Source: Pseudomonadota bacterium (lineage in GTDB: Bacteria; Pseudomonadota; Gammaproteobacteria; Pseudomonadales; UBA5862). From it: a stretch of 64,000 bases of DNA. Position 1 is the stretch's first letter, and each line of letters starts with the position of its first letter. The position numbers and the translations under genes were made by a program. The DNA lies in NCBI GenBank assembly GCA_034189125.1, contig JAXHVB010000018.1, positions 775 through 64,774 on the forward strand, in the 5' to 3' direction. This document shows, one piece after another, positions 1 through 64,000 of the stretch. Under the pieces are notes generated by a model. The model ran no database searches. It saw nothing but the letters and a program-made list of their open reading frames with translations, and was not told where the DNA came from.

Positions 1-107
1 TTTGGGTGGTTCCACGCTGCCTGGACAGTGCCGTCGGCCCACAACAGCGCTTGAGGACCGCACTCCAGGCAGGAGTCGGCTAGGCTTAACGTCGGGGGGC
101 TGCGCTG

Positions 108-899
108 TTGGCCGCCCGTCGATCAACGGATTCATCCACCCAGGGTTGCGCAGTCCGGCCCCCTCAACCCGACGGTCTTTTTGCCTTGCGTACTCCGCTC
201 CGCCACCTTCGTACTCCTTTCCAGTCTGTGTCCCCCCGCCTGCACATCGCCCTGCAGGTGCCGGCAACCCTGGCGGTGGTGGCCTGGGTACCCGGCAATG
301 TGGCCAAGTTGGTCCTGTTGGTGGCCCTCTGGGCGCTGACCTTCGGCCGTGTGAGGCGCAGCGAAGCGGCGCTGTTCCTCGGTGCTTGCGTGCTGTTCAC
401 TGGGATGAATGCCATGGCGCTGCGCCAGGGGATCTTTCGGTTCAGTGAGCCGGATGTGCTCGGCATGCCCCTGTACGAGCTGGGGATGTGGGGGTTCTAT
501 CTGCTGCACACTCGCCGCCTCTGGCCCGCGCCCGCAGCGGCATTGCCGGGCTGGATCTTGTGGCTCACCATGGCGTGCTTCGCGCTGTCATTCGTGGCCA
601 TCACCGACTCGCTTTGGCTGCTGGTGGCCAGCGGGCTCGCGCTGGCGTCGGCCGTGGCGCTGAGCCACCGTGGACCGGACCTGGTGCACGCCGCCTATAT
701 GGTGGTGCTGGGCCTCTTGGTCGAAGCCACCGGGGTGGCTTCGGGCCAGTGGAGCTACCCCAGCAACCCGCCCCTTGGCGTCCCGCTCTGGTTTATGACC
801 CTGTGGGGCGGGGTGGGATACTTTGCCAGCCGCGTCGCCTGGCCCTGGTTTGTGCGGCTCGACACCGCCGACAACAAGGCGGAACCGCATGCCCGGTGA
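108..899 (+). CDS. hypothetical polytopic inner-membrane protein (start uncertain; in-frame GTG at 258 is an alternative)
   Basis: Sense ORF whose translation from about aa 51 is a series of hydrophobic helices (LVLLVALWALTF, FLGACVLFTG, WILWLTMACFALSFVAI, LWLLVASGLALASAVAL, AAYMVVLGLLVEA, LWFMTLWGGVGYF). The first ~50 aa are Arg/Pro-rich and look non-coding. No family recognised. Confidence 0.5.
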   Translation: MAARRSTDSSTQGCAVRPPQPDGLFALRTPLRHLRTPFQSVSPRLHIALQVPATLAVVAWVPGNVAKLVLLVALWALTFGRVRRSEAALFLGACVLFTGMNAMALRQGIFRFSEPDVLGMPLYELGMWGFYLLHTRRLWPAPAAALPGWILWLTMACFALSFVAITDSLWLLVASGLALASAVALSHRGPDLVHAAYMVVLGLLVEATGVASGQWSYPSNPPLGVPLWFMTLWGGVGYFASRVAWPWFVRLDTADNKAEPHAR

Positions 900-960
900 G
901 CACGCCAGTAGGCTCTCGCGCCGCCAGTGGCGCCTTGCATAGAAGGAGTGGCCTTGGACC

Positions 961-2598
961 ATGGATGATTTGACCGCAGCCCTGCGCGCCGCATTTGCGC
1001 CCGAGCAGCTCTCATTGAACCCGGCGGACTGCGACCGCTACCTGTGCAACACCATGGGGGCGCGTCGCCAATTGCTGGGGGCCGTACGCCCCGCCGACAC
1101 CGCAGAAGTGCAGCGGCTGGTGTGCATCGCACGCGAGCAGGGCGCGCCCCTGTACCCCATCAGCACCGGCAACAACTGGGGGTATGGCACCGCCTTGCCG
1201 GCGCTCGATGGCTGCCTGCTGGTGGACCTCTCGGGCCTCAACCGCATCGTCCATTTTGACCCTGACCTCGCCACGGTCACCCTGGAGCCTGGCGTGACCC
1301 AGGGCATGTTGTTCGACTTTTTGGCGCAACAGCCGGAACGGTTTCTGGTGCCCACCACTGGGGCTGGGCCCCAGTGCAGCCTGGTGGGCAATGCCCTGGA
1401 GCGTGGCTACGGCATCACGCCGGTCGCCGACCACTTCGCGGCGGTGCAGTCGGTTGAGGCGGTGCTCGGCAGCGGCGACCTCTACCAGGGTCCCTTCGAG
1501 GGCCTGGGTGCGACCACCGTGGAACGCTGTTTCAAGTGGGGACTGGGGCCCTATATCGATGGGCTTTTCGGCCAGTTCGGCGCTGGGATCGTGACCCGCA
1601 TGACGTTTCAATTGGCGCCGGTGCCCACCAAAATTCAGGCGTTTTACTTCTGGATGGATGCAGACTCGGGGCTGGATGCCGCTGTCGCTGCAGTGCGTGA
1701 CCTGCAACACCGGTTGCCCGGGGTGCTCGGTTCGATCAACCTGATGAACGCGCGCCGCCTGCTGTCCATGATGGGGCCATATCCGCGCGATCAGGTGCGC
1801 CCCGGCACCGTCATGTCCGAGGCCTTGGTGGCCGATCTGGCCCGCGAAAACCGGGTGTCGGCCTGGATGGGCTTTGGTGCGCTCTATGGTGAGGCACCGG
1901 TGGTTGCTGGAGCGCGGCGGGTGGTGCGTCAACGGCTCAAGGGGGTTGCGGACCGCAGCCTGTTCGTCAGCCCCAATACAGTGGCACGACTGCGGCCTTG
2001 GGCCGAACGGTTGCCCTTCGCCTGGGGCCGCAAGCTCGCCGACCTTGCCGGAACCCTGGACCGAAGCCTGCGTCTGGTGGCCGGTGAACCGAGTGAAATC
2101 GCGCTGCCACTGGCGTATTGGCGCCTCAGTGGCGATCGAACCCCGGATGCGGGGCTGAGTCCCGCAGAGGACGGCGCGGGCTTGCTGTGGTACGCACCGT
2201 TGGTGCCCATGCAACCCGAAGCGGTCGCTGCCTACCGGGGCATGGTCGAACGGGTCTGCACTGCGCATGGCATCGAACCGCTCGTGACCTTCACCTCGCT
2301 GTCGGCGCGCTGTTTTGACAGCACGGTGCCAATCCTGTTCGACCCTAAAGAACCCGGCGCCCGCGAGCGCGCCCACGCCTGCTTCGAGGCACTTTTTGCC
2401 GAGGGCAAGGCGTTGGGGTTTGTGCCTTATCGGCTCAATATCGAAGCCCAGCGCAGCGCCATCGACTACGACAGCACCTACTGGAAGTTGGTCGGGCGCA
2501 TCAAGCAGGCCATGGATCCGGACAACCTGATTGCGCCAGGGCGCTATGCACCGGTTGAGCTGCCGGGCAGTGCTGGGCAGGGCAATATCGGGGGCTAG
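961..2598 (+). CDS. FAD-binding (PCMH-type, vanillyl-alcohol-oxidase/p-cresol methylhydroxylase-like) oxidoreductase
   Basis: 545-aa ORF. The N-terminal segment AVRPADTAEVQRLVCIAREQGAPLYPISTGNNWGYG is typical of the FAD_binding_4 fold. The antisense 540-aa ORF (1012-2634) is an Arg/His-rich shadow. Confidence 0.8.
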   Translation: MDDLTAALRAAFAPEQLSLNPADCDRYLCNTMGARRQLLGAVRPADTAEVQRLVCIAREQGAPLYPISTGNNWGYGTALPALDGCLLVDLSGLNRIVHFDPDLATVTLEPGVTQGMLFDFLAQQPERFLVPTTGAGPQCSLVGNALERGYGITPVADHFAAVQSVEAVLGSGDLYQGPFEGLGATTVERCFKWGLGPYIDGLFGQFGAGIVTRMTFQLAPVPTKIQAFYFWMDADSGLDAAVAAVRDLQHRLPGVLGSINLMNARRLLSMMGPYPRDQVRPGTVMSEALVADLARENRVSAWMGFGALYGEAPVVAGARRVVRQRLKGVADRSLFVSPNTVARLRPWAERLPFAWGRKLADLAGTLDRSLRLVAGEPSEIALPLAYWRLSGDRTPDAGLSPAEDGAGLLWYAPLVPMQPEAVAAYRGMVERVCTAHGIEPLVTFTSLSARCFDSTVPILFDPKEPGARERAHACFEALFAEGKALGFVPYRLNIEAQRSAIDYDSTYWKLVGRIKQAMDPDNLIAPGRYAPVELPGSAGQGNIGG

Positions 2599-4895
2599 CC
2601 CGGCCGCGCCTGGGCCGGTCGGGATGTTCTCCACAGCAGCAGCGGCATCAGGATGAACAGGTCAATGATCCACGCCAGTGCGATGATCAGCGCGGTCATC
2701 CAGCCGAGGTGGATGTTCTGCTTGAAGTCCGAGACTGTCAGCAGCCAAAACGCCGGGACCAGCGAAGCTGTGGTGAGGGTCACTGCCTGTCCGACATTGC
2801 GCAGCGTGTGACGCACCGCCTCTTCGGGTGCACGGCCTTTGGCGCGTTGGCGCCGGTAGTGCGTAAGCAGGTGGATGCTGTCATCGACCACGATGCCGAG
2901 CGTCATGCCCATCACGGTCGACAGGGTGATGCCCACCTCCCCGACGACAAACCCCCAGAGGCCAAAGGCAGCGGCGCCGGGCAGGAGGTTGGCGCAGAAG
3001 CTGAGCGCCCCCAAGCGCCAGGACCTGAGCACAGCGACCATCAACACCGAGATGGCCACCAGCACCACCAACGTGCTGCCCATCATTTCCGAGAAGTTGC
3101 GGTGGGACAGGGTCGCAAACATCCAGTCCGGCCCACTGACGCGGGCAGCGGCCATAGAATCTGGCGCTTGGCGCGCCAAGCGTTCACTCGCGCGCTCGGC
3201 GAACCGGCGTAGGGACTCGCTGTCGGTCTTGTGCAGACTGACGCCCACCCGACTCGCGGATTTGTCGAGGTTGACCTGGTGGGTGGGATCGAGCCCAAAG
3301 GGCAATGACATCTCATAGAGCAAAAAGTACTGCGCGATCAGGTCGCGCCGCTGGGGCAGCGCCGGCTGTTGCGGCTGGCCACCATTCAGTTCTCGGTGCA
3401 GGTCGGTGATGGTGTCGCTGACCACCGCCACCTGGGCGACTTCCGGCTGGTCCCGAAGCCAGGCAGCAAAGCCGGCCAGGTGGTTCAGGTAGTCGGGGTC
3501 GAACACGCCCTCCGGGCCGTTTGCCGGAACCGACCATTCGAGGCGGCTCACCCCGGTCAGTTGGGCGTCGATCCAGTCCGAGTCGGCACGAAAATCGAGC
3601 GCCGGGTCGAAGAAATCGATGAGGGTGTCGTTGAGTTGGTTGCGTGCCACCCCCGTACTGGCTGCCACACCGAGGACCAAGAGGGTGGTGGAGATCCACC
3701 GCGGATGATGAAGAATGAGGTGCTCTGCCGCGCCCAGCGCACCCGTGGGGCGTTGGTGGCTGCGCCGGACAGGAACCGGCAGGCGCAAAATCAACCGTGG
3801 CAGCACCGCCAGCGAGAACAGGCAGGCGAATCCCACGCCAAGCGCGACGATCACGCCGATCCACTGGATCGGCGGGGAGCTGCTCAAAGTGAGCGACAGA
3901 AACCCGACAGCCGTGGTGAGGCTGGTCAGCAACACCGGGGTGCGGTTGTGGGCCAGGCTCGCCTGCATTGCCGTTGGTCGTGCCTCCCCGACACGCGGGT
4001 GTTGGAGGTAGCTTGAGACGATGTGGATGCAGTCAGCGATCGCCAATGGCAGCACCATGGCGGTGGCGGCTGCGACATCCGGCGTGAACCTTGGGGCGAA
4101 CCAGCCGACGGTGCCGAGCGCCGAGAGCAACGAAGCCCCGACCACCGCCAAAATGACCCCAACGTAGGCCAGGCTGCGCAGGGCTGCATAGAGCACTGTG
4201 ACCACCAACAGCACCATCAGCGGATACAGGCGCATGCTGTCCGCGCGGGCGGTCTCGGCCAGGGTCACATCCGAGACCAGGGAGCCGGTCAGGGCGATGC
4301 GGTGGTCGGGGTGCGCGGCGCGAAACCGATCAAGGGTTTGTTGCAATGCGGCGCCGCTGAGCTGTTTGGCCTGGTCCGGTTGGCCCTCGGGGAACCGAAA
4401 CGCGACTTGGATTCCTGCAGTGCGCCCGTCTTGACTCACCAACCGGGCGGCAGTGCTCGGTGCCTCTTGCAGCCACCGAAGCCGGGTGTGCCGTGTAGCG
4501 GAATCCAGCGTCTCCGGGTCGTCAAACAGGGGTTCGATGCGGACATCCTCGCCGTCGGCCCGGATGTGGGCGTGGTTGACCAGAGAGTCCACCCGCTGGG
4601 AGTGCGGCAAGGTCCAGAGGGCCTCGGTGAGCCCATGCAGCAGTTGCAAGGTGTCGATAGAAGTCAGGTCCGCATCGGCGGGCTGAACCGCGATGAGTGC
4701 GTAGTCGGTGGCTGAAAAGGCGTGTTCCAGCTCCTGGTAGGCCAACAGATCAGGGTCATCCGCGGAAAAGTAGCTGCGGTAGTCGGCCGAGACCTGAATT
4801 TGCCCCAGCCCCAGCGCCATGACCGCGGCCCAGAGCGCGGCAATCCCCAGCAGCCACCACCGCGGTGACGCCGATCTGTGCGCCCGTGTGGACAT
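2595..4895 (-). CDS. MMPL/RND-superfamily exporter (HpnN-like, two 6-TM bundles with periplasmic loops)
   Basis: 766 aa with an N-terminal TM (WWLLGIAALWAAVMALGLG) followed by two large soluble loops, each followed by a hydrophobic bundle. This architecture is typical of MMPL/SSD lipid exporters. The ATG at 4895-4893 directly abuts the upstream stop. Confidence 0.8.
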   Translation of the reverse strand: MSTRAHRSASPRWWLLGIAALWAAVMALGLGQIQVSADYRSYFSADDPDLLAYQELEHAFSATDYALIAVQPADADLTSIDTLQLLHGLTEALWTLPHSQRVDSLVNHAHIRADGEDVRIEPLFDDPETLDSATRHTRLRWLQEAPSTAARLVSQDGRTAGIQVAFRFPEGQPDQAKQLSGAALQQTLDRFRAAHPDHRIALTGSLVSDVTLAETARADSMRLYPLMVLLVVTVLYAALRSLAYVGVILAVVGASLLSALGTVGWFAPRFTPDVAAATAMVLPLAIADCIHIVSSYLQHPRVGEARPTAMQASLAHNRTPVLLTSLTTAVGFLSLTLSSSPPIQWIGVIVALGVGFACLFSLAVLPRLILRLPVPVRRSHQRPTGALGAAEHLILHHPRWISTTLLVLGVAASTGVARNQLNDTLIDFFDPALDFRADSDWIDAQLTGVSRLEWSVPANGPEGVFDPDYLNHLAGFAAWLRDQPEVAQVAVVSDTITDLHRELNGGQPQQPALPQRRDLIAQYFLLYEMSLPFGLDPTHQVNLDKSASRVGVSLHKTDSESLRRFAERASERLARQAPDSMAAARVSGPDWMFATLSHRNFSEMMGSTLVVLVAISVLMVAVLRSWRLGALSFCANLLPGAAAFGLWGFVVGEVGITLSTVMGMTLGIVVDDSIHLLTHYRRQRAKGRAPEEAVRHTLRNVGQAVTLTTASLVPAFWLLTVSDFKQNIHLGWMTALIIALAWIIDLFILMPLLLWRTSRPAQARPG

Positions 4896-5738
4896 CTAGT
4901 TCAGCGGCAGCCCCGCAGTTGTTGTCGTGAAACGGTCAATCAGGGCGTTGATAATTTCCGCGACATCGGGGTTCAGCGCTTGGCTTAGGCCTTGCTCGGT
5001 GATGATGAAGGGTGCGCGCTTGCCATGGTAGTCGGCGACCTCGCCAATTTGCTCGAACCGGATGCCGTGGATCTTCAGGTTGCGGTAGAGGCGTGGTTCC
5101 ATCATCACGAAGACTGCATCCAGCTGGCCGCGGCGGTGCAGGATTTCCGCCACAGCGGCAATGGACAGGTAGATGCCGAGCGCAATGAACGGCAGGGTGC
5201 GGCGTGTTTGCTGGGCATCAACGCTGGGGTTGCTTTCCCCGACCGACCCAGCCGGAAGGCGCAGGTCCTGTTGGCGGCGGCGGAATTGGGCACGCACGGC
5301 GAGCCTTGAGATTTCACCGCAACGCCCCGCATCGTCTTCGAGTCGCTCGCGCCACTGTGGGGCGATGCACTGCCAGCAGTGTTGGTACAGGGGAAGTCGT
5401 TGCAGCGATCGCTCTCCGCCCGGCGTGACCAAGCGGGCACTGCCGGCGAACACGGCAGACGCGTTGTGTTTCAGGAGCACGTGGTGGGCATGGGCGTCGT
5501 GCGGGTCCACCTCAAGGCCATTGGCGGTGCGGGGCTCGAAGCCGAACTCTTCGCAGTACACTTCGTGGCGGATTCGTTGGGTTTCCTGCACCAGTTCGGG
5601 GTTGTCGGCATAGAGGGGCGTATAGACCGGGGTAAAGTACCCGAAGAACGATTCAGCCACCGCCCCCGAGTTCGACTGAACCTGCGCCCTGGCTTTGGTG
5701 GAATCTGGATTGTGCGGTGGCTGCTTGTTGGGTTCCAT
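4896..5738 (-). CDS. PEP-CTERM/exosortase-associated acyltransferase (N-acyl amino acid synthase / autoinducer-synthase-like GNAT), copy 1
   Basis: Start taken at Met271 of the 550-aa track ORF (ATG at 5738-5736). The upstream 270 aa are low-complexity shadow sequence. Motifs: IRHEVYCEEFGFEPR, HHVLLKH, GEISRLAV. The stop TAG at 4896-4898 touches the exporter ATG. Confidence 0.8.
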   Translation of the reverse strand: MEPNKQPPHNPDSTKARAQVQSNSGAVAESFFGYFTPVYTPLYADNPELVQETQRIRHEVYCEEFGFEPRTANGLEVDPHDAHAHHVLLKHNASAVFAGSARLVTPGGERSLQRLPLYQHCWQCIAPQWRERLEDDAGRCGEISRLAVRAQFRRRQQDLRLPAGSVGESNPSVDAQQTRRTLPFIALGIYLSIAAVAEILHRRGQLDAVFVMMEPRLYRNLKIHGIRFEQIGEVADYHGKRAPFIITEQGLSQALNPDVAEIINALIDRFTTTTAGLPLN

Positions 5739-5909
5739 GGTGGGCAAGAGGCAGTTGAAGGGGTGGTGTCTGGGGTCAGTGACATTTGGAGAGGGCGCGC
5801 GCCCCGCCTTTTCGGCGGATAGGGGGCCATGTCTGCACCGGTCCAGAAGCGGTGCGCCGCTAGACCGGTGCGACCGCGCCACGTAAAGTGTAGTGCATCG
5901 GCGCTGGCA

Positions 5910-6653
5910 ATGGGCGATTGGGGGGCAGCTGTGTTCGACGAGCGCTACGATGTTTTGTTGGCTCGAACGCCCGCAACGGAAGCGGCGCACCATTGGGTGC
6001 GGTACAAGGTGTACTGTGAAGAGCGCGGGTTCGAGCCGCGGGACCGATTCCCCGACCAGCAAGAGCGCGACGGTTGGGATGACGATGCGGTGAAGTTTGT
6101 GGTCAAGCACCGCGGGTGGGAGGAGTACACCGCCGCTGTTCGGCTGGTCCAGGGTGGCTCTGCCGGCTTTCCGGCCGAGCACTACTGTGAATTGGACCAG
6201 GACCACCTGCGCTGCGTGGAGCCTGGGCAGGTGGCTGAGTTGTCGCGGCTGTGCGTGGTCAATGGCACCCGTCAGGATTTTTGGCCAGGTCCAACTGTAA
6301 GGCGCGCAGATTCCACCGCCAACCCAGCCACCGTGGTGGGGATTTTCTGGGGCCTGATGCGGGCTGCTCTGCGGTACAGCGAGCGCCACGACATTCGCCA
6401 CTGGTACTTCGTGACCACCCGCGGCATGGCGAAAATCCTGCAGCGCAACCTCATCGAGAGTGAATGCATTGGCGCGCCCTGCGTGCTGGGGGGGTTGCGG
6501 TACCCGTATCTCGTGGACGTGCATGCCTCCCGGCAACGAATCCTTCAATCATCCTCCCGGCTGGCGGGGTTTTACCGGGCCGATGCCCCCTACCATGTAG
6601 GGCACCACACCCCCGAGGAAGACCGGCAGGCCTCCTTGTCGCCCTTGCTATAG
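5910..6653 (+). CDS. PEP-CTERM/exosortase-associated acyltransferase (NAS-like GNAT), copy 2, divergent paralogue
   Basis: ATG at 5910 (Met28 of the track ORF). Shares VRYKVYCEERGFEPR, KFVVKH and AELSRLCV with copy 1. Length (~247 aa) is typical for the family. Confidence 0.75.
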   Translation: MGDWGAAVFDERYDVLLARTPATEAAHHWVRYKVYCEERGFEPRDRFPDQQERDGWDDDAVKFVVKHRGWEEYTAAVRLVQGGSAGFPAEHYCELDQDHLRCVEPGQVAELSRLCVVNGTRQDFWPGPTVRRADSTANPATVVGIFWGLMRAALRYSERHDIRHWYFVTTRGMAKILQRNLIESECIGAPCVLGGLRYPYLVDVHASRQRILQSSSRLAGFYRADAPYHVGHHTPEEDRQASLSPLL

Positions 6654-6780
6654 CCTCGTAAGACGATATGGCCAGCACGCGCCTCAGTTGTCGGTCGTGG
6701 GGCCCGCGATCCTCTTGTTTTGGGGTTTCGCGCCAAATGGAGTTGCAGGCGTGAAGCCGGTATCCTGTCCGCCGCTGTGC

Positions 6781-6814
6781 CTTGGGTTCCCAGGCGGCGC
6801 GCCGCTCTTGGGTT
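6781..6814 (+). promoter_or_regulatory. candidate operator upstream of the EPS operon: 12-bp perfect palindrome flanked by direct repeats
   Basis: GCGGCGCGCCGC (6794-6805) is a perfect palindrome. CTTGGGTT occurs at 6781-6788 and 6807-6814, each preceded by GCCGCT (6771-6776, 6801-6806). The element lies 90-130 nt upstream of the ATG at 6903. Confidence 0.25.
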
Positions 6815-6902
6815 TGGGCACTCTGCATACAATTTCGTCTACGCTTTAAACCGTTACCCGGTGGTTCATACCGCTGGGTGTGATTGCTCAAGGGGATTTC
6901 GA

Positions 6903-7538
6903 ATGACTGTGCGACGCACGTTGAGACTGGGACTGGTGGCTGCCGCGGTGGCCGTGCTAAGCGCGTGCAGCTCAGGGCTGCAAACCCTGCCGTCCGCGAC
7001 GCTGCGCCCATCGATCAATGTGGTTCAACAGGACTACGACTACTTGATCGGCCCCGGTGACAGCCTGCAGATTTTCGTTTGGAACAACCCCGAGGTGTCC
7101 ATGGGGGTCACCGTGCGGCCTGATGGAAAGATCAGCACGCCGTTGGTTGAGGACCTTGAAGTCAGCGGCATCACACCGACGGAAATGGCGCGCAAAGTTG
7201 AGGTGGTGCTCAGCCGGTACATCAAGGACCCCATCGTTACAGTCATCGCCGGTGGGTTCATTGGACCCTACGCGGAGCAGGTGCGCATCATCGGCGCTGC
7301 CAGTGCGCCCCAGTCGCTTCCCTACCGTGAGCACATGACAGTGCTGGATGTGATGATCGCCGTCGGAGGGTTGACGGACTTTGCCGCTGGCAACAGCACG
7401 CGGCTCATCCGCATTGAGGATGGGGCGCAGCAAGAGTACCGCGTTCGCTTGGAGGACCTGGTGCGCGATGGGGACATCAGCGCCAATGTGGACCTGAAGC
7501 CAGGTGACATCCTGATCATTCCTGAAGCCTGGTTTTGA
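6903..7538 (+). CDS. polysaccharide export outer-membrane lipoprotein (Wza-like, PEP-CTERM-locus export protein)
   Basis: ATG at 6903 gives MTVRRTLRLGLVAAAVAVLSAC with a lipobox LSAC. Poly_export motifs are present (YLIGPGDSLQIFVW, PDGKISTPL, GDILIIP). An SD-like AGGGGA lies upstream. Confidence 0.85.
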   Translation: MTVRRTLRLGLVAAAVAVLSACSSGLQTLPSATLRPSINVVQQDYDYLIGPGDSLQIFVWNNPEVSMGVTVRPDGKISTPLVEDLEVSGITPTEMARKVEVVLSRYIKDPIVTVIAGGFIGPYAEQVRIIGAASAPQSLPYREHMTVLDVMIAVGGLTDFAAGNSTRLIRIEDGAQQEYRVRLEDLVRDGDISANVDLKPGDILIIPEAWF

Positions 7539-7641
7539 CCCCGGTGCTTGTTGGTGGCGCGCAATGTTGCCTGTGGATGCGCCTGTGGTCAGACACAAAC
7601 TTTCAACCCCTTGAACACTGAGCAGCCTGCGGAAGGACGCG

Positions 7642-9189
7642 ATGCAAGAACAGCTTGAGTTGGTGCTTTCCTATGCCCGGGGCGTCTGGAAACGGCGGTG
7701 GTGGGTATTGGCGATCGCGTGGCTGGTCGCCGTGGTCGGTTGGGTGTTCGTGCAGCGGCTGCCGGATGAATACGAATCGAGTGCGCGGGTGTACGTGGAC
7801 ACCCAAAGTCTGCTCAAGCCGCTGCTGCGTGGACTCACCATTCAAATGGACGTGGGTCAGGAAATTCGTCTGATGGAGCGAACCCTGCTCAGTCGACCCA
7901 ACCTTGAAAAAATCGTGCGGATGACCGATCTGGACCTGGCGGCGACCACTGACGTGGAGTATGAGGCCCTGCTCAACCGCCTGAAGGGCAACATCGAGAT
8001 GTCCAAAGACAGCCGCCAAAACCTGTATTCGATCTCCTACTCGGACTCCGACCCAGAGCAGGCGAAGCGGGTGGTTCAAGCGGTGGTGACAACCTTCATC
8101 GAAAACACCATCGGCGAGCGCCGCGACAGCACGGCGACGGCCAGTGCGCAGCGCTTTCTGGACAAACAGATCAGCGAATACGAGCAGCGCCTGCGCGAAT
8201 CCGAGGCCCGGCTCAAGGAGTTCAAGCAGAACAATGTGGCCTTTATGTCAGGGTCAGGTGGCTATTTCCAACAGCTGCAGAATGCCCAAACGCAGCTCGA
8301 GACCGCCCGGCTGGAACTGAAGGAAGCCGAGGAGCGGCGCGACTCGATTCTGTGGCAACTGGAAAACGAAGAATCGGAAGACCTGCTGATGCCGGACTTT
8401 GGCCTGGGCTCGGGCGCTTCGGTCGCCACCCCGTACGATGGGCGCATCGAAAACCTCAACACCCAGCTCGATTCCATGTTGCTGCGGTACACCGAGCAGC
8501 ACCCGAGCGTCATTGAGTTGCGCCGCACCCTGGCGGAGTTGGAGAAACTGCGTGACGAGGAGGTTGCCCGCGCAACTTCGGCGGACCTCTCACCCAATGC
8601 GGATGACCGCGGGCCTTTTTATCAGCAGTTGCGATTGGCGCTCTCCCAAGCCGAGGCGACAGTGGCTTCGCTGACCGCCCGGGTGGCCAATTTCCAATCG
8701 AAAGCCGAGGCACTGCAGGCCAAGGTCGATACGGTGCCGGAAATCGAGGCCCAACTGACCGCTCTAAACCGGGACTACGGCATCACCAAGACCAAGTATG
8801 AGGAGCTGCTGAACCGGCGCGAGTCTGCACTGATGTCGCAGCGGGTCGAGGAAGATGTCAATGACATTCAGTTTCGCGTCATCGACCCACCCCGTGTTTC
8901 TGCAACGCCAACTGGACCCAATCGACCGCTGCTGATGGCCGGCGTGCTGGGTGTTGGCCTGGTGATCGGAGGCGGATTGGCCACCCTGTTTTCACTGCTC
9001 CGGCCCACGTTTACGAGCACCCTGCTACTTGGGCAAATCACAGGCGTGCAGGTGCTGGGGACGGTGTCCTACCAAGTCGCTACGGGAGAGGCGCGTCGAC
9101 AACACCGCTTGATGCTGGCTTTTTGGGGGGGGACGCTGATGCTGCTTGCGGCCTACTGCGCACTGGTTGCCTACAACCTGTTTTTGTAA
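7642..9189 (+). CDS. polysaccharide chain-length determinant (PCP, PEP-CTERM-locus subfamily; kinase-less half of a split PCP-2)
   Basis: 515 aa with an N-terminal TM (WWVLAIAWLVAVVGWVF), a long coiled-coil periplasmic region and a C-terminal TM pair. The Wzz-like segment YESSARVYVD is present. RBS GGAAGGA at 7631. Confidence 0.85.
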   Translation: MQEQLELVLSYARGVWKRRWWVLAIAWLVAVVGWVFVQRLPDEYESSARVYVDTQSLLKPLLRGLTIQMDVGQEIRLMERTLLSRPNLEKIVRMTDLDLAATTDVEYEALLNRLKGNIEMSKDSRQNLYSISYSDSDPEQAKRVVQAVVTTFIENTIGERRDSTATASAQRFLDKQISEYEQRLRESEARLKEFKQNNVAFMSGSGGYFQQLQNAQTQLETARLELKEAEERRDSILWQLENEESEDLLMPDFGLGSGASVATPYDGRIENLNTQLDSMLLRYTEQHPSVIELRRTLAELEKLRDEEVARATSADLSPNADDRGPFYQQLRLALSQAEATVASLTARVANFQSKAEALQAKVDTVPEIEAQLTALNRDYGITKTKYEELLNRRESALMSQRVEEDVNDIQFRVIDPPRVSATPTGPNRPLLMAGVLGVGLVIGGGLATLFSLLRPTFTSTLLLGQITGVQVLGTVSYQVATGEARRQHRLMLAFWGGTLMLLAAYCALVAYNLFL

Positions 9190-9254
9190 CGCCCCGCCAT
9201 GGCCCTTGAGTCGTTGCACCCCGTACTGCTGGACCCACCATTGGAATCGCCCGT

Positions 9255-10085
9255 ATGGACACCATAGAGAAAGCACTGCAAAAGTTTGATCAAGCCCCCG
9301 GTGTGCCAGGTGCGGACCGAAACAGCCCGCCGCCGGATGGTGCAACCGCGCTGTCCTCGCGTTCAAGGGCGGAGATCAATTTCGACCAGCTGAGGGCGGA
9401 GGGGCTGCTGGTTCCCGACGATACGCGCACCCAGCTCAAGGAAGAGTTCCGTCACATCAAGCGCCCATTGCTGAAAAAACTGGCTGCCAACAGCGCGAAT
9501 GGCCGAACCCAGCACCGCAACATTGTGATGGTGACCAGTGCCCGTCCAGGAGAAGGAAAAACCTACAATGCCATCAATCTGGCACTGAGTGTCGCAGAAG
9601 AGCGAAACCGCCGTGTTCTGCTGATCGACGCGGATGTGTTGAAGCCGTCTGTTGGCAGGAAGCTCGGGCTGGAGGAGACCCGTGGCTTGGTGGATTACCT
9701 CACCGGTGAAGCGCAAGGACTCAGGGATCTGTTGCTCAAGACCAACATTCCGCAGTTTACCGTTATGCAATCCGGCAAACGGCACCACCTGACCACGGAA
9801 CTTCTTGCCAGTGACCGCATGCGGCAGTTGATCGACGAACTCGCGCAGCGGTACTCCGACCGCGTGGTGGTGTTCGACTGCCCACCGCTGCTCAGCACCA
9901 CGGAGGCGAGCGTGCTGGTGCAGTTGGCTGGTCAGGTGGTGATGGTGGTGGCCGAAGGCGAAACGACCCACTCCGAGGTCAACAAGTCGCTCGCCCTGAT
10001 TGGTTCCAAGACCGATGTCGGGGTGGTGTTGAACAAAAGCCGGGTTGGGCACGACGGGTACGGCTATTACTACTATGGGTCCTGA
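9255..10085 (+). CDS. chain-length-determinant tyrosine autokinase (BY-kinase, PEP-CTERM-locus subfamily)
   Basis: Walker A SARPGEGKT, Walker A' VLLIDADV and Walker B VVVFDCPP. The C-terminal Tyr cluster GYGYYYYGS has 6 Tyr in the last 9 residues. Confidence 0.85.
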   Translation: MDTIEKALQKFDQAPGVPGADRNSPPPDGATALSSRSRAEINFDQLRAEGLLVPDDTRTQLKEEFRHIKRPLLKKLAANSANGRTQHRNIVMVTSARPGEGKTYNAINLALSVAEERNRRVLLIDADVLKPSVGRKLGLEETRGLVDYLTGEAQGLRDLLLKTNIPQFTVMQSGKRHHLTTELLASDRMRQLIDELAQRYSDRVVVFDCPPLLSTTEASVLVQLAGQVVMVVAEGETTHSEVNKSLALIGSKTDVGVVLNKSRVGHDGYGYYYYGS

Positions 10086-11694
10086 GTCCCGGGAGCAGAC
10101 GCCCGGTTTCTATCTTCGCTGCCTTTGTGTTTGGTTGTTTGGGGTCGTCCTGAGCGGCGGCGTGAACGCTGCGGACTGGGAGCGTCAGGCCCGACTCAAC
10201 CTGCAGGCGATCTACACCGACAACATCGAACGGTCGGCGACCGGGGAAACCGGCGAATTGGTTGGCGTTGTTCGACCGGGTCTTAGCGCATCAGCCAACG
10301 GCGCTCGATTGCGCTTTGGGGCGGACTACGCGCTGACCCATTCCTTTCACGCCGACGACAGCGACCGGGACCGCACCTACCACCAGTTGGATGGCTTCGC
10401 AGAGCTCGAATTGGTGGAAGACCACCTGTTTTTTGATCTCGATGCGGCTGCGTCTCAGCAGCTCATCGACGCCCAGGCCGCTGCTGGAGTCGACCTGGTT
10501 GCAGGCAACACGGGCAACATCGCCACTGCCTGGCGACTGAGTGGTGGCCCCCGGTGGCGCCAACGCCTGGGCGGTTACGGCCTCGCCCAGGCCGCCTACA
10601 CCTACAGCGTTGTGGACTATTCGGACGGCCTCAATGGCAGTACCGGCGGGGTGTTCACTGCATCACTCGACAGCGGTGCGCGCACCTACCCGGTTTTCTG
10701 GAACCTGAGCTACCTCAATGAGTCGTTGGACTACGAACAAGGCGCCGACCGTGACCGCAGCCGCGAGCACGGTGAGGTGACGCTGGGCACGCGGGTCACG
10801 GCCTCGACCTATGTGTCTGGCACCTATGGATTCGACCGCCGCGACCTGCTGGATACCAATGGCCGCTCGGCGCCCGACAATGACTTCTGGCGCCTGACTG
10901 CTGGCTGGAACCCCAGTTCGAAAACCGACCTCTCGGTGTACCACCAAGAGCGGGATTTCAAGAGCGCTGCCATTGCAGCGGATGCCGAATCGAGTTTCTG
11001 GGGTGCCAACGCACGCTGGTCACCCAACCCGCGGTGGTCCTTGAACGCCGGATATGGCAATGACTTTTACGGCGACACCTACAACCTTGGCATCTTCCAT
11101 CGATTGCGGCGGGTGAGCTGGTCCCTTGAGCACACGGAGGAACTCACCAACGCCCGGGCTGTGCTGTTGGACGACGCCTTGATCGGTTTTCTGATCTGTC
11201 CGATCGGCGCTTTGGATTTGACCAGTTGCCGGTTTCCTGCTCCGGGCGAGGTTCCGGCACCTGGCAGCGGGGAAGAGTTGGTTGGCATTGTCGGCACTGT
11301 GCCGAGTTTGGTCGAGGACGACTTCGTGCAGCGCAGCACCAGGTTCAGCTGGGCCTACCGGCGCGCAAAATCGACCTGGACCCTGGGGCTGTTCCAAATC
11401 GATCGAGAGGCCTTTGCAGCGGATGACCTCGGGCGCGACCGTGGTGCCTCGCTCGGGTGGTGGTGGCGGGTCGGTCAGCGGTCTACACTCGAATTGGGCG
11501 CCAACCACGTCAAAAAGCAATTCCCGGTCTCGCCGACACTGGAGGAGCGCCGATACCGCATGGGTTGGCGCCGCACCTCGGGGCGCGGGGTCGACTGGTC
11601 CCTGTTGGGGGAGCGCATTGAGGGTGAGCGTGTGGGCGGTGCCGAATTCACCGAACACCGCGTCACCGCTTCAGTAACCGTACGAACTCGGTGA
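10075..11694 (+). CDS. PEP-CTERM-system-associated outer-membrane beta-barrel protein (uncharacterised family)
   Basis: ATG at 10075 overlaps the kinase stop. A signal-like N-terminus (LCVWLFGVVLSGGVNAADW) is followed by alternating beta-strand-like sequence rich in Y/W/G/D/R. Its position is conserved after the tyrosine kinase in XrtA loci (recalled). Confidence 0.65.
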   Translation: MGPESREQTPGFYLRCLCVWLFGVVLSGGVNAADWERQARLNLQAIYTDNIERSATGETGELVGVVRPGLSASANGARLRFGADYALTHSFHADDSDRDRTYHQLDGFAELELVEDHLFFDLDAAASQQLIDAQAAAGVDLVAGNTGNIATAWRLSGGPRWRQRLGGYGLAQAAYTYSVVDYSDGLNGSTGGVFTASLDSGARTYPVFWNLSYLNESLDYEQGADRDRSREHGEVTLGTRVTASTYVSGTYGFDRRDLLDTNGRSAPDNDFWRLTAGWNPSSKTDLSVYHQERDFKSAAIAADAESSFWGANARWSPNPRWSLNAGYGNDFYGDTYNLGIFHRLRRVSWSLEHTEELTNARAVLLDDALIGFLICPIGALDLTSCRFPAPGEVPAPGSGEELVGIVGTVPSLVEDDFVQRSTRFSWAYRRAKSTWTLGLFQIDREAFAADDLGRDRGASLGWWWRVGQRSTLELGANHVKKQFPVSPTLEERRYRMGWRRTSGRGVDWSLLGERIEGERVGGAEFTEHRVTASVTVRTR

Positions 11695-11700
11695 CGGATC

Positions 11701-12750
11701 ATGTACGAATCTTTTTATCAGTACAGTGCCAAGCCGTTCCAGGTGAGCCCGGACCCGCGGTTTTTTTTCGCCAGCAAAGGCCACAAGCGCGCGATGTCCT
11801 ACCTGCGCTACGGCCTGAGTCAGGGCGAGGGCTTTGTGGTCATCACCGGAGGGGTGGGGACGGGTAAGACCACCCTGATCCGCAGCCTGTTCAGCGATCT
11901 GGACGCGGCTGATCTGCTTGCCGCGCAGTTGGTGAGCTCCAATTTGCAGGCGGACGACCTGTTGCAAATGATCTCTGCGGCCTTTGATCTACCTCGCGAA
12001 GGGCGCTCCAAGGGTGAATTGCTCAACCAGTTTGAGGCCTTTCTGCGCCAGGCGGACCGCGAGGGGAAGCGGGTGCTGCTGGTGGTCGACGAAGCGCAGA
12101 ACCTGCCGGCCAGTACGGTGGAAGAGCTCCGGATGCTGTCGAACTTTCAGGTTGAGAACCGGCCGCTGCTGCAGAGTTTTCTGCTCGGACAGGAAGAGTT
12201 TCGCGGGCTGGTGCAGTCTCCCCAAATGGAGCAACTGCGCCAGCGCATCATTGCGTCTTGTCACTTGCAACCCCTGGATCAGGTTGAAACCCGCGGCTAC
12301 ATCGAGCACCGACTGCAGCGGGTGGGCTGGGCGGGCACCAACCCAGCGATCAGCGACGATGCATTCGATGCCATTCACGCCATCAGCCAGGGTGTACCGC
12401 GGCGGATCAACACCTTTTGTGATCGGCTGCTGCTGTATGGTTTTCTGGAAGAACTTGAATGCCTTGATGCCGATGCCGTGGATGTGGTGCGCCGCGAGGT
12501 TTTGGCAGAGCAGCCCAGCGCGCCCAGGGCGGCGGCGTCGATCGCCGCTGCCGATGACGCCTGGGACGAGGGCGAAGAAGACCAGCAGGTCCCGACGCTG
12601 ACGGTGCCCCGGCACCAACGTGCGCCCGTCACCGAACTTGAAAAACGGGTCGCTGACCTTGAGTACGTCATTGAAGCGCTCGAGAAAAATTTCGAACGCA
12701 AAGTGAGCCTGCTGAAGAGCGTGGTTCAGTCATTAAAGAGCGGGCTGTAG
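11701..12750 (+). CDS. ExeA/GspA-like AAA ATPase (XrtA/PEP-CTERM system-associated ATPase)
   Basis: Walker A GGVGTGKT and Walker B LLVVDEAQNL. The N-terminus MYESFYQYSAKPFQVSPDPRFFF is typical of the ExeA family. The C-terminal tail is acidic and coiled-coil-like. Confidence 0.85.
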   Translation: MYESFYQYSAKPFQVSPDPRFFFASKGHKRAMSYLRYGLSQGEGFVVITGGVGTGKTTLIRSLFSDLDAADLLAAQLVSSNLQADDLLQMISAAFDLPREGRSKGELLNQFEAFLRQADREGKRVLLVVDEAQNLPASTVEELRMLSNFQVENRPLLQSFLLGQEEFRGLVQSPQMEQLRQRIIASCHLQPLDQVETRGYIEHRLQRVGWAGTNPAISDDAFDAIHAISQGVPRRINTFCDRLLLYGFLEELECLDADAVDVVRREVLAEQPSAPRAAASIAAADDAWDEGEEDQQVPTLTVPRHQRAPVTELEKRVADLEYVIEALEKNFERKVSLLKSVVQSLKSGL

Positions 12751-12751
12751 G

Positions 12752-13885
12752 TTGGCCATGACTGCAGGCGGTGCGTTGATTTCTGTGGTAGGCGCTCGGC
12801 CCAATTTCATGAAGATTGCGCCCATTTGCGCCGCTTGGAGTGCTGCACAGACAGACCGTGCCCACCTGCTGGTGCACACGGGTCAACACTACGATGCCAG
12901 CATGAAAGTGCAGTTTTTCGAGCAGCTGGGCATCCCCGAGCCTGACATAGACTTGGGCGTTGGCTCCGGCACCCACGCCATGCAGACCAGTGCGATCATG
13001 CAGCGCTTCGAGCCGGTTCTGGACCAGCACCGGCCCGCTGCGGTGCTGGTGGTGGGGGACGTCAATTCCACCATTGCCTGCGCGCTCACGGCGGTGAAAA
13101 AGGACATTCCGGTCATACACGTTGAAGCGGGGCTGCGCAGCGGTGACCGCAGCATGCCCGAGGAAATCAACCGGGTACTGACCGACCAGGTTTCATCTCG
13201 GTTGTACACCACAGAGCGGGCTGCCCTGGACAATTTGACCCGCGAGGGGATTCGGCCGGACGCCGTCTGTTTCGTCGGCAATGTCATGATCGACACCCTG
13301 CTAACCCACAGCAAGCAGGCGCCCGGCATCGAGGCATTGACCTTGGGTACCGGCGTTCGGGCCGACTCTTCGAATGGCTATGGTCTGGTTACCCTGCACC
13401 GTCCGGCGAATGTGGACGATCCCCAGGTGCTGCGCCGTCTGATCGATGCTCTTTGCAAAGTTGCGCAGCGTCTACCCCTGCTGTTCCCTGTGCATCCGCG
13501 GACTGAGGCGCGCCTGCGTGCCCAGGGCCTTTGGGACCAGGCACAGGCGCACCTGGAGCTGCTGCCTCCACTCGGATACCTGCAAATGGTGGGGGCAATG
13601 CGCGACGCCCGGTTGGTCTTGACCGATTCGGGCGGCATCCAAGAGGAGACCACGGCCCTTGGGGTGCCCTGCCTGACCTTGCGCGACAACACCGAGCGCC
13701 CGATCACTGTGGATCAGGGCACCAACACCTTGGTGGGCCGCGACCCCGAACGCATTCTGGAGGCCGTTGCTCAGGCCCTGGCAGGGGCGGGCAAAGCCGG
13801 TCGTATTCCCGAACTTTGGGACGGCCGGGCCGCCCAGCGCATCCTGGACGATTTGCTTCCTTGGCTTGAGGTGCACGGGGCGTGA
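12752..13885 (+). CDS. wecB: UDP-N-acetylglucosamine 2-epimerase (non-hydrolysing)
   Basis: GARPNFMKIAPI, VHTGQHYD, VVGDVNST, HVEAGLRS, MPEEINR and DSGGIQEE are hallmark WecB motifs. TTG at 12752 or ATG at 12758 could be the start. Confidence 0.9.
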   Translation: MAMTAGGALISVVGARPNFMKIAPICAAWSAAQTDRAHLLVHTGQHYDASMKVQFFEQLGIPEPDIDLGVGSGTHAMQTSAIMQRFEPVLDQHRPAAVLVVGDVNSTIACALTAVKKDIPVIHVEAGLRSGDRSMPEEINRVLTDQVSSRLYTTERAALDNLTREGIRPDAVCFVGNVMIDTLLTHSKQAPGIEALTLGTGVRADSSNGYGLVTLHRPANVDDPQVLRRLIDALCKVAQRLPLLFPVHPRTEARLRAQGLWDQAQAHLELLPPLGYLQMVGAMRDARLVLTDSGGIQEETTALGVPCLTLRDNTERPITVDQGTNTLVGRDPERILEAVAQALAGAGKAGRIPELWDGRAAQRILDDLLPWLEVHGA

Positions 13886-14781
13886 GCCAGCCGACGAACC
13901 AACTTGAACGCATTGCCCACGCCATGACGGTCGACGTCGAGGACTATTTTCAGGTCGCAGCGTTCGAGGGCATGTATCCAGTATCCAGTTGGGACACCAT
14001 CCCCACCCGGGTGGAAGTGAACACCCAGCGCATTTTGGACAACTTCGATCGAGCCGGGGTCCGAGCGACCTTCTTTTGCCTCGGCTGGGTCGCCGAGCGC
14101 TGCGCCGCGCTCATTCGTGAAATCGCCGAGCGCGGCCACGAAGTGGCGAACCATGGTTATGCGCACCAGCGGATCGGTACCCTGACGCAGGTTGAGTTCC
14201 GCGAAGACATCCGGCGGGCCAAGTCGCTGCTCGAGGACACCGCGGGTTGTGCGGTGAAAGGATACAGGGCGCCAAGTTATTCGATCACGCCTGAAACCCA
14301 CTGGGCCCATGAGGAGATCCGCGCTGCCGGACACCTTTACAGTTCCAGTGTCTATCCGGTGCGCCATGACCTCTACGGCATCCCCGATGCCCCGCGGGCG
14401 TCCTACGAGGCCTGCGCCGGTCTCACCGAGGTGCCCATCACCACCCTGCGGTGGGGGGGGAGAAACTGGCCAATTGGCGGTGGAGGGTATTTTCGCCTGC
14501 TGCCTTATCCACTGTACCGCAAGGCGCTGCAGCGATTCGAAGACACCGAGGGCCGCTCCGGGTTGTTCTATTTTCACCCCTGGGAAATCGATGTGGAGCA
14601 GCCCCGCACAGCCGGAGCGCCCTGGCGCAGCCGGTTTCGCCATTACCTGAACCTGGATCGCATGGAGTCCCGCTTACACGCCCTGCTCCGTGATTTTCGC
14701 TGGGACCGCATGGATGAACTGTTTGTACCTGCCGATCCCCCTGGTCCGCAGCATCCGGCGCTGCAGGGAGTGTCGGCCTAA
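13882..14781 (+). CDS. polysaccharide deacetylase (NodB-fold, XrtA-system subfamily)
   Basis: GTG start overlaps the wecB stop (GTGA). Motifs MTVDVEDYF, TFFCLGWVAE, HEVANHGYAH and FHPWE match the PEP-CTERM-locus deacetylase family. Confidence 0.85.
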   Translation: MSQPTNQLERIAHAMTVDVEDYFQVAAFEGMYPVSSWDTIPTRVEVNTQRILDNFDRAGVRATFFCLGWVAERCAALIREIAERGHEVANHGYAHQRIGTLTQVEFREDIRRAKSLLEDTAGCAVKGYRAPSYSITPETHWAHEEIRAAGHLYSSSVYPVRHDLYGIPDAPRASYEACAGLTEVPITTLRWGGRNWPIGGGGYFRLLPYPLYRKALQRFEDTEGRSGLFYFHPWEIDVEQPRTAGAPWRSRFRHYLNLDRMESRLHALLRDFRWDRMDELFVPADPPGPQHPALQGVSA

Positions 14782-15867
14782 ATGGCAGTAGAGCCGGTCC
14801 AAGTGGGTGCGGAGAGCTCGCCTGTCGGTGAACCGATGCCGCTGCGCGTTGAGGCTTTACCGACTGACGGGAATGCGGCATGGAACCGGTTTGTGCAGGA
14901 GCAGGCCGGGGCCACCTTCTTTCACCGGGCTGAGTGGCGCCAGGTCTTGGAGCAGGCCTTTGGCCACCAGGGCCATTACCTGCAATGCCTTCGCGGCGAT
15001 GTGGTGGTGGGGGTGTTGCCCCTGGTCGAAGTCAAGAGCTTGCTGTTTGGGCACTCTCTTATTTCCACACCCTTCTGTGTCTACGGGGGCGCCCTGGGGG
15101 CCGATCCGCAGGTGCAGGACAGGCTGGTTGATGCGGCGGCCGACTTGGCAGAGCAGTTGGGGGTCGACTACCTGGAGCTGCGCAACCTGCAGCGGCAGCG
15201 ACCCGACTGGCCGTGCAAGGACTCGATGTATGTCACCTTTCGTCGGGCGATTGTCGATGACGATGACGCCAACCTGAAGGCGATCCCGCGCAAGCAGCGC
15301 GCGATGGTGCGCAAGGCCCAGCAGACGGGCTTGACGTTCGAGATAGATGCACAATTGGATCGTTTCTACACAGCATACAGCACCAGCGTGCGCAACCTCG
15401 GGACACCGGTGTTCTCGCGCAAGTACTTTTCCACCCTGCAGCAGGTTTTCGGTGAGGACTGTGAGGTTTTGACCGTTTCCCATGAGGGCCAGTTGGTGGC
15501 GAGTGTGCTCAGCTTTTACTTTCGTGACCAGGTCTTGCCCTACTATGGAGGTGGTACCGACCTTGCGCGGGCACTGAAGGGCAATGACTTCATGTACTGG
15601 TCCCTGATGTGTCACGCACAACGCCGGGGGGCGCGTTGGTTTGATTATGGCCGCAGCAAAGTCGATACCGGGCCTTACAGTTTCAAGAAGAACTGGGGTT
15701 TTTCGCCGGAGCCGCTGTACCACGAATACCACCTGGTCAAGGCCAAGGCAGTGCCCGAGGTCAACCCACTCAACCCCAAGTACCGGTTGATGGTTGAGAC
15801 CTGGAAGCGCTTGCCGTTGGGGGTCAGCCAGTGGCTTGGTCCCTGGATCTCGCGGTCCTTGGGTTAG
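14782..15867 (+). CDS. FemAB-family protein (PEP-CTERM-system-associated; aminoacyl/peptidyl-transferase-like GNAT pair)
   Basis: The ATG immediately follows the deacetylase TAA. At 361 aa, the sequence (FFHRAEW, YLELRN, KQRAMVRKA, YYGGG, FKKNWGF) resembles FemAB/BioF2-like acetyltransferase (DUF482-type) proteins conserved at this position in XrtA loci. Confidence 0.8.
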   Translation: MAVEPVQVGAESSPVGEPMPLRVEALPTDGNAAWNRFVQEQAGATFFHRAEWRQVLEQAFGHQGHYLQCLRGDVVVGVLPLVEVKSLLFGHSLISTPFCVYGGALGADPQVQDRLVDAAADLAEQLGVDYLELRNLQRQRPDWPCKDSMYVTFRRAIVDDDDANLKAIPRKQRAMVRKAQQTGLTFEIDAQLDRFYTAYSTSVRNLGTPVFSRKYFSTLQQVFGEDCEVLTVSHEGQLVASVLSFYFRDQVLPYYGGGTDLARALKGNDFMYWSLMCHAQRRGARWFDYGRSKVDTGPYSFKKNWGFSPEPLYHEYHLVKAKAVPEVNPLNPKYRLMVETWKRLPLGVSQWLGPWISRSLG

Positions 15868-15876
15868 GAAGCCTGC

Positions 15877-17088
15877 GTGGATGCTCCGCCCATTCTGTTT
15901 CTTGCCCACCGCATTCCCTACCCCCCCAACAAGGGGGACAAGGTGCGCTCCCACCATTTTTTGCGGCATCTCAGTGCGCGCCATCGGGTGTTCCTCGGAA
16001 CCTTTGTCGATGACCCTGAGGATTGGGCACACGAGCCGGAGCTAGCCCGCTGGTCGACTGAGCGCTGCGTGTTGCCACTCAATCCACTCAGTGCTCGGTT
16101 GCGTTCGGTGATGGGGTTGATCAGCGGTGCTCCACTGACCAACCCCTACTATGCGAGCCGTACCCTTCGCGGCTGGGTTGAGGATGTGATCGAGCGCGAG
16201 CGCATTCAGACGGCTTTCGTGTTCTCGTCGTCCATGGCGCAGTACGTGATGGGCGCGACGCGGCTGTCCCGCAGGGTGGTGGACTTTGTGGACCTGGACT
16301 CCGACAAGTGGCGCCAGTATGCCGAACGCCAGCGCCCCCCGATGCGGTGGGTGTATCAGCGCGAACATCGCCGACTCGCACAGTGGGAACGGCAGGTGGC
16401 GGCGGAGTGTCGCATCTCGACCTTTGTTTCCGCTGCGGAAGCTGCGTTGTTTTGCGCCGGAGCGCCAGATCCGGGAGCGGTGCATCCCTTAGGCAATGGT
16501 GTGGATTTGGAGTATTTCGACCCCTCGACCGAGTTTCGCTCCCCCTATGCGACCACAGCACCGGTGCTGGTGTTCACCGGTGCCATGGACTACTGGCCGA
16601 ACGTCGATGCCGTGGTGTGGTTTTGCGAACAGGTGATGCCGCTGCTGCGTGCTAGACAACCAGGGCTCGAATTTTGGATTGTTGGGGCCAATCCCACCGC
16701 CGCGGTCGAGGAACTGGCCGACCGGCCGGGGGTGCGGGTCACAGGCCGGGTGGAAGACGTGCGTCCATACCTGCGCCATGCGGACCTCGCTGTCGCTCCA
16801 CTGCGCATCGCCCGGGGCATCCAAAACAAGGTGCTGGAGGCCATGGCCATGGGCACCCCGCTGGTAGCAAGTCGTGCCGCGTTCGAGGGCATGCAGTTGC
16901 AGCCGTGGATGGCACCCATGTGCGCCGCCACCGAACCCCAGGAATATGCCGAGCGTGTAGTGGCCCTGTTGGGATCGGACGCGCGCGGCGCCCTGGTCAC
17001 TGAGGGGCGGCGATGGGTGGGTGAACACCACAGCTGGCAGCGCAACTGTTCTGCCTTGGAAGCTTTGCTGATGGATGTCGAGGCATGA
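15877..17088 (+). CDS. GT4 glycosyltransferase (PEP-CTERM/EpsH1-associated sugar transferase, stp1-like)
   Basis: GTG start. The N-terminus ILFLAHRIPYPPNKGDKVRSHHFL is characteristic of this subfamily. The C-terminal GT-B segment is RIARGIQNKVLEAMAMGTPLVAS. Confidence 0.8.
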   Translation: MDAPPILFLAHRIPYPPNKGDKVRSHHFLRHLSARHRVFLGTFVDDPEDWAHEPELARWSTERCVLPLNPLSARLRSVMGLISGAPLTNPYYASRTLRGWVEDVIERERIQTAFVFSSSMAQYVMGATRLSRRVVDFVDLDSDKWRQYAERQRPPMRWVYQREHRRLAQWERQVAAECRISTFVSAAEAALFCAGAPDPGAVHPLGNGVDLEYFDPSTEFRSPYATTAPVLVFTGAMDYWPNVDAVVWFCEQVMPLLRARQPGLEFWIVGANPTAAVEELADRPGVRVTGRVEDVRPYLRHADLAVAPLRIARGIQNKVLEAMAMGTPLVASRAAFEGMQLQPWMAPMCAATEPQEYAERVVALLGSDARGALVTEGRRWVGEHHSWQRNCSALEALLMDVEA

Positions 17089-18617
17089 GGCAGGTTCCTA
17101 CGCAGAATGTGCCGTTGGCTTGGCCACGTGCCATTGGTGTGCTCATCGGGTTGGTTGGCCTGGTGGTTCTTGGCATGGCCGGTAGCTTCGTGGCGATGGT
17201 GGAGATCTGGTGGCGTTCTGAGACCTTCGCCCACGGGTTCCTGATTGCGCCCATTGCGCTGTATCTGGTGTACCGCAAACGCGATGCGCTGCAACGCCTT
17301 GCGCCGAGACCCACTTTTTGGGCAGTGCCCTTGCTGTTCGGTTGTGGGGCGGTGTGGTCGCTCGCGCGCCTGGTGGACGTGGCGGTGATCGAGCAGGCCG
17401 CGGCCGTGGCCATGTTGCCTCTGGTGGTCTGGGCCGTTCTGGGAACGGCAGTGGTGCGTGTCCTCCTGTTCCCTCTGGCGTACCTGTTTTTCATGGTGCC
17501 GGTGGGCGAAGGTTTGATTCCGCCGCTCATGGACTTCACTGCCCGCTTTACCGTCGGTGCAATCCGCTTGGTGGGCATCCCGGTTTTCGTCGAAGGCACC
17601 TTTTTCAGCATTCCCAGCGGCAACTGGTCGGTGGTCGAGGGGTGCAGTGGGGTGCGCTATTTGATCGCTTCGGTGGCTCTGGGTGCGCTCTACACCTACC
17701 TGAGCTTCAAATCGTGGGTCCGGCGTTTGTGTTTTATGGGCTTGTTCATTGTGGTGCCCATCATCGCCAATGGCATGCGCGCTTTCATGATCGTCATGAT
17801 CGCCCACTTCAGTGACATGAAGCTGGCCCTGGGCGTCGATCATTTCATTTATGGCTGGGTGTTTTTCGGTCTGGTGATGTTTCTGCTGTTTACGCTTGGG
17901 CTTTTTTTTCAAGAGGCCGATGCCGAGACCAGCAGTGGCGCCGAGGCGAAGTCTGGAGCGGCCACACCAAACCGCAGACCTTCCGGCAGGCTCGCACTGA
18001 TCACACCTTGGGCCGCCGGGGCTGTGGTGGCACTTTGGCCTGGCTTGATGTGGATTCAGTCCGGCCCGGACAACGAGGTGGGGGATTGGCAGCTGGCATT
18101 GCCGGAGCAGTTCTCGGGCTACCGCCGCGCGAGATCCAGCTTTACCACCTGGGTGCCGGCGTACCAGAACCCTGACCAGGAGCGCCACTTCTGGTTCCGA
18201 CGGGGCGACGACTGGATTGGGGTCTACCTGGCACGGTACGCCAGCCAGCGTCAGAACGCCGAGTTGATCAATTCTCAGAACCAGTGGGTCCCGCAAAAAC
18301 ACCCGGAGTGGCAGCAGGTGGCGCGAAGCGCCCACATGCCTGCTTCCGTGGTCGCCCTAAAATCGGTGTCACAGGGTGTGTTGCGCTCCCCCAGTCAGCG
18401 CTTGTTGGTGTGGTCCTGGGACAGTTTTGGGGCTTGGCACGGCGCCAGCCCCTACGTGGGAAAGCTGATGAACGCATACCAGCAATTGCGCCACGGCAAT
18501 GACGAGGGCATCGGCATTCTGGTGTACACCCCAATCGAAGGGGATGAGGGCGCTGCCCGCGAGCGTTTGGCGGGCGCAGCCAATGTGCTGGTCCAGGCCT
18601 TGGAACCGCTCGATTGA
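17085..18617 (+). CDS. xrtA: exosortase A (XrtA/EpsH) fused to a C-terminal EpsI-family domain
   Basis: ATGA overlap with the upstream GT. Eight-TM core with SETFAHGF, catalytic-type Cys187 in EGCSGVRYL (codon TGC 17643-17645), and the Arg/His motif [15 protein letters not shown]. After about aa 290 a linker and TM lead into a ~200-aa EpsI-like soluble domain ([24 protein letters not shown]). Confidence 0.85.
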
Positions 18618-18651
18618 ACCTGGCAAACCAAGCATTCATAAGGAGCCTGGT

Positions 18652-19536
18652 ATGACGCGCAAAGGAATCATTCTGGCGGGTGGGTCGGGCACTCGCCTGC
18701 ACCCGCTGACGGTAACGGTCAGCAAACAACTGATGCCGGTGTACGACAAGCCGATGATCTACTACCCGTTGGCGGCGCTGATGCTGGCGGGGATCCGTGA
18801 CGTGCTGATCATCACCACCCCCAAGGACCAGGCGGCGTTTCAGCAGCTGCTGGGCGACGGCAGCCACTGGGGCATTGCACTGTCCTACGCGGTGCAACCG
18901 AACCCCGACGGCCTGGCCCAAGCTTTTTTGATTGGCGAAGCTTTTTTGGCGGGAGATCCCGCCTGCTTGATCCTTGGAGACAACATCTTCTATGGCGAGG
19001 GCCTGTCCAAAAAACTGCAGCGCGCGGCTGAGAGAGGTCCGGGCGCGACCGTGTTTGGGTACTATGTGCAGGATCCGGAGCGCTACGGCGTGGTCAGCTT
19101 CGATGGGGCGGGTCGTGCGGTGTCCCTGGAGGAGAAACCCGCAGTGGCGAAATCGAACTACGCGGTCACGGGGTTGTACTTTTATGACGCGGATGTGGTC
19201 GAGATCGCCAAGGGCATTCGGCCTTCGCCGCGGGGTGAACTGGAAATCACCGATGTGAACCTGGAGTACCTGGCGCGCGATCAGCTCACCGTCGAGGTGC
19301 TGAGCCGCGGTACCGCCTGGCTTGATACCGGGACGCACAACTCGCTGCTTGACGCGGCGAACTTCATTCGGGTGGTTGAGGAGCGGCAAGGGCTGAAAAT
19401 CGCCTGTCCAGAAGAGGTGGCGTACCGGATGGGATACATCAATGGCGATGCCCTCTTGGCCTTGGCTGAGCCCCTGCGTAAGAGCGGCTACGGGGAATAC
19501 CTGGTCAAGCTGCTCAACCAGGAGGTCCGCCAATGA
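18652..19536 (+). CDS. rfbA: glucose-1-phosphate thymidylyltransferase
   Basis: ATG at 18652 preceded by AAGGAG (18640). [20 protein letters not shown] and LGDNIFYG are canonical RmlA motifs. Confidence 0.95.
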
Positions 19537-20081
19537 AGGTCGCCCCAACGCGCCTGCCAGAAGTGCTGTTGATTGAACCCCAGGTGTTTGGGGACGACCG
19601 CGGTTTTTTCATGGAGACCTGGCAGCGGCGCAAGTTCGCCGATGCCGGAATCGACCTGGACTTTGTGCAGGACAACCACAGCCGCTCGGTCCAGGGGGTG
19701 CTGCGTGGCCTGCATTACCAACTGCTGCAACCCCAGGGCAAGCTCGTGCGGGTGACCCTGGGCGAGGTGTTCGATGTGGCGGTCGACCTGCGGCGCAGTT
19801 CGCCGCGGTTTGGTGAATGGGTGGGTGTGACCCTGTCCGCGGCAACCAAGCAAATGCTCTGGGTGCCGCCGGGGTTTGCGCATGGTTTCTATGTGCTGAG
19901 TGATGTGGCCGAGTTTCAATACAAGTGCAGCGACTACTACGCCCCTGAACACGAGCGCAGCCTGCGCTGGAACGACCCCGATCTCGCCATTGATTGGCCC
20001 CTGGTGGCCGGTGCAGCCCCGGCGTTGTCTTCCAAGGATGCCGAGGGGCATTGGTTGGTGAACGCTGAGGTCTATCCATGA
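19533..20081 (+). CDS. rfbC: dTDP-4-dehydrorhamnose 3,5-epimerase
   Basis: ATGA overlap. [18 protein letters not shown] and [10 protein letters not shown] are canonical RmlC motifs. Confidence 0.95.
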
Positions 20082-20944
20082 AGGCGGTGGTCCTGGGGGC
20101 GCAGGGGCAGCTCGGTCGTGCGCTTTGCGAACAGTGTCCGACGGGCATCGACCTGGTTGGATTGGGTCGAGCCGAGGCGGACCTCGCCCAGCCAGGTGCG
20201 GCCGCTGCAGCGATCGATGCCCATGCCCCTGAGTTGGTCATCAACGCCGCTGCCTACACCGCAGTGGATCAGGCGGAATCGGAGCCCGATTTGGCGCACC
20301 GGGTCAATGCTGAAGCAGTCGATGAAATTGCGCTGCAGTGCCTGCGCCAGGGTGTACGCCTTGTGCACGTGTCTACCGACTTTGTCTTCGATGGCCGGGC
20401 CGGCACCCCCTATCGGCCGGGGGATCAAACCCAGCCCTTGAGTGTGTATGGCGCCAGCAAGCGTGCTGGCGAAGACGCGATTCAGGCGCATTCAGGGCTT
20501 TCCAGTGCCATTGTGCGCACCGCCTGGGTGTACGCGGCCGGCGGCAGCAACTTCGTGCGCACCATGCTGCGGTTGATGGCGGAGCGCGATGCGCTGAAGG
20601 TCGTTGCCGATCAGGTGGGAAGTCCGACCTGGGCACGGGGGCTCGCGCAGGTGCTGTGGCGAGCCGGCCAAAAGCCGGGATTCAAGGGCATACACCACTA
20701 CACCGATGCCGGTGTGGCGAGTTGGTACGACTTCGCCCTGGCGATCCAAGAGCAGGGGCTCGCCTTGGGTCTGCTGGACCGTTCGATCGAGGTTTCTCCC
20801 ATCGCCACAGAAGACTACCCAACACCGGCCGTGCGTCCCCCGTTCAGCGTGTTGGACAAACGCAGCCTGTATACAGGGCTCGATGTGAATCCGGTGCACT
20901 GGCGGGTGCAACTGCGCGCAATGATGCAGGAGCTGAATGCATGA
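20078..20944 (+). CDS. rfbD: dTDP-4-dehydrorhamnose reductase
   Basis: ATGA overlap. Motifs LVINAAAYTAVDQAE, HVSTDFVFDG and YGASKRAGE (the YxxxK active site). Confidence 0.9.
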   Translation: MKAVVLGAQGQLGRALCEQCPTGIDLVGLGRAEADLAQPGAAAAAIDAHAPELVINAAAYTAVDQAESEPDLAHRVNAEAVDEIALQCLRQGVRLVHVSTDFVFDGRAGTPYRPGDQTQPLSVYGASKRAGEDAIQAHSGLSSAIVRTAWVYAAGGSNFVRTMLRLMAERDALKVVADQVGSPTWARGLAQVLWRAGQKPGFKGIHHYTDAGVASWYDFALAIQEQGLALGLLDRSIEVSPIATEDYPTPAVRPPFSVLDKRSLYTGLDVNPVHWRVQLRAMMQELNA

Positions 20945-22047
20945 CCCAACCCCGTTCGATGCTGATCACCGGGGGCGCCGGATTCATCGGCGCCAACTTC
21001 GTCCACCATTGGGCAGCGAAATATCCCGAGCACCGGCTCGTGGTTCTGGATGCCTTAACCTATGCCGGTAACTTGCAGAGCCTTCAGGGGTTGGATGGGC
21101 AACCCAATTACCGGTTTGTGCATGGCTCGATCAACGACCAGCGCTTGGTTGAACAATTGCTGAAGGAGGAGGGCATTGATTGCATCCTGCATTTCGCCGC
21201 TGAAAGCCACGTAGACCGCTCCATCACCGGTCCAGATGCCTTCATCGAGACCAACGTGCTTGGCACCCACGCGTTGCTCAAAGCCGCGCGGGCGGTTTGG
21301 CTTGCCGGCGACGGCAGGCCGCACCGCTTCCACCACGTGTCCACCGATGAAGTGTATGGCACCTTGACGCCCACGGACCCGCCGTTCACTGAATCGACTG
21401 CGTATGCGCCGAATTCGCCCTACGCGGCGAGCAAAGCTGCATCCGACCACCTGGTGCGGGCCTACCACGAGACCTATGGGCTCGAAGTCACCACGAGCAA
21501 CTGCTCCAACAACTACGGCCCCTACCATTTTCCCGAGAAACTCATCCCCCTGTGTTTGATCAACATCCTTTCGGGCAAGCCACTGCCCATCTACGGCGAT
21601 GGGCAACAGGTGCGGGATTGGCTGTACGTCGCCGACCACTGCCGCGGCATCGAACGCGTGCTGGAGGTGGGGCGGTCCGGGCGCACCTACAACATTGGTG
21701 GCCACAACGAAATGGCCAACCTGGACCTCGTGCACAGCCTCTGTGCCCGAGTCGATGCCGCTTTCGCTGAGGCCCCGGAGCTCAGCGAACGCTTTCCCGA
21801 TGCCCCCCCGGCCAGGGGCAAGGCCAGCACCGAGTTGATCACCTTCGTGAAGGACCGCCCCGGCCACGACCGGCGCTACGCAATCGACGCGCGACGCGCG
21901 ACAGAAGAGCTCGGGTTCGTGCCCGCGGAGACCTTCGAGACCGGCATTGCCAAGACCGTTCACTGGTACCTGGGCCATGAAACCTGGTGGCGCAACGTGC
22001 TGAGCGGTGAGTACCGCGACTGGGTCCAGCAGCAGTACGGTTCCTGA
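20941..22047 (+). CDS. rfbB: dTDP-glucose 4,6-dehydratase
   Basis: True start is the ATG at 20941 (ATGA overlap with rfbD). The track ORF from 20338 is an in-frame read-through of rfbD antisense-free sequence. Motifs LITGGAGFIGANF, HFAAESHVDRS and YAASKAASDHL. Confidence 0.95.
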   Translation: MTQPRSMLITGGAGFIGANFVHHWAAKYPEHRLVVLDALTYAGNLQSLQGLDGQPNYRFVHGSINDQRLVEQLLKEEGIDCILHFAAESHVDRSITGPDAFIETNVLGTHALLKAARAVWLAGDGRPHRFHHVSTDEVYGTLTPTDPPFTESTAYAPNSPYAASKAASDHLVRAYHETYGLEVTTSNCSNNYGPYHFPEKLIPLCLINILSGKPLPIYGDGQQVRDWLYVADHCRGIERVLEVGRSGRTYNIGGHNEMANLDLVHSLCARVDAAFAEAPELSERFPDAPPARGKASTELITFVKDRPGHDRRYAIDARRATEELGFVPAETFETGIAKTVHWYLGHETWWRNVLSGEYRDWVQQQYGS

Positions 22048-22056
22048 AAGGCCAAG

Positions 22057-23196
22057 GTGAAGCCGAAGGTTACAATCGCCCACGTCGTGCATCGATTCGA
22101 TATCGGCGGGCTCGAGAACGGCGTCGTCAACCTGATCAATCGGTTGGGGGATGGATACAGTCACCAAGTGATTGCCCTGACCGAGTGCAATCCGGGGTTT
22201 TGTCAGCGCATCTCCCATTCCAATGTGCAATACCATGCCTTGCACAAGCGGGAGGGTCAGGACTGGCGTATGCTTTGGCGCCTGTACCGGTTGTTGCGGA
22301 AGCTGGGGCCGGACATCGTTCATACCCGCAACCTGGCGACACTCGAAGCCGCCGGGGTGGCATGGCTTGCTGGGGTCCCACTGCGGGTGCATGGTGAACA
22401 CGGTTGGGACATGACCGACTTGGACGGGAGCAATGCCCGTTACCAGAGACTGCGCCGGCTGATGGCGCCTTTGATCCATCGCTTCGTCGCACTCTCCTCT
22501 CAAGGTGCAGCCTACCTTGTCGACAACGTCGGCGTTCCCAGGCGCAAGGTCGTGCGCATCATCAACGGCGTTGATGTGGAGCGGTTTCAAGCTGGTCACG
22601 ACCGGGGACGACTGCCGGATGGGTTCGCCCCGGAGGGTACGGTTGTGCTCGGGTCTGTTGGGCGCATTGCAGAGGTCAAAAACCACGTGGCCCTGGCCCG
22701 TGCCTTTGTCTTGGCGCATCGGTTGGCGCCCGCGCAGATGGCGGTGGCTCGCCTGGTCATTGTGGGCGATGGCCCGCAGCGGGGCGCGGTGGAAGCTATA
22801 CTCACAGGCGCAGGCCTCACGGATCGACTGCACTTGGCCGGTGCCCAGTCGGACATACCGGCTTGGATGCGGAGTTTCGACCTGTTCGTTCTGCCGTCTC
22901 TGGCTGAAGGCATCTCCAACACCATCCTCGAGGCCATGGCGGTGGGGCTGCCTGTGGTGGCCACCCAGGTCGGCGGCAACGATGAACTCGTTGCGCCGGG
23001 CGAAACCGGGGTGTTGGTGCCCGCTGGGGACGACTCGGCCCTTGCGAACGCCCTGATCGAGGTGGTTTCGGACCGCGAACTGCGGGCACGTCAGGGAATC
23101 AATGCTCGGCAGCGCGCCGAGCATGCGTTTTCTTTGCAAACGATGGTGGAGCGCTACGCTGCGTTGTACCAGGACCTCGTGGTGGCGCGCGGGTGA
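22057..23196 (+). CDS. GT4 glycosyltransferase (PEP-CTERM/EpsH1-associated sugar transferase, stp2-like)
   Basis: GTG start. IAHVVHRFDIGGLENGVVNLINRL is typical of this subfamily. The GT-B C-terminus is PSLAEGISNTILEAMAVGLPVVATQVGGNDELV. Confidence 0.8.
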   Translation: MKPKVTIAHVVHRFDIGGLENGVVNLINRLGDGYSHQVIALTECNPGFCQRISHSNVQYHALHKREGQDWRMLWRLYRLLRKLGPDIVHTRNLATLEAAGVAWLAGVPLRVHGEHGWDMTDLDGSNARYQRLRRLMAPLIHRFVALSSQGAAYLVDNVGVPRRKVVRIINGVDVERFQAGHDRGRLPDGFAPEGTVVLGSVGRIAEVKNHVALARAFVLAHRLAPAQMAVARLVIVGDGPQRGAVEAILTGAGLTDRLHLAGAQSDIPAWMRSFDLFVLPSLAEGISNTILEAMAVGLPVVATQVGGNDELVAPGETGVLVPAGDDSALANALIEVVSDRELRARQGINARQRAEHAFSLQTMVERYAALYQDLVVARG

Positions 23197-23224
23197 TGTC
23201 GGATCAACGGAGACACTAGCGGCA

Positions 23225-25123
23225 ATGTGCGGAATCGCTGGCATTTTTCAGATGGGGGTGGGCGATGCCGTGGATCCGAGCGTTCTCGAACGCATGAACC
23301 AGGCGCAGTTCCACCGTGGTCCGGATGAGGGTGGGTACCACTACGGTCCGGGGCTCGGCCTGGCGCATCGACGGCTTTCGATCATCGACCTTTCCGGAGG
23401 CCAGCAGCCCATGGCCGATCAAGAGGGTCGGGTTGTGGTGGTGTTCAACGGTGAAATTTACAATTTCGCTGAGTTGCGCACCGAGCTGATGGGCCTCGGC
23501 CACCACTTCCGCACCCGCAGTGATACCGAAGTGCTGGTTGAGGGGTGGAAGGCCTGGGGCGAAGCCTTGGTCCAGCGCTTGCGCGGAATGTTTGCCTTTG
23601 CCCTCTGGGACCGGACCGAAGAGACGGTGTTTCTGGCGCGGGACCGGCTGGGCATCAAGCCCCTCTACTATGGCCTCACGGACCGCGGCGCCCTGGTGTT
23701 CGGCTCGGAGCTCAAGGTGGTGCTGGCGCATCCGGGCATTCGCAGGGACCTAGACCCCCAGGCTGTTGAAGAGTATCTGGCGCTGGGGTATGTGCCCGAC
23801 CCGCGCTCGATTCTGAGTACCGTCAAAAAGCTACCCGCAGGCTATCGCCTGCTGTGCCGGAGAAACGATGCGCTGGGCGAGCCCAGGCAGTACTGGGACC
23901 TCCCCTTTGCTCCGGTCGACTCCGGCGATGAACGCCAGCTGTCGGAAGAACTGATTGAACGGTTGCGCGAAGCGGTGCGCATCCGACTGGTCGCCGAAGT
24001 GCCCTTGGGTGCGTTCTTGTCTGGCGGCGTCGATTCCAGTGCAGTGGTCGCGTTGATGGCGCAGCTTCAGTCCGACCCAGTGAACACCTGTTCCATCGGG
24101 TTCGATGTGCCGGAGTTCGACGAGAGCGTTTATGCGCAGCGGGTCGCTCAGCAGTACAATACAGAGCACCACCAGCGCACTGTCAATCCCGATGACTTCG
24201 ACCTGATCGACCAACTGGCCAGTTTGTACGACGAGCCGTTTGCAGACAGTTCTGCATTGCCGACCTATCGGGTGTGCCAGTTGGCTCGTGAACGGGTGAC
24301 AGTCGCGCTCTCTGGCGATGGAGGCGATGAGAATTTCGCTGGATACCGCCGCTACCGCTGGCACATGAATGAGGCCCGCATGCGCGGAGTGCTGCCGCGA
24401 CCGGTGCAGGGGCCAGTCTTTGGCGCACTGGGAAGCCTGTATCCAAAGTTGGACTGGGCACCGCGGTTTCTGCGCGCAAAGAGTACGTTTCAAGCCCTCG
24501 CCCGTGACCCTGTCGCCGGCTACTACAGAAACTTCTGCCTGTTGGTCGACGAGCAGCGTGAGGCCCTCTACAGCGACGCATTCAGGCGCGCGTTACAAGG
24601 GTACAACGCGGTGGAATTGTTTCGTTACCACGCGGCCCGCAGTCCCAGTGATGACCTGTTGTCTCAGGCGCAGTACATCGACTTCAAAACCTACCTGTCC
24701 GGAGACATCCTCACCAAGGTCGATCGCGCCAGCATGGCCCATGCGCTCGAAGTGCGGGTTCCCATCTTGGACCACCAGTTCGTGGAATGGGTCTCGGGGC
24801 TCGCGCCTGCGCTGAAGCTGCGTGGGCAAGAAGGCAAATACCTGTTGAAAAAAGCGCTGGAACCCCACCTGGGCGCAGACGTTCTGTACCGGGACAAAAT
24901 GGGCTTCGCAATCCCCGTCGCGCAATGGTTCAGAGGGCCACTTCGTGATCGTTTGCACAGTGCGCTGACTGGCGGCGTGCTGGCCGACACGGGGTATTTC
25001 AAGACCGAGGCACTGGTGAACCTGTTCGATCAGCATCAAAGCGGGCGCTCGGACCACAGCGCTGCGCTCTGGTCGCTGATGATGTTTGAGTCCTCGCTGC
25101 GCCACTTGCAGGGTGGCCTGTGA
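23225..25123 (+). CDS. asparagine synthase (glutamine-hydrolysing) family amidotransferase, exosortase-A-associated type
   Basis: ATG at 23225 gives MCGIAGIF, the Ntn Cys2 nucleophile. PP-loop AFLSGGVDSS and C-terminal KMGFAIP are present. The track ORF's upstream 41 aa overlap the previous gene. Confidence 0.9.
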   Translation: MCGIAGIFQMGVGDAVDPSVLERMNQAQFHRGPDEGGYHYGPGLGLAHRRLSIIDLSGGQQPMADQEGRVVVVFNGEIYNFAELRTELMGLGHHFRTRSDTEVLVEGWKAWGEALVQRLRGMFAFALWDRTEETVFLARDRLGIKPLYYGLTDRGALVFGSELKVVLAHPGIRRDLDPQAVEEYLALGYVPDPRSILSTVKKLPAGYRLLCRRNDALGEPRQYWDLPFAPVDSGDERQLSEELIERLREAVRIRLVAEVPLGAFLSGGVDSSAVVALMAQLQSDPVNTCSIGFDVPEFDESVYAQRVAQQYNTEHHQRTVNPDDFDLIDQLASLYDEPFADSSALPTYRVCQLARERVTVALSGDGGDENFAGYRRYRWHMNEARMRGVLPRPVQGPVFGALGSLYPKLDWAPRFLRAKSTFQALARDPVAGYYRNFCLLVDEQREALYSDAFRRALQGYNAVELFRYHAARSPSDDLLSQAQYIDFKTYLSGDILTKVDRASMAHALEVRVPILDHQFVEWVSGLAPALKLRGQEGKYLLKKALEPHLGADVLYRDKMGFAIPVAQWFRGPLRDRLHSALTGGVLADTGYFKTEALVNLFDQHQSGRSDHSAALWSLMMFESSLRHLQGGL

Positions 25124-25190
25124 GTCCTGCTTGCGCGCGCGTCCACAACCAGGGTGCGTGCCGTGCCTGCACCCCCTGGCGTTGGCTTCT

Positions 25191-26423
25191 ATGAAGATCC
25201 TTCACGTACTCGACCACTCGATTCCGCTGCAAAGCGGCTACACGTTTCGCACCCGCAACATCCTGCGAGAGCAGCGTGCTCTTGGCTGGGACACACACCA
25301 GGTGACAGGGCCCAAGCAACTGAATTGCGCTGTAGAGCAGGAAGAGATTGACGGGCTTTTGTTTTACCGCACCGGCCCTTGTGCCACAGGGCCGGTGCAA
25401 TCTCTGCTGCCAGAGCCTGTGCGTGTCATCCGCCAACTCGAACAGCGCCTCGACGAGGTGATCGCTGCAGTTCAGCCGCAGGTCCTGCACGCGCATTCTC
25501 CAGCGCTCGACGGGGTTGCAGCCCTGCGCGCTGCACGCCGGCACAGGCTGCCGGTGGTGTATGAGTGCCGCGCGTTCTGGGAGGATGCGGCGGTCGACCA
25601 CGGCACCAGCCGGGAGGGTGGGCTGCGGTACCGTTTGACCCGCGCCATGGAAACCTGGGTGTTTCGCCATGCCGATGCAGTGACCACCATTTGTGAAGGC
25701 TTGCGCGCCGAAATTGCCGCGCGGGGCGTCCCGGAGTCACGCATCACGGTGATTCCAAACGCGGTGGACCTCAACCACTTCCAGCGGGCCCCCGAGCAGA
25801 AGCAAGAAGCGACACGGCTGCGCCAGGAACTGGGTCTTGGCGACCACAGAGTACTGGGCTTTTTGGGCTCGTTTTACGCCTACGAAGGCCTGGACTTGGC
25901 CATCGAATCGCTCCAGGCAATCAACGACCCCCGGGTCGTCCTGTTGCTGGTCGGCGGCGGGCCTCAGTCTGAGGCACTTCGCCAGCAGGTGAAGGCGCTG
26001 GGCCTGGAAGACCGCGTCCGGTTCACGGGGCGGGTGGCGCACGAACAAGTGCAACACTACTACGACTTGGTGGATTTGCTCGTCTATCCGCGCAAGTCCA
26101 TGCGCTTGACCGAACTGGTCACACCGCTGAAGCCCCTGGAGGCGATGGCGCAGCACAAACTGGTGTTGGCCTCGGATGTCGGCGGCCACCGGGAGTTGAT
26201 CTGTGACGGCGAAACTGGCTGGCTGTTCGAGGCCGGCAGTGCACAGGCGCTGGCGCGCACAGCAGAACGCGTGCTCGCGCTTCCTGAGCACGAGTGGCAG
26301 CGGGTTCGGAACAATGGACGACAGTACGTAGAAACCGAGCGAAACTGGCCGTTGAGCGTTGCGAAGTACGCCAGCGTGTATGCCGCCGCCACAGCAGACG
26401 AGTCCATCCGTGGCACAGCTTGA
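25191..26423 (+). CDS. GT4 glycosyltransferase (exosortase-A-system-associated type)
   Basis: ATG at 25191 gives MKILHVLDHSIPLQSGYTFRT. The C-terminal GT-B motif is PLKPLEAMAQHKLVLASDVGGHRELI. Confidence 0.8.
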   Translation: MKILHVLDHSIPLQSGYTFRTRNILREQRALGWDTHQVTGPKQLNCAVEQEEIDGLLFYRTGPCATGPVQSLLPEPVRVIRQLEQRLDEVIAAVQPQVLHAHSPALDGVAALRAARRHRLPVVYECRAFWEDAAVDHGTSREGGLRYRLTRAMETWVFRHADAVTTICEGLRAEIAARGVPESRITVIPNAVDLNHFQRAPEQKQEATRLRQELGLGDHRVLGFLGSFYAYEGLDLAIESLQAINDPRVVLLLVGGGPQSEALRQQVKALGLEDRVRFTGRVAHEQVQHYYDLVDLLVYPRKSMRLTELVTPLKPLEAMAQHKLVLASDVGGHRELICDGETGWLFEAGSAQALARTAERVLALPEHEWQRVRNNGRQYVETERNWPLSVAKYASVYAAATADESIRGTA

Positions 26424-27681
26424 GCCGCGCATTTTGGTGTTTTCCTCGCTGTTTCCAAGTGCCGTTCAGCCAGGCGCCGGGCTGTTTATTCGGGAGCGGA
26501 TGTTTCGCGTCGCCCGTGAACTGCCGTTGGTGGTCGTCAGTCCTCAGCCCTATTTTCCCGGGCAGTCGCTGATTCGCCGTCTGCGGCCGGGATATCGATT
26601 GCAGGCGCCGCCGGTTGAGGTGCAGGACGGCATCCAGGTGTATCACCCGAGGTTTTTTTCCCTGCCAGGGCTCGGCCGTCGGTTCGACGCGCTGTCGATG
26701 GCGCTGTGCAGCTACGCCCTGTTGCGCCGGCTGCGCAAGGCGTTCGCATTCGATCTGATCGACGCGCACTTTGCGTACCCGGATGGAGCCGCAGCCGTCC
26801 GCCTGGGCCGCTGGTTTCAGGTCCCGGTCACCGTCACCCTGCGGGGCACTGAAGTGCCCCAGGCGCGCAGTGCCCGGCGCCCTCAGCTGGCGGCCACCCT
26901 GCAACAGGTCACCCGGATCTTCACAGTGTCGGATTCACTGCGCCGTTTGGCGCTGGATTTGGGGGCAGCGGACCACCGGGTGCAGGTGGTGCCCAATGGG
27001 GTCAACGGCAGCCTGTTCTACCCGGTCGACGGGCGTGCCACGCGCCGGACACTGGGAATTGCAGAAGATGCCAAAGTGCTCATCACCGTTGGTGGTCTGG
27101 TGGAGCGCAAGGGGTTCCATCGGGTGATCCAGGTGCTGCCAGAACTGCTGGCGCGGGGCCACGATGTTCAGTACCTGGTGGTTGGTGGTCCCTGCGCAGA
27201 AGGTGACATGGAGGCAGCGCTGCGCGCGCAGGTCGAGCGTCTTGGCCTTGAGGACCGCGTGCATTTTTGCGGTGCCTTGCCTCCAGACCGGCTGCGTGAA
27301 CCCCTGTCCGCAGCCGACCTGTTCGTGCTTTCCAGCCGCAATGAAGGTTGGGCGAATGTGCTGCTCGAGGCGTTGTCCTGCGGGCTGCCGGTGGTGGCAT
27401 CGGATGTGGGCGGGAACGCTGAAGTGATTTGCGACCCCGTGCTCGGGGCCATTGTGCCCTTCGGGGATGAGGCGGCAATGTGCGACGCCATTTCGGCTGC
27501 GCTGGAACAGCGCGGTGGCGCCGCTCAGCGGCTGGCCTATGCCGAGGCCAACCAGTGGGATGCGCGGGTGCGCACCTTGGTGGAGGCGTTCCGCCAGCTT
27601 GTAGGGCCGCAATCCCAAGCCCAGGCTCAAGCCGGAGAGGTCAAGCCCACACCGGGGGTCGAGACCCCGGGACCTGGGTAA
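26410..27681 (+). CDS. GT4 glycosyltransferase (start uncertain: GTG 26410, ATG 26380 or 26359)
   Basis: ILVFSSLFPS and GLFIRERM at the N-terminus, SSRNEGWANVLLEALSCGLPVVASDVGGNAEVI at the C-terminus. GTG at 26410 gives the shortest overlap (14 nt) with the upstream gene. Confidence 0.75.
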   Translation: MAQLEPRILVFSSLFPSAVQPGAGLFIRERMFRVARELPLVVVSPQPYFPGQSLIRRLRPGYRLQAPPVEVQDGIQVYHPRFFSLPGLGRRFDALSMALCSYALLRRLRKAFAFDLIDAHFAYPDGAAAVRLGRWFQVPVTVTLRGTEVPQARSARRPQLAATLQQVTRIFTVSDSLRRLALDLGAADHRVQVVPNGVNGSLFYPVDGRATRRTLGIAEDAKVLITVGGLVERKGFHRVIQVLPELLARGHDVQYLVVGGPCAEGDMEAALRAQVERLGLEDRVHFCGALPPDRLREPLSAADLFVLSSRNEGWANVLLEALSCGLPVVASDVGGNAEVICDPVLGAIVPFGDEAAMCDAISAALEQRGGAAQRLAYAEANQWDARVRTLVEAFRQLVGPQSQAQAQAGEVKPTPGVETPGPG

Positions 27682-27693
27682 CAGGAGACGCCC

Positions 27694-29007
27694 ATGCGTG
27701 ATTTGTTCGTCACCGTTGTGGTTCTTGGCAGTTTGCCGATGATCCTGTTTCGCCCGTACCTTGGCATCCTGATGTGGTCATGGCTTGCGTACATGAATCC
27801 CCACAAGCTCTCCTGGGGGTTTGCGCGCGACTTTCCCTTCGCGATGCTGGTGGCGCTGGTGACCTTGATGGGGCTGCTGCTGGCGACGGAAAGCAAACGG
27901 GTTCCGCGTTCGTCGATCACGGTGTTGCTTGGCGTGTTCACCCTGTGGATGTTGCTGACCACGTTGCAGGCGACCTATCCGCAACTTGCCTGGTACCAGT
28001 GGGACAAGGTGTGGAAGATCATGCTGATGACGTTCGTCATCATCATGATGCTGCAGAGTCGGGCTCGAATCGACGCGCTGATCTGGGTGATGGCCGCTTC
28101 GATCGCGTTCTACGGCATCAAGGGGGGCATTTTTACCCTGACCACAGGCGGTGCCTACGCGGTTTATGGTCCGGATGGAACCTTCATCGGAGGCAACAAC
28201 GAGATTGGTCTGGCGCTCATCATGACCATCCCGTTGCTGCGGTACCTGCAATTGCAGGCGCCCAATCCGGTGCTCAAACGCGTACTGACGCCGGTCATGG
28301 TGCTCTGCTTCATCTCCGTGATTGGTACCCAATCCCGGGGTGCGTTGGTGGCGGTCACGGTGATGCTGGCGTTCTTCATTCTCAAGAGCCGCCGCCGGTT
28401 TGGGTTTTTGTTGCTGCTGGCGATCGTCGCGCCGCTGATTTGGAATTTCATGCCCGATACCTGGCATGACCGAATGGCCACCATCGACGACTACCAGGAA
28501 GACGCCTCTGCCATGGGCCGCATCAATGCGTGGTGGATGGCGTTCAATCTGGCGCAGGCGGAGTTTTTCGGTGGCGGCTTCGAGTGTTTTCGCCGTGGCA
28601 TGTTTCGCCTCTATGCACCCACTCCCTGGGATGTGCACGATGCCCACAGCATCTATTTCGAGGTGCTGGGGGAGCACGGTTTTGTGGGGCTGGCACTGTT
28701 TCTCGGAATAGGGGTGGTGGGTTTGCAAACCGCGCGCTCGATCATTCGTGAAACCAAACACGACCCGGACAAGCGCTGGATGGCTGACCTCGCCGCCATG
28801 CTGCAGGTGAGCCTGATCGGCTATGCTGCGGCGGGCATGTTCCTGGGGCTTGCGTATTTTGACTTCTACTATGCCCTGCTGGCGATCCTGGTGGCAGCCC
28901 GGCAGCTGTTGACGAGCGGCGAGCCCCTGGCGGGGCTGTTGACCCTGCGCAAGCGCACGCCCGAGGCCAGCAGGGAACCTGCCGGTGTGGGTGCTCCGGC
29001 CGTCTGA
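27694..29007 (+). CDS. Wzy/O-antigen-ligase-like polytopic membrane protein (putative O-glycosylation ligase/polymerase, exosortase-A-associated)
   Basis: RBS AGGAGA at 27683. About 10-12 TM helices with a Wzy_C-like segment (GTQSRGALVAVTVMLAFFIL) and a periplasmic loop carrying AHSIYFEVLGEHG. Hand-counted stretches are locally low in GC (~53-55%). Confidence 0.8.
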   Translation: MRDLFVTVVVLGSLPMILFRPYLGILMWSWLAYMNPHKLSWGFARDFPFAMLVALVTLMGLLLATESKRVPRSSITVLLGVFTLWMLLTTLQATYPQLAWYQWDKVWKIMLMTFVIIMMLQSRARIDALIWVMAASIAFYGIKGGIFTLTTGGAYAVYGPDGTFIGGNNEIGLALIMTIPLLRYLQLQAPNPVLKRVLTPVMVLCFISVIGTQSRGALVAVTVMLAFFILKSRRRFGFLLLLAIVAPLIWNFMPDTWHDRMATIDDYQEDASAMGRINAWWMAFNLAQAEFFGGGFECFRRGMFRLYAPTPWDVHDAHSIYFEVLGEHGFVGLALFLGIGVVGLQTARSIIRETKHDPDKRWMADLAAMLQVSLIGYAAAGMFLGLAYFDFYYALLAILVAARQLLTSGEPLAGLLTLRKRTPEASREPAGVGAPAV

Positions 29008-29019
29008 CTGAGCGAAGCG

Positions 29020-29949
29020 ATGAGCGATTGGTGGGTCAAAGTCGACAAAACCCTGCGTCACCACGCCCAGGGTGGTGTGCAGGCGCTGCGCGCCCTGGCC
29101 TGGCCCCTGTTGCGCCAACCGGCCGCCCCGGTCTTTGTCGTCGGCTGCAGCCGGGCGGGCACGACCCTGGTGTACAAGACGCTGTCCGAATCCCCGGAGC
29201 TTGGCAGCCTGCAACGTGAAACCCACGACTACTGGGCTGGGTTGCACCCGCCGAGCGAGACAGGCTGGCAGACCCATGCGATCGCACCCGAGCAGGCCAA
29301 CCCCGACGAGGCCAACCGAGTCGCACGGGACTTTTTTGTGGGAACCGGCCGCCACCACTGGGTCGACAAGAACAACCAGAATGGCCTGTCGGTGCCTTAC
29401 CTCCTTGGTTTGTTCCCGCGCGCCCGTTTCGTGTACGTGAAGCGGGCGCCTGGCGACAACATCAACAGCCTCATTGAGGGTTGGAACAAACCCGAGGAGT
29501 TTGCCACCTGGTCGGACCGCCTGCCGGGGTCCGTGGCAATCGACGGCGGGCGCATTCAGCGCTGGTGCTTTTTCTTGGCCGCGGGCTGGGAGGCGCTGCG
29601 CGCCGCCCCCCTTGCCCAAGTGGCCGCGTTTCAGTACCGCGCAATGAATGACGCCATTCTGTCGGCCCGGGAGGCGGTTCCTGCAAGCCAGTGGGCCGAA
29701 GTCCACTATGAAGACCTGGTCACCGACCCAGTCGAAGAGTTCCGCCGCCTTTTCAGGGACTGCGCCCTGGAATTCGATGCGGCGACCGAGCACCACTGCC
29801 GCAGGGTTCTGGAACGGCCTTACAACGCATTTTCTCCCATTGGGCTCGAAAAGTGGCGCAGCGGACCGCATGCCCCTGCCATCGAGGCGGTGCTGCCGGA
29901 GGTGGGTGCAGTGGCCGGGCGCATGGGTTATCCGGCTGATGCCGCATGA
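29020..29949 (+). CDS. sulfotransferase (PAPS-dependent family)
   Basis: 5'-phosphosulfate-binding loop VVGCSRAGTTLVYK and 3'-phosphate-binding segment YVKRAPGDNINSL. Confidence 0.75.
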   Translation: MSDWWVKVDKTLRHHAQGGVQALRALAWPLLRQPAAPVFVVGCSRAGTTLVYKTLSESPELGSLQRETHDYWAGLHPPSETGWQTHAIAPEQANPDEANRVARDFFVGTGRHHWVDKNNQNGLSVPYLLGLFPRARFVYVKRAPGDNINSLIEGWNKPEEFATWSDRLPGSVAIDGGRIQRWCFFLAAGWEALRAAPLAQVAAFQYRAMNDAILSAREAVPASQWAEVHYEDLVTDPVEEFRRLFRDCALEFDAATEHHCRRVLERPYNAFSPIGLEKWRSGPHAPAIEAVLPEVGAVAGRMGYPADAA

Positions 29950-31115
29950 GTGCATGGATGGTTGCCGTGGGCGGGCTGGTGCTCTGGGGGCTGCTGCTGG
30001 TGGCTGGCCTGCTGCGCCACCGCCGTGTGCTGCTCAATTTGTGGCGCGAGCCGGTGCTTCGAGTCCCGGTGTTGGCGTTCGAGAGCGATGACTGGAGCCC
30101 GCAGCCGCAGTCGCAGGCCGGTGCGCTCAGGGCCCTGAGCGAGGTGCTCGCACGCCACCGCGACGTCGATGGCAATCCTGGCCTCATGACCTTGGGGCTG
30201 GTGTCGACTTCCCCGCAGCTGGAACCCACCGGGGCGGTCCAGTGGATTGACTGGTCCGATCCACAGGTCGCCTCCACCCGCAGCGCGGTCCTGGAGGGGG
30301 TGGAAGCGGGCATTTTTGCGCTGCAGCTGCATGGCGCAGCCCATTGCTGGGAGCCCGCCTTTGAGGCTTGGGCGGCCGGTCAAGCGAGCGCCGAAGGGCT
30401 GTCACCGCTCAACGAGGTGCTTCCCGATGCCCTGCAAAGCCGGTGGTGGGATCCGTATGCGGACCCACCGGCGCCGGTGGGCCCGCGGAGCGCCGAAGCC
30501 GCGGCCCATGCAGAGGCGCTTGGCTTTCAATCCCATTGGGGTGCGGTGCCCGCTGTTGCAGTCCCACCCACGTTTTTGTGGAGCCATGCGGTGGAGCAAG
30601 GCTGGCGCCGTGGCGGGGTTCGCTGGGTGGTGACGCCAGGTGCCCGCTTCGCCGGGCGGGATCGGTCTGGGCGAATGCAGCCTGCGGAGTCGGGCCTATG
30701 CAATGGCGTTCGCTCGGTCACTGGCCTGCGCTATCTGGTTCGCGATTCGTACTACGAACCCTGGAAAGGCCACGCGCCTGAGGTGGCGCTTGCAGCGCTG
30801 GCGCGACAAACCCGATTGGGGCGTCCCACCTTTTTGGAAATCCACCGCTGCAACTTCATTCCCGACCAGGGATGCGCTGACGACGCGCTGACCGGCACCG
30901 AAGCCGTGTTGCGCCTGGCGCTGGAGCAGCGTCCCAGCCTGCGCTTCATGTCGCCGCAGGAGCTGGGGGAGCGCTTGGAGCACCGGCGCAGCGATGACCT
31001 GTTCGAGCGGGGCCTCGTGCGGGTCCGCATGTGGCTGCGGCGCTGCGGGGTTGCCCCTGCGCTGTCGCGCTGGCTCAAAGCCACTGGACTTTGGCCGCTG
31101 GTGAAGCTGGCATGA
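29946..31115 (+). CDS. hypothetical membrane-anchored protein (possible deacetylase-like/DUF2334-like fold, weak)
   Basis: ATGA-coupled on both sides. An N-terminal TM (VAVGGLVLWGLLLVAGLL) is followed by VLAFESDDW and LQLHGAAHCWEP, which loosely resemble the metal-binding DD and HxxH segments of polysaccharide-deacetylase-like folds. No confident family. Confidence 0.55.
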   Translation: MSAWMVAVGGLVLWGLLLVAGLLRHRRVLLNLWREPVLRVPVLAFESDDWSPQPQSQAGALRALSEVLARHRDVDGNPGLMTLGLVSTSPQLEPTGAVQWIDWSDPQVASTRSAVLEGVEAGIFALQLHGAAHCWEPAFEAWAAGQASAEGLSPLNEVLPDALQSRWWDPYADPPAPVGPRSAEAAAHAEALGFQSHWGAVPAVAVPPTFLWSHAVEQGWRRGGVRWVVTPGARFAGRDRSGRMQPAESGLCNGVRSVTGLRYLVRDSYYEPWKGHAPEVALAALARQTRLGRPTFLEIHRCNFIPDQGCADDALTGTEAVLRLALEQRPSLRFMSPQELGERLEHRRSDDLFERGLVRVRMWLRRCGVAPALSRWLKATGLWPLVKLA

Positions 31116-32071
31116 GTGCCCCGGCGCCGAAGTTTTCCATTGTGATCCCGGTCTACAACGGCGCCGAAACCTTGGCGCGGGCAGTCGATTCGGTTCTGGC
31201 GCAGACCCATCCAGCCCACGAAATCCTGATTGTGGACGACGGCTCCACCGACAGCACGGCACAGATTGCCGGCCGGTATGACGCGCCGGTGCGCTATGTT
31301 CACCAGCCGAACCAAGGGGTCTCCGCGGCGCGCAACCTGGGCGCACGCGAGGCCGTTGGGGATTGGCTGGCCTTTCTGGACGCGGACGACCACTACTACC
31401 CGAATCGGCTGCAGGTGCACGCCCAGATGCTCGCCGAGGTGCCCGACCTTGACCTGATGACGGCAGATTTCGACTACCTGGACCTGCAAGGCCAGGTTCT
31501 CGGACGTTCGCTGACGGCGAACCCACTGGGTCGGTCCCTGTTGGCGCGAGCCACTGGGTCTTCACTGGTGGTGGACGCGCCCACTGAGCTGGCGCAGTTC
31601 GTGGCCCAGCACTTTGGGGACACCCACACGCTGAGTGTGCGCCGCGCGCGTTTTCTGGAGGCCGGCGGCTATCCGCTTGGGTTCCCGGTGTGCGAAGACG
31701 TACACCTTCTGGTGCGTTTGACCGTGGCAGCGTCCCGCATCGGCGTGTGGCTCGAGCCTGTGGCTGCGTATGTGGTCCATGCAGGCAGCGCCACCCGCAA
31801 AGACCCGGTCCGGGCGCAGCGTGAAACGGTCCGCGCGCTCAGTGATCTGCGGATCCGGATCGCGGCTCCGTCTTGGGCCCGGCGCGGGGTGGCCGAGGGC
31901 CTGCGCCAGGCCCGCTTCGACTGGGCCGTGGCGTTGCTGCGCACTGGGAGGCGCGGCGAGGCGGTGGCGGCGATGGCACCGGCCGTCTGGGGATGTCCAG
32001 GCTGGACCAGCTGGCGCAATCTCGCAGCCGTGGTGCGCACTGCGCTCACCCCGAATGGCCAGCCGACATGA
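31112..32071 (+). CDS. GT2 glycosyltransferase
   Basis: ATG at 31112 (ATGA overlap). Motifs FSIVIPVYNGAETLARAVDSVLAQT, ILIVDDGSTD and FLDADD. Confidence 0.85.
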   Translation: MSAPAPKFSIVIPVYNGAETLARAVDSVLAQTHPAHEILIVDDGSTDSTAQIAGRYDAPVRYVHQPNQGVSAARNLGAREAVGDWLAFLDADDHYYPNRLQVHAQMLAEVPDLDLMTADFDYLDLQGQVLGRSLTANPLGRSLLARATGSSLVVDAPTELAQFVAQHFGDTHTLSVRRARFLEAGGYPLGFPVCEDVHLLVRLTVAASRIGVWLEPVAAYVVHAGSATRKDPVRAQRETVRALSDLRIRIAAPSWARRGVAEGLRQARFDWAVALLRTGRRGEAVAAMAPAVWGCPGWTSWRNLAAVVRTALTPNGQPT

Positions 32072-33288
32072 GTGGCTCACCGAAGCGATCGGAGGCCACG
32101 GGGCCTGTGGTGCCCATGTTGATGTTGACTGAACTGTTCTTGCCCACCAAGGGTGGCACTGCGGTTTGGTTCGACGAGGTCTGCCGTCGACTCGGAGACA
32201 AAGAGGTGCAGGTGGTCACGGCGCAAGTCCCCGGCGCAACCGGCCATGACCGCAACCACCCCAACCGAATTCGGCGAGTGCAGCTCGGCCGTCACCCCTG
32301 GCTTCGTCCTGAAAGTCTGCAGATGTACTGGCGCTTGTTCGCCGAAGGGTGGAAGGCGAGCGCCCGGGGGCAGGTGCGGGTGGTGCACGCGGGGCGAGGC
32401 TTGCCCGAGGGGCTCGTCGGCCTGGTGATCGCCCGGGCACGGCGGGTGCCCTTGATTGTGTACGCCCACGGCGAAGAGATCACCACCTGGACCCAGCCCC
32501 TGAAGGCCCGTTTCTTGCGCGAGGTCTACCGTCGGGCACAGGCCGTGGTCGCGAACAGCCGCTTCACCTTGGGCGCGCTTGAGGGGCTTGGTGTCGATCC
32601 CGAACGGATTCATCTTGTGTTTCCCGGGGTGGATCTTGCGCGCTTTCATCCCGGGCTTGCGGCGAGCGACTTGCGTGCCCAGGTGGACTGCGCTGGCGGC
32701 CGCAAGCTGGTGCTTTCGGTTGGCCGTCTGAGCCGGCGCAAAGGCTTTGATCGCGTGATTGAAGCCCTGCCGGGCCTTCAGCGCGCTGGGATCGATGTCG
32801 CCCATGCGATCATCGGCATTGGCGAGGAGGAGCCCCACCTGCGTGCGCTGGCGAACCGGCTCGGGGTTGCGGACCGGGTGTTCTTTCTGGGACAGGTCGC
32901 GGCCGATGACCTGCCCCGTTGGTACAATGCGGCGGATGTGTTCGCCATGCCGAACCGGGACGTGGATGGAGACACCGAGGGGTTTGGAATGGTCTACATT
33001 GAGGCCGCTGCCTGTGGGCGGACGAGTCTGGCAGGTTTGGCTGGTGGAACCGGTGACGCGGTCTTGGATGGGGAGACCGGCCTGCGGGTTGAGGGTGCCT
33101 CCAGCGACGCAGTCGAGGCGGCGCTCCGGCGTTTGCTGGCCGATGACTCCCTGAGAGACCGGTTGGCGACCCGGGCGCTGGCGCGCGCCCGCCAAGAGAT
33201 GGGTTGGGATCGGGTCACTGCCCAAACACGGGCGCTGCATGGCAAACTCGGCCTGGATGCCCAAGGAGCGACAGGAGAATGTGTATGA
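32068..33288 (+). CDS. GT4 glycosyltransferase
   Basis: ATG at 32068 (ATGA overlap). Motifs LTELFLPTKGGTAVW, GRLSRRKGFD and EGFGMVYIEAAACGRTSLAG. Confidence 0.85.
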   Translation: MSGSPKRSEATGPVVPMLMLTELFLPTKGGTAVWFDEVCRRLGDKEVQVVTAQVPGATGHDRNHPNRIRRVQLGRHPWLRPESLQMYWRLFAEGWKASARGQVRVVHAGRGLPEGLVGLVIARARRVPLIVYAHGEEITTWTQPLKARFLREVYRRAQAVVANSRFTLGALEGLGVDPERIHLVFPGVDLARFHPGLAASDLRAQVDCAGGRKLVLSVGRLSRRKGFDRVIEALPGLQRAGIDVAHAIIGIGEEEPHLRALANRLGVADRVFFLGQVAADDLPRWYNAADVFAMPNRDVDGDTEGFGMVYIEAAACGRTSLAGLAGGTGDAVLDGETGLRVEGASSDAVEAALRRLLADDSLRDRLATRALARARQEMGWDRVTAQTRALHGKLGLDAQGATGECV

Positions 33289-33896
33289 TCGATCGGGTGG
33301 ACGCAGTGGCCAGGGCCCAGAGGGCGTGGCAGAAGGTGACACGCGGGCTCTGTGTGTTGCTGGCGATGGGTGCTTCGGGTGGGGCGCTGGGGGCCGAAGG
33401 CTTTGCCAAAACACCGCAGGAGGAAGCCATGTGCAACGCGGCGATTTATCGCGGGCGGGACACCAGCGACCGCAACAACTGGCAGCACATGCACCACTAC
33501 TGCGATTGTCTGCGCTTTGCCCGCCGCGCCATGACCCAACCCGCCGCCTCCTCGGCACGCAGCCACAACATCAGCCGTGCCCTGGATGGCTGCGACTATG
33601 TGCTGGACCACACCAGTTCAGGCTTCTACATGCAGCCGGCCGTACGGGCTTCACGGGCCTACGTGTTGATGCTGGACAAGCGCTACCGCGACGCGGTGGC
33701 GGAGTACGAGCGGGCACTGCGGCAGGATCCGAATTACCTCAAGGCCTACATGGGGTTGTTCGACGCCTGGTCTGCAGCCGGTGACCTGCAGTCGGCCCGC
33801 AAGGCCGCCGAGCGGGGGCTTGCCATTTCCCCCAACTCCAAGGCACTGCAGCGGCGTCTGCGCAAGGTCACCCAAGAAGGTGAGGCGGACGGCTAG
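33285..33896 (+). CDS. small secreted TPR-repeat protein
   Basis: ATG at 33285 (ATGA overlap, AGGAG 8 nt upstream). Signal-like LCVLLAMGASGGALGAEG. C-terminal TPR-like helices (YRDAVAEYERALRQDPNYLKAYMGLFDAW, GDLQSARKAAERGLAISPNS). Confidence 0.6.
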   Translation: MIDRVDAVARAQRAWQKVTRGLCVLLAMGASGGALGAEGFAKTPQEEAMCNAAIYRGRDTSDRNNWQHMHHYCDCLRFARRAMTQPAASSARSHNISRALDGCDYVLDHTSSGFYMQPAVRASRAYVLMLDKRYRDAVAEYERALRQDPNYLKAYMGLFDAWSAAGDLQSARKAAERGLAISPNSKALQRRLRKVTQEGEADG

Positions 33897-36800
33897 CGCG
33901 CCTTGGACGCTGCAGTCCGCTGGGATGCCTTGGCAGCGTCGCTGACTGCGGGGGTCATCACTGGGTCCTGCGCGAGCCACTGTTCCAGTTCGGCAATCAG
34001 GCCTGCGCCCACCTTGGGGTGTTGGTCGAGCACATCGAACTTGCAGCCGGGGTCGGTGCGCAGATCAAATAGCAGGTACATTGGGCCGGCCTCAAGCGGC
34101 TGGTAGACCAGTTTCCATCCGTCCCGACACAGCATCCGGTCCTTGGCCCGCACGATGTCGGCTTGGTGTTCGGCCTTGATGCTGAGGGTTCCGGTTTCCT
34201 TGTCAGACACCTCCAGCAGATCGAGCAACTGTGGGTAGCGCAGGTGTCCCGGCGGAGTGCCCGGGAGGTCGGTCAGCCAGATGCCGGTCTCATTGATCGC
34301 CGGGCGAACCTCCGTGAAGCTGTGGCTGTTCCACCACGGCAGGACCGATGCGCCATCCACCGACTGCGGCACCGGCAGTTCGAGCAGTTCCAGCAAGGTG
34401 GGCATCAAGTCGATGCTCCGCACCAGATCGGTGACTCGCCCCCGGCCGGCGCGGCGCGGATCGGCAATCACCAGGGGCACCCGCGGACTGGCATCGCCCC
34501 TGGCTGAATTCCCCTGTCCCCAGGTGTCGTGTTCAAAGAACTCCATGCCGTGGTCGCTGTAGATGACCACAATGGTGTTGTCGGCCATGCCGCGGGCCGA
34601 GAGGTCGTCCAGTACCTTGCCCACTTCGTCGTCGAATTCCGCGACGCAGCTGTCGTACAGGTTCAGTACTTGGTCCAGATCAAACTCCTCGCGGGCCTCT
34701 CCCTGGCGCTCGATGATGTCAAATGGGTCGGTGAGCCGTGCCATGGCGAAGCGCGATTCACCTGCATAGTCGGGGGAGGTAAACCGTGTGTAGTAGGGGT
34801 GGCGGGCGCCGAACGGCGGATGGGTGGTGGAGAAAAACGTGTTGAGGAAAAACGGTTTGTTGGACTTTCCCAGCGCGTTCAGCGCCGCCCGAGTCCGCTG
34901 ACCAAGCAGGTCCGTGGTGGGGATGCCGCCCAGAAAGTGCAGCTCGGGTAGCAGCTGGCGGCCCGCGCAACCCTGGGAAAACAGCGAGAGAAACAGCCGC
35001 AGGTCCCGAGGTCCCTGGCGAATGAGGTACTTTAGGTTCCACTGGTCATCCGGCAAATCCAGCTGCTCGAAACCAAAGCTGAACTTGCCGAAATCGGCCC
35101 CGCACCAGTCGGAGACGACCGCAGTCTGGTAGCCTGCGTCCCTCAGAATCGTGGCCAAATCGGCGGACTTGATTTGCACCTCGGCGTCCGAGACAAAGTT
35201 GTCGCGCACACCGTGGTGGTGCGGCCAGGTGCCGGTAAAGAGTGACAGCAGACTCGGCGCTGTGCGGGCACAGGGCACGTAGCAGTTGGTGAAGCCGATC
35301 CCGCCGGCGATCAACGCATCGATTCTTGGGGTGAGCGAGGCGCCATTGCGCTGGGCACCGATGCGGTCGGCGCGCAGCGTGTCGGATCCCAGCATCAGGA
35401 GGTTTGGAGGTGACTTGTGCGCACGGCCTCTGCGGGGTCCTAGCCGGGGTCCGCGGGTGTCAGGCAACAGCCAATCCAGGCCACCGGCAAGCACCAGCAT
35501 CGCGCCTGCTAGCGTTGCCATGGCCGGCCAGTTGCCAGCGGCGGCGGCGTCAGCGAGCGCGAGCACCATGGGCGCACAGGCGCCGGCCACAAGGGCGCTG
35601 CCGAACACAGACAGCCGCCCCGGCGTCAGTTGCTTCCACAGGGGGTAGAGCCGACTCCAGCGGTAGCTGATTGAAGCCACCAGGGCCGCCGGCTGGTGCA
35701 GCAACATCGAACAGAACCGCCAGGAACAGGTGCCTGCGATGGCCGCAAGCGGAGCGAGCCAGGGGCCCCAAGCCAAGGATTCTGCGGTGGGAAACACCTG
35801 GACGAGCGCCCACCAGGAGACGGCGCCGATGCTGGCAAGGAACGCGATCAGCAGCCAACTCCAGGCTGCCAGGCGCGCCACGGCAAAGACCGTGTAGCGG
35901 CGATAGTGATTGAGGATTTCCTCGCGAATTTGGGGGCCCGTCTGGCTGAAGTGCAGGACCGACTTCACTGTCAGGGCCGCGGTGAACAAGGTTGCAAGCC
36001 CTGCGGCTGGACCAAGCGTTGGGGCCAGGGTGTTCGCATCCTGGTTGGTGAACCAACCGATGGCATACAGGAGGGCACCCGACGCGGCGAGCCCAGCAGG
36101 GCGCCGTGGCCGTGGCCAAAACTGCCTGCGGCGGTGGCTGCGGTTGTGGTCCTGCCGGGCAGCGACCACGCCTGCACACTCCCCCAGCGTGGCCGCCAAC
36201 CGCATCGCATAGAAGTGGCGCTTGTGTGGATTGAAAGTGAACAGCGCGCGCGCCAAGTGGGCGATGAGCAGGCGCCAGACGTACAGCGGAATTTTTCGCC
36301 GCTGGGTGTGAATGCGCATGCTCGCTTTCGAGCGGTGGTAGCTTTTTTTCAGTAGGTAGCTGCGCTTGAGCCGGTCGTGTTCGACGTGGTGACGCTGGCG
36401 CATGCCGGCCAGGTAGTACAGCCGTTCGCCGTGGTGCAGCGCCCGCGCTAGGAATTCGCTGTCTTCCCCGCCTCCGAGGTCGTGACCTCGGGGTCCAAGC
36501 TCCAGGGAATAGCCGCCGATCTCTGCAAAGATGCGGGTCTGGAGCACGAGGTTACCGCCACTCGGACGCGCGTCGCCTTCGCGCAGCCGGTGGTCCTGGT
36601 CTCCGAGATCAAACTGTGGCACCGGCAGTGGATAGATGCGGTACTTGCCTTGCTCGTGCACCCAATCGGGCTCGGTGCCATCCCAGTCAGGCAGCAGGCG
36701 GCCACAGAACATGCTCGCCGTCGGGTGTTGGTCGATGCCGGTGGCGATGGCTGTGAAAAAATTTGGGTCGACGCGCTGGTCATCGTCCACGATGGTGGCC

Positions 36801-37069
36801 CAGCGGGTTTGCAGCGCACCAATGGCGCGGTTGAGTGCCGCCGACTTTCCGGGCGTGGGTTCGGCGATCCACTCCAGCGGGACGTGTTCTTGCGATGGGT
36901 CGTGTTTGAAGCCATCGAGCAGAGCGTGGGTGTCATCCGTGCAGGCGTTGGCGATGACGAGAAGCCGGACCCCAGGCACCTGTTTGGCCTGGTTGAGTGC
37001 CCCGAGGGCGCGCCGCAGCAGGGCGGAGCGATTGTGGGTACAGATGACAACGGTCAGTGGCAACTCCAT
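33893..37069 (-). CDS. tripartite fusion: N-terminal GT2 glycosyltransferase / ~7-TM membrane domain / C-terminal sulfatase-like (alkaline-phosphatase superfamily) domain
   Basis: aa 1-260: LTVVICTHNRSALL, ANACTDDT, IVDDDQ and GEDSEF (GT2). aa ~265-535: hydrophobic helices. aa ~555-1058: NLLMLGSDTLRADRIG, TPRIDAL and NCYVPCARTAPSLLSLFTG (codons 35252-35272), YSDHG and WGQG. The sulfatase CxPxR position reads T-A-P-S-L. Confidence 0.8.
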   Translation of the reverse strand: MELPLTVVICTHNRSALLRRALGALNQAKQVPGVRLLVIANACTDDTHALLDGFKHDPSQEHVPLEWIAEPTPGKSAALNRAIGALQTRWATIVDDDQRVDPNFFTAIATGIDQHPTASMFCGRLLPDWDGTEPDWVHEQGKYRIYPLPVPQFDLGDQDHRLREGDARPSGGNLVLQTRIFAEIGGYSLELGPRGHDLGGGEDSEFLARALHHGERLYYLAGMRQRHHVEHDRLKRSYLLKKSYHRSKASMRIHTQRRKIPLYVWRLLIAHLARALFTFNPHKRHFYAMRLAATLGECAGVVAARQDHNRSHRRRQFWPRPRRPAGLAASGALLYAIGWFTNQDANTLAPTLGPAAGLATLFTAALTVKSVLHFSQTGPQIREEILNHYRRYTVFAVARLAAWSWLLIAFLASIGAVSWWALVQVFPTAESLAWGPWLAPLAAIAGTCSWRFCSMLLHQPAALVASISYRWSRLYPLWKQLTPGRLSVFGSALVAGACAPMVLALADAAAAGNWPAMATLAGAMLVLAGGLDWLLPDTRGPRLGPRRGRAHKSPPNLLMLGSDTLRADRIGAQRNGASLTPRIDALIAGGIGFTNCYVPCARTAPSLLSLFTGTWPHHHGVRDNFVSDAEVQIKSADLATILRDAGYQTAVVSDWCGADFGKFSFGFEQLDLPDDQWNLKYLIRQGPRDLRLFLSLFSQGCAGRQLLPELHFLGGIPTTDLLGQRTRAALNALGKSNKPFFLNTFFSTTHPPFGARHPYYTRFTSPDYAGESRFAMARLTDPFDIIERQGEAREEFDLDQVLNLYDSCVAEFDDEVGKVLDDLSARGMADNTIVVIYSDHGMEFFEHDTWGQGNSARGDASPRVPLVIADPRRAGRGRVTDLVRSIDLMPTLLELLELPVPQSVDGASVLPWWNSHSFTEVRPAINETGIWLTDLPGTPPGHLRYPQLLDLLEVSDKETGTLSIKAEHQADIVRAKDRMLCRDGWKLVYQPLEAGPMYLLFDLRTDPGCKFDVLDQHPKVGAGLIAELEQWLAQDPVMTPAVSDAAKASQRTAASKAR

Positions 37070-37076
37070 GGCCGGC

Positions 37077-38000
37077 CTACTGAGTCGGGGGAAGCGTCAG
37101 ACCGTGGCGCCGAATGGCGCCCAGCCATTCTTCCACCAGGCCGTCCTCAGTCCGCATGTCCCAAGGGTAGCCCGTGCGTTTGAACGGGTAGACGCCCGCC
37201 TCGACCGCACGGATCAACAGCGGCAGGTGCTCGACATAGGCTGCGTCGTGCTTCCAGGGGTGGATGGACCAGCTGTCGGTGCCAGTGGAGGTCCAGCGTC
37301 CCAAACCGCGCTCGCCCAAAGTGTGACTGATGCTGTCCTCAAGGGGCTCGCCGGGTTTGTGTTGCACCAGCGGCAGCAGCCGGTCTCGCCAACGGGCCTT
37401 GTGCAGGAGGAAGTAGCGGGTGCTCATGGTGGTGCAACGTTTCCATCCTTGGGGGCTTGTCTTGAGCGGGCGGTCAAGCAGGCGTTCCAGCCAGTTCCCG
37501 GCAATGGGTGGTCCGCCGCGCACAGTGACCATGGCGGCATCCGGGGTGCGTTCCATGAACTCGATGCCCGCCTCGATCCAGCACCAGTCGCTGCCACGGT
37601 GAAACAACATGTCGGAGTCGATGTGCAGGATGTAATCGCCCTGGCAACGGTCCAGGGCGTACAGGTACTGGTAGATCGGTGCACCGGAAAAATCGCGCAG
37701 GTCCATGTCGGCGGTCGCGAAATGCGTGGTCAGGATGCGGTGCTGTTCAGCCTCGCCCCAGGGGATCTCGTCGCAGCGATCAATCCAGCCTTCGGACTGC
37801 AACGCGCTCAGCAGGGTCTGCATGCCTTCGAGGTTGCCGCGGTTGCGCTCCAGGTACTTGCCGTCTGGCCGGCCGGGATCGAAGGCGACCAGCCGTTCCA
37901 CGAACGGGTAGTCGAAGGTGCGCAACACATGGCGCAAGGTGGGCCCGAAGAAATCCTGGTCGGTGACACAGGCGTTGACGGTGAAGCTGACCGTTGCCAT
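37077..38000 (-). CDS. hypothetical protein, possible GT-A-like nucleotide-sugar transferase
   Basis: 307-aa sense ORF with operon-consistent spacing (7 nt and 13 nt gaps). Its only recognisable element is a DxD-like ILHIDSDMLF. No confident family. Confidence 0.5.
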   Translation of the reverse strand: MATVSFTVNACVTDQDFFGPTLRHVLRTFDYPFVERLVAFDPGRPDGKYLERNRGNLEGMQTLLSALQSEGWIDRCDEIPWGEAEQHRILTTHFATADMDLRDFSGAPIYQYLYALDRCQGDYILHIDSDMLFHRGSDWCWIEAGIEFMERTPDAAMVTVRGGPPIAGNWLERLLDRPLKTSPQGWKRCTTMSTRYFLLHKARWRDRLLPLVQHKPGEPLEDSISHTLGERGLGRWTSTGTDSWSIHPWKHDAAYVEHLPLLIRAVEAGVYPFKRTGYPWDMRTEDGLVEEWLGAIRRHGLTLPPTQ

Positions 38001-38013
38001 TGGGTATCAATCC

Positions 38014-39009
38014 TCAGCCGGTGCTCCAGCGCTGCAGGTGCACGCATGCGTGGTTGTGCAGGCGGTAGTAGGCCCGCTTCAGTGGGGGCAGGCGGACCGT
38101 CGAGGTAACGATCGGGTAACCGAATTGCTTCAGGGTCTTCCCGACCGAACCTTCCAGGGTGCGCAGCTGCGATGGGGTCCATTGTTGGCGCCACTTTTCG
38201 GTGTTGCTGGCCTGCACGGGCTGCTGGAGCAGCGGTGTTTTGCCTGCCTCGCCGGACTTTTCAAAATGGATGACGCGGGGGTCGTACTCCATCTGCAGGT
38301 AACCACAGACCTGGCGAACCGTACCTTCAGGGTCGGTCAGGAGGTCTTCGTAGCGGATCTCCAGGTACTGGTTGCCGGCCATGTTTTGGCCCAACTCGTT
38401 GCCGATTTCGACGTACTGTTCCCATACTTTGGCGGCAAAATAGGGGTTGTACACGCCAAAATCGGTACCGCGCGCGAGCATGGAAGCGGCCACGTCGCGC
38501 CCGTCACGCACCAGGTGGATGAACTGGGCTTTGGGAAACCAGTCGAGGAGTTTCGGCATGTGCAGCACGTAGTATGGGGTCTTGTCTCCCCAGCGGTGTT
38601 TGCCCTCTCCGGCGGCATTCTTCTCGAACAGACCGGCAATCAGGTCACGCACAGTCCTCCGGCCTTCCGCCCAAAGTTCAGGGGCCAGGCGGTCAATGTC
38701 GAACTCGATGCCATGCAGGTCCGTGTCCAAGAATTGCGGGTTTCGTCTGTGCAGGTCTTGCAGAAAGGCCCGGATGCCGGTCTCGGTTTCGAGTGCTTTG
38801 AAACGGGTCTGGTCACGGTACAGTGGAACCAGGAAGTGGGACTCGCCGGTTGGCAGCGACAACTCCGGATGGGACCGCAGCATGTATTGCAGCAGGGTGG
38901 TTCCTGACCGGGGCGCCCCCACGATGAAAACCGGGGTCTCGCTTGACCTGGCCTGGGGATGGCCACCCACGGACTGGGCTCGGCTTGTCACCTGGGCGTC
39001 AGTGTGCAT
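38014..39009 (-). CDS. sulfotransferase (PAPS-dependent family)
   Basis: 5'-PSB loop FIVGAPRSGTTLLQYML and 3'-PB segment HLVRDGRDVAASML. ATG at 39009 gives an 11-nt overlap with the upstream GT2; ATG at 39063 is also possible. Confidence 0.8.
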   Translation of the reverse strand: MHTDAQVTSRAQSVGGHPQARSSETPVFIVGAPRSGTTLLQYMLRSHPELSLPTGESHFLVPLYRDQTRFKALETETGIRAFLQDLHRRNPQFLDTDLHGIEFDIDRLAPELWAEGRRTVRDLIAGLFEKNAAGEGKHRWGDKTPYYVLHMPKLLDWFPKAQFIHLVRDGRDVAASMLARGTDFGVYNPYFAAKVWEQYVEIGNELGQNMAGNQYLEIRYEDLLTDPEGTVRQVCGYLQMEYDPRVIHFEKSGEAGKTPLLQQPVQASNTEKWRQQWTPSQLRTLEGSVGKTLKQFGYPIVTSTVRLPPLKRAYYRLHNHACVHLQRWSTG

Positions 39010-40000
39010 GGGGGTCGGCCGGACCCGTGCTGACCGCCTGGACGGTGCCCACCGGCGGCTCAATGGGCTGGTGCCGGTCTTGCCAGAGGCCGTGCAAGGT
39101 CCCGAAAAAGTGCCACAGGATCATCTCCTGGGCAAATGCTTCCGGCGCCGGCTTGGTGAATCGCGCGGTCAGCGCACGCGCGCCGGCACGCAGGGTCTGT
39201 ACAACCAAGTAGGGAGGGATACCGCCGATCCGGCGTCTTGCCGGAACTCCGAGGGTGCGCGCCAGGTTGTGACTGGTTTGTCGCCGCCAGCGTCGGAAAT
39301 AGGACTTGCGGGTCCTGAAGGCTTCGATGCGGTGGTGCACGCGGGATTCCGGAACGTACACGAGCTTGGCGCCCGCAGCCAAGAATCGGGTGAACAGCTC
39401 GCTGTCTTCGCCGCTGGCCAGCTGATTTCCCCTGCGACCGCGGTGCACATCGAAGTCTCCGTGCTGGTCGATCAAGCGCCGTCGAATCGCCATGTTGGCA
39501 CCGAACGGCAGTTGCCCTGGGTGTTCGATCAGGTAGGGACGGGTGTCGACCTTGACCGCGAGAAAGCCGAAAAACCGTTCGGTGAGCCAAGCAGGGGGCG
39601 GGGTTTCCCAGTCAGGTGCAATGTACCCACCGCAGCCGTCGGCTTGCTCTCGCTCCAGGGCTGTCACTGTGGTTTGAATCCAGTTCGGCTCCGGACGCAC
39701 GTCGTCGTCGGTGAACAGCAACAGCTTGCCAGCGGCGGCGCGAATCCCGGCGTTGCGTGCGTGCGACAGACCCTGCTGAGGCTCGAAGACGTACCTGAGC
39801 TGTGGGACATTTTGCCCGCCGCGCTCGACCACGGTGCGGGTGTGGTCGGTGGAGTTGTTGTCCACCACCACCAACTCCCAGGGCCAGTCGGGTGGAACCA
39901 CTTGTGCGCCGAGCGCAGTCAAGGTGTGGCGCAACGAATCTGCACGGTTGTAGGTGCAGACGATGACGGATACCGCCGGGCGTTCGCCAGGGCCGGTCAT
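38999..40000 (-). CDS. GT2 glycosyltransferase
   Basis: VSVIVCTYNRADSLRHTLTAL, VVDNNSTD, LFTDDDV and GEDSELF. ATGA overlap with the upstream gene. Confidence 0.85.
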   Translation of the reverse strand: MTGPGERPAVSVIVCTYNRADSLRHTLTALGAQVVPPDWPWELVVVDNNSTDHTRTVVERGGQNVPQLRYVFEPQQGLSHARNAGIRAAAGKLLLFTDDDVRPEPNWIQTTVTALEREQADGCGGYIAPDWETPPPAWLTERFFGFLAVKVDTRPYLIEHPGQLPFGANMAIRRRLIDQHGDFDVHRGRRGNQLASGEDSELFTRFLAAGAKLVYVPESRVHHRIEAFRTRKSYFRRWRRQTSHNLARTLGVPARRRIGGIPPYLVVQTLRAGARALTARFTKPAPEAFAQEMILWHFFGTLHGLWQDRHQPIEPPVGTVQAVSTGPADPHAH

Positions 40001-40770
40001 GGTTGCCGGTGTCCGAGCCGGACAGCGAGGCGCTGGGTGAGGTAGCGCGCGCGGGCACGGCGGCTGCCATCATTGGTCCCGAGCGCCACTTTGTGCAGCA
40101 AGGCCGCTGGGCTGTCGGTTCCGAACACATCCAGTCGACGCAGCAAAAAGGGGTCGTCCCCTTGTTGATTGAACCCGCTGCGGGTGGTGAATGCGGCCGA
40201 ATAGCCGGCTTGGCGCGCTGCCTCGACGACGGCCGGACTGTGTTGTCCGTAGGGGTATGCAAGGAGCCGCGAGTCGAGCTCCAGCTCGTCGAGTGCTGCG
40301 CGACACACCTGCAACTCGTGCTGCAGCGCATGCGCCGGAAGGGTGGATAGGTCTGGGTGGGTGTGGCTGTGGGCATGGAATGAAAACCCCGAGCGCCCGA
40401 GCGCCTGTATGGCGGCAGGATCCAACAGCGGATGTGCGGGGGTGCTCCAGTCACTGGTGCCGCCGAGCTTGCCGGTCACCAGAAACACAGCAGCAGGCCA
40501 CTTGAGCGCGGCCAAGGTTGGGGCGGCGCAGTCCACGAGGTCGGCGTAGCCATCGTCAAAGGTGACCAACACTGAGCCCTCGGGCATGGTTCGGTGGCCC
40601 AGCAGCCAGTCCAGCGCGTCGGCGGCGCTGATGCCACGGTAGCCGGCAGAGGCCAACAGGCGCAGCTGGGCGGAGAAGCGCTCAGTGGCCACTGATTTTC
40701 CAGAGGATTCCCGCGCATGGGGTGGGCCAACGCGGTGGTACATCAGCACGGGAAGGCGCGTTGCGTTCAT
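39997..40770 (-). CDS. polysaccharide deacetylase (NodB homology domain)
   Basis: LPVLMYHRV, VLVTFDDGYADL and FSFHAHSHTHPDL carry the NodB Asp-Asp and His-His metal/catalytic motifs. Confidence 0.8.
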   Translation of the reverse strand: MNATRLPVLMYHRVGPPHARESSGKSVATERFSAQLRLLASAGYRGISAADALDWLLGHRTMPEGSVLVTFDDGYADLVDCAAPTLAALKWPAAVFLVTGKLGGTSDWSTPAHPLLDPAAIQALGRSGFSFHAHSHTHPDLSTLPAHALQHELQVCRAALDELELDSRLLAYPYGQHSPAVVEAARQAGYSAAFTTRSGFNQQGDDPFLLRRLDVFGTDSPAALLHKVALGTNDGSRRARARYLTQRLAVRLGHRQP

Positions 40771-41747
40771 GGTGACTGGTCTTGCAATGGCTTGCGCTCG
40801 GCGACTCGCACCAGGCGTTCGAACCAGCGCAAAGGCAAGAGCGCAGGGATCAGATAGCGCAGGTCTCTGGGCCCGGCGATCCCTGTGCTTAAGGTTTTTC
40901 GAAACAAAATCTGGGCGTCTTCGAACTGGCGTTGCCAGTAGGCTTTGTACGCCTCCCGCAGCAGATACCCATCGGTGAGGGCACGCAACCGCTTGCGGTC
41001 CAGATGGGCCACGGTGGCCGGATGGGTCGCAACAAATTGTTTGCGCACCTGCCAGGCATCAATCACCTGGCGCCATTTGGTTTTTGAGATCTGACCGCTC
41101 GAATGCCAGCGGTAGAACGCCAGGACTTCCGGGACCCGTGTCAGCCGTTGGGTGTGGGCGAAGACCTTGAGCCAGAACTGGTAGTCCATGGCAGAAAATC
41201 GGTCAGTGGAGAACCCGCCGACGGCCTGCAGGGTTTCTGTTCGCACCAAGGCAGCGTGGATCGGCCAGGGGCAGGTGCGAAGAAACTCCGCCGCGGTGTC
41301 CATTGCAAGGTAGTCCGGCGGGATGAATGGCGCCTGGCCTGGCGCGTCATCGCCAATGTTCTGCCAGCCACAGTACGCAAGGTCCGCAGAAGCGTCATCC
41401 AGAGCCGAGTTCAGGCGCGCCAGGCATTGGGGTGCCCAGAGGTCATCGGCGTCGAGGAAAGCGATGCGCGTTCCCCGGGCCGTCGCGATGCCACGGTTGC
41501 GCGCGGGGTAAGGTCCTTGGTTGGTTTGGGTCAGCAGGTGAATGTCGATCTCTGACCTGGCGGCCTTGGCCTGGACCCGTGCCCGGGTGTCGTCGCTGGA
41601 ACCGTCGTCAATGACCACCAATTCCAGCGGGCGGTGGGTTTGGCGGACCACCGAATCGATGGCCGGATCAATGTGGTCCGCGCTGTTGTAGGCGGGCATG
41701 ATGACGCTGATCAGGTCGTTGGCGGGCAAAACGCTGTGAGGCTCCAC
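40767..41747 (-). CDS. GT2 glycosyltransferase
   Basis: ISVIMPAYNSADHIDPAIDSVVRQT, LVVIDDGSSDDT and AFLDADD. Confidence 0.85.
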   Translation of the reverse strand: MEPHSVLPANDLISVIMPAYNSADHIDPAIDSVVRQTHRPLELVVIDDGSSDDTRARVQAKAARSEIDIHLLTQTNQGPYPARNRGIATARGTRIAFLDADDLWAPQCLARLNSALDDASADLAYCGWQNIGDDAPGQAPFIPPDYLAMDTAAEFLRTCPWPIHAALVRTETLQAVGGFSTDRFSAMDYQFWLKVFAHTQRLTRVPEVLAFYRWHSSGQISKTKWRQVIDAWQVRKQFVATHPATVAHLDRKRLRALTDGYLLREAYKAYWQRQFEDAQILFRKTLSTGIAGPRDLRYLIPALLPLRWFERLVRVAERKPLQDQSP

Positions 41748-41758
41748 TCGGTCCGTTG

Positions 41759-41776
41759 CACCGCCTGTTGGCGGTG
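41759..41776 (-). other. perfect intra-operon hairpin (7-bp stem, 4-nt loop) in the only 100-nt gap of the minus-strand GT block
   Basis: CACCGCC-TGTT-GGCGGTG at 41759-41776, between the GT4 stop (41848) and the GT2 start (41747). No U-tract follows on the transcribed strand, so it is not a classical terminator. Confidence 0.3.
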
Positions 41777-41847
41777 GATCGCGGGGTCGATCGATGCTTG
41801 GGTGCGGGCGCGATTTTCCCCCTCAGTGTAGCAGGCGGTCCGGGACA

Positions 41848-43026
41848 TCATTCGCCCTTCGATGGGGCCAGCAAGGCCGCGTAAATCTGCAGGCACCGCT
41901 GCGCCACCGCGTCCCAGGGAAACCTCCGTGCGTGGGCGCGGCAACGTGCGGGGTCGAAGTGCAGTTCGGCGCTCAGAAACTGGCGCAGTGCGCCGGTGAT
42001 GCTGGGTTCATCCGGTGTGTCGACGAAATACCCACTGACGCCCTCGTCGACCGCCTCAACCGCACCCGCAAGGCGTGCGGCGAGCACCGGAACCCCACAG
42101 GCATTGGCCTCCAGGTAGACAATACCGAATCCCTCGTGGCTGCCGGGCACCACGGAGGAACAGAGGATGAACAGGTCACTGGATCGCAACTCGCGGTGCA
42201 GTGCGGCGTCGCTGAGTCGGCCCAGAAATTCCACCTGTCTCGTTAGGCCAAGCTGCGCGGTCAGCTGTTCGAGCGCGCTCCTTTGGTAGCCGTCTCCGAT
42301 GATGCGGTACTGAAACGCTTGTGTGTCCTTCAATCGGGCAAGCGCGCGCAGCACAACGTCGAGGTTTTTGCGGGGTTCGGACAGGCGACTTACAGTGACC
42401 AGTTGCGCAGGCTGGCTGGTCTCGCGGGGGCGTGCGATTGGGTCGAGAAAAAAGCGCTCGGCCACACCGACATGGGCCACATGCAGGCGTTCGGCACATT
42501 CGGGATGGCGCTCCACCAAGGCGTTGGCGGTGTAGTGGCTGTTGGCGACCAGCGCCTGCAGGCCGCCGAGTTCATGGCGCAGCAGGCGTGGCGCGATCCA
42601 CCTGCGCCCCAGCTCACGGCGCAGTGGCTGCAGGCGGTCCGACAACCGCCACAGCCCCGGCACTTGCACGGGCATTGCCGCCCGCAGCCCATAGGGGCGC
42701 AAGAAATCGTTGCCGTGTACCGATGCCACCACCGGGCGCGTGCTGCTGTGGGCGAGGGCGCCGTACACGGCATTCATGGCGTGCCACAGGTCAACAGGCT
42801 GGCGCTGGATGATGTCCAGGTCGTGGCGCCAATCGAGGTTGAGCAGCGGGTGCACCCGCGCTCCAGGCACCTCGGCGCCAGCATGGGTGCGGCAAAAGAT
42901 GTCGAGTTCAATGTCATGCCCTGCAAGGGCCCGGCACAGTTCGAACGCATAGGTTTCCACGCCGCCGAGGTCGGGGGGGAACTCGGGTGCCAGCACCCCG
43001 AGGTGGAGCGGCTTGGTCACTGCCAA
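41848..43026 (-). CDS. GT4 glycosyltransferase
   Basis: LGVLAPEFPPDLGGVETYAFEL at the N-terminus and EGFGIVYLEANACGVPVLAARLAGAVEAV at the C-terminus. TTG at 43026 or GTG at 43020 as start. Confidence 0.85.
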   Translation of the reverse strand: MAVTKPLHLGVLAPEFPPDLGGVETYAFELCRALAGHDIELDIFCRTHAGAEVPGARVHPLLNLDWRHDLDIIQRQPVDLWHAMNAVYGALAHSSTRPVVASVHGNDFLRPYGLRAAMPVQVPGLWRLSDRLQPLRRELGRRWIAPRLLRHELGGLQALVANSHYTANALVERHPECAERLHVAHVGVAERFFLDPIARPRETSQPAQLVTVSRLSEPRKNLDVVLRALARLKDTQAFQYRIIGDGYQRSALEQLTAQLGLTRQVEFLGRLSDAALHRELRSSDLFILCSSVVPGSHEGFGIVYLEANACGVPVLAARLAGAVEAVDEGVSGYFVDTPDEPSITGALRQFLSAELHFDPARCRAHARRFPWDAVAQRCLQIYAALLAPSKGE

Positions 43027-44930
43027 GTCTCCAGGCGGCGCAGCGCAATCCAGCCGTTCCCATTGTGCGCCGTTGAGGCGTCAAGGTGGCTGGTGTAGCC
43101 CGGCACCTGGGGTGTGGCGTTTTCGGAGCTCGCGGCCGGCTCGAGGGCCACCAGCACCAGTTCTTCCCCGGTCCCAACGGGAACCACAAGCCAATCGGCT
43201 GGGCCAGCAATGGCAGCAGCGGATCGGTGGCGTCCGCCACCGGCTTCGGCATTGCCACCAAGAACGGAGGGCGGCAGACCGATTCCGGATTGGTGAAGCA
43301 TGCGCAGGGCATCGGCCAATGCTGAGCGCAGTGCTGGGTCGGGGTCCTGGCCACACAGGTGAAACAGGGTTTCCGCCCAGAACACCAGCGCGTAGGCTTT
43401 TTTGGGCTGCTCGCGCCAGTGTTCCAGCAGCCCGCTCGTTTGGGTGAATGCGATGCCTTGTTCTAGGGCTTCATCAACGCCTGGGCAATGGCTCCACGGG
43501 CGCAGGCGAGCGAGGTCCATCAGGTTGATGGACTGATAGGCGTCAGCAGTCCCCTGGATGGACAGCGCACGGTCAATGTATCCGTTGGGCATGACCAGGC
43601 GTGGCCAACGCGACTTGAGGCGGTGCAGCCTCGGGGCCAGGTACTTCCAGCCGAATCGTTTGATGGCGCGCATGGGGAGCGGCAGCGCGGCGGCAGTGTG
43701 CTCAGGCTGCATGTCCAGCCCCAGTATCCAGCTCACCAGGCGGTACAAAGGTTCCATGGGGCGGGCTTGCAGCACCGCTTGCAAGGCGCGTTCGGCGGAT
43801 GCGATCACAGCCGCGTGGGCCGAGTCTCCAGTGATTGCCTGATGGCGCAGCAGGGCAATGAGGGTGTCGATCTGGGTGTTCAGCACCAGCATGTTGCCAG
43901 GCTGCTTGCCGAGCGCGGTGCTGGAGGTCCACTTGAATGGACTCTTGGCCATGGCCTCTGCGCTTTGCTCAAGGCTGTCATGCAGGAACCAGACTCCCGC
44001 GTCAATGGTGCTGCGCTCGCCGACGATGAAGGCAACCGCACGCTGCAGTGCTGGCAACAGTGTGTTGTCCTGCTCCAGGGTCCAGTGGTCGAGAAGGCAA
44101 TGGATGGCGCTGCAGTGCAGGCGGTAGTGGCACTCCAGTTCGTCGGTCCAGAATCCGTGGTACCAACCGCCGTCAGGGCTTTGCCGATCAAGGATGGAGA
44201 GCACCATCTGGTGGCGTAGAAGCGCCGCGCAGGGGCTGTCGGCGAGTTCCCAACCGCGGGCGATTACATAGAGCGCATGGGCATCGTTCTCCGAGCAAAT
44301 GCGTCGGTAGTTCGGCCAGGAGCGCCGGTTTTCGTAGACGTGCCCATGCACCCAGTGCAGGTAGAAGTCCTGCGGGCTCTGTACCCGCTGGTGCGAGCCC
44401 CAGGGGTGCAGCGCCAGAGCAGCGGCTTCTCTGATGGCCAGCCAGGACTGCAGGTCCTCAATGCCATCCAGCACCCAGTAGACCAGGTCCAGGCAGTGCG
44501 ATCCCGGCAAGTGGAACCGAAGGCGGTGGGCGTCGTCATGGGTATGCCAACCGGACAGGGTGGCGTTGGATTCGATCTCGATCTGGCCCTTGTCGTCGAT
44601 GCGCCGCTGTTGGGGAACGCAGGGAATCCAAAGCGGGGCAGCGTGGCCTCGTTGATCCACCAGCAGCCAGCTTCCGTCGGCTTGCTGGGTCGCGGCCATT
44701 GCCTCTGGAAGACAGACATCTACGGATGCGTCATGGCTGGTGGTTGAGATGCGCAGTGACCAGACAGTTGCCGCAGTTCCACTGAAGCGATCGCACAGCC
44801 AGCTCAACTCAAGGCCGTCTTGCTGTTCGGACCAGCGGTGGCGCTGCGCTGCAGCGGTTTCGGTGGTTGGCTCCCCAGCGGTTGGCGGCAGCTGTGTTGG
44901 AGGTCGAATGTGGATGGTTGCTTCGGCCAT
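43017..44930 (-). CDS. hypothetical 637-aa protein with alpha/alpha-toroid-like C-terminal part (orphan enzyme)
   Basis: Start taken at ATG 44930 (Met137 of the track ORF; upstream sequence overlaps the preceding GT2). Contains a QW-like segment LDRQSPDGGWYHGFW and a helix-rich region NMLVLNTQIDTLIALLRH. No signal peptide or TM seen. Confidence 0.6.
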   Translation of the reverse strand: MAEATIHIRPPTQLPPTAGEPTTETAAAQRHRWSEQQDGLELSWLCDRFSGTAATVWSLRISTTSHDASVDVCLPEAMAATQQADGSWLLVDQRGHAAPLWIPCVPQQRRIDDKGQIEIESNATLSGWHTHDDAHRLRFHLPGSHCLDLVYWVLDGIEDLQSWLAIREAAALALHPWGSHQRVQSPQDFYLHWVHGHVYENRRSWPNYRRICSENDAHALYVIARGWELADSPCAALLRHQMVLSILDRQSPDGGWYHGFWTDELECHYRLHCSAIHCLLDHWTLEQDNTLLPALQRAVAFIVGERSTIDAGVWFLHDSLEQSAEAMAKSPFKWTSSTALGKQPGNMLVLNTQIDTLIALLRHQAITGDSAHAAVIASAERALQAVLQARPMEPLYRLVSWILGLDMQPEHTAAALPLPMRAIKRFGWKYLAPRLHRLKSRWPRLVMPNGYIDRALSIQGTADAYQSINLMDLARLRPWSHCPGVDEALEQGIAFTQTSGLLEHWREQPKKAYALVFWAETLFHLCGQDPDPALRSALADALRMLHQSGIGLPPSVLGGNAEAGGGRHRSAAAIAGPADWLVVPVGTGEELVLVALEPAASSENATPQVPGYTSHLDASTAHNGNGWIALRRLETWQ

Positions 44931-44938
44931 TCTCGGGG

Positions 44939-45946
44939 TCAGCGCATGCGAATGGATGGGGGGCAATCGCCGAAGCGGCGGAACAGGTAGTCGCGGGTCG
45001 CCTGGCGCAAGGCGCGTTGGCGTGGCGACTTCCACAGCAGGATGGCGTCCTTCAGTGCCCAGTAAACGCGGCGCACCGGACCGGTGCCCGGGGAGCTTGT
45101 CCAGGCGACCTTTGGCACCAGGCGGCGCAGGGCGGCGAACACCAGTGTGAGCCATTCGCGCCTGGGCAGATGTCGTTCGGCGAACAGCAGTTGGTTGCGG
45201 GCGCTGAAATAGGCGCGCAGAGGGGAGTCTTCGCCCCCGAAAGTGGCGGCTACTTTGTGTCGCACGAATGCGGCAGTGCACACCCGGCTGTTGTAACCTG
45301 CCCGGCGCGCACGCAGGCACCAGTCGGACTCCTCCCACACCAGAAAAAATCGCTCTTCAAACAAGCCAATCTCGCGCAGTGCGTCGGCGCGCAGCAGAAT
45401 CGCCGCCCCTGTGACCCAATCACAGTCGATCCAAGGTGTGGATGGGAGCGCACTGCGAGGGGCACCTTCCAGGTGGTGGACGCAGTTGAGCAGCCCCGGG
45501 CCGAAGCGTTCACCGGCCGTGCTGATGAGGTCCGGTTCGTGCGCTGAGCAGATCACAGGGCCAATGGCTGCAGTTTTTGGATCCTGTGCTGCAGTTTCCA
45601 GCAAAGCATTGAACAGACCGGGCTCCGCTTCCGTGTCGTTGTTGAGCACAAACACGTACTCTGCGCCGGTGTCTAGAGCGCGCTTGATGCCGACGTTGTT
45701 GCCGCCGGCATAGCCGAGATTGCGCCTGGTCTCGATCACTTCAACCTGCGGATAGCGGGCTCGAATCTCGGCCACCGAGTCATCTGTTGACCCGTTGTCA
45801 ACCACCAGGACGGAGGGCTGCTCAGGACAGGCTGCAGTGAGGGAGTTGAGGCACCGCAGTGTGTCTGCGCACCCATTCCAGTTCAGCACCACAGTCACCA
45901 CAGTCGGGTCGGGTGGCGCAGTAGACTCAGGGTTGGGATGGGTCAT
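44939..45946 (-). CDS. GT2 glycosyltransferase (rhamnosyltransferase-like)
   Basis: ATG at 45946 (ATGA overlap with the upstream gene). Motifs VVTVVLNWNGCADTLRCLNSL, VVDNGSTDDS and VFVLNNDT. Confidence 0.8.
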   Translation of the reverse strand: MTHPNPESTAPPDPTVVTVVLNWNGCADTLRCLNSLTAACPEQPSVLVVDNGSTDDSVAEIRARYPQVEVIETRRNLGYAGGNNVGIKRALDTGAEYVFVLNNDTEAEPGLFNALLETAAQDPKTAAIGPVICSAHEPDLISTAGERFGPGLLNCVHHLEGAPRSALPSTPWIDCDWVTGAAILLRADALREIGLFEERFFLVWEESDWCLRARRAGYNSRVCTAAFVRHKVAATFGGEDSPLRAYFSARNQLLFAERHLPRREWLTLVFAALRRLVPKVAWTSSPGTGPVRRVYWALKDAILLWKSPRQRALRQATRDYLFRRFGDCPPSIRMR

Positions 45947-47157
45947 GGCAGCAGGCGCCCGAGGCGTTCGCGCAGGCGCCAATACAGCGCCTTGAACGGG
46001 CTCGCACCGGTGTGTGGGTCTGAGAGGTCCGTGCGTTGCGGGTGCTTGAGCGCGTGGGCGGTTGCCTCAAGGTACGCGCGCCCCCAGCGTTGGTCGGGCT
46101 CAAGGTAGGCACCCTCGGCCCATTCGTTCCAGGCGTTGATGAACAGCAGGCGTTCGTCGCCCCGGAATTCATCCAGTGTGCGGGCGGCCATGTGTTGCAG
46201 CCAGCGCTGATATTCAGATGGCGTAGAGTTGACCAGGATTCGCGCATTGCGCTTGCGCCGGGCGCTGTTGTCCCAGGCCGGGGTTACGCAGTGGAACCGC
46301 TTGAACGCAGGGGCTGGTCGCTGCATTTTGCCAGCGGCGACCGCTGGGTACGCGAACACGTCGTTTTCCATTGGTGCGGCTGAGATCAACCGCAGTCGGG
46401 CGAGCAACCGATGCAGGCGACTGCGGTAGAGCTTGGCACCCATCTCGCGCCCATCGGGTGCAAACTCGAGTGCTGCGTCGAACCCCACGGATGTGGGATC
46501 CACGTCACGTTCGAAATTTTCCACCCGCACCAGGTACAAACCGGGCAGGCCCGCGGCCTGGGCGGCCTCGCGCCAGATCCGCGCGGTCGACGCTGGATCC
46601 GGAAGCAGTTCCGTGCGGTAGACCAGCAGCAGGGGCTTGCCATCGACTCGAATGTAGCGGGGATCCTGAAGCGCGGGGAGCAAGGCAGCGATGTGTGCAC
46701 GGTCGTCAGCCTCGCTGTAGTGTTGCTCCAGCAACACGTCACGGTCCCCTCCGCTCCAAGTGCGGGTCCAGTTCTCGTTGGCCCAGCACAGGCAAAAGGG
46801 AAAGTCAGGCTCACCGCTTTCCAGGACTTCGTTGAAAGGTCGCTCCAAAATTCGCCGACCATTGAACCAATAGTGGTAGTAGCAGAACCCGTGGATGCCG
46901 TACTCGCGGGCAAGTGCTGCCTGGGCGGCGCGGGTTTCTGGCAGGCGCAGGTCGTAGAACCCGAGGTCTGCGGGCAGCCGAGGCTGGTCGTGGTTGCGAA
47001 ACCTCGGCAAAGAACGGGTGACATTGGTCCATTCCGTAAATCCCTGTCCCCACCAGCGGTTGTTTTCCGCCACCGGATGAAACTGCGGCAACAGCAAGGC
47101 CAGGGCCCGAATCTCGTTGCGAGCGTTTGGTTTCGATTGCGTGGGGGGATGAGTCAA
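45943..47157 (-). CDS. WbsX-like / GH99-like domain protein (lipopolysaccharide biosynthesis protein family)
   Basis: LPQFHPVAENNRWWGQGFTEWTNV, HGFCYYHYWF and CWANENWTRTW are hallmark motifs of the Glyco_tran_WbsX family. TTG start at 47157. Confidence 0.8.
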   Translation of the reverse strand: MTHPPTQSKPNARNEIRALALLLPQFHPVAENNRWWGQGFTEWTNVTRSLPRFRNHDQPRLPADLGFYDLRLPETRAAQAALAREYGIHGFCYYHYWFNGRRILERPFNEVLESGEPDFPFCLCWANENWTRTWSGGDRDVLLEQHYSEADDRAHIAALLPALQDPRYIRVDGKPLLLVYRTELLPDPASTARIWREAAQAAGLPGLYLVRVENFERDVDPTSVGFDAALEFAPDGREMGAKLYRSRLHRLLARLRLISAAPMENDVFAYPAVAAGKMQRPAPAFKRFHCVTPAWDNSARRKRNARILVNSTPSEYQRWLQHMAARTLDEFRGDERLLFINAWNEWAEGAYLEPDQRWGRAYLEATAHALKHPQRTDLSDPHTGASPFKALYWRLRERLGRLLP

Positions 47158-48116
47158 AACCAGGACTTCCGCTGTTTTGCAAATCGCGCCGCCGCCAGGG
47201 CAACGGGGTCAATCGGTGAGTCGGTATGCAGGGCAACCACGTCATAGTGCCAGTTGCTGTCGTGCGCATCTGAGAGGCACAGCTGCGCGAGCTGCTCCAC
47301 CGCAGGGGCGTCATAGCCTGTCATGGGGTGGCTGAAGTCGCCGTACTTTGAGAACCAGAGAAAACGGTCATAGCCAAGTGCAGTGAGCAGTTCGAAGTGC
47401 TCCGTCCAAGAGTTTTCAGTCTGTTTGCAGAAAAAGGGATCCCACTCGAAGATTACTGCAGGATGCCAGGTCTTGAGCAGCTTGCGGCTACCGCCAAGTA
47501 CCTTGCCGTCAAACCCGTCGACGTCGACCTTAAGTATGTCGACCTGTCCGGTGTTTTCAGGCGATACGATCAGGTCCAAGGGCACCGCGTCTTCCGTCGC
47601 TTGCCCCTGGGCACTGGCGGTGCCCGGATGCGTACGCACCAGCGAGGGCACTTGACCGCTTCCGTCCGAAAGCATGTGCTGCACCAAGCGGACCCGAGGG
47701 TCGCCCGCTAGGTTCGCGCTCAGGTAGGCGAAAAACCCTGGATCGCCCTCGACACAGACAAATCCGGCGACCTTGTCGCCGCAGTTTGCCTGCAGCAGCC
47801 TCACGGTGTCGCCGACACTTGCGCCCACATCCACCAGGTGCACGGGTCGTTGGTGGGCCACATGGGCCTGATGGGTCAGCTCGACCAGGGGGTTGTTCCA
47901 GCGCGAAAAACGCCGAGCGTACAGTCCATAGCTGTGGCCGAAATTCACCAGTGTGCGTTGTCCGTGCATGTTGGTGGAAACCGTGGTGCCGTCGAACCGT
48001 GCGAGTCCCTGGTGCCACGCCCAGCGCCAGATGCGTCCGCGCACCGGGTGCTGTTGCCATTGATGTCGCTGCAGGCACTGGTTGTACAGCAGCGAAGCCC
48101 ATTTGTGATCGTGCAT
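47154..48116 (-). CDS. FkbM-family SAM-dependent methyltransferase
   Basis: Start at ATG 48116 (Met63 of the track ORF). SAM-binding-like VDVGASVGD and ILKVDVDGFDGKVL are typical of Methyltransf_21/FkbM. Confidence 0.75.
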   Translation of the reverse strand: MHDHKWASLLYNQCLQRHQWQQHPVRGRIWRWAWHQGLARFDGTTVSTNMHGQRTLVNFGHSYGLYARRFSRWNNPLVELTHQAHVAHQRPVHLVDVGASVGDTVRLLQANCGDKVAGFVCVEGDPGFFAYLSANLAGDPRVRLVQHMLSDGSGQVPSLVRTHPGTASAQGQATEDAVPLDLIVSPENTGQVDILKVDVDGFDGKVLGGSRKLLKTWHPAVIFEWDPFFCKQTENSWTEHFELLTALGYDRFLWFSKYGDFSHPMTGYDAPAVEQLAQLCLSDAHDSNWHYDVVALHTDSPIDPVALAAARFAKQRKSWF

Positions 48117-48130
48117 GACAGTCCGATGGA

Positions 48131-49468
48131 TTACTGGTGAGTACGCAGGCGCCAGAGGAGCTGGCGGTCCAGGCGTTGGCGAAGGCCGCGAACGGCGTAG
48201 CGCACTGGGCCCTGGCGAAAACGCACATAGGCTTCGCGCACCTGCGAGATGGCCTCTGGAGAGAGTTTTGCGGGTTGGCCACGAAACTCGTGTTCGGCCC
48301 AAAGGGCCGCGAGTTCGTCCACGAAGCGCGCCTGCTCGGCGCGCTCAAGGTAACTGCGGGCCTGCTGTTTTGCCCGGGCGCCGAGCGCTTCACGCAGGGC
48401 TCGGTTGGCGCCGAGCCGCAGCATCCAGGTCGCGGCGTGTTCGATGTCGGGTGCGGCCCAGGTGGCATTGCGCCCGGCGAAGTCCGGCGTGTAGCAGTCA
48501 AGTTCACCGTCCACGGTGCGGTGTCTGTAGGTCACCAGTGCGGCGCTTTGGTGGTCCATAAAGGAAAGGTTTCCGGACCAACCGGTGGCGATCACGGGTT
48601 TGCCGAGCGCCATGGCTTCAAGCATGCCAAGCCCGAGACCCTCCGCACTGTGCAGTGACACGAAGACATCGCAGTTGGCGTAGAGCGCCAGCACCTCGGG
48701 GTAGGGCAGGCGCGCGTCGACCAAGTGGACACCTGGCGCCTGGTTGCACCGGTCGATGACCTGTTGCGCCAGTGGGTGCACCTGTCCGTTGTGGCGGCTG
48801 TTGTTCAGCTTGACGACCAGGTTGGCTTCAAGCCCCTGCTCGCGGGCGCGCTCGAAGGCGTGGATGGCAGCGAAGGGGTTTTTCCTCCGAGGGTCGCTGG
48901 TCGGCTCCACGATGGTGACAAGCAGGGGGGTCTGCTCAGGCAATCCGAAATCGGCGCGGCGAACCGACGCTGCGGGCTCAACCTGCAGCGGGTGGGGGGC
49001 GTACACAACCGGCACCTGGTCCAGGTGGTTGCGCAAACTGCTCTCGATGAACCTTGACCCCGCAATGAGCGCATCGAACGTCTGCAGCGCGAGACGCCAG
49101 TGCCTCGGGATTTCATCCAGTTCCCACCAAAAAAATCCAACGTTGTAGCGGCTTTCGAACAGTGCTCGGTGCTCAAAGAGCAGTTCTGGTAGGGCGTTGA
49201 CGGGGAGAATGGCGAGGTTGATGGGGTGCGGCAGTTTATTTGCGTCCTCGCACAGCAAGTCGGCGTACTCGGTGTCGTGTCCGCCGCGGCCGAACCCCGG
49301 GTTCATGTCGTAGGCAGATACGGGGATCCCCCGGCTTTTCAGCACCCGGATGAAGTTTCGCGCCGTGACCCCCATTCCGGCGTTGGCGGTAACCATGCCG
49401 ATGAGATTCACCCCGGGGAGTCGCGGTTCGCTTGGGTTTGGGGTCAGCGGCGGATTCGCAGGGGCCAC
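48131..49468 (-). CDS. GT4-like glycosyltransferase
   Basis: GTG start at 49468. The C-terminal GT-B segment is VSLHSAEGLGLGMLEAMALGKPVIATGWSGN. Confidence 0.7.
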   Translation of the reverse strand: MAPANPPLTPNPSEPRLPGVNLIGMVTANAGMGVTARNFIRVLKSRGIPVSAYDMNPGFGRGGHDTEYADLLCEDANKLPHPINLAILPVNALPELLFEHRALFESRYNVGFFWWELDEIPRHWRLALQTFDALIAGSRFIESSLRNHLDQVPVVYAPHPLQVEPAASVRRADFGLPEQTPLLVTIVEPTSDPRRKNPFAAIHAFERAREQGLEANLVVKLNNSRHNGQVHPLAQQVIDRCNQAPGVHLVDARLPYPEVLALYANCDVFVSLHSAEGLGLGMLEAMALGKPVIATGWSGNLSFMDHQSAALVTYRHRTVDGELDCYTPDFAGRNATWAAPDIEHAATWMLRLGANRALREALGARAKQQARSYLERAEQARFVDELAALWAEHEFRGQPAKLSPEAISQVREAYVRFRQGPVRYAVRGLRQRLDRQLLWRLRTHQ

Positions 49469-49471
49469 CGG

Positions 49472-50728
49472 TCAATCCTGGTCCTGGTCGACTTGGGAGA
49501 GGGCCCATTCGGTCGGAAGCGGAACAAAGCCAAACTCCCCGTTGCGGGCCCGGCTCTGCCCGTCGGCGAAACCCACGGTCACTGGGCAGAGATTTTCGGC
49601 GTAGTACGCCATGCTCGGTGGACTTCCGTGGGAGACCGCGAGCCGAAATGAATACACCCCGGGAAGAAATGGAAAATGCTGCACGCGCGCGTGCATCCGG
49701 TAGTCTCCGGGCTCAAGTGTCCCCGGACTGAATTCGCCTTCGGTGTCGGTGCTCGCCAAGTACAGCAGGTCCGTGGTGTGGACGCCGAGCCCGACGATGA
49801 GGTTGTCCGTGGTTGCCCGGATTCGCAGGTCGATCGCGAGCCGGGTCGCCCCATCGTAGTCCACCTGATCGGTGGCCACGCCTTCGGCGTCCACCAATTT
49901 GACACCGAGAACCTGGATTTGATCGGCGTCGCCTCCGAGTTGGTTGTTGGCACCCTGGCGCGCGACCGATTGTTTGATTTTTTCGTCGCTGCGTTGATAG
50001 AACAGGTTGCACACAGTTCGCGCATCGTCGTCAGCCACGACCTGTCCCCTGTCCAGAAGGACGACGCGGCTGCACAGTCGCTCGACTTGCCGCAAGTTGT
50101 GGCTGACCAAAATCACCGTTTTGCCCTGTCTCTTGATCAGTTCTTCCATTCGGTCAAAGCATTTGCGCTGAAATGCAATGTCACCCACGGCGAGGACCTC
50201 ATCGACGATGAGGAGGTCGGCATCCATGGACGTCGCGATGGCGAAGCCAAGGCGTACCTGCATGCCCGAGCTGTAGCGCTTCACAGGGGTGTCGATGAAC
50301 TGTTCGATCTCAGCAAATTCAATGATGCCATCGAGTTGCTCGCGGGTGCGTGCCTTGGGAATTCCGAGGATGGCGCTGTTCAGAAAAATGTTTTCCCGGC
50401 CAGTGAGTTCTGGGTTGATCCCTGCGCCCACTTCGATCAATGGGGCAACACTGCCATGCACCGACACCGACCCGCTGGTGGGTTGAGTGATGTTGGCCAG
50501 GTGTTTCAGGAGAGTGCTCTTGCCCGCGCCGTTCGACCCGATGATGCCGACCACCTCTCCAGAGGAGATGTGCAGGTTGATGTCCTGCAAAGCATAAAAC
50601 CGCTCGCGCTCCTTCACCGGACGACCGCTGAGTTTTCCAAAGGCTCGGGCCGCGGTTCCACGAATTCCGGCAATCTGTCCGAGCCGGTACTCTTTGTAGA
50701 GGTGGTCCACCTCGACAATCGATGACAT
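49472..50728 (-). CDS. wzt: polysaccharide/O-antigen ABC exporter ATP-binding protein with ~170-aa C-terminal extension (Wzt-like)
   Basis: Walker A GSNGAGKST, signature YSSGMQVRL and Walker B LLIVDEVL. After about aa 245 there is a beta-rich extra domain (VLGVKLVDAEG, RLAIDLRIRA, YSFRLAVS), as in Wzt carbohydrate-binding domains. Confidence 0.9.
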   Translation of the reverse strand: MSSIVEVDHLYKEYRLGQIAGIRGTAARAFGKLSGRPVKERERFYALQDINLHISSGEVVGIIGSNGAGKSTLLKHLANITQPTSGSVSVHGSVAPLIEVGAGINPELTGRENIFLNSAILGIPKARTREQLDGIIEFAEIEQFIDTPVKRYSSGMQVRLGFAIATSMDADLLIVDEVLAVGDIAFQRKCFDRMEELIKRQGKTVILVSHNLRQVERLCSRVVLLDRGQVVADDDARTVCNLFYQRSDEKIKQSVARQGANNQLGGDADQIQVLGVKLVDAEGVATDQVDYDGATRLAIDLRIRATTDNLIVGLGVHTTDLLYLASTDTEGEFSPGTLEPGDYRMHARVQHFPFLPGVYSFRLAVSHGSPPSMAYYAENLCPVTVGFADGQSRARNGEFGFVPLPTEWALSQVDQDQD

Positions 50729-50742
50729 GGGCTGGAAGTCCT

Positions 50743-51561
50743 TCAGATGACGTCGGCGAACCAGGCTTCGGCACGCTTAAAGAAAAGATAGCTGAGCGGT
50801 AGCAGCAGCAGGGTCAGCACGAGCCCTGGAGACAAGGTGGACCAGTCCGGTGGCAGTCCTTTCAGAAGAACGCGCTGAAAGTTGTCGATGATGCCCGCCA
50901 GGGGGTTGCAGAGGTACAGCGTGTACAAGCGATCCGACCAGTCGCCGGCCGCTTGCTGTACCACGAGCTTCTCGCGCACCAGCGAAAGCGGATAGATGAC
51001 CGGCGAAGTGTACATCAACAGCGACAGCACGACGGGCAGCATTTGTCCGACGTCGCGGTAGTACACGTTCATCGCGGCGCCGAAAAAACTGACAACCAGC
51101 GCTACCAGCATGGTGTAGCCGATGATCAGTGGCACCCAGAGTGCCTGGGCTGTCGGCAGCATCTGGTAATAGACCATCATGGCGGCCAGGATGAGGAAGC
51201 TGATCGCGAGTTCTACCGTTTTGGTCACCATGGCGGTCAGCGGAAACACCTCCCGTGGGAAGTAGATCTTTTTGATCAGAGGGGCATTGCCGGTGACGCT
51301 GTTGATGCCTTCCGAGGCCGACTCCTGAAAGAAGATCCACGGCAGCAGTGCTGCAAAGGTAAGGATGGGATAGGGCACGTCGCCACTTTCAATGCCGACG
51401 AACCCTTTGACGACGGTAAAGATCAGCATGAGCACCACGGGTTTGAGCACCGCCCAGGCAATACCGAGGTACGCTTGCTTGTAGCGCACTGAGATGTTTT
51501 TCCACGCCAGTGCACCGATCAACTCTCGGTAGTGGTACAGCCCTTGAATCGATTTGATCAT
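50743..51561 (-). CDS. wzm: ABC-2-type polysaccharide exporter permease (Wzm-like)
   Basis: 272 aa with six hydrophobic helices. N-terminal YRELIGALAWKNISVRYKQAYLGIAWAVLKP is the typical ABC2_membrane/Wzm start. Confidence 0.85.
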   Translation of the reverse strand: MIKSIQGLYHYRELIGALAWKNISVRYKQAYLGIAWAVLKPVVLMLIFTVVKGFVGIESGDVPYPILTFAALLPWIFFQESASEGINSVTGNAPLIKKIYFPREVFPLTAMVTKTVELAISFLILAAMMVYYQMLPTAQALWVPLIIGYTMLVALVVSFFGAAMNVYYRDVGQMLPVVLSLLMYTSPVIYPLSLVREKLVVQQAAGDWSDRLYTLYLCNPLAGIIDNFQRVLLKGLPPDWSTLSPGLVLTLLLLPLSYLFFKRAEAWFADVI

Positions 51562-51647
51562 GGCCGGATCTCAGAGTCAGGCCTTGCAGCGGGTCCATGG
51601 CCCCAGGCTTCTGGAGGTGTGGCCGTTGAGTTCATTCGGAGAAATCC

Positions 51648-52676
51648 TTAGTCCCTGCTGTCGGTTGTCTTTCTGGGCATCGTGAGTGCATACCGCACTG
51701 CGAGCTTCAATTGGCTGACCGTGGCTCGGAGCCGAAAGGCTTGCCACAGGGCGGCCCAGCCATTTGCCCAGTCGTGTGTGCGCAGTTGATAGGCGCGGGT
51801 GAACAGCAGCTGCGATTGGTGGCGCCGCAGCGCCGATTCCCGTCTACGCCACGTTTGCTGTGTGTCGCGTACGGCCTCTAACAGGTTAGCACCTGCGAGA
51901 ATTTCGTTGTGCACCTGACGGCGCTGAGCCGCTGCGACGGACAGACCCTCGGGCCAGCCGAAATTCTTGCCGTGTATCCGCCAGTGGTTGATGGGGACGC
52001 GAGTGACCGCCAGCGCGCACAGCGCCGCGGCTTTCTTGGTCCAGGTGGATTCGCTGAACAGGCTGTATTCGTCGAACGGGCCGATGACATTCCAGGCGCC
52101 ACGGCGTGCGGCAGGTCGCTGAAAATCGATGGGTACCCGTGGGATCAGCGCATCGAACAGGCTGTGGTCGAACAGCCAGAGGGGCCCGCTTGGTCGAGGC
52201 GGGGCCGCCTGAAAGAGCGCATCCATCGCGGCCTTGCGGCTGGCGGCGGGTCCCTCAGCGTAGGGTCCAAAGGGTTCAACACCCATGAAGATACAGTCCA
52301 GGTGCGGGTGTGTGCTGAAGCCCTCGGCGATCACTTCCAGCGCGTCTTCGGTCAGCAGGTCGTCGTCGTCCAGCAACACAATGACTTCACCCTGCGCCGC
52401 GCGAATCCCCGCGTTCTTGGCGCTTGGGACCCCCAAGGCAGTTTGGTGGTGGATCAACTGAAGCGGGCCTGAAAACGTCCCCTCAATCGCCTGTCGGTCA
52501 ACGGGGGGGGAGGACCCGTCGTCCACCACAACCAACTCGACGGTGCCGAGTGTCTGGGCAGCAACGCTGGCCACGGCTTCGAGCAGCAGGTCCGCGCGGT
52601 TGTGGGTGGGAATGACGACAGAGATCAGCACCGCGATGCCCCGGCTGCTCCCGTCGCATTGTGCAGTGGTGTGCAT
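51648..52676 (-). CDS. GT2 glycosyltransferase
   Basis: Start at ATG 52676. Motifs ISVVIPTHNRADLLLEAVASVAAQT, LVVVDDGSSP and VLLDDDD. Confidence 0.8.
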   Translation of the reverse strand: MHTTAQCDGSSRGIAVLISVVIPTHNRADLLLEAVASVAAQTLGTVELVVVDDGSSPPVDRQAIEGTFSGPLQLIHHQTALGVPSAKNAGIRAAQGEVIVLLDDDDLLTEDALEVIAEGFSTHPHLDCIFMGVEPFGPYAEGPAASRKAAMDALFQAAPPRPSGPLWLFDHSLFDALIPRVPIDFQRPAARRGAWNVIGPFDEYSLFSESTWTKKAAALCALAVTRVPINHWRIHGKNFGWPEGLSVAAAQRRQVHNEILAGANLLEAVRDTQQTWRRRESALRRHQSQLLFTRAYQLRTHDWANGWAALWQAFRLRATVSQLKLAVRYALTMPRKTTDSRD

Positions 52677-52722
52677 GGGCCCTGGTGGAGGCTTCGGTGT
52701 TGTGGCGTTTGTCTGGGGTGCA

Positions 52723-53526
52723 TCAGTCGAACCAGCGGACCCGAGCTGGCAACTGGGTTTGCGCCAAAGCACCAGCCTTCAGGGCCTGCGCCAGCCGGCG
52801 TTCGGCCCGCCATGTGCGGTCCCTGACTTGGTACAGCGTGCCTTTTTCGGTTTGCGCCTGCCCCAAGGGCTGGGAGGCACCCAGCCGCTCCAGGACTTCG
52901 GTATAGGCCGTGGCGCTGTCGCGCACGGCGCGCCAGAAGAGTTCCAGTTCAGTGTCGTTCGGGCGCACTTCAGGGCAGACATGGGCGATGAGGTCGCCGG
53001 TGTCGATTCCTGCATTGATGAAGTGCAGCGTGCAGCCCACCTGCTCCGGCTCGCCATTGTGCAAGGCCCAGAACGTGCAATCCGCACCGCGGTAGTGGGG
53101 CGAGAGACCGCCGTGGAGGTTCACGATCCCCAGCCGGCCGAGGGTGAGCAAGTCGCCTTTGATGAGGGATGTGCCGAACACTGCGATCAGGTCCGGGTCC
53201 AGGGCGCGAATGCGTTCAACCAGGTCCGGGTGGTTGATGTGCGGAACACCCACCCGCAAATCGGGCCGGTTAAGTGCCGGAGAGGTATTGGGGAAGAAGA
53301 ACTCGGCTTCGGCGTTGCCGGTGTAGCGCCGCCGATCGCGCAGCCAGCGCCACGCCTTGCGGCCGAGGCTCGCGGGCTTGAGTTTCTTGCGCAGGGCAGG
53401 CCAGTCCAGGGCCGTGCCGGTCTCCTGCACAATGGCCTGGACATCGGCGTGTTCGCACAGCCGATTCGCCACGTACAGGTGGCGCGGCGCCTGACCGCAG
53501 AGAATCACCAAACGCAGTTCAGCCAT
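52723..53526 (-). CDS. formyltransferase-family protein (Fmt/PurN-like N-terminal fold only)
   Basis: IVNLHGGLSPHYRGAD carries the Asn-x-His catalytic pair, with the SLLPxxRG-type loop diverged to LSPHYRG, and GIDTGDLI carries the catalytic Asp. At 267 aa there is no C-terminal tRNA-binding domain. Confidence 0.75.
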   Translation of the reverse strand: MAELRLVILCGQAPRHLYVANRLCEHADVQAIVQETGTALDWPALRKKLKPASLGRKAWRWLRDRRRYTGNAEAEFFFPNTSPALNRPDLRVGVPHINHPDLVERIRALDPDLIAVFGTSLIKGDLLTLGRLGIVNLHGGLSPHYRGADCTFWALHNGEPEQVGCTLHFINAGIDTGDLIAHVCPEVRPNDTELELFWRAVRDSATAYTEVLERLGASQPLGQAQTEKGTLYQVRDRTWRAERRLAQALKAGALAQTQLPARVRWFD

Positions 53527-54709
53527 GCTTGCCCTCGGTGCCCTGCAGGCGGTTGTCGAGCATCAGCGCGTCGGCAAAGAACTTGGCCGCCCAGTTGGGA
53601 AATTCGAACCGCGAATAGTCTCCCCAGAAGGGTGCGGAACCGGCAATGGCGCCGTCGTCAAAGCGCCCGTCGCCGGTGCGACGTTGGTGGCGCTTGAGGT
53701 AGTCGAGCCCGCGGTCGACGGCGTCCTGGAAGGTCTGGTTGGCACGCCGCTCGATCAACCTGGACCAAATGATGCACATCTGAGCCAGCCCGGTCAGGCA
53801 CACGTAGTTGGCGCGCGGGCGCCATTGGTCATCCAGGGTGCCCGCGAGTGCACCGTTCTGAGGAAGGGCAGCGGCGACCGCGACCGCACTGCGCTCTGCG
53901 GCCGAGATCAGGTGGGTATCCTCCAGCAGCAGGCCCGATTCCAGCACTCCACGAATCGCATAGGCGATGGTGTGGGTAAAGGGAACGGCGCCGACTGTGA
54001 AGGCGTTGTTCGCGAACCAGCCTGCCGGGTTTTGCTGACTGAGTGCCCAGGCGAGGTTGCGCTTGGCGCCTTCAATCAGGGCGGGCTCTCCGGCCAGTAG
54101 TCCAGTTTGCAGCAGTGCCCAGGCGGCTCTGGTGTTGTAGGTGTGCGCAATTCCGTTGTGCACCGAGCGGCGCCAGCAGCCGTCTTCATCCTGCTGCGCG
54201 AGCATCCAGCGCCCGGCGCGCACCGCGGCGTCCAGGCAGCCCTGGTGCTGGAGTTGCCGATGGCCATGGTTCAGGCCATGCATGATCTGTCCGGTGTTGA
54301 AAATCACCGGTCGGCTGCCCGGCTCGCCGAAGTGGCCGGGGAATGCGCCGTCTGCATGCTGCAGGCTCAGCTCCCAGTCGAGGATTCTGCGCGCCCGCTC
54401 AACCAGATTCGGTCGATCGAGTACCTCGGCTGCCTGCAAGAAGGTTTCGACAATGTAGCCACTGGTTTCCGGATAGCTTGGCAGCCAACCGTCTTCGAAA
54501 CTCCATCCGGCGGATACACCGCCCTCATCGGCGCAGCCCTGACGCACGTCTTGAGCGCGACACAACCAATCGATTGCTGCGATCAAGTGGGGCAGGTGTT
54601 GTGGATCTGCCTTGTTGTCGATTTTCAGGGCGCTTTGCGCAATGAGGCCCAAATGCACCGGAGACCAAAGGCGGTAACGCAGCGGAGCCTGTACGATTTT
54701 CTTCAGCAT
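53519..54709 (-). CDS. prenyltransferase/squalene-oxidase-repeat-like (alpha/alpha)6-toroid protein
   Basis: Repeated QW-type motifs LQHADGAFPG, AQQDEDGCWRR and SQQNPAGWFAN are spaced ~50 aa apart. Helix-rich; no signal peptide. Confidence 0.6.
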   Translation of the reverse strand: MLKKIVQAPLRYRLWSPVHLGLIAQSALKIDNKADPQHLPHLIAAIDWLCRAQDVRQGCADEGGVSAGWSFEDGWLPSYPETSGYIVETFLQAAEVLDRPNLVERARRILDWELSLQHADGAFPGHFGEPGSRPVIFNTGQIMHGLNHGHRQLQHQGCLDAAVRAGRWMLAQQDEDGCWRRSVHNGIAHTYNTRAAWALLQTGLLAGEPALIEGAKRNLAWALSQQNPAGWFANNAFTVGAVPFTHTIAYAIRGVLESGLLLEDTHLISAAERSAVAVAAALPQNGALAGTLDDQWRPRANYVCLTGLAQMCIIWSRLIERRANQTFQDAVDRGLDYLKRHQRRTGDGRFDDGAIAGSAPFWGDYSRFEFPNWAAKFFADALMLDNRLQGTEGKHG

Positions 54710-54742
54710 AAGGGGCGCGGCTTGTGGCTAAGGAAGTTCAAT

Positions 54743-56137
54743 TCAAGAGGCGCTTGTGGTGGATTCAGCGGTGGGAATGGCCACTTGGCTGACCACGTAG
54801 CGGTACTTCCCGGAAGCTTCGGCCTTGATCTGGTCAAGGTAGCAGATTTCCACATCCACTCGTTCGTCCAGGCGCCTGTGGATCTCTGATCGCAGGCGTT
54901 GCTCTTGCTCTTGGCGTGCCCGGTTCCAGGTTTCGTTGACCACCAGCTCAACGGTCAGGCGATCGATGTCGTGCTGCAGGATACGGAACTCAGCAACTCC
55001 GTCCAGTGCCCTGACCACGTAGATGAGTGCCAGAGCGTGCATGATGGTGCCGTCTCGACGCACAATGAAGTCGGTCTGGCGCCCAGCCACCTCTTCGATC
55101 ACGTGAAGGCCACGCCCGGCCGAGCAGGGCGCAGACCCCAGCCGCACCATGTCACCGGTGCGGTAGCGAACAAATGGTTGGGCATTGGAGCACAGTCCAG
55201 TCATGACAGCTTCTCCGAGTTCACCGTTCGCAACGGGATTTCCCTGCGGGTCCAGCACTTCGAGGACGATGCTTTCACTCATGAGTAGCATTTGCCCCTG
55301 TGGAGATTCATGGGCGGTGAAGCCGATGTCTCTACTGCCGAATTCATTGGCGACCGGAGCCTGAAAACACGACTGGATCAAGGAGCGCTGTTGGGGGTCC
55401 AAAGGCTCGCCTGTGGTGCAGACCACCTTGAGGTCAGGCAGATGCAGCTGGACGCCGCGGTTCTCTGCGTGCGCTGCGATCAGAGCCAAGCTGCTGGCGT
55501 ACCCATAGATGCAGTGGGGTCGGTAGCGCCCGATCGCGTCCAGGTACTCGTCCATGGCTGCGACGGACATCTCGAATGCATTGAGGACCAGCTGGTTGAG
55601 AGCGCGGTCTCGGAGTTGTTTCACGCGGTCGGTTTTGTTGAGTTCAACCGGTGCACCCCACAGGTATACCTCACGTTCTCCAGGCTGCACGCCCCACCAG
55701 CGCCGCGCCCGCATGCGACCCGCGGCATCGGATGCTTGGCGTTGGCGGCCAAAGTAAAAAATCAATGGCTGACCGGACGAGCCGCCAGTGTTGTACTTTT
55801 GGCTTCCCCCGGGCACCTTGGGCCAGTGAAGACCTTCACGGTTTTCGTTGGCTTCGGCCTTGGTCATGGTGGGCAGCAGCTTGAGTTGTTCGATGGAAAA
55901 GTCGTTGATCGCTCCAGGGTTGGACAACCCAGCCTGTTCGAGCCGGGCTCGATGCCATGGGCAGTGGTGCCAGGCGGTGTCGAGCAGGGCCTGCAATTTT
56001 CTGCTTTGCAGGTCCTCGATCTCCTGTCTTGCCCACCACTGACTGGATTCAAGCTCGCGCAAATAGCCGAAAGTCGGCCGCTTCATTGCCCATTCGTGGA
56101 GCGGGTAGAACAGGCTGCGCGCAACCAGGGCCTTCAT
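54743..56137 (-). CDS. CapK / phenylacetate-CoA-ligase / F390-synthetase-like adenylate-forming enzyme
   Basis: Start at ATG 56137 (Met77 of the track ORF). N-terminus LFYPLHEWAMKR, LESSQWW with the AMP-binding loop YNTGGSSGQPLIFYF and RYRTGDMV, typical of the PaaK/CapK clade. Confidence 0.75.
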   Translation of the reverse strand: MKALVARSLFYPLHEWAMKRPTFGYLRELESSQWWARQEIEDLQSRKLQALLDTAWHHCPWHRARLEQAGLSNPGAINDFSIEQLKLLPTMTKAEANENREGLHWPKVPGGSQKYNTGGSSGQPLIFYFGRQRQASDAAGRMRARRWWGVQPGEREVYLWGAPVELNKTDRVKQLRDRALNQLVLNAFEMSVAAMDEYLDAIGRYRPHCIYGYASSLALIAAHAENRGVQLHLPDLKVVCTTGEPLDPQQRSLIQSCFQAPVANEFGSRDIGFTAHESPQGQMLLMSESIVLEVLDPQGNPVANGELGEAVMTGLCSNAQPFVRYRTGDMVRLGSAPCSAGRGLHVIEEVAGRQTDFIVRRDGTIMHALALIYVVRALDGVAEFRILQHDIDRLTVELVVNETWNRARQEQEQRLRSEIHRRLDERVDVEICYLDQIKAEASGKYRYVVSQVAIPTAESTTSAS

Positions 56138-56344
56138 TCCTGGGTCGCCGTGACGAGGCCAACGCCGCCGCGCGACGGGTTGGATCCTCGTTGCCAAGGT
56201 GTGGACAGCGGGAGAACGAAAGAAGGCATGCGGTGAGTTCCAAGCGGCTACAAGTGACCGGTCATCGGCGGCCGGGTTGCGTGGCAGCGGGTTCGGTGTG
56301 TCTGGGTGTCCCCATAAAAATAGTAGAAGCTCGCGCCCCTCGGC

Positions 56345-56350
56345 TATAGT
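56345..56350 (+). promoter_or_regulatory. candidate -10 hexamer (TATAGT) inside the AT-rich divergent promoter region 56138-56382
   Basis: TATAGT at 56345-56350 lies 33 nt upstream of the ATG at 56383. No convincing -35 at 17-bp spacing. A perfect TATAAT also reads on the minus strand at 56365-56370. Confidence 0.25.
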
Positions 56351-56382
56351 TGCATGGCTTTTCAATTATATCTGCAGAGTGT

Positions 56383-58215
56383 ATGCGAGAGATGTCCCCT
56401 AGGGTGCCGAGTGGGTTGTTTGTCCGGTGTTTGTCCGCCGATGCGCAGGTGCAAGCGGCGCCAGTTGCTGGCTTTGGCAGCGGTTGGGAACACCAGCAGG
56501 TGGGGCCCTTGGCCCTGTGGTCGAAGGCTGGGCTTGGTGACCGCGTCGAGTACCATCAGGATCCAGAAACCGGAATGCTGGCGCTGGTCTTTGGCCGTTG
56601 GGAAGTTCCTGGGCGGTCAGCCTCCCTGCAGCGTTGGTTCGCGGCCCATCAACAGGAGCCGAAAGCCGCTTTCAGGGCGCTCAGCGGCCGGTTCATTGCG
56701 CTCTTACATGATCCGCGCAGTGCCAGGGTGTGGGTGGCAACGGACCGCTTTGCAACCGTACCGCTGAGCCATCGCACCACGCCCGAGGGGTTGGAGCTCG
56801 CGACCGACCCTGGGCTGTTCCCGAGTTCGGGTTCGGTGCCCTTGGCTCTTTGTCCGCAGGCATTGTACGAGTACCTGTACTTTCACATGGTGCCGGCCCC
56901 AAGGTCGATCTACGCTGGGGTGTCCAAGCTCGGCCCTGCCCAGCAACTCCGTTGGGAGCAAGGGGCGCAGGAGGCCCAGGTGGAGGGTTATTGGATGCCG
57001 CGCTTTGAGGATCAGCCCCATGGGCGTGACCGATCCAATATGGAAGCGGCGCTCAGGTCGCACCTGGCGGAAGCTGTGCGCGCCAGCGCCTCCACTTGCA
57101 GCGCCGCTTTTTTGAGTGGTGGGCTTGACAGTTCCACCACCACTGGGCTGCTCGCCCAGGCGCGTGATGGCGACGTGGATGCCTTCTCGGTTGGCTTCGA
57201 GGCCGAAGGCTACGACGAGATGCCCTACGCGCGCATCGCTGCGCAGCACTTTGGCGTGCGCCACCACGAACTCTATCTTTCACCTGCCGACGTCGTCCGC
57301 CTGGTTCCTGAGGTGGCGGCATGCTACGGCGAGCCGTTTGGCAACTCTTCCGCGGTGCCTACGTTGTTCTGCGCGCAACAGGCCGCAGCGGCGGGCCACG
57401 GCGAGTTGATGGCTGGAGACGGAGGCGACGAGTTGTTCGCCGGCAATGAACGCTATGCCACTCAGGCCCTGTTCGAGCACTACGCTCGCTTGCCTCGCGG
57501 TGTCCGTGCCCTGGTCGACACCACGGACCGGTGCCTGAGTCCGGTTGCGAGCCATTGGCCGGTAAGCAAGCTGCGCCGGTATGTCGAACAGGCCCGGGTT
57601 CCTTTGCCGGACCGGCTGCAGGGCTACAACAATTTTCATATGCAGAGTGCTGCAGCCATTCTGCATCCGGACCTGCTCGGTCAGGTCGACCTGGATGCCC
57701 CGCTGAAATTGCTGCGGTCGGTGTATGCAGGTGCGGCTGCACAGACCAGCCTGCAGCGCATGCTGTGGCTGGATTGGAAGCAAACCCTGGCCGACAACGA
57801 CCTGCGCAAAGTCACCCAAATGACCCAGGCTGCCGGCGTGCGTGTCTGCTATCCGATGTTGGCTGAACCGGTGGTGGAGTTGGCCACCGAGATCCCGCCG
57901 CAATGGCTGTTGCCAAAGCGGCGGTTGCGGGACTTCTACAAGCGCGTCTACGCTGATTTTTTACCCCCAGCGATCCTGACCAAACCCAAGCACGGGTTCG
58001 GTTTGCCCTTTGGGGTTTGGCTCCAGACCGACCCGGGCCTTGGTGTCCTCGCCGGGGATGCTCTGGAGGGGCTGAAGGCCCGCAACATCGTGCACCCCGA
58101 CCACCTTGACCGTTTGCTGAAGCAACACGCCGCGGACCATGCAGCGTATTACGGGGAGCAGATTTGGGTGCTGATGATGTTGGAGCTGTGGCTGCAGGCC
58201 CATGGACACAGATAA
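56383..58215 (+). CDS. asparagine-synthase-family ATP-dependent amide ligase lacking the N-terminal Cys nucleophile
   Basis: Possible starts are TTG 56350, ATG 56383 and ATG 56392; none yields Met-Cys. A remnant glutaminase-like domain (FIALLHDPRSARVWVATDRFATVPL), an intact PP-loop AFLSGGLDSS and C-terminal KPKHGFGLP are present. Confidence 0.8.
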   Translation: MREMSPRVPSGLFVRCLSADAQVQAAPVAGFGSGWEHQQVGPLALWSKAGLGDRVEYHQDPETGMLALVFGRWEVPGRSASLQRWFAAHQQEPKAAFRALSGRFIALLHDPRSARVWVATDRFATVPLSHRTTPEGLELATDPGLFPSSGSVPLALCPQALYEYLYFHMVPAPRSIYAGVSKLGPAQQLRWEQGAQEAQVEGYWMPRFEDQPHGRDRSNMEAALRSHLAEAVRASASTCSAAFLSGGLDSSTTTGLLAQARDGDVDAFSVGFEAEGYDEMPYARIAAQHFGVRHHELYLSPADVVRLVPEVAACYGEPFGNSSAVPTLFCAQQAAAAGHGELMAGDGGDELFAGNERYATQALFEHYARLPRGVRALVDTTDRCLSPVASHWPVSKLRRYVEQARVPLPDRLQGYNNFHMQSAAAILHPDLLGQVDLDAPLKLLRSVYAGAAAQTSLQRMLWLDWKQTLADNDLRKVTQMTQAAGVRVCYPMLAEPVVELATEIPPQWLLPKRRLRDFYKRVYADFLPPAILTKPKHGFGLPFGVWLQTDPGLGVLAGDALEGLKARNIVHPDHLDRLLKQHAADHAAYYGEQIWVLMMLELWLQAHGHR

Positions 58216-58228
58216 GCAGGAGGCATCA

Positions 58229-59023
58229 ATGATCCAGTTGGCAGGTCCGAAGCGTCGCATCTCCATGTGGCTGGGCGCGCTCACAATTTGGATCGTCGCT
58301 TTGCTTCCGGTGTTCGCTGGCGCGTCGGAACTGGCCGACACAGTCGCCCGCGTCAAGGGGTCGGTGGTTGGCATCGGCACCCACCAGCCGACTGGGCGGC
58401 CACCGTCCCGATTGCTGGGAACCGGCTTTGTGGTTGGCAATGGCTTGCAGGTCATCACCAACGCGCATGTGCTGCCTGCCTCGCTGGACACTGAGCGGTT
58501 TGAAACGCTGGTTGTGTTCATTGGGTCCGGGGAGTCGCCGACGGCTCGCCCCGTGGAGATCAGGACGGTGGACCGCGACCACGATGTCGCGCTGCTTGGT
58601 ATCAAGGGGCAGGCGTTGCCGGCGCTGCAGCTCGGCGACTCGGAGCGGGTCAGAGAGGGTGAGCTTTATGCCTTTACCGGCTTTCCGATCGGTGCCGTGC
58701 TGGGGCTGTACCCGGCCACGCACCAGGGCCTGATCGCGAGCATTACGCCGGTGGCCATCCCTCAAGTTTCCCTGCGTGGGCTCGACGTGAACATGCTGCG
58801 CCGACTCCAGGACCCATACGAAGTGTTCCAGCTCGATGCCACTGCCTACCCGGGCAGTTCGGGCAGCCCTCTGTACCATCCAAAGACCGGTCGGGTGGTG
58901 GGCGTGATCAACAAGGTGTTCGTGCAGGGGACCAAGGAGTCCGCACTCGAGCGGCCAAGTGGCATCACCTACGCGATCCCCGTGCGACACGTGCGCCAGC
59001 TGCTTGAGGTGGACAGCCCCTAG
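58229..59023 (+). CDS. secreted trypsin-like (S1/DegP-core) serine protease without PDZ domain
   Basis: AGGAGG at 58218-58223 lies 5 nt before the ATG at 58229. Signal/TM WLGALTIWIVALLPVFAGA. Triad contexts VITNAHV (His), DHDVALLGI (Asp) and GSSGSPLY (Ser). Confidence 0.8.
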   Translation: MIQLAGPKRRISMWLGALTIWIVALLPVFAGASELADTVARVKGSVVGIGTHQPTGRPPSRLLGTGFVVGNGLQVITNAHVLPASLDTERFETLVVFIGSGESPTARPVEIRTVDRDHDVALLGIKGQALPALQLGDSERVREGELYAFTGFPIGAVLGLYPATHQGLIASITPVAIPQVSLRGLDVNMLRRLQDPYEVFQLDATAYPGSSGSPLYHPKTGRVVGVINKVFVQGTKESALERPSGITYAIPVRHVRQLLEVDSP

Positions 59024-59118
59024 TCAACCGGCTCGGAATTGAATGGCTGTCGCATGGTGAGCTCGCGGCAGGGGGCAGACCGGGTCCGGAGTGCGCGCTT
59101 GTCAGATCAGGTAGCTTG

Positions 59119-60126
59119 TCAGACCTGGTAATAGTCCCGGTACCAGTCCACGAAGCGCGCGATCCCGGTTTCGATGGGGGTGGCCGGGCGGTAGCCGGTG
59201 TCGTTCATCAGGTCGTCCACATTCGCATAGGTGTCGGGCACGTCGCCGGGTTGCATCGGCAGCAGTTCTTTGCTGGCGCGTCGACCGAGGCAGTCTTCCA
59301 ACACTTCGATGTAGCGCAGCAGCTCGACCGGCCGGTTGCTGCCGATGTTATACAGCCGATAGGGCGCCAGGCTTGTTCCGGGGTCGGGGCTGTCTCCGGA
59401 CCATGCGGTATTGGGTGTGGCGACCTGGTCGAGGGTGCGAACCACGCCTTCGACGATGTCATCGACATAGGTGAAGTCGCGGCGGTGGTGGCCATGGTTG
59501 AACACCTGAATGGGCTCGCCGGCAAGAATCTTTTTGGTGAAGATGAACAGCGCCATGTCGGGCCGTCCCCAGGGCCCGTACACGGTGAAGAAGCGCAGTC
59601 CAGTGGTGGGGAGCTGGTACAGGTGGCTGTAGGTGTGGGCCATCAGCTCATTGGCTTTCTTGGTCGCCGCGTACAGGCTGACCGGGTGGTCGACGTTGTC
59701 GTGGATGGAGAACGGCATGTCTGTGTTCGCGCCGTACACCGAGCTGCTTGAAGCGTACACAAGGTGTTCCACGTCCGAGTGTCGGGCACCTTCGAGGACG
59801 TTGAGAAATCCCACCAGGTTTGCATCAGCGTAGGTGTGCGGATGCGTGATCGAGTAGCGGACCCCAGCCTGGGCCGCGAGGTGAACGATGCGCTGCGGTT
59901 GGCAGCGCGCGATCGTTTCCTGCATCGCCTGACGGTCGGCGATGTCGATTTCCGTGAGCTCGAAGCCTGTGCGGCCGGACAAGCGCGCGACCCTGGCCCG
60001 TTTCAGGTCCGGGCTGTAGTAGTCGTTCAGGTTGTCGATGCCGAGCACCTGGTCGCCGCGGTCCAACAGGCGCTGGGTGAGCGCCGCTCCGATGAACCCG
60101 GCAGCCCCGGTTACGAGAATGCGCAT
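59119..60126 (-). CDS. NAD-dependent UDP-glucuronate 4-epimerase-like SDR (CapI/WbnF type)
   Basis: MRILVTGAAGFIGAAL, GIDNLNDYYSPDLKRARV, SSSSVYG and YAATKKANE (YxxxK). Confidence 0.85.
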   Translation of the reverse strand: MRILVTGAAGFIGAALTQRLLDRGDQVLGIDNLNDYYSPDLKRARVARLSGRTGFELTEIDIADRQAMQETIARCQPQRIVHLAAQAGVRYSITHPHTYADANLVGFLNVLEGARHSDVEHLVYASSSSVYGANTDMPFSIHDNVDHPVSLYAATKKANELMAHTYSHLYQLPTTGLRFFTVYGPWGRPDMALFIFTKKILAGEPIQVFNHGHHRRDFTYVDDIVEGVVRTLDQVATPNTAWSGDSPDPGTSLAPYRLYNIGSNRPVELLRYIEVLEDCLGRRASKELLPMQPGDVPDTYANVDDLMNDTGYRPATPIETGIARFVDWYRDYYQV

Positions 60127-60177
60127 GAAAGAAATGCTCCCTCAGTGGATGGCAGGTTGGCTCACAAGCCGGTGGGG

Positions 60178-61455
60178 TCAGAGCCGTGCATCCACCGCCT
60201 CCTTGGGCAAGAGTGACTTGACGTCGAACACCACGTGGCTGGGTTTGCCGAGCGCGTGAATGCCGTTGGCGCCGAGGTCCACGAACTGGCGGTGCGCCAC
60301 GGCGATGATGATGGCGTCGTAGGTTTGCTCCGGACGCTCGGTGTGGACGCGGATCCCGTATTCATGTTCGGCCTGGTCGGGATCGATCCATGGGTCGTAC
60401 ACATCGACCTGCACGTTGTATCCCTGTAGAGCTTCAATGATGTCGATCACGCGCGTGTTGCGAATGTCAGGGCAATTCTCCTTAAAGGCCAAACCCAGCA
60501 CCAGGACTTTGGAGTCGACCACCTGGATTCGCTTGCGGGTCATCAGCTTCACGACCCGCTCGGTCACATAGATGCCCATGTTGTCGTTGATGCGCCGACC
60601 CGCCAGGATGACCTCGGGGTGGTAGCCGAGTTCTTGGGCCTTGTGGGTCAGGTAGTACGGATCGACACTGATGCAATGACCGCCAACCAGGCCGGGCTTG
60701 AAGGGCAAAAAGTTCCATTTGGTGCCGGCCGCAGCCAGAACGTCCTCGGTGTCGATCTCCAACCGGGCAAAAATCGTAGCCAACTCGTTGATCAGGGCAA
60801 TGTTCAGATCGCGCTGGGTGTTCTCGATCACCTTGGCGGCTTCGGCGACTTTGATGCTCGCAGCCCGGTGGGTCCCCGCAGTGATGATGCGTGCGTACAG
60901 CCGATCGACAAAGTCAGCGGCCTCCGGTGTGGACCCTGAGGTGACTTTCATGATTCCTGGAAGCCGGTGCTGCTTATCGCCGGGATTGATGCGTTCGGGG
61001 CTATAGCCGACGAAAAAGTCCCGGTTGAAGGTGAGCCCGGAGCCTTGCTCCAGGAGAGGGACGCAGACCTCTTCGGTGGCTCCCGGGTACACAGTGGACT
61101 CGAACACCACCACATTGCCGGGTTTGAGTACCTGCGCGATGGTGGAGGCCGCAGCACGCAACGGTCCCAGGTCGGGCTGGCGGTGCCGGTCGATGGGCGT
61201 TGGGACTGTGACGACATACACTGAGCACAGTGACAAGTCTTGCTGGTCGGCTGAGAACCGCAGTCCGGAGTTCAACTGCAGTTCACTGCTGTCGACTTCC
61301 AGCGTTCGGTCTTCGCCGCGCCTCAGCTCCTCAACCCGCGAGCGGTCGATGTCGAAACCGAGGGTCGGGAACTGCTTGCCGAATTCAACAGCGAGTGGCA
61401 GGCCAACGTACCCGAGGCCGATCACGCCGATCGAACAGCCGTCCAGGTCGAGCAT
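60178..61455 (-). CDS. UDP-N-acetyl-hexosamine 6-dehydrogenase family (TviB/WbpO/CapL-like nucleotide-sugar dehydrogenase)
   Basis: Start at ATG 61455 (Met106 of the track ORF). Motifs [54 protein letters not shown] and [13 protein letters not shown]. Confidence 0.85.
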
Positions 61456-61545
61456 GGGGGAGGTTCCTTGTAACTGTTGCGTCAATGATGCGGAGGCAGA
61501 CTGGGTCTGTCTCGGGTGTCCACGCCGAATTGATGGACTCACCAC

Positions 61546-61551
61546 TATAAT
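61546..61551 (+). promoter_or_regulatory. candidate -10 hexamer (perfect TATAAT) for the priming-transferase gene
   Basis: TATAAT at 61546-61551 lies 54 nt upstream of the GTG at 61605, and RBS CAGGAGAG sits at 61588. The only TTG-containing hexamer (TTGATG, 61530) is 10 nt away, so the -35 is poor. Confidence 0.3.
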
Positions 61552-61604
61552 AGAAGGCATTCCTTGCCCTGACCATTCTGAGCCCTGCAGGAGAGACCGG
61601 TTCC

Positions 61605-63005
61605 GTGAGCAGCATTCGCATCGCCAAACACTACATTCATGCGCCCTACCTGTTGCTCGGCGTTGTTGAGGCATTGGTGTTCGTTGGCGCGGTGTTCGTG
61701 GGGTCTTTCCTGCGCTTTGGGGAACCGGTTGTGGTCGACGAAGACCTTGCCCCACTGCCATTGCGTGCACTCTTCTTTTCGTTTGTGCTCCTGGTGTCGA
61801 TGCTTGCGATGGGGGTCTACCAGGTCCGGTATCGGGAAGGGTACGCAGGCATGCTGCTGCGCACGGCCACCAGCTTCATGCTCAGTGGCGTGGCGCTGTC
61901 TTTGCTGTTTTATGTGGTGCCGCCGTTGTTTCTGGGGCGCGGGATTCTTGCATTTTCGATCCTGATCGCGCTGGCGGCCATTGCGCTGATCCGCCTGGTC
62001 TTCTTCCGCAACCTTTCTGACGACCTGCTCAAGACCCGGGTGCTGGTGCTGGGTGCGGGGCAGCGTGCGGTGAACATTCTGGAGCGCTTACGCCGTCGCG
62101 CGGATCGCAAGGGCTTTTCTCTGCAAGGTTTCGTCCCGGTCGAACGGGAGGCCGTTCGGGTACCGGAAAAGACCTTGCTTCAACCCGAGGGCAGCCTGCT
62201 GGATTATGCGCTCTCCGAAGAGGTGGACGAAATCGTATGGGCCGTTGACGACCGGCGCAGCTCCGGCGAAATGGACGACCTGTTTGAATGCAAGATGGCC
62301 GGCATCGCGGTGATCGATGTGGCCACGTTTTTCGAGCGCGAAGTCGGGCGCATGGAGCTGGACCTGATCCATCCAAGTGCGCTGATTTTCTCCGATGGGT
62401 TCAATCGAAGTCCGCTGCGTTCGTTTTCAAAGCGTGCGTTCGACCTCTGCGCCGCCTCCATGCTGTTGCTGCTGAGTCTGCCCGTGCTGGTGCTTACTCG
62501 GATTTGCATTGGCCTTGAGGAAGGCTTCCGCGCCCCGGTGATATATCGGCAAACCCGTGTAGGGTTGGATGACAAGCCGTTCACCGTGTCCAAGTTTCGC
62601 AGCATGCGCGTCGATGCCGAGCGTGAGGGCGCGCAGTTTGCCCAGCAGGGAGACAGCCGGGTGACCCGCGTCGGTCAGGTGATTCGCAAGTACCGCATTG
62701 ATGAGTTGCCCCAGTTGTTGAATATTTTGAAGGGTGATATGAGTTTCGTCGGGCCCCGTCCCGAGCGACCCGAATTTGTCCAGGGATTCGAAGCGCGCAT
62801 CCCCTTCTACAATGCCCGCCACCGCGTCAAGCCGGGCCTGACCGGCTGGGCCCAGATCAACTACCCCTACGGTGACTCTGAAGAGGACGCACGCCTCAAG
62901 CTGCAGTACGACCTGTACTACGTGAAGAACCACAGCTTGATGCTCGACCTTTTGATCCTCATTCGGACGGTCGAAACGATCCTCTTTCAGCAAGGCTCGC
63001 GCTGA
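61605..63005 (+). CDS. polyprenyl-phosphate sugar-phosphate transferase (bacterial sugar transferase, PEP-CTERM-system-associated EpsB_2 type)
   Basis: GTG start. The N-terminus [24 protein letters not shown] is typical of the PEP-CTERM-associated subfamily. Four to five TM helices, then the catalytic C-terminus [34 protein letters not shown] and GLTGWAQIN. Confidence 0.85.
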
Positions 63006-63018
63006 CCGGTCTTGGCTT

Positions 63019-64000
63019 TCAGTCTGGCCGCAGGGCCTTGTACATCAGGTGGGGCGCGAGCAGGTGGAGCGGCATCCGCAGCCAGTGTCCACGCACATAG
63101 AGAAACCGTCGCGCCGAGCGGGTGCCGGATCGGTCCGCAAGCGGATGAACAGGAGCGAGTGCGCGGGTGTAGCAAAACTCCATCCAGGCATCGGCGACTG
63201 AATGTGGCGCAAACTGCCGCACAGCGGCGAGTGCGCTGTCGGGCATGGCGGTATCAAAGACCCGTCTGACGTTGGCCACTGCATAGTAGAGGGCGCGGCC
63301 GACCCCCCAGTCTTCAGCTCGACCCAGAAGCGCCTGCCACAACTGCTCGTCTTTCGCCTTGTCCGACAGCAGGCGGTGCAGGTCGTACAGATCCCGCAAT
63401 CCATTGTGCAGCTCACCTTCGTAGAACAGGTGGATGATGCTGTGCAGGATGAGGTCGGACCGGCAGGGGATCCACAATTCGGGCAGTTCCGCTGCACGCT
63501 CGGCGCGTTGCCACAGCCCTTCGGCATCGGGGCTGGCCTTGCAGGTGCGCGGCAGCAGCCGGTGGTGTACATCCAGTTGGCTGTGGCGCTTCACATGGGT
63601 CAGTGGTGGCAGTTCATGCATCCAGCGGCGGTAGTATCGCTGGTCGTAGGCGTTCACCTGAGTGGACATCCAGCCGGCAATCGCCAGGCGCTTCTCTGTG
63701 GTATCCAGGTGTTGTTCCGGCACCAGAATGTCGATGTCGCTGAGCAGCCGGCCGGCGGCGACAGGGTGCCCCTGCGCCGCGTAGGCTGCGCCCTTGAGCG
63801 CCATCACCGGAACGCCCATCGGTTCCAAGGCCCCGAGCACCTGCTCCAGCTCCCATCGGATCGAGCGTGCCTGGCGCTCGAGCAGCGCACTCGCGCCGGT
63901 GAGGTGGCGCTGGACCCTGGGCGGCGCCGCAATGCCATGTTGCTGCACCAACAACGCCAGCACGCATTGCAGGTTGGCGGCAATGGCTTGGCGCAAGACC
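63019..64000 (-). CDS. uncharacterised nucleotidyltransferase-family protein (NTP_transf_5-like), 5'-truncated by the window edge
   Basis: Open frame from the window end down to the stop at 63019. LSDIDILVPEQHLDTTEKRLAIAGW and QLDVHHRLLP resemble the PF14907-type nucleotidyltransferase core. The N-terminus is not in the window. Confidence 0.6.
   Translation of the reverse strand, partial: VLRQAIAANLQCVLALLVQQHGIAAPPRVQRHLTGASALLERQARSIRWELEQVLGALEPMGVPVMALKGAAYAAQGHPVAAGRLLSDIDILVPEQHLDTTEKRLAIAGWMSTQVNAYDQRYYRRWMHELPPLTHVKRHSQLDVHHRLLPRTCKASPDAEGLWQRAERAAELPELWIPCRSDLILHSIIHLFYEGELHNGLRDLYDLHRLLSDKAKDEQLWQALLGRAEDWGVGRALYYAVANVRRVFDTAMPDSALAAVRQFAPHSVADAWMEFCYTRALAPVHPLADRSGTRSARRFLYVRGHWLRMPLHLLAPHLMYKALRPD

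Follow-up and report, generated by a model that had tools for sequence, protein, structure and literature searches.

The last gene of an operon in an XrtA/PEP-CTERM exopolysaccharide locus encodes a widely conserved membrane enzyme that joins a GT2 glycosyltransferase domain, six transmembrane (TM) helices and a sulfatase-like domain in one chain (hereafter, the fusion protein). The sulfatase-like domain carries Thr603 at the nucleophile position and is not a formylglycine sulfatase. At a probability of roughly one half, we read the fusion protein as a bifunctional enzyme of the inner membrane that takes part in exopolysaccharide assembly, with both catalytic domains at the cytoplasmic face and Thr- and metal-dependent phosphoryl-type transfer or hydrolysis on a lipid-linked glycan. 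Its features are listed in Table 1, with coordinates in the 64,000-nucleotide stretch of DNA analyzed here (hereafter, the window).

Table 1 The fusion gene, its encoded features and neighboring genes in the window.
Feature	Position (nt)	Strand	Basis or remark
Whole 1058-aa ORF	33893..37069	-	GT2, then six TM helices, then Thr-type sulfatase-like domain
GT-A fold GT2 domain, aa 5-254	36308..37057	-	Pfam, invariant columns, AF2, Foldseek
GT2 DxD motif D95-D97 (IVDDDQ)	36779-36787	-	
GT2 E202-D203 (GEDSEF)	36461-36466	-	
Two charged amphipathic (interfacial) helices, aa 262-277 and 281-316, then Arg-rich stretch; not TM	36122..36286	-	Hydropathy, K+R, AF2
Six TM helices, aa 323-341, 345-374, 390-425, 435-458, 483-511, 514-534	35468..36103	-	
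Arg/Lys-rich linker LPDTRGPRLGPRRGRAHKSPP after TM6	35405..35467	-	
Sulfatase-fold alkaline-phosphatase-superfamily domain, aa 556-1037	33959..35404	-	PF00884 E 6.9e-41, PDB phmmer, Foldseek
D563, first metal-ligand Asp	35381..35383	-	Equivalent to Asp13 of P. aeruginosa AtsA
Nucleophile motif PCARTAPSLLSLFTG, aa 599-613	35231..35275	-	
R602-T603	35261-35266	-	Thr603 codon ACA at 35263-35261
L607, in place of sulfatase Arg	35249-35251	-	
D654, column of S1 sulfate-binding Lys113	35108..35110	-	Conserved in 130/133 in family
H750 (motif TTHPPF)	34820..34822	-	Equivalent to S1 active-site His211
D839-H840 of NTIVVIYSDHG, second metal-ligand pair	34550..34555	-	Equivalent to Asp317 and Asn318
Q852, column of S1 sulfate-binding Lys375	34514..34516	-	
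307-aa ORF	37077..38000	-	7 nt upstream of fusion start codon; HIDSDML (DxD-like) motif
Sulfotransferase, same operon	38014..39063	-	Sulfotransfer_3, E 1.2e-37
Second sulfotransferase	29020..29949	+	Sulfotransfer_3
Wzt (ABC_tran and Wzt_C)	49472-50728	-	Upstream end of same minus-strand gene run
Wzm (ABC2_membrane)	50743-51561	-	Upstream end of same minus-strand gene run

A single-chain fusion conserved across genomes

The ORF is uninterrupted from its ATG start, and its third-position GC (0.78) matches that of the real genes of the window. Pfam matches on this single ORF were Glycos_transf_2 (aa 6-140, E 3.7e-13) and Glyco_tranf_2_3 (aa 5-227, E 8.8e-12), followed by Sulfatase PF00884 (aa 555-896) and Phosphodiest PF01663 (aa 557-630, E 2.7e-13; 50.7 bits against a cut-off of 23). 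More than 120 full-length homologues (1002-1086 aa, about 50% identity) share the architecture, and matches were obtained in 292 species, with Thauera species (loci L066 and L070) among the carriers of the fusion. The GT2 and sulfatase-like parts lay in one reading frame in all 80 species-representative genome loci that were fetched. In other genomes the protein is split, and a GT2 gene of 299 or 367 aa overlaps the start of a gene for a sulfatase-like protein with five TM helices; this overlap suggests that the two may be functionally coupled, and we counted it in favor of the bifunctional reading.

Within the GT2 domain, D95, E202 and D203 were invariant in 84/84 sequences (alignment A3), as were D96 and D97 in 79/79 (alignment A2). 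Foldseek matched the domain to WrtF, TarS, TarP, SpsA and K4CP (E 4e-9 to 8e-8), and sequence comparison to the PDB gave no match. Its top NCBIfam match was HpsE (88.8 bits, cut-off 300), and it fell under the cut-off of every curated NCBIfam model.

Much of an earlier note on this DNA, made from the sequence alone, holds: it had described the three parts in one polypeptide, the IVDDDQ and GEDSEF motifs and an architecture with no characterized example known, and our literature searches likewise found no characterized protein combining GT2, TM and sulfatase-like parts. The survey across genomes that it proposed returned the distribution given above, and the comparison of each domain to PF00884 and by Foldseek yielded a sulfatase fold for one and GT-A for the other.

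The sulfatase-like domain has Thr at the nucleophile position

HMMER alignments with solved S1 sulfatases pair Thr603 precisely with the formylglycine position, which is that of C84S/C84A in PsS1_NC (6pt6/6ptk) and of the Ser of 7oz8, and Leu607 with the Arg of these enzymes. With Thr603 in place of Cys/Ser and Leu in place of Arg, no formylglycine can form. The earlier note had reached this same conclusion from the same two substitutions, and its location of the motif and of the Thr603 codon was correct; in its list of metal ligands, the first Asp is D563 and not D562.

Thr603 was invariant in 79 sequences, and Thr occupied the column in 130 of the 134 domain matches among 50%-identity representatives. 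D563, D839-H840 and H750 are likewise invariant in the fusion family, and residues conserved among the representatives comprise D563, R566, D568, R602, H619, D654, H750, D839, H840, E846, D887, E927, K976 and R978. Because Thr603, D563, D839 and H840 do not vary, a Thr-nucleophile catalyst of the alkaline-phosphatase superfamily would be a sensible reading of the alignments. Down to about 30% identity, relatives keep the Thr nucleophile and, of the four metal-ligand positions, the three at D563, D839 and H840. None of the four sulfate-binding residues of S1 enzymes is retained: Arg55 is replaced by Leu/Trp, Lys113 by Asp, His115 by Cys/Ala and Lys375 by Gln/His (Leu, Asp, Cys and Gln in the query itself); at the last of these positions, representative relatives had His in 77 cases and Gln in 41. 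To our knowledge, the characterized Thr-nucleophile members of the superfamily (NPP, PhnA, LtaS and EptA/MCR-1) all perform phosphoryl transfer, and we know of no Thr- or Ser-nucleophile member that is a physiological sulfatase.

In sequence and fold, the domain has its near relatives among formylglycine sulfatases and phosphonate monoester hydrolases, and LtaS/EptA are much more remote. It scored 99-126 bits against NCBIfam arylsulfatase, PehA and choline-sulfatase models versus 12-31 bits against YejM, LtaS and CptA, where the similarity is confined to the DHG region, and all of these scores are far under the respective cut-offs (126 versus 481, and similar). The 50 best Foldseek PDB matches were all S1 sulfatases, phosphonate monoester hydrolases or choline sulfatases, with no LtaS/YejM/CptA-type structure among them.

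Membrane topology

Six TM helices were present in both AF2 models (mean pLDDT 81.9 and 88.5), preceded by the two amphipathic helices, which contain 2.2 and 4.2 K+R per helix. Across 79 sequences, K+R per loop was in order 3.4, 0.8, 3.5, 0.1, 3.7 (plus 2.4 at the TM4 end), 1.4 and 3.9, i.e., 3.4/3.5/3.7/3.9 on the GT2 side versus 0.8/0.1/1.4 on the opposite side, with totals of about 14.5 and 2.3. The predicted cytoplasmic side also bears the conserved loops FSQTGPxIREE (374-384) and HYRxSRLYxLW (468-478), and the Arg/Lys-rich linker after TM6 gives the flank of the sulfatase-like domain a positive-inside signal.

Close stand-alone relatives comprise TM2-TM6 and the sulfatase-like domain, so the GT2 fusion adds exactly one adaptor helix. 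The N-tail of these five-TM proteins is acidic and free of K/R, with 10-18 K/R on the C-terminal side versus 0-2 on the other. In three sequence clusters (P0123, P0271 and P0272; 1085 aa each, 79-84% identical) a GT4 domain directly follows the sulfatase-like domain, with no hydrophobic segment between them (maximum 19-residue hydropathy 1.1); GT4 domains are nucleotide-sugar glycosyltransferases. A singleton (P0126) has a C-terminal TagF-like domain at this place and may be a gene-calling artefact. Given the six helices with their positive-inside signal, the uncharged N-tail of the five-TM relatives and the GT4 fusions, the sulfatase-like domain most likely faces the cytoplasm beside the GT2, a strong prediction.

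Here the results depart from the earlier note. It had counted about seven TM helices and placed an LtaS/EptA/OpgB-type domain outside the cytoplasm, to decorate there what the GT2 makes inside. The even count of six is one that it had itself named beforehand as speaking against that placement, the model scores and fold matches point away from that type, and the predicted topology replaces its division of labor with two activities at the cytoplasmic face.

Genomic context

The operon encodes GT2, GT4, deacetylase, sulfotransferase, methyltransferase and Wzm/Wzt proteins. In Wzm/Wzt-type pathways, glycan synthesis is completed on the cytoplasmic side. The 307-aa ORF immediately upstream of the fusion gene had no Pfam or NCBIfam match; in the window it alone separates the operon sulfotransferase from the fusion gene. 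In many related loci the gene immediately upstream of the fusion is a homologue of this sulfotransferase, and in most a homologue of the second sulfotransferase lies a few kb (about 1-9 kb) past the fusion stop codon. Sulfotransferase homologues were detected in 59/83 related loci, and also adjoin the split version. Among the 29 fully flanked loci, 21 had one within 10 kb and eight had none in that range.

Maps of floc/biofilm EPS clusters label Tmz1t_3253 of Thauera aminoaromatica MZ1T and RGS1_10427 of Rubrivivax gelatinosus as 'sulfatase (wbbL)', in the order Asn synthase, GT2, deacetylase, GT2, hypothetical, GT2 and 'sulfatase' last (PMC4784049 Fig. 5; PMC3684757 table). This order matches 33.9-41.7 kb of the window, and by annotation and gene order the two are apparent orthologues of the fusion. 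Neither paper studies the 'sulfatase' gene; in Thauera the phenotype was traced to the deacetylase, and the transposon hits do not include RGS1_10427 (PMC4784049; PMC3684757).

Proposed function and alternatives

We infer that the domain is probably catalytically competent, with phosphoryl rather than sulfuryl chemistry and a lipid-linked substrate. The GT2 domain would add a nucleotide-sugar-derived sugar to an undecaprenyl-linked glycan intermediate, while the six helices, with their conserved cytoplasmic loops, would tether the enzyme and bring the chain back to the cytoplasm. There a metal-activated Thr603 alkoxide, with D563, D839 and H840 as ligands and R602 and H750 nearby, could form a covalent intermediate of the phosphoryl type, and the lipid-linked glycan on which the GT2 acts may have a phospho-ester or phosphodiester substituent transferred or hydrolyzed before it is exported.

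A periplasmic domain like that of LtaS, EptA, OpgB or BcsG, moving an outer-leaflet phospholipid head group onto exported glycan with the GT2 inside, is unlikely, though it leads the alternatives; the fusion protein is probably not an extracytoplasmic LtaS/EptA-type transferase. A Thr nucleophile on a multi-TM anchor is indeed the LtaS/EptA layout, and the same catalytic residues occur in more distant relatives (30-36% identity) together with a different, N-in module of five TM helices that predicts a periplasmic domain, so the catalytic domain is not intrinsically cytoplasmic. TM1 of the query is also weakly hydrophobic (0.93, maximum over 19 residues), and five helices would remain if it did not span the membrane; however, the family-wide value is clearly hydrophobic (1.69), and TM1 is helical in both AF2 models. 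The charge bias, the K/R-free tails of the stand-alone relatives, the GT4 fusions and the low LtaS-type scores all oppose a periplasmic site, as do the strand-1 Asp and TAPSL motif where Glu and TxNxE would be expected. Slightly less probable is a sulfate-directed enzyme or binding module, which would edit, remove or relocate sulfate esters from PAPS-dependent sulfotransferases or handle PAPS/PAP at the membrane. The nearest relatives in sequence and structure are S1 sulfatases, and the sulfotransferases two genes upstream, nearby and in related loci would fit such a role, but the Thr nucleophile, the loss of every sulfate-holding residue, the lack of a superfamily precedent and the eight loci with no sulfotransferase homologue within 10 kb argue against it.

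We consider it rather improbable that the domain is a catalytically silent scaffold or sensor like PbgA/YejM, holding the lipid-linked intermediate or organizing the fused or adjacent GT2 and GT4. The core of five TM helices plus domain does occur with different partner transferases at either end, the key loop 845-854, which is invariant, is poorly modeled (pLDDT below 50 in AF2), and the second-site residue alternates between Gln and His; set against this, Thr and the three metal-ligand positions persist to low identity, as expected of a functioning active site and not of a relic. An artefact, in which a frameshift or misassembly has merged two separate genes, one for a GT2 and one for a membrane sulfatase-like protein, was raised by the earlier note and could find a foothold in the split versions, yet it is hardly credible with a single ORF in 80/80 independent species-representative genomes and more than 120 protein clusters, and with TM1 as an extra helix absent from the split versions. 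The bifunctional cytoplasmic-face enzyme is the explanation we retain.

Comparison with known systems

GT-A GT2 enzymes that decorate glycans (the HpsE/EpsD families; WrtF, TarS, TarP, SpsA and K4CP) share the fold and the DxD and ED motifs with the fusion protein, whose GT2, unlike theirs, continues into two interfacial helices and a six-TM module. NPP/PhnA-type phosphodiesterases (PF01663) likewise have a Thr nucleophile within T-x-P-...-L-x-T-G-x-x-P-x-x-H-G, but the match is limited to the N-terminal 70 residues of the domain, the remainder being sulfatase-like, and no second Zn site like that of NPP is apparent, with Gln852 where the wider family has His.

LtaS, EptA/MCR-1, OpgB, BcsG and GacH also combine a multi-TM anchor with a PF00884-type domain, a Thr nucleophile (Ser in BcsG), a single D/E-T-D-H metal site and a role in cell-envelope glycopolymer biogenesis. 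Their catalytic domain is extracytoplasmic after an odd number of TM helices, whereas that of the fusion protein is predicted to be cytoplasmic after six; the nucleophile motif is TxNxE in LtaS/EptA versus TAPSL, and the first metal ligand is Glu rather than the Asp that the fusion protein shares with sulfatases and NPP. The closest matches are S1 sulfatases and phosphonate monoester hydrolases (6pt6, 7oz8, 4uph, 2vqr, 2w8s, 6g5z and 1hdh), top in both sequence (E 4e-26 to 1e-22) and fold (TM-score on target 0.55-0.69), which have in common with it the PF00884 fold with a C-terminal subdomain, the strand-1 Asp, the NTxxVxxSDHG metal motif and the PFFL...H active-site His. They use a Cys/Ser-derived formylglycine where the fusion protein has Thr, and, unlike them, its domain is anchored by six TM helices and joined to a GT2.

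A conserved three-part fusion protein

ORF analysis of the window resolved the fusion gene as 1058 codons with an ATG start and no interruption, and its third-position GC of 0.78 is in line with that of other real genes (window GC 58–68%). The N-terminus is a glycosyltransferase family 2 domain (GT2; GT-A fold, inverting), with matches to PF00535 (aa 6–140, E 3.7e-13, 50.2 bits, cut-off 23.3) and PF13641 (aa 5–227, E 8.8e-12, 46 bits, cut-off 27), a DxD motif and a GT-A fold. A Foldseek search with this domain returned GT2 structures, and a sequence search of the PDB with it gave no match. The C-terminal part matched PF00884 "Sulfatase" (aa 555–896, E 6.9e-41, 140.9 bits, gathering cut-off 25), which places the protein in the alkaline phosphatase superfamily; PF01663 (NPP-type phosphodiesterase) was also above its cut-off on aa 557–630. 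The motifs read from the DNA in the earlier note were recovered, i.e., IVDDDQ (D95–97), GEDSEF (E202–D203), YSDHG (837–841), and the nucleophile motif PCARTAPSLLSLFTG at nt 35231–35275 with Thr603 encoded by ACA (35263–35261), and one metal ligand was renumbered (D563, not D562).

A homologue search covering 5.8 billion proteins yielded >120 clusters with the same Pfam architecture (1002–1086 aa, 49–53% identity, query coverage of 93% or more); they come from Thiobacillus, Sulfuricella, Sulfuriferula and Hydrogenophilales. A further scan of one genome per species gave 292 relatives, including Thiobacillus thioparus DSM 505, Candidatus Nitrotoga, Thauera, Aromatoleum and Azoarcus. In 80/80 fetched loci one reading frame spans both the GT2 and the sulfatase-like part; a frameshift or assembly artefact was thus rejected, and the three-part fusion noticed earlier is genuine.

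The GT2 DDD and E202–D203 motifs are invariant in an alignment of 79 fusion homologues; in a second alignment D95, E202 and D203 are invariant (84/84 sequences) and D96 and D97 are conserved at >90%. The sulfatase-like domain has as invariant residues in the 79 sequences P599-C600-A601-R602-T603, P605-S606-L607, D563, T564, R566, D568, H750 and Y837 to H847. Among 150 representatives at 50% identity, reaching down to ~30% identity to the query, the nucleophile Thr was found in 130 of 134 aligned domains, and D563, R566, D568, R602, H619, D654, H750, D839, H840, E846, D887, E927, K976 and R978 were conserved as well. Retention of the catalytic residues down to ~30% identity marks a functional active site, from which catalysis is predicted.

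Some relatives differ in domain composition: three of ~1450–1500 aa (P0187, P0214, P0250) have two sulfatase-like domains per chain, and one of 1187 aa (P0193) has an N-terminal Peptidase_M50 region preceding the TM-sulfatase-like module.

The active site is not that of a formylglycine sulfatase

HMMER alignments to solved S1 sulfatases placed Thr603 on the formylglycine nucleophile column of the C/S-x-P-x-R signature and Leu607 on that of the signature Arg55, as the earlier note had read them. The T-A-P-S-L-L-S-L-F-T-G segment aligns residue by residue with S-S-P-S-R-A-A-M-F-T-G of PsS1_NC C84S (6pt6), and also with A-S-P-S-R of the C84A mutant (6ptk) and with S-T-P-A-R-A-G-L-L-T-G of 7oz8. 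For the nucleophile position SulfAtlas puts Cys at 78.9% and Ser at 21.1%, and Arg55 is 99% conserved among S1 sulfatases; the fusion has neither formylglycine precursor, and the Arg column holds Leu or Trp across the family. Formylglycine generation is therefore impossible, as had been claimed, and the protein cannot be a formylglycine sulfatase. The sulfate-binding residues are replaced too, with SDWC (D654, C656) standing for G-K-x-W-H (Lys113, His115) and Q852 occupying the Lys375 column.

The S1 metal ligands and active-site His211 have counterparts in D563, D839 and H840 (Asp13, Asp317, Asn318) and in H750, with D839–H840 lying within NTIVVIYSDHG and H750 within PFFL...TTHPPF. T564 stands at the Asp14 position, which is only 76% conserved in S1 sulfatases. 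A Thr in a PF00884 protein is unremarkable by itself, since about half of the Pfam seed sequences carry one (PMC5066984). The conserved Thr and metal residues are consistent with the Thr-type alkaline-phosphatase-superfamily catalyst proposed in the earlier note. Adjoining the DHG metal ligands is an invariant EFFEHDTWGQG loop (aa 845–854, nt 34508–34537), the sole internal part of the catalytic domain with pLDDT <50 in the AlphaFold2 (AF2) model, which may form a mobile active-site lid.

Superfamily branch and membrane topology

The domain had been likened to the LtaS/EptA/OpgB transferases, which act outside the cytoplasm. By what is established for the superfamily, the invariant T603, D563, D839 and H840 would correspond to their Thr/Ser nucleophile and D/E-T-D-H metal site. 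Profile scores and structure comparison nevertheless favour the branch of S1 sulfatases and phosphonate monoester hydrolases (PMH). In NCBIfam, YejM (30.7 bits, cut-off 825), LtaS (26.1, cut-off 970) and CptA (12.3, cut-off 404) scored far below their cut-offs, with matches confined to residues ~780–897; arylsulfatase (126 bits, cut-off 481), PehA (117, cut-off 900) and choline sulfatase (99, cut-off 433) scored higher, and none of the curated S1 family cut-offs was reached. With an AF2 model from the 79-sequence alignment (mean pLDDT 81.9, pTM 0.70), the top 50 Foldseek matches in the PDB were all S1 sulfatases, phosphonate monoester hydrolases or choline sulfatases (TM-score on target 0.55–0.69, ~20% identity), and no LtaS/EptA/OpgB-type structure was among them. 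The domain is thus predicted to have a sulfatase/PMH-branch fold with an acquired Thr nucleophile and an NPP-like local motif.

Family-averaged hydropathy and two AF2 runs indicated six TM helices (323–341, 345–374, 390–425, 435–458, 483–511 and 514–534) where about seven had been counted; that number was rejected because the two helices preceding the TM region (262–277 and 281–316) are charged and amphipathic. Mean K+R in the 79 sequences alternates along the chain, with 3.4 before TM1, 0.8 between TM1 and TM2, 3.5 between TM2 and TM3, 0.1 between TM3 and TM4, 3.7 between TM4 and TM5 (and another 2.4 where TM4 ends), 1.4 between TM5 and TM6 and 3.9 after TM6, which sums to ~14.5 on the GT2 side versus 2.3 on the opposite side. 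All three predicted outside loops have 6–9 residues, and the long conserved FSQTGPxIREE and HYRxSRLYxLW loops are inside.

An exhaustive search of the representatives revealed many stand-alone proteins of ~700 aa that align to the fusion from TM2 onwards. They have five hydrophobic peaks, N-tails without Lys/Arg, and 10–18 K/R on the C-terminal side versus 0–2 on the other, and are therefore predicted to be N-out and C-in. Attaching a cytoplasmic GT2 to such a protein needs exactly one added helix, the TM1 of the fusion. In another relative (P0123, 1085 aa) the 5-TM module and sulfatase-like domain are followed by a GT4 domain, and the junction of the two domains is free of hydrophobic segments (maximum 19-residue hydropathy 1.1); two more such clusters of equal length, 84% and 79% identical, came from different sources. 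A nucleotide-sugar GT4 must be cytoplasmic, which places the sulfatase-like domain of these proteins in the cytoplasm. A fusion to a TagF-like domain (P0126) was given little weight as a topology witness, since it is a singleton, no other protein combines the two parts, and of 83 loci just 1 has a TagF-like gene.

The extracytoplasmic catalytic domain of LtaS, EptA and OpgB goes with an odd number of TM helices and an N-in start; given the even count, the K+R bias, the N-out stand-alone relatives and the GT4 fusion, we consider it quite likely that the sulfatase-like domain of the fusion faces the cytoplasm. The outside-acting picture may instead fit a sister clade (P0183, P0185, P0194, P0200, P0217, P0232 and P0236 in the representative search) that is 30–36% identical in the catalytic domain and keeps the same Thr, Asp and His residues. 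The N-terminal module of this clade is unrelated (K/R-rich N-tail, YPQLYAEAFY loop, no FSQTGP motif), and the distribution of its charges points to an N-in start, five TMs and a domain on the outside, so that the same catalytic domain apparently occurs on opposite sides of the membrane. From the earlier reading, the observation itself, the exclusion of a sulfatase and the Thr-type catalyst stand, and the branch and the membrane side do not.

Genomic context and coupling to GT2

The fusion is an accessory gene of a canonical XrtA/PEP-CTERM exopolysaccharide (EPS) locus, for which ten marker families were above cut-off in the window (TIGR03109, 03007, 03018, 03016, 03015, 03006, 03019, 03087, 03097 and 03108). 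Most of their functions are given in the table; TIGR03097 is an O-ligase-like protein.

Features of the window around the fusion gene
Feature	Position (nt)	Strand	Remarks
XrtA/PEP-CTERM core, complete	7642-20081	+	Family matches
XrtA core, part 1			TIGR03007 chain-length determinant, TIGR03018 tyrosine kinase, TIGR03016 outer-membrane protein, TIGR03015 ATPase, WecB
XrtA core, part 2			TIGR03006 deacetylase, TIGR03019 FemAB, TIGR03087 stp1, RmlA, RmlC
Exosortase A fused to EpsI domain	17085-18617	+	Within XrtA core
Asparagine-synthase-type amidotransferase	23102-25123	+	XrtA-system TIGR03108
389-aa ORF	29946-31115	+	No family match; adjoins sulfotransferase in 54/80 related loci
Fusion gene	33893-37069	-	1058 aa
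307-aa ORF	37077-38000	-	Ends 7 nt before fusion ATG; HIDSDML DxD-like motif; no Pfam or NCBIfam match
773-aa ORF	43017-45338	-	No family match
WbsX	45943-47157		Adjoins Wzm/Wzt
FkbM methyltransferase	47154-48302		Adjoins Wzm/Wzt
Wzm (ABC-2 membrane) and Wzt	49472-51561	-	Wzt with Wzt_C carbohydrate-binding domain
Formyl_trans_N protein and squalene-hopene-cyclase C-terminal-like-domain protein	52723-54709	-	Upstream end of polysaccharide operon
Second asparagine-synthase-type amidotransferase	56350-58215	+	Pfam Asn_synthase match only

Wzm and Wzt head a series of minus-strand genes; a methyltransferase, WbsX, GT4, GT2, a polysaccharide deacetylase, GT2, a sulfotransferase and the 307-aa ORF come next, and the fusion gene closes the series. 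The presence of Wzm/Wzt inside an XrtA locus, which is of Wzy/tyrosine-kinase type, indicates ABC-transporter-dependent and exosortase-type pathways side by side. In 12 related loci an ORF of the 307-aa type immediately precedes the fusion; given its DxD-like motif, the 307-aa ORF may be an unrecognised glycosyltransferase. The true start of the 773-aa ORF is probably further downstream than called, as it overlaps a GT2 ORF (44939–45982) by ~400 nt. On the other side of the fusion, GT4 (65/80), GT2 (61/80) and a second sulfotransferase (52/80) are kept in related loci. Of 29 loci with complete flanks, 21 have a sulfotransferase homologue at a distance of up to 10 kb, a linkage that is frequent, not universal, and thus no proof of a sulfate-related function.

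Where the two halves are split, their genes overlap. In one related locus (L083, 9102–12115) a GT2 gene for 299 aa runs into the beginning of a stand-alone 5TM-sulfatase-like gene for 704 aa, and a Sulfotransfer_3 gene lies immediately upstream of the pair. Two others (L081, 3356–7713, and L082, 2933–7290) show such an overlap between a GT2 gene for 367 aa and the beginning of the gene for a 1085-aa protein with five TMs, a sulfatase-like domain and GT4. These overlaps show that the GT2 and the TM-sulfatase-like module are a functional pair, in agreement with the topology predicted above.

Proposed function and relation to known systems

The features on which a mechanism can be built are the architecture, the invariant Thr and metal site, the lost sulfate pocket, the GT-A GT2 with intact DxD and ED, its coupling to the TM-sulfatase-like module, and the EPS context. 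We propose that an undecaprenyl-linked intermediate is the target of both domains of the fusion, at the cytoplasmic face; the GT2 would add a sugar to it. The Thr603 alkoxide, activated by a metal held by D563, D839 and H840, would perform phosphoryl-type transfer or hydrolysis. The Thr-nucleophile members of the superfamily characterised so far all act, to our knowledge, on phosphate esters, and a sulfo-Thr intermediate would lack the formylglycine elimination route; on these grounds we infer phosphoryl-type chemistry. The substrate may be, for example, a phospholipid head-group donor, a phosphorylated sugar, Und-PP or PAP/PAPS.

Taken with all its details, the reading that the 5-TM module (6-TM when fused) and the Thr-type sulfatase-fold domain form an undescribed enzyme class has, in our estimate, a probability of about one in four. 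Such an enzyme would be a cytoplasm-facing mirror image of LtaS/EptA that evolved from the sulfatase/PMH branch, with an obligatory GT2 partner, fused or translationally coupled. Its task at the inner leaflet would be to add or trim a phospho-substituent on undecaprenyl-linked EPS intermediates, for example with a head group taken from an inner-leaflet phospholipid, or by making a terminal mark read by the Wzt carbohydrate-binding domain; the sister clade would carry out this chemistry at the periplasmic side, with its own, unrelated TM module.

The family is conserved in XrtA/PEP-CTERM EPS loci of Thiobacillus, Nitrotoga, Sulfuricella, Thauera, Aromatoleum and relatives. Full-text literature searching brought up neither a study of this fusion nor one of a cytoplasmic Thr-type sulfatase-like enzyme, only gene-cluster maps in which a "sulfatase (wbbL)" is named. 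The map for Thauera aminoaromatica MZ1T (Tmz1t_3247-3253; PMC4784049) has the gene order seen in the window, with that gene at its end, and a table for Rubrivivax gelatinosus (RGS1_10427; PMC3684757) has it too, neither paper having studied that gene. The MZ1T EPS is reported to carry unidentified esterified non-sugar substituents (PMC4784049), and related Thauera and Rubrivivax EPS clusters have been linked to floc and biofilm formation (PMC4784049, PMC3684757). MZ1T is genetically tractable, so the function is directly testable there.

The fusion thus belongs to an abundant, uncharacterised family that is mislabelled arylsulfatase in databases: entries read "arylsulfatase" or "sulfatase-like hydrolase/transferase" and cluster maps "sulfatase", and the sequence rules out a formylglycine sulfatase. 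Should the domain prove to be active as a transferase or hydrolase with a Thr nucleophile and a cytoplasmic orientation, bacterial EPS assembly would gain a previously unrecognised modification step. Among known systems it groups, as a variant, with the membrane-anchored alkaline-phosphatase-superfamily glycopolymer modifiers; if the proposed reading is true, these would have a second, independent origin, from the sulfatase branch, with a membrane orientation opposite to that of LtaS/EptA.

Follow-up and report, generated by a model that had tools for sequence, protein, structure and literature searches.

Gene organization of the locus

As shown in Table 1, three adjoining minus-strand genes in the window (the whole 64,000-nucleotide stretch of DNA that was analysed) encode a CapK/PaaK-like ligase, an (alpha/alpha)6 toroid protein and a protein of the formyltransferase (FT) fold. 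The three ORFs and their motifs, described in an earlier note on this DNA, were all confirmed, as was the 8-nt overlap of the toroid and FT genes. The longest ORF of the ligase gene extends to 56365 (a TTG start), and the 464-residue form is the version with a match of 100% identity in public data (P0121; L001). All three proteins are soluble and cytoplasmic in character, with neither a transmembrane segment nor a signal peptide. Tight spacing of the genes between 56137 and 33893 is compatible with the single minus-strand operon proposed earlier; no clear consensus of a promoter or terminator was seen. It was also found, in agreement with the earlier note, that the window has two deacetylase genes and that the approximately 50 ORFs scanned (a few left-end ORFs lay outside the scan) include no aminotransferase, carrier protein or isoprenoid enzyme.

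Table 1. Features of the window discussed in the text.
Feature	Position	Strand	Size, contents or evidence
Canonical XrtA/PEP-CTERM exopolysaccharide locus, complete	6720-31115	+	NCBIfam equivalog matches above cut-offs; in order: export protein, chain-length determinant, Tyr kinase, OMP, ATPase, WecB, deacetylase, FemAB-like, stp1, XrtA-EpsI, RmlA/B, stp2, AsnB, stp3, GT4, O-ligase-like, sulfotransferase, unknown 389-aa protein
Deacetylase	13882-14781
GT4	26359-27681
O-ligase-like gene	27694-29007
Rest of the operon behind the trio	33893-52772	-	Pfam and NCBIfam scans, ORF spacing; GT2, Wzm, Wzt, GT4, FkbM methyltransferase, WbsX, GT2, unknown 773-aa protein, GT4, GT2, PgaB/IcaB-like deacetylase, GT2, sulfotransferase, unknown 307-aa protein, GT2-sulfatase fusion
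Deacetylase	39997-40770
FT-fold protein, stand-alone (third trio gene)	52723-53526	-	267 aa
(alpha/alpha)6 toroid protein (second trio gene)	53519-54709	-	396 aa
CapK/PaaK-like adenylate-forming ligase, ANL superfamily (first trio gene)	54743-56137	-	464 aa
AsnB-like amide synthetase, truncated (AsnB_short)	56350-58215	+	divergent from the trio
SDR epimerase	59119-60126	-	weak TviC-like match, 120 bits
TviB-like UDP-GlcNAc 6-dehydrogenase	60178-61770	-	NF011729 TviB, 590.2 bits (cut-off 592)

The TviB-like dehydrogenase and the SDR epimerase beyond the trio are likely suppliers of a HexNAc-uronic acid. AsnB_short matches Pfam Asn_synthase (6.9e-70) over residues 235-616 only and has no recognisable N-terminal glutaminase start. 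It is 44% identical to an Azoarcus AsnB_short gene which lies just past the trio and the O-ligase gene, and about 10 of the 49 large loci in the tabulation have a comparable gene.

A trio displaced from an XrtA/PEP-CTERM locus

The plus-strand locus at 6.7-31 kb carries the full signature-family set of the XrtA/PEP-CTERM system (Haft et al. 2006, PMC1569441), namely the NCBIfam equivalogs TIGR03027, 03007, 03018, 03016, 03015, 03006, 03019, 03087, 03109, 03088, 03108, 04063 and 03097. The earlier note did not recognise it, despite the part of the window that it fills. About 33 of the 49 large loci are of this type, with the trio between the GT4 gene and the O-ligase-like gene. In the window this slot is empty, and the trio and the truncated AsnB-like gene have been relocated to 52.7-58.2 kb. 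Thus, the earlier placing of the trio at the head of an operon is true locally but describes a local rearrangement, the canonical site being inside the XrtA/PEP-CTERM locus. Although most genomes have the trio inside such a locus, it is found outside XrtA loci too. The founding paper (PMC1569441) makes no mention of formyl, CoA ligase, cyclase or F390, and no NCBIfam model matches any of the three trio proteins at or above its cut-off.

Conservation and gene fusions

Is the trio common elsewhere? Linkage was counted in loci from 80 species-representative genomes. The FT gene follows the toroid gene in all 77 testable loci, with a gap of 81 nt or less in 52 of 52; a CapK-like ligase gene precedes the toroid gene in 66 of 70, and the full trio is present in 64 of 68. 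Median identities are 60, 61 and 62%. Where the cassette is interrupted, the inserted genes are for the most part of toxin-antitoxin or mobile type, with a single GT4 gene besides, and three loci (L130, L133 and L143) have the permuted order toroid-FT-CapK. In one case (L086) the cassette stands alone among housekeeping genes, with no glycan genes nearby, and in another (L087) it lies among Arn-like genes (GT2, GtrA, PMT_2 and a deacetylase).

Matches to a fusion of toroid and FT number at least 1588 proteins, with the N/H/D triad intact; the toroid and FT are therefore the tighter pair. The fusion genes adjoin AsnB-like amide synthetases, deacetylases (as in L088 and L089), WecB and UDP-sugar dehydrogenases. 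In most cases no CapK-like gene lies beside them; the core function thus does not require the ligase. In every variant, the toroid is accompanied by an ATP-dependent carboxylate-amine ligase of the ANL, AsnB-like or ATP-grasp type. Only 2 of 58 loci have WecB and the dehydrogenase at most 10 kb away from the proteobacterial trio; both are commoner, though not universal, beside the fused and the more distant toroid relatives, and haloarchaeal relatives adjoin wecB and a nucleotide-sugar dehydrogenase. With the full trios and the fusions, the three families decidedly do occur together outside the window. The trio is a conserved, uncharacterised cassette that accompanies slime-polysaccharide clusters in hundreds of environmental bacteria.

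Relatives of the three proteins

The ligase has the motifs TGGSSGQP (117), TTGEP (241), YRTGD (325) and SGKYRY (442), and 51 orthologues show no change in its P-loop, hinge and A10 lysine motifs. The nearest enzymes of known structure are AjiA1, the PaaK-like ligase 6SIW and the BagE/FevW family (AjiA1 and PaaK-like ligases in the PDB, E 4.6e-21 to 4e-20; for the whole group about 1e-21 to 1e-20), which share the adenylation motifs and the A10 lysine. These PaaK-type ANL enzymes hand the acyl-adenylate straight to a nucleophile without CoA. In contrast to these enzymes of aromatic acids and natural-product pathways, the window ligase belongs to polysaccharide loci and, by precomputed assignment, to a separate Pfam family (PF27533, CapK_C). 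PaaK itself was rejected as its identity, as the NCBIfam PaaK-type equivalog, with a cut-off of 700 bits, gives a score of 105.

The FT matches Pfam Formyl_trans_N (1.2e-18; 68 bits, cut-off 26.1). Residues N136, H138 and D175 of its N136-L-H138...D175 triad are invariant in 60 orthologues and kept in the fused relatives. Among solved structures, those most closely related to it are WbkC, PurN, Fmt and the formyltransferase domain of ArnA. This last, a sugar-nucleotide N-formyltransferase, is the closest in sequence and structure (34-37% identity over about 115-140 residues), although the score against the ArnA equivalog is 74.9 bits (cut-off 777). The FT shares the Formyl_trans_N fold, the Asn-His-Asp triad and an HxxLxPxYRG-type motif with the N-terminal domain of ArnA, WbkC, WlaRD and PseJ. 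Unlike these, it has no C-terminal Formyl_trans_C or dehydrogenase domain, carries an unusual insertion of about 60 residues in its N-terminal half, has no partner aminotransferase among the ORFs scanned in the window, and is obligatorily paired or fused with the toroid protein. Its structure model is poor (pLDDT 60.6).

The toroid protein matches Pfam SQHop_cyclase_C (8.1e-14). Four QxxxGx(W/F) motifs were counted, not the three QW-type repeats reported before, and the likeness to squalene-hopene cyclase consists of these motifs only. A terpene cyclase was rejected: the protein is a single 396-residue barrel with no DxDD motif, and scores 37.5 bits against 322.7 required by the squalene cyclase model. 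The AF2 model (pLDDT 90.8) gives GH88, cellobiose 2-epimerase/AGE (including 3WKF), GH76 and GH105 as top Foldseek matches (TM 0.60-0.70, probability 1.0). The overall fold is thus that of (alpha/alpha)6 carbohydrate enzymes such as GH88 unsaturated glucuronyl hydrolase, but sequence identity is only 10-16%, and those enzymes are mostly degradative or act on free sugars, whereas the toroid is found in biosynthetic loci. A profile search collected 2875 cluster representatives at E<=1e-3; the toroid is a member of a large glycan-locus superfamily. Its relatives are fused to FT, WecG/TagA GT26, GT4, GT2 and LicD domains, and to aminoglycoside-type N-acetyltransferases, methyltransferases and ATP-grasp ligases. 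Pfam matches of these relatives to C5-epim_C, Pec_lyase and GH88 are confined to one hairpin motif of about 50 residues.

Comparison with VpsH and VpsJ of Vibrio cholerae

The closest studied analogues of the ligase and the toroid appear to be VpsH and VpsJ, likened here by description. VpsH, compared by its authors with CapK-like proteins and acyl-CoA ligases, is the only such protein studied genetically; it is needed for a glycine amide on the uronic-acid residue (L-GulNAcA) of a lipid-linked disaccharide, and carboxylate activation was suggested (PMC13463779). VpsJ is required ahead of any tailoring, and its loss leaves the disaccharide wholly unmodified; it was proposed to be a ManNAcA C5-epimerase and compared with 3WKF, the structure also matched by the toroid in Foldseek (PMC13463779). 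It was reported to resemble aspartate-semialdehyde dehydrogenases as well (PMC13463779), so its fold may differ from the toroid.

Like the trio, the VPS system combines a ligase likened to CapK-like proteins and acyl-CoA ligases with a protein resembling a sugar 2-epimerase, in an exopolysaccharide locus that also makes a HexNAc-uronic acid (with VpsA, VpsB and VpsK as its WecB/WecC/WecG-like module). In both, action on the cytoplasmic side is shown or inferred, and the order VpsK then VpsJ is mirrored by the fusion of toroid relatives to WecG-type transferases. On the other hand, VPS has no formyltransferase, but an O-acetyltransferase (VpsG), and is a Wzx/Wzy locus without an exosortase.

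Proposed function and alternatives

I lean, by a little, towards the view that the trio is one functional cassette which tailors an exopolysaccharide precursor in the cytoplasm, in which the toroid and FT are the obligate core and the CapK-like ligase usually joins them as third partner in Proteobacteria. Its most likely task is to modify an acidic amino sugar ahead of polymer export. Being soluble and without signal peptides, the three proteins should act on lipid-linked or nucleotide-linked precursors, not on exported polymer.

The substrate, order of steps and toroid chemistry may be envisaged as follows. WecB and the TviB-like enzymes of the locus would make a 2-acetamido-uronic acid (GlcNAcA, GalNAcA or ManNAcA-derived), carried on an undecaprenyl-diphosphate-linked repeat unit. 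The toroid would bind the uronic residue and either epimerise it, as proposed for VpsJ, or present it to the two soluble enzymes. The ligase would adenylate a carboxylate with ATP and couple it to an amine or amino acid as an amide, in the way inferred for VpsH. The FT would transfer a formyl group from N10-formyl-tetrahydrofolate to a free amino group, either a sugar amine freed by a locus deacetylase, which is a plausible source, or the distal amine on the substituent that was added. If the amide partner is a simple amino acid, the FT is left without an amine; thus, the two reactions may be unrelated modifications. Also against the proposal are the rarity of WecB and the dehydrogenase near the proteobacterial trio, the usual absence of a CapK-like gene beside toroid-FT fusions and the lone cassette of L086.

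It is possible that the toroid is a scaffold or adaptor. A non-enzymatic toroid would bind the lipid tail or head group of the undecaprenyl-diphosphate-linked glycan and draw soluble tailoring enzymes and glycosyltransferases towards this substrate at the membrane, leaving all chemistry to the ligase and FT. The fusions to so many unrelated enzymes of lipid-linked glycans suggest this, as does the QW-motif similarity to polyisoprenoid-binding toroids; the unmodified disaccharide of the VpsJ mutant (PMC13463779) would fit too, mass spectrometry being blind to whether an epimerase or an adaptor was lost. However, the toroid keeps about 60% identity between proteobacterial classes, and over 100 of its residues are invariant, with many His, Asp, Glu, Arg, Tyr or Trp among them; such a pattern suits an active site better than a groove for lipid. 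With carbohydrate enzymes rather than prenyltransferases as the best structural matches and no membrane-association signal, I regard a purely adaptor role as rather unlikely.

Does the cassette instead modify soluble UDP-HexNAcA, for example to a UDP-2-formamido-uronic acid or amide that a glycosyltransferase then incorporates? The closest characterised FTs (ArnA and WbkC) act on nucleotide sugars, and the trio can stand apart from glycosyltransferases or among Arn-like genes, as noted above. In contrast, the glycosyltransferase fusions, especially to WecG-type enzymes with lipid-linked acceptors, suggest tailoring after transfer, the VpsH/VpsJ precedent concerns lipid-linked intermediates (PMC13463779), and no aminotransferase is among the neighbour families recurring with the trio. 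A nucleotide-sugar route therefore seems improbable.

The earlier interpretation was partly borne out: an uncharacterised glycan-tailoring unit is supported. Its mechanism, which I find equally doubtful, held that deacetylases expose polymer amines, of which some are N-acylated by the ligase via the adenylate of a small organic or amino acid and others are formylated by the FT, the toroid serving as scaffold. The two deacetylases of the window, those beside toroid-FT fusions and the CoA independence of AjiA1 and 6SIW speak for it, but exported polymer is out of reach of soluble cytoplasmic proteins, and the conserved core has no carrier protein or acid-supplying gene. Moreover, the VpsH case has the reverse polarity, a glycine amide on a uronic-acid carboxylate, and its authors favour carboxylate activation over acylation of a sugar amine (PMC13463779).

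A non-glycan role in terpenoid, aromatic acyl-CoA or other secondary metabolism is suggested by generic database names (terpene cyclase/mutase, phenylacetate-CoA ligase) and the SQHop_cyclase_C match only; phenylacetate activation and prenylation or terpene cyclisation had rightly been dismissed before, and such a role is effectively refuted by the genomic context, in which no isoprenoid or paa genes were found and the neighbours in annotated loci, bar the stand-alone trio of L086, are polysaccharide genes.

Conservation of the trio as a unit

The earlier note had described three minus-strand ORFs encoding a CapK/PaaK-like ligase, a QW-repeat toroid, and a formyltransferase (FT). All three ORFs exist, and the 8-nt overlap between the toroid and FT genes was confirmed. 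The ligase start that gives 464 residues is the version occurring elsewhere at 100% identity. Is the trio kept together in other genomes? The possibility raised in that note, that the three genes might never co-occur elsewhere, was clearly dispelled. Toroid homologues number more than 3100 at about 60% identity and occur in very different bacteria, and relatives turned up in 274 species when one genome per species was scanned. Nitrosococcus wardiae, Azoarcus sp. CIB (toroid AzCIB_3681), and a Desulfobacula MAG have the same three families in identical order; the trio is also present in Methylotuvimicrobium buryatense 5G and Marichromatium gracile DSM 203. Co-occurrence was counted in the best 80 of the loci from the 274 species, using only loci with enough sequence. 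Among these, FT follows the toroid in all 77 loci, the CapK-like ligase precedes the toroid in 66 of 70, and the complete trio is present in 64 of 68 (median identities 60, 61, and 62%). The gap from toroid to FT is 81 nt at most.

Interruptions of the cassette mostly bring in toxin-antitoxin or other mobile-type genes; one insert is a GT4 gene. At the homologous loci L035 (6111-7555), L078 (4986-7779), L071 (8126-9993), and L065 (9418-9798), the insertions lie between cassette genes and leave the three ORFs undamaged; they carry genes of toxin-antitoxin type (PIN/VapC-like and nucleotidyltransferase/HEPN-like), a GIY-YIG-like gene, and a GT4 gene. In metagenome contigs L130, L133, and L143, the order is permuted to toroid-FT-CapK, with a ligase about 61% identical to that of the window. 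Thus, the cassette has been kept together despite rearrangement. One gammaproteobacterial genome has the trio alone, with housekeeping genes on both sides. Loci L012, L027, L037, and L041 have a toroid-FT pair and no CapK-like gene within 10 kb upstream. The sole CapK-like gene of L027 is a paralogue of 26% identity that lies on the other strand. At L012, pepA-holC comes before the pair, and genes for a TPR and a heparinase II/III-like protein come after it.

The ligase and the formyltransferase

The ligase motifs TGGSSGQP (residue 117), TTGEP (241), YRTGD (325), and SGKYRY (442) are invariant in 51 orthologues; the motif classes checked were the P-loop T/S-G-x-x-G, TGE, the hinge (Y)RTGD, and the A10 catalytic lysine. 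In a phmmer search against the PDB, the best solved relatives were AjiA1 (E 4.6e-21), a PaaK-like ligase (4e-20), and PaaK (1.1e-17), and the precomputed Pfam family is PF27533 (CapK_C). From its sequence, the ligase is assigned to the PaaK/CapK branch of the adenylate-forming ANL superfamily. It was rejected as a phenylacetate-CoA ligase PaaK equivalog (NF041878, 105.1 bits against a cut-off of 700; TIGR02155, 68.6 against 646.3), and neither the window nor the annotated loci yielded paa genes.

The FT matches Pfam Formyl_trans_N with 68 bits (gathering score 26.1, E 1.2e-18); no Pfam match to a C-terminal Formyl_trans_C domain was found. Residues N136, H138, and D175 and the segment NLHGGLSPHYRG, which has the folate-site motif HxxLxPxxRG, are invariant in 60 orthologues and 21 fused relatives. 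The HGGLSPxYRG motif, Asn-x-His, and Asp are likewise unchanged across orthologues from other genomes. The FT is classed as a member of the Formyl_trans_N family, and its predicted activity is formyl transfer from N10-formyl-tetrahydrofolate to an amine. The closest solved relative is the ArnA formyltransferase domain. Equivalence to ArnA, Fmt, or PurN was rejected on scores of 74.9, 52.1, and 50 bits against cut-offs of 777, 201.5, and 150.1, respectively. The structure model of the FT was poor (pLDDT 60.6, from an alignment built with fused relatives), and its fold matches added nothing beyond the sequence search.

The modelled toroid has a carbohydrate-enzyme fold

The toroid matches Pfam SQHop_cyclase_C over residues 91-252 (51.8 bits against 26.1, E 8.1e-14) and carries four QW-like QxxxGx(W/F) motifs. 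Its AlphaFold2 model, based on 26 homologues in the alignment, was confident (pLDDT 90.8, pTM 0.91) and is a single (alpha/alpha)6 barrel of 396 residues. The best solved Foldseek matches were a heparin-specific unsaturated glucuronyl hydrolase (GH88), AGE cellobiose 2-epimerases including 3WKF, GH76, and GH105 (TM 0.60-0.70, probability 1.0, identity 10-16%). The modelled toroid thus shares the (alpha/alpha)6 carbohydrate-active barrel fold of GH88, AGE, GH76, and GH105.

The toroid is not a terpene cyclase. It has a single barrel against a two-barrel architecture of about 630 residues, lacks DxDD, and scores 37.5 bits with TIGR01787 against a cut-off of 322.7; searched against the PDB, its profile reaches squalene-hopene cyclase solely via the QW segments (E 1e-3). 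Matches of toroid relatives to Pfam C5-epim_C, Pec_lyase, GH88, and LANC_like were down-weighted as signs of a uronate C5-epimerase, because all of them span one hairpin of about 50 residues. The E-x-C/CC and C-H-G motifs of a GH127-like or LanC-like zinc site are not visible in the toroid sequence.

The toroid superfamily and its fusions

The toroid profile was searched against cluster representatives at 50% identity, in which the orthologous group collapses to one entry. The search gave 2875 representatives at E<=1e-3, of which 962 reached E<=1e-30; Proteobacteria, Desulfobacterota, Gemmatimonadota, and haloarchaea were all seen to have family members. Among the best 150 relatives, 26 are multidomain. 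These include four with a C-terminal Formyl_trans_N domain, in the same order as in the operon; fusions to glycosyltransferases (three WecG/TagA/CpsF of GT26, six GT4, and two GT2); two with an N-terminal ATP-grasp ligase-like domain (one clear match and one weak); and single cases with an aminoglycoside-type N-acetyltransferase, a SAM methyltransferase, and a LicD domain.

The toroid-FT fusion family has at least 1588 proteins at E<=1e-20, including some from Gemmatimonadaceae, and the N/H/D triad is intact in the fusions. In the top 120, nearly all are 600-730 residues in length, Formyl_trans_N is precomputed in 120 of 120, and a toroid-type Pfam in about 100. From the invariable adjacency, the translational coupling, and the widespread fusion, it follows that the toroid and FT are likely to work together physically.

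Neighbours of the fusion genes are AsnB-like amide synthetases (on both sides in locus L089), deacetylases, a hexapeptide acyltransferase, sulfotransferases, and PEP-CTERM-type export genes. Neighbours in the metagenome loci were tallied by clustering plus Pfam, since blast by itself was insensitive to divergent FT domains. In the 83 metagenomic and fusion-context loci clustered, in which fused and unfused toroid genes are mixed, the commonest recurring non-cassette neighbour families include UDP-GlcNAc 2-epimerase (WecB, 11 loci) and UDP-sugar dehydrogenase (7 loci). On haloarchaeal megaplasmids, 39%-identical toroids lie beside a sulfatase, an alginate-lyase-family protein, wecB, and a nucleotide-sugar dehydrogenase. 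These data indicate that the toroid is a glycan-pathway module associated with enzymes acting on lipid-linked intermediates, and that it recurs with enzymes making ManNAcA or HexNAcA.

The XrtA locus and the position of the trio

In about 33 of 49 long-flank loci, the trio lies within a canonical XrtA locus, in the order XrtA ... amidotransferase, stp3, GT4, [trio], O-ligase-like gene. The canonical slot is often followed by a reversed AsnB_short (a truncated AsnB-like amide synthetase gene), a sulfotransferase, and an uncharacterised protein of about 420 residues. In 20 of the 49 large loci, XrtA is no farther than 10 kb from the trio. In methanotrophs, the trio neighbours a sulfotransferase, a TPR protein, a flippase, an AsnB-like gene, or a heparinase II/III-like gene. 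In another genome, it is beside Arn-like genes (GT2, GtrA, PMT_2, deacetylase).

The trio of the window had been taken for the head of an isolated 22-kb operon. That description has to be amended: a complete XrtA/PEP-CTERM locus is also present. Most of its genes score above curated cut-offs, and these matches place exosortase A and its signature partner families in one locus. The usual slot of the trio is empty, as the GT4 gene adjoins the O-ligase-like gene. The trio and AsnB_short have been relocated to 52.7-58.2 kb, still side by side. AsnB_short diverges from the trio. Since it starts with MHGF and not MCG, it is probably without glutaminase activity. Right of the trypsin-like protease are an SDR epimerase, a TviB-like UDP-GlcNAc 6-dehydrogenase (590 bits, just under the cut-off of 592), and a TIGR03013 priming transferase. 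From this gene content, a sulfated, partly de-N-acetylated polymer with 2-acetamido-uronic acids is expected. A promoter and terminator scan and a sigma-54 pattern search around 56138-56349 gave nothing above chance.

Table. Positions of the trio and other features in the window
Feature	Position	Strand	Remarks
HAE3/MMPL-type RND transporter	2595-4895	-	weak similarity to hopanoid transporter HpnN; just outside the EPS locus
XrtA/PEP-CTERM locus, complete	6.7-31 kb	+	
XrtA locus, first part	from 6.7 kb	+	in order: export protein, chain-length determinant, tyrosine autokinase, outer-membrane protein, ATPase, WecB, XrtA-system deacetylase, FemAB-like, stp1
XrtA locus, second part	to 31 kb	+	in order: exosortase A with EpsI, RmlA/RmlB, stp2, XrtA amidotransferase, stp3, GT4, O-ligase-like TIGR03097, sulfotransferase, protein without family
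Passing TIGR models	6720-29007		thirteen equivalog/subfamily models
RmlA and RmlB	18499-22047	+	dTDP-glucose pathway; between exosortase A and stp2, locus otherwise canonical
GT4 gene	26359-27681	+	
O-ligase-like gene	at 27694	+	
Sulfotransferase and 389-aa protein	29020-31115	+	conserved pair; 389-aa protein without family match
ORF of 493 aa	32077-33558	-	no Pfam/NCBIfam match; in or beside minus operon
GT2-sulfatase fusion	33893-37069	-	1058 aa; N-terminal GT2 and sulfatase/alkaline-phosphatase-superfamily domain
ORF of 307 aa	37077-38000	-	no Pfam/NCBIfam match; in or beside minus operon
ORF of 773 aa	43017-45338	-	no Pfam/NCBIfam match; in or beside minus operon
Operon behind trio		-	glycosyltransferases, Wzm/Wzt ABC exporter, FkbM methyltransferase, WbsX, second deacetylase, second sulfotransferase, GT2-sulfatase fusion
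FT	52723-53526	-	267 aa
Toroid	53519-54709	-	396 aa
Ligase	54743-56137	-	464 aa
AsnB_short	56350-58215	+	Asn_synthase match from residue 235 onward only
Trypsin-like serine protease	58202-59023	+	start overlaps AsnB_short end by 14 nt
TIGR03013 match	61605-63005		
NTP_transf_5 "uncharacterised nucleotidyltransferase"	63019-63996	-	Pfam 3.6e-51; right edge, adjoins TIGR03013 priming transferase

Proposed function of the cassette

The vibrio polysaccharide (VPS) of V. cholerae was the one relevant experimental system found in the literature. There, VpsA, VpsB, and VpsK (WecB/WecC/WecG-like) install ManNAcA on lipid-linked glucose (mBio 2026, PMC13463779). VpsJ (VC0926) resembles sugar 2-epimerases, was compared with 3WKF, is needed before any tailoring, and was proposed to perform C5 epimerisation; the glycine amide on the L-GulNAcA so formed depends on VpsH (VC0924), which was likened to acyl-CoA ligases and CapK-like proteins (PMC13463779). 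The likeness of VpsH and VpsJ to the ligase and toroid of the window is drawn from these published descriptions. No Vps-specific NCBIfam model matched the ligase or the toroid, even at E<=10.

An ATP-dependent carboxylate-amine ligase accompanies every variant of the cassette, as the data indicate. In Proteobacteria this is the CapK-like enzyme of the ANL superfamily, the fusion genes have AsnB-like enzymes as neighbours, and other toroids carry an ATP-grasp domain in the same chain. All three trio proteins are without a hydrophobic segment or a signal peptide. It is quite probable that the trio is a cytoplasmic glycan-tailoring cassette with a toroid-FT core. As for the chemistry, the ligase would amidate the carboxylate of a uronic acid by analogy with VpsH, the toroid would epimerise, or present, that uronic-acid residue by analogy with VpsJ, and the FT would formylate a free amine, either the de-N-acetylated C2 amine or a distal amine of the attached group. 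These specific assignments are tentative, and I would put their chance at somewhat below even. When the general claim and the specific chemistry are combined, the proposal is slightly favoured.

The toroid may instead be an adaptor that merely docks soluble enzymes onto a polyprenyl-linked glycan. This would explain the promiscuous toroid fusions well, and the VpsJ genetics would agree with it, since epimerisation escapes detection by mass spectrometry. However, the orthologue alignment of the toroid has more than 100 invariant residues, many of them polar, which argue for catalysis, as do its structural neighbours among carbohydrate enzymes. The ArnA-like FT, and the trio that stands alone in one genome, would suit a nucleotide-sugar route; the toroid-glycosyltransferase fusions do not. 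The transfer of an acyl-adenylate to polymer amines, as the earlier note proposed, is weakened by the cytoplasmic location of the trio and by the opposite polarity inferred for VpsH. A terpenoid or phenylacetate role is excluded, as motifs, scores, and context are all against it.

A still wider reading of the tailoring cassette is speculative and, in my estimate, rather unlikely. The toroid defines a large unrecognised family, which on this reading would be a new class of enzyme or adaptor acting on lipid-linked uronic-acid sugars and physically docking soluble tailoring enzymes. Together with the FT and an amide ligase that uses ATP, it would make a uronic acid that is both N-formylated and amide-substituted, and VpsJ would be a distant member of the family. 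If true, such a sugar is one not yet described in the EPS of floc-forming, methanotrophic, and nitrifying bacteria.

Novelty of the module

EPS tailoring enzymes are a known kind of system; the three-part module and the toroid superfamily are not known. No description of the trio was found in the literature with exosortase, PEP-CTERM, or floc combined with formyltransferase, ligase, or squalene terms, and no curated NCBIfam model reaches its cut-off for the ligase, the toroid, or the FT. In public databases, the proteins go under generic names that mislead ("terpene cyclase/mutase", "phenylacetate-CoA ligase family", "PurN"). Correct annotation would keep the trio genes out of the terpenoid and phenylacetate tallies of metagenome surveys.

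XrtA/PEP-CTERM polysaccharides give cohesion to activated-sludge flocs, granules, and many environmental biofilms, and their chemistry is almost unknown. The identity of about 60% that the three-gene cassette retains across bacterial classes, with a partner family extending into Archaea, is a sign of a sugar modification that is specific, widespread, and as yet unassigned. For a large family at present mislabelled "terpene cyclase/prenyltransferase", the toroid fusions with FT, WecG, glycosyltransferase, and ATP-grasp domains supply a hypothesis that is concrete and testable. In their light, the recent VpsJ genetics of V. cholerae may also be read in a second way.

Other genes of the window

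Several further genes are listed in the Table. The sulfotransferase and the 389-aa protein are 55% and 39% identical to Nitrosococcus genes, respectively; among the 49 large loci, homologues of the 389-aa protein are present in 20 and of the sulfotransferase in 11. Besides the GT2-sulfatase fusion of the window, a "sulfatase" gene is located directly upstream of the haloarchaeal toroid genes in loci L171 and L172. The long RmlA and RmlB ORFs overlap adjacent genes; thus, their true starts are probably further downstream. The 493-aa ORF may be an antisense artefact, because a plus-strand GT4-like tblastn match lies in the interval.

Follow-up and report, generated by a model that had tools for sequence, protein, structure and literature searches.

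A glutaminase-less AsnB paralogue of XrtA exopolysaccharide loci as a putative ATP-dependent amide ligase with a nitrogen donor other than glutamine

Encoded at positions 56383-58215 on the + strand of the 64,000-nt stretch of DNA analyzed here (the window) is a 610-residue AsnB-family protein with a dead glutaminase, hereafter referred to as AsnB2, which is a real, uncharacterized member of a known enzyme class. The explanation that best accounts for it overall, and to which about an even chance is assigned, is that of a live AsnB synthetase half that amidates a uronate with nitrogen from a donor other than glutamine. The gene is found in an XrtA exopolysaccharide locus that includes XrtA, EpsB_2, stp1-3, FemAB, a deacetylase, and PEP_O_lig_1. 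Loci of the XrtA/PEP-CTERM type drive floc and biofilm formation in bacteria of wastewater, soil, and sediment, and to our knowledge very little has been learned of the chemistry of their polymers. A conserved AsnB paralogue that uses ATP but is devoid of glutaminase marks a specific and unexplained modification step in such a polymer. Literature searches for Cys-less AsnB proteins encoded at polysaccharide loci, and for ligases of the AsnB type that join amino acids to uronates, gave no matches.

Results

The two AsnB paralogues of the window

The longest reading frame for AsnB2 extends on the + strand from a TTG codon at 56350 to position 58215 (621 amino acids). An in-frame TAG at 56347-56349 shuts the frame upstream and bars any earlier Met-Cys start, the outcome that an earlier note on this DNA had set against its own reading. 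The candidate start codons are TTG 56350, ATG 56383, ATG 56392, and GTG 56404, and public gene calls place the start at either ATG 56383 (610 residues) or ATG 56392 (607 residues). All four were inspected and none is followed by a cysteine, as the earlier note had maintained for the first three.

The only domain found in AsnB2 by Pfam is Asn_synthase (PF00733, 236.9 bits against a gathering threshold of 21, E=6.9e-70), with no GATase domain reported. The best-scoring curated model is TIGR03108, the WbpS type, at 222.7 bits, which is below its cutoff of 816.9 and covers profile positions 109-627 only. The scores against TIGR01536 (171 bits, cutoff 267.1) and PRK09431 (60.2 bits, cutoff 499) are likewise below threshold, as are those against the lasso-peptide cyclase and macrolactam cyclase models NF033535 and NF033561 (63.1 and 79.7 bits, cutoffs 525 and 300). 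The second paralogue, AsnB1 (23225-25123, + strand), begins with MCGIAG, retains an intact glutaminase site, and shows GATase_7/GATase_6 and Asn_synthase domains in Pfam. Its score of 1033 bits against TIGR03108 (cutoff 816.9) identifies it as an XrtA/PEP-CTERM amidotransferase of the WbpS type. The presence of two AsnB-family genes, the one at 23225-25123 being canonical, is thus as previously described. The possibility of a third AsnB paralogue was rejected, since the 64,000 nt contain only two SGGxDS PP-loops, one for each paralogue.

AsnB2 is not redundant with AsnB1 because the two proteins share only 29% identity, fall into clades that split in 100/100 bootstraps, and have both been kept in about 18 loci from different phyla. 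Redundancy with the canonical paralogue had been named beforehand as a result that would weigh against a distinct function, and the sequence identity and separate clades speak against it. AsnB2 also occurs in the absence of a nearby AsnB1 in the related loci L082, L084, and L085.

The N-terminal domain

The N-terminal domain of AsnB2, delineated from residues 1 to 200 (56383-56982, + strand), is a vestigial Ntn-like fold from which the HRGPD, RLSIID, and NGEIYN motifs are absent. The position of Cys1 is taken by Ser10 in the segment SGLFVRC (56410-56430), an internal residue that becomes residue 3 when counted from the most downstream start. Indeed, Cys1, HRGPD, R49 (of RLSIID), N74-G75 (of NGEIYN), and D98 are all missing. 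The same motifs are missing from 56 of 56 orthologous ORFs (80 genome loci) and are kept in the same-locus AsnB1-type paralogues with complete N-termini; a few AsnB1-type ORFs in this comparison are truncated or are without single motifs. A Met-Cys start was observed in none of 120 close homologues of AsnB2 and in none of 148 representatives of the 50% clusters in its clade. Across the family, residues 1-95 are 13-14% identical and the synthetase core is 53-57% identical. The first ~95 residues of AsnB2 are in near-free evolution.

In one small lineage, comprising at least four clusters, a GNAT domain is fused to the N-terminus of AsnB2. Such a fusion buries the N-terminus and is therefore incompatible with N-terminal-nucleophile chemistry. 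Judged from the lost motifs, the role of a glutamine-hydrolysing Ntn amidotransferase is impossible for AsnB2.

The synthetase half and the predicted structure

The C-terminal synthetase features were said in the earlier note to be kept, and every motif that could be mapped is present. The PP-loop SGGLDSS, an ATP pyrophosphatase motif that had already been recognized, is positioned at 57115-57135. The GDGGDE motif (57415-57432) aligns with G347-E352 of E. coli AsnB (GEGSDE), such that D346 of AsnB2 stands at the position of E348. D473-L-R-K476 (57799-57810) aligns with D384...R387, and in K534-P-K536 (57982-57990) the second lysine corresponds to the catalytic K449 of E. coli AsnB; all four motifs lie on the + strand. 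The PP-loop, GDGGDE, D473, K476, K534, and K536 do not vary among 120 homologous sequences, whose 56 invariant columns cluster in the site for ATP and the acyl-adenylate. From these motifs, we infer that the synthetase half of AsnB2 is catalytically live. The residues T322, T323, and R325 of E. coli AsnB, which we take from the mutagenesis literature to form the aspartate site, align with P318, F319, and N321 (EPFGNSS) of AsnB2. The replacements read P-F-x-N in AsnB2 and P-F-x-D in AsnB1.

The AlphaFold (AF2) model of AsnB2 (pLDDT 93.6, pTM 0.93) displays the two-domain AsnB fold with a β-rich N-domain. A Foldseek search with this model returned whole AsnB-type structures, with TM values of about 0.55-0.68 to β-lactam synthetase, AsnB, and CarA, and matched PurF Ntn domains weakly. 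Both the β-rich N-domain and the Foldseek matches support the vestigial glutaminase-like fold that had been proposed from the sequence.

Breadth of the AsnB2 clade

The AsnB2 clade is monophyletic and is separated from the canonical paralogues in 100/100 bootstraps (NJ tree, 100 replicates); L046:6554-8398, a third and distinct paralogue type with 27% identity, was left out of this test. The clade contains more than 150 clusters at 50% identity from the Proteobacteria, Acidobacteria, and Nitrospirae, and the glutaminase residues are missing from every member examined. Loss of the cysteine is the ancestral state of this large clade and not a local event, which overturns the earlier view of a paralogue that had lost it locally. 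Those members of the clade that carry a specific database name are mostly designated 'asparagine synthase (glutamine-hydrolysing)', a label that is contradicted by their sequences.

Gene neighborhoods

Directly downstream of AsnB2 on the + strand is the gene for a secreted Trypsin_2 serine protease of 264 residues (58229-59023), which has an intact H/D/S triad and a signal peptide and in which no PDZ domain was found. Its SD sequence, GCAGGAGG, straddles the AsnB2 stop and the gap between the genes is 13 nt, and thus the two form one operon. Translational coupling of the pair is seen in the window, L082, and L085. The protease is present in only about 6 of 67 AsnB2 loci, and its family, which tracks with the epimerase and the XrtA accessory genes, is also found without AsnB2 (L088). 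An obligate partnership of the kind formed by a lasso-like protease and cyclase pair was rejected, given that the protease occurs without AsnB2.

Beyond the protease, on the - strand, are genes for an SDR-family nucleotide-sugar epimerase/dehydratase (59119-60126), TviC/WbpP-like and below all cutoffs, and for a 425-residue UDP-N-acetylhexosamine 6-dehydrogenase (60178-61455), which is predicted to make a uronic acid precursor. The latter scores 387 bits against TIGR03026 and, with the TviB model, 590.2 bits versus a cutoff of 592. These two genes lie at the place near AsnB2 to which the earlier note had assigned uronic-acid biosynthesis genes.

Divergent from AsnB2, on the - strand, is the gene for a CapK/PaaK-like adenylate-forming enzyme of 464 residues (54743-56137). 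It forms a module with genes on the same strand for an SQHop_cyclase_C-like protein (53519-54709) and an ArnA-N-like formyltransferase (52723-53526), and this module is conserved in L085 and L038. No sigma-70 or sigma-54 promoter consensus was found in the 245-bp divergent intergenic region, and across the window the sigma-54-like matches number 27 versus 48.8 expected, which is below chance.

Elsewhere, members of the AsnB2 clade occur mostly in XrtA/PEP-CTERM exopolysaccharide loci, often beside a canonical WbpS-type amidotransferase. One orthologue is that of Alkalilimnicola ehrlichii MLHE-1. The AsnB2-protease-epimerase-dehydrogenase module recurs in a close relative, L082, away from any XrtA locus. 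Only about 6-8 of about 65 AsnB2 loci have a TviB-like dehydrogenase within 6-10 kb, and the link to uronates is therefore strong only for the subclade of the window itself. Of 62 loci, 16 have a polysaccharide deacetylase gene within 10 kb and 12 have a CapK gene within that distance, with CapK adjoining AsnB2 in the window, L083, L085, and L063. In 15 of 67 loci an ACP gene lies within 6 kb of AsnB2, in some cases as its immediate, divergently transcribed upstream neighbor, and an acyl-CoA/AMP-ligase and a PLP decarboxylase are each nearby in 13 of 67. No such ACP/ligase/decarboxylase set was found in the window. Note that for the loci in which these genes accompany AsnB2 (13-15 of 67) a non-sugar substrate would fit equally well.

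Discussion

Proposed function

It is very probable that AsnB2 binds ATP at its PP-loop and adenylates the carboxylate of its substrate with the release of PPi. Family relationship and gene neighborhood tip the balance slightly toward the C-6 carboxylate of an N-acyl-hexosaminuronic acid unit of the exopolysaccharide, which may be presented either as a UDP-sugar from the adjacent dehydrogenase and epimerase or as a lipid-linked repeat unit. The earlier note had likewise regarded a uronate carboxylate as the likely substrate; the nearest curated family (WbpS/TIGR03108) and the adjacent genes here and in L082 are consistent with this. The acyl-adenylate would then be resolved by a nitrogen nucleophile other than glutamine-derived ammonia, glutamine being excluded by the sequence. 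The chance that this donor is an organic amine, such as an amino acid or a de-N-acetylated or aminoacylated sugar reacting through its amine, is put at about one half; for free ammonia it is somewhat below that, and for anything else it is slight. The product would be a primary or an N-substituted uronamide. A protein amine, which had also been suggested as the acceptor, found no support. AsnB2 would work alongside, and not in place of, the WbpS-type AsnB1 of the core XrtA set, and its dead glutaminase remnant is presumably purely structural. ATP-dependent formation of a hexosaminuronate amide with a non-glutamine donor is thus a plausible fit to the evidence.

In a bolder and distinctly tentative form of this proposal, the AsnB2 clade might represent an unrecognized class of polysaccharide amide ligases that adenylate the carboxylate of a hexosaminuronate and link it not to ammonia but to an organic amine, which might be an amino acid, an amine produced by a decarboxylase, or the free amine of a sugar that has been de-N-acetylated or aminoacylated. 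N-Substituted uronamides would result, or else lactam cross-links within or between chains. Such products, if formed, could help XrtA/PEP-CTERM exopolysaccharides to cohere in flocs and biofilms.

Comparison with known systems

WbpS, WbqG, and PGN_1234, all members of TIGR03108, make uronamides (PMC7468200). Enzymes of this type, AsnB1 included, share with AsnB2 the two-domain AsnB architecture, the motifs FLSGGxDSS, EPFxxSSAxP, GDGGDE, and K-x-GF, a location in polysaccharide loci, and the same manner of replacement of the Asn synthetase aspartate-site residues. AsnB2 differs, however, in having lost all glutaminase residues, such that ammonia cannot be drawn from glutamine, and in belonging to a separate clade (100/100) with 29% identity to AsnB1.

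The closest solved structure by sequence is that of the TsnB9 hydroxyamidotransferase (7YLZ; E=7e-11 alone, 8e-37 with a profile), which is also the closest by fold, with a TM of 0.71-0.75 to the AsnB2 model. TsnB9 is an AsnB-type enzyme that supplies a nitrogen nucleophile of an unusual kind to a carboxylate activated by adenylation. It comes from a natural-product pathway and is 15% identical to AsnB2 in the Foldseek alignment. The N-terminal hydrolase site of TsnB9 is a working one that frees hydroxylamine from a glutamate derivative.

β-Lactam synthetase (1JGT/1MBZ) and CarA (1Q15) are, like AsnB2, Cys-less with a vestigial N-domain and an equivalent of the catalytic lysine, and they match the AsnB2 model with Foldseek E values of about 1e-18 and TM values of about 0.53-0.69. 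With about 13-16% identity, the resemblance is one of kind and not of orthology. Unlike what is proposed for AsnB2, these enzymes form intramolecular β-lactams on small secondary-metabolite substrates, and no clavulanate or carbapenem biosynthetic context was found at AsnB2, where all annotated neighbors are polysaccharide genes. The lasso-peptide and albusnodin/ikarugamycin macrolactam cyclases are also Cys-less AsnB homologues that form isopeptide or lactam bonds by adenylation. No leader-peptidase or RRE partner was seen among the annotated genes of the window and related loci, and no transglutaminase-like peptidase among the annotated neighbors of AsnB2.

ATP-dependent attachment of an amino acid to the uronic acid of an exopolysaccharide, a function like the one that the earlier note had proposed for AsnB2, has been assigned to the VpsH/CapK type, VpsH of V. 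cholerae, a relative of CapK, being implicated in the addition of glycine (PMC13463779). These enzymes have the unrelated ANL/PaaK fold, and VpsH/CapK is a competitor for the role rather than a relative. The CapK/VpsH-like neighbor of AsnB2 is an equally good candidate for amino-acid attachment. Weighing against a uronate role for AsnB2 is the observation that the locus already contains AsnB1 for a primary amide and a CapK/VpsH-like ligase for an amino-acid amide.

Alternative explanations

The carboxylate may instead belong to a non-sugar group. AsnB2 would then amidate or ligate an amino-acid or acyl pendant group supplied by other enzymes of the locus, such as the ACP/acyl-CoA ligase/PLP decarboxylase/hydrolase set, the CapK-like ligase, or a FemAB/GNAT aminoacyl transferase, by converting, for example, a side-chain or α-carboxylate into an amide. 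There is precedent in LtsA/AsnB1, which amidates meso-diaminopimelate in peptidoglycan. The frequencies of ACP (15 of 67 loci), AMP-ligase (13), and decarboxylase (13) genes, the CapK genes in 12 of 62 loci and adjacent to AsnB2 in the window, L083, L085, and L063, and the existence of the GNAT-AsnB2 fusion all argue for such a role. The window is nevertheless without the ACP/ligase/decarboxylase set, the module of L082 consists of only the sugar dehydrogenase, epimerase, and protease in addition to AsnB2, and uronic acids are the substrates of the closest curated family (PMC7468200). A pendant-group substrate is regarded as unlikely. That AsnB2 is a non-catalytic pseudoenzyme, a scaffold or regulator partnered, for example, with AsnB1 or the glycosyltransferase machinery, is improbable. 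One of its two ancestral activities has certainly been lost and it frequently co-occurs with AsnB1, but the 56 invariant columns, including the PP-loop and K536, cluster in the ATP/acyl-adenylate site, the synthetase core maintains 53-57% identity versus 13% in the dead part, and L082, L084, and L085 have AsnB2 and no nearby AsnB1.

A cyclase or cross-linker of the β-lactam-synthetase or lasso-cyclase type would join the adenylated carboxylate to an amine located either in the same molecule or in a peptide or protein, and the protease might supply a new amino terminus. Every characterized Cys-less AsnB homologue known to us performs chemistry of this sort, Foldseek matches AsnB2 to β-lactam synthetase and CarA, and the protease gene shows translational coupling at three loci (the window, L082, and L085). 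Yet the lasso and macrolactam models reach only 63 and 80 bits where 525 and 300 are needed, the signal peptide would place the protease in the periplasm whereas AsnB2 needs cytoplasmic ATP, and the protease, found in only about 6 of 67 AsnB2 loci, follows the epimerase and XrtA accessory genes and exists in L088 without AsnB2, leaving this reading very improbable. Retention of glutamine or amide hydrolysis through a Ser/Thr N-terminal nucleophile, or from a misassigned gene start, is effectively refuted. About 44% of the 148 representatives do start with Met-Ser or Met-Thr, and weak GATase_7 matches are seen in many homologues; residue 2 is not conserved, however, with Ala, Asn, Pro, Arg, Lys, and Gly also observed, and the GATase_7 matches are limited to the structural second half of the domain. 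The serine equivalent to Cys1 is residue 10, or 3 from the most downstream start, the glutamine-binding and oxyanion motifs are all missing, N-terminal fusions exist, and the TAG codon blocks an upstream start.

Implications

Identification of the nitrogen donor would, for uronate amidation by AsnB2, define a third family that amidates uronic acids after the ATP-grasp and CapK/VpsH types; otherwise, a pendant group of a new type would come to light. Studies of floc formation refer to earlier reports that two 'glutamine-dependent' asparagine synthase genes, asnB and asnH, are required in clusters of this kind (PMC7662799, PMC13453990, PMC9012009). If either is an AsnB2 orthologue, only the chemistry is missing and a floc phenotype already exists. 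In P. gingivalis, the VimE/VimA/WbpS trio acts on one sugar (PMC7468200), an arrangement paralleled by the GNAT-AsnB2 fusion.

AsnB2 and its Canonical Paralogue

Two genes with an SGGxDS PP-loop motif, and only two, are present in the window. The first (23225-25123, +), referred to as AsnB1, is of the canonical glutamine-hydrolysing type, as the earlier note had it: its product begins with MCGIAG, contains GATase_7/GATase_6 and Asn_synthase domains, and is a full member of TIGR03108 (XrtA/PEP-CTERM system amidotransferase) at 1033 bits versus a cutoff of 816.9. The second, AsnB2 (56383-58215, +), is the subject of this report. Its longest frame extends from a TTG at 56350 to 58215 and is ended on the upstream side by an in-frame TAG at 56347-56349. 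Each of the four candidate starts (TTG 56350, ATG 56383, ATG 56392, and GTG 56404) was inspected, and none is followed by a cysteine codon; with the TAG blocking upstream extension, the reported lack of a Met-Cys start holds. The identical gene, called from ATG 56383 (610 aa) or ATG 56392 (607 aa), is present in metagenome assemblies made independently for this organism. The Pfam content is Asn_synthase alone (E=6.9e-70), with no glutamine-amidotransferase domain. The top curated model is again TIGR03108 (222.7 bits), the match beginning at profile position 109.

Loss of the Glutaminase Half

A search of 5.8 billion proteins revealed at least 120 AsnB2 homologues with identities of 40-54%, and none of the 120 listed has a Met-Cys start. 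Many begin with M-x-G-L-C-G-W, a remnant of MCGIAG in which another residue stands in place of Cys1. One genome per species was then scanned, and the residues aligning with the Cys1, HRGPD, RRLSIID, NGEIYN, and D-T-E motifs of AsnB1 were compared in the best 80 loci. Every motif is missing from all 56 AsnB2-like ORFs. The AsnB1-like ORFs with complete N-termini retain the glutaminase motifs, often in the same loci, and a few others are truncated or lack single motifs. An exhaustive profile search over 1.84 billion cluster representatives, from which the best 150 matches were taken (all at least 607 bits), added 148 new representatives: none displays a Met-Cys start or a glutaminase motif, and 146 contain the PP-loop. 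In a neighbor-joining analysis based on 392 synthetase-domain columns, 55 AsnB2 sequences separate from 44 AsnB1-type sequences in 100/100 bootstraps. The absence of the cysteine thus stands; the loss is not a local event, however, but a trait of the clade.

Conservation along AsnB2 is strongly asymmetric. Among the 120 listed sequences, identity to the window protein is 13-14% for residues 1-95, 57% for residues 216-360, and 53% for residues 451-610. In at least four clusters of the clade (65-100% identical, three data sources), an Acetyltransf_6 domain (FemAB/CelD-like GNAT) is fused to the N-terminus, as in proteins P0307, P0389, P0390, and P0391 and in ORF 3236-6499 of locus L093. Because their N-termini are fused, a role for these as Ntn nucleophiles is ruled out. 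The fusion locus is of the polysaccharide type (Wzx, GT4, UbiA, O-acyltransferase, WbsX, sulfotransferase). Judged from sequence, the nitrogen donor for AsnB2 cannot be glutamine. Clade members with a specific public name are usually called "asparagine synthase (glutamine-hydrolysing)", which is a systematic mis-annotation; many others have generic family names only. A third, very divergent AsnB-like type was observed in Methyloversatilis universalis (locus L046, 6554-8398). Sharing 27% identity with AsnB2, it carries HRGAA instead of HRGPD and an SGGIDSA PP-loop, and lies outside both clades.

The Synthetase Half and Predicted Structure

When AsnB2 is aligned by profile with E. coli AsnB (1CT9), its SGGLDSS stretch corresponds to the PP-loop, G345-DGGDE to G347-EGSDE (D346 for E348), and D473, K476, and K536 to D384, R387, and K449, respectively, so that the synthetase features attributed to the protein are indeed retained. 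We take the roles of these AsnB residues to be those known from structural and mutagenesis studies. Across the 120 listed sequences, 56 AsnB2 columns are invariant. The synthetase half is predicted to be active, and its ATP/acyl-adenylate site is, by sequence, under strong purifying selection. Where E. coli AsnB has Thr 322, Thr 323, and Arg 325, the aspartate/β-aspartyl-AMP determinants, AsnB2 reads P-F-x-N and AsnB1 P-F-x-D, and because of these replacements neither protein resembles a true asparagine synthetase.

The AlphaFold2 model of AsnB2 (pLDDT 93.6, pTM 0.93; 120-sequence alignment) has a β-rich N-domain and a helical/Rossmann C-domain. In a Foldseek search of the PDB, the hydroxyamidotransferase TsnB9 ranked first (TM 0.71-0.75), followed by β-lactam synthetase, the asparagine synthetases of E. 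coli and humans, and CarA; weak partial matches were to PurF-type Ntn domains. The N-domain and these matches support the vestigial glutaminase-like fold suggested earlier.

Genomic Context

By its gene content, the window is a textbook XrtA/PEP-CTERM exopolysaccharide locus. Export and chain-length genes (6720-11694) precede a core set at 11701-29007 (ATPase, WecB, XrtA deacetylase, FemAB, stp1, XrtA, RmlACDB, stp2, AsnB1, stp3, PEP_O_lig_1). A variable block on the minus strand encodes GT2/GT4 transferases, sulfotransferases, a GT2-sulfatase fusion, FkbM, WbsX, Wzm/Wzt, GT2, a formyltransferase, a SQHop_cyclase_C-like protein, and a CapK/PaaK-like adenylating enzyme (CapK, 54743-56137, -), from which AsnB2 is divergently transcribed. 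A secreted, PDZ-less, trypsin-like protease (58229-59023, +; start ATG 58229) is co-transcribed with AsnB2 across a 13-nt gap containing a Shine-Dalgarno sequence. There follow, convergently, an SDR epimerase (59119-60126, -) and a UDP-HexNAc 6-dehydrogenase (60178-61455, -; 590.2 bits versus a cutoff of 592 for the TviB model, 387 bits for TIGR03026), namely the uronic-acid genes placed 1-3 kb away in the earlier note, and then the priming transferase EpsB_2. NTP_transf_5, ScmC, PrsK, and PrsR lie past the window end.

XrtA loci that carry an AsnB2 orthologue come from Gamma- and Betaproteobacteria, Kiloniellaceae, Acidobacteria, and Nitrospirae. Genes no more than 10 kb from AsnB2 include PEP_O_lig_1 (23/62 loci), AsnB1 (~18/62), stp3 (18/62), a polysaccharide deacetylase (16/62), and CapK (12/62). 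Window-independent neighbor clustering gave ACP (15/67 loci), AMP-ligase and PLP decarboxylase (13/67 each), and Wzx flippase (12/67). The closest relatives, loci L085 and L082, share window-specific modules. In L085 a GT2-deacetylase-formyltransferase-SQHopC-CapK group is divergent from AsnB2-protease, and the CapK-AsnB2-protease module adjoins the flagellar genes fliD/fliS. In L082 (10001-15062), from a Pseudomonadales MAG, AsnB2-protease is followed by the convergent epimerase and dehydrogenase amid unrelated genes (GGDEF/EAL, NnrS, MFS) and outside any XrtA locus. Of the contextual evidence, this arrangement argues best that the window's subclade may act on the hexosaminuronic acid produced by the neighboring genes. 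The protease, whose family members in many Gammaproteobacteria are 55-65% identical, was rejected as a dedicated AsnB2 partner: its family adjoins a TviC-like epimerase without AsnB2 in locus L088 and sits beside XrtA-associated ligase/decarboxylase or ScmC/NTP_transf_5 genes in L012, L015, L089, and L090.

Possible Function

AsnB2 would adenylate a carboxylate, and the acyl-adenylate would be resolved by an externally supplied nitrogen nucleophile. In the VPS polysaccharide, an amide bond joins glycine to a derivative of guluronic acid. VpsH of V. cholerae, which is PaaK/CapK-like, has been genetically linked to glycine addition on the VPS repeat unit (PMC13463779), and the window CapK is thus a strong candidate for an amino-acid-uronate ligase in its own right. 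Uronic acids are converted to uronamides by the TIGR03108 members WbpS, WbqG, and P. gingivalis PGN_1234. In P. gingivalis, VimE removes the N-acetyl group from the same sugar and VimA, a FemAB-like protein, aminoacylates it; a parallel with PEP-CTERM loci was drawn by the authors (PMC7468200).

For the window's subclade mainly, the carboxylate is most likely that of a hexosaminuronate, given the WbpS-type kinship of AsnB2, the dehydrogenase and epimerase genes beside it both here and in L082, and repeated deacetylase and GNAT partners, which mirror VimE/VimA/WbpS. Clade members elsewhere, with their ACP/ligase/decarboxylase neighborhoods, may possibly use a non-sugar substrate. With regard to the nucleophile of AsnB2, either free ammonia or an organic amine may serve. 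We lean slightly toward a bulkier amine bypassing the internal tunnel, since decay of the glutaminase half is complete, ancient, and universal, and N-terminal fusions are tolerated. With AsnB1 for a primary amide and CapK as candidate for an amino-acid amide already in the locus, AsnB2 presumably acts on another sugar or with another amine. The earlier reading of an unusual-amide uronate ligase was reasonable and is supported in part, namely in the non-glutamine donor and, for this subclade, the uronate link; the protein-amine option is unsupported.

Known glutaminase-less adenylating enzymes of the AsnB superfamily belong to secondary-metabolite or RiPP pathways, whereas exopolysaccharide loci would be a new setting. 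For the Rubrivivax psc1 cluster, three "asparagine synthase (wbpS)" genes are listed along with CapK, and two of these have been hit by transposons (PMC3684757); Zoogloea/Aquincola-type clusters are described as having two asparagine synthetase genes (PMC9012009). Two later papers cite earlier studies for a requirement for asnB and asnH in floc formation, and one of the two terms these genes "glutamine-dependent" (PMC7662799, PMC13453990). Our literature search turned up no mention that one of the paralogues is without the glutaminase nucleophile. This large and consistently mis-annotated clade is associated with a polymer system that matters ecologically and is chemically obscure; the proposal is directly testable, although a specialist would not be astonished by it.

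Additional Features of the Window

Two Sulfotransfer_3 genes (29020-29949, +; 38014-39063, -) and a 1058-aa fusion (33893-37069, -) of GT2 with a sulfatase-like part of the alkaline-phosphatase superfamily suggest that the exopolysaccharide may be sulfated or phospho-substituted. A Wzm/Wzt ABC polysaccharide exporter (49472-51561, -), its Wzt bearing a C-terminal carbohydrate-binding domain, accompanies the Wza/Wzc-like XrtA export set, and thus two export routes are encoded. In a 550-aa ORF (4896-6548, -), the acyltransferase domain TIGR03694 (PEP-CTERM/exosortase-associated) covers residues 304-535 only, the 300-aa N-terminal part being unannotated; an MMPL/HpnN-like RND transporter (2595-4895, -) adjoins it. 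At 52723-54709 (-) lie an ArnA-N-like formyltransferase and the 396-aa SQHop_cyclase_C-like protein, a terpene-cyclase/GH127-like α-barrel whose fold is odd for such a locus; with CapK they form a conserved module also observed in L085 (6429-8431) and L038. No Pfam/NCBIfam family was found for 43017-45338 (-), 29946-31115 (+), and 37077-38000 (-), nor an NCBIfam family, the one collection scanned, for 108-899 (+), despite coding-like GC3 in all four. One of these family-less ORFs, of 773 aa, has a 45%-identical relative in the Nitrospirae XrtA locus L047.
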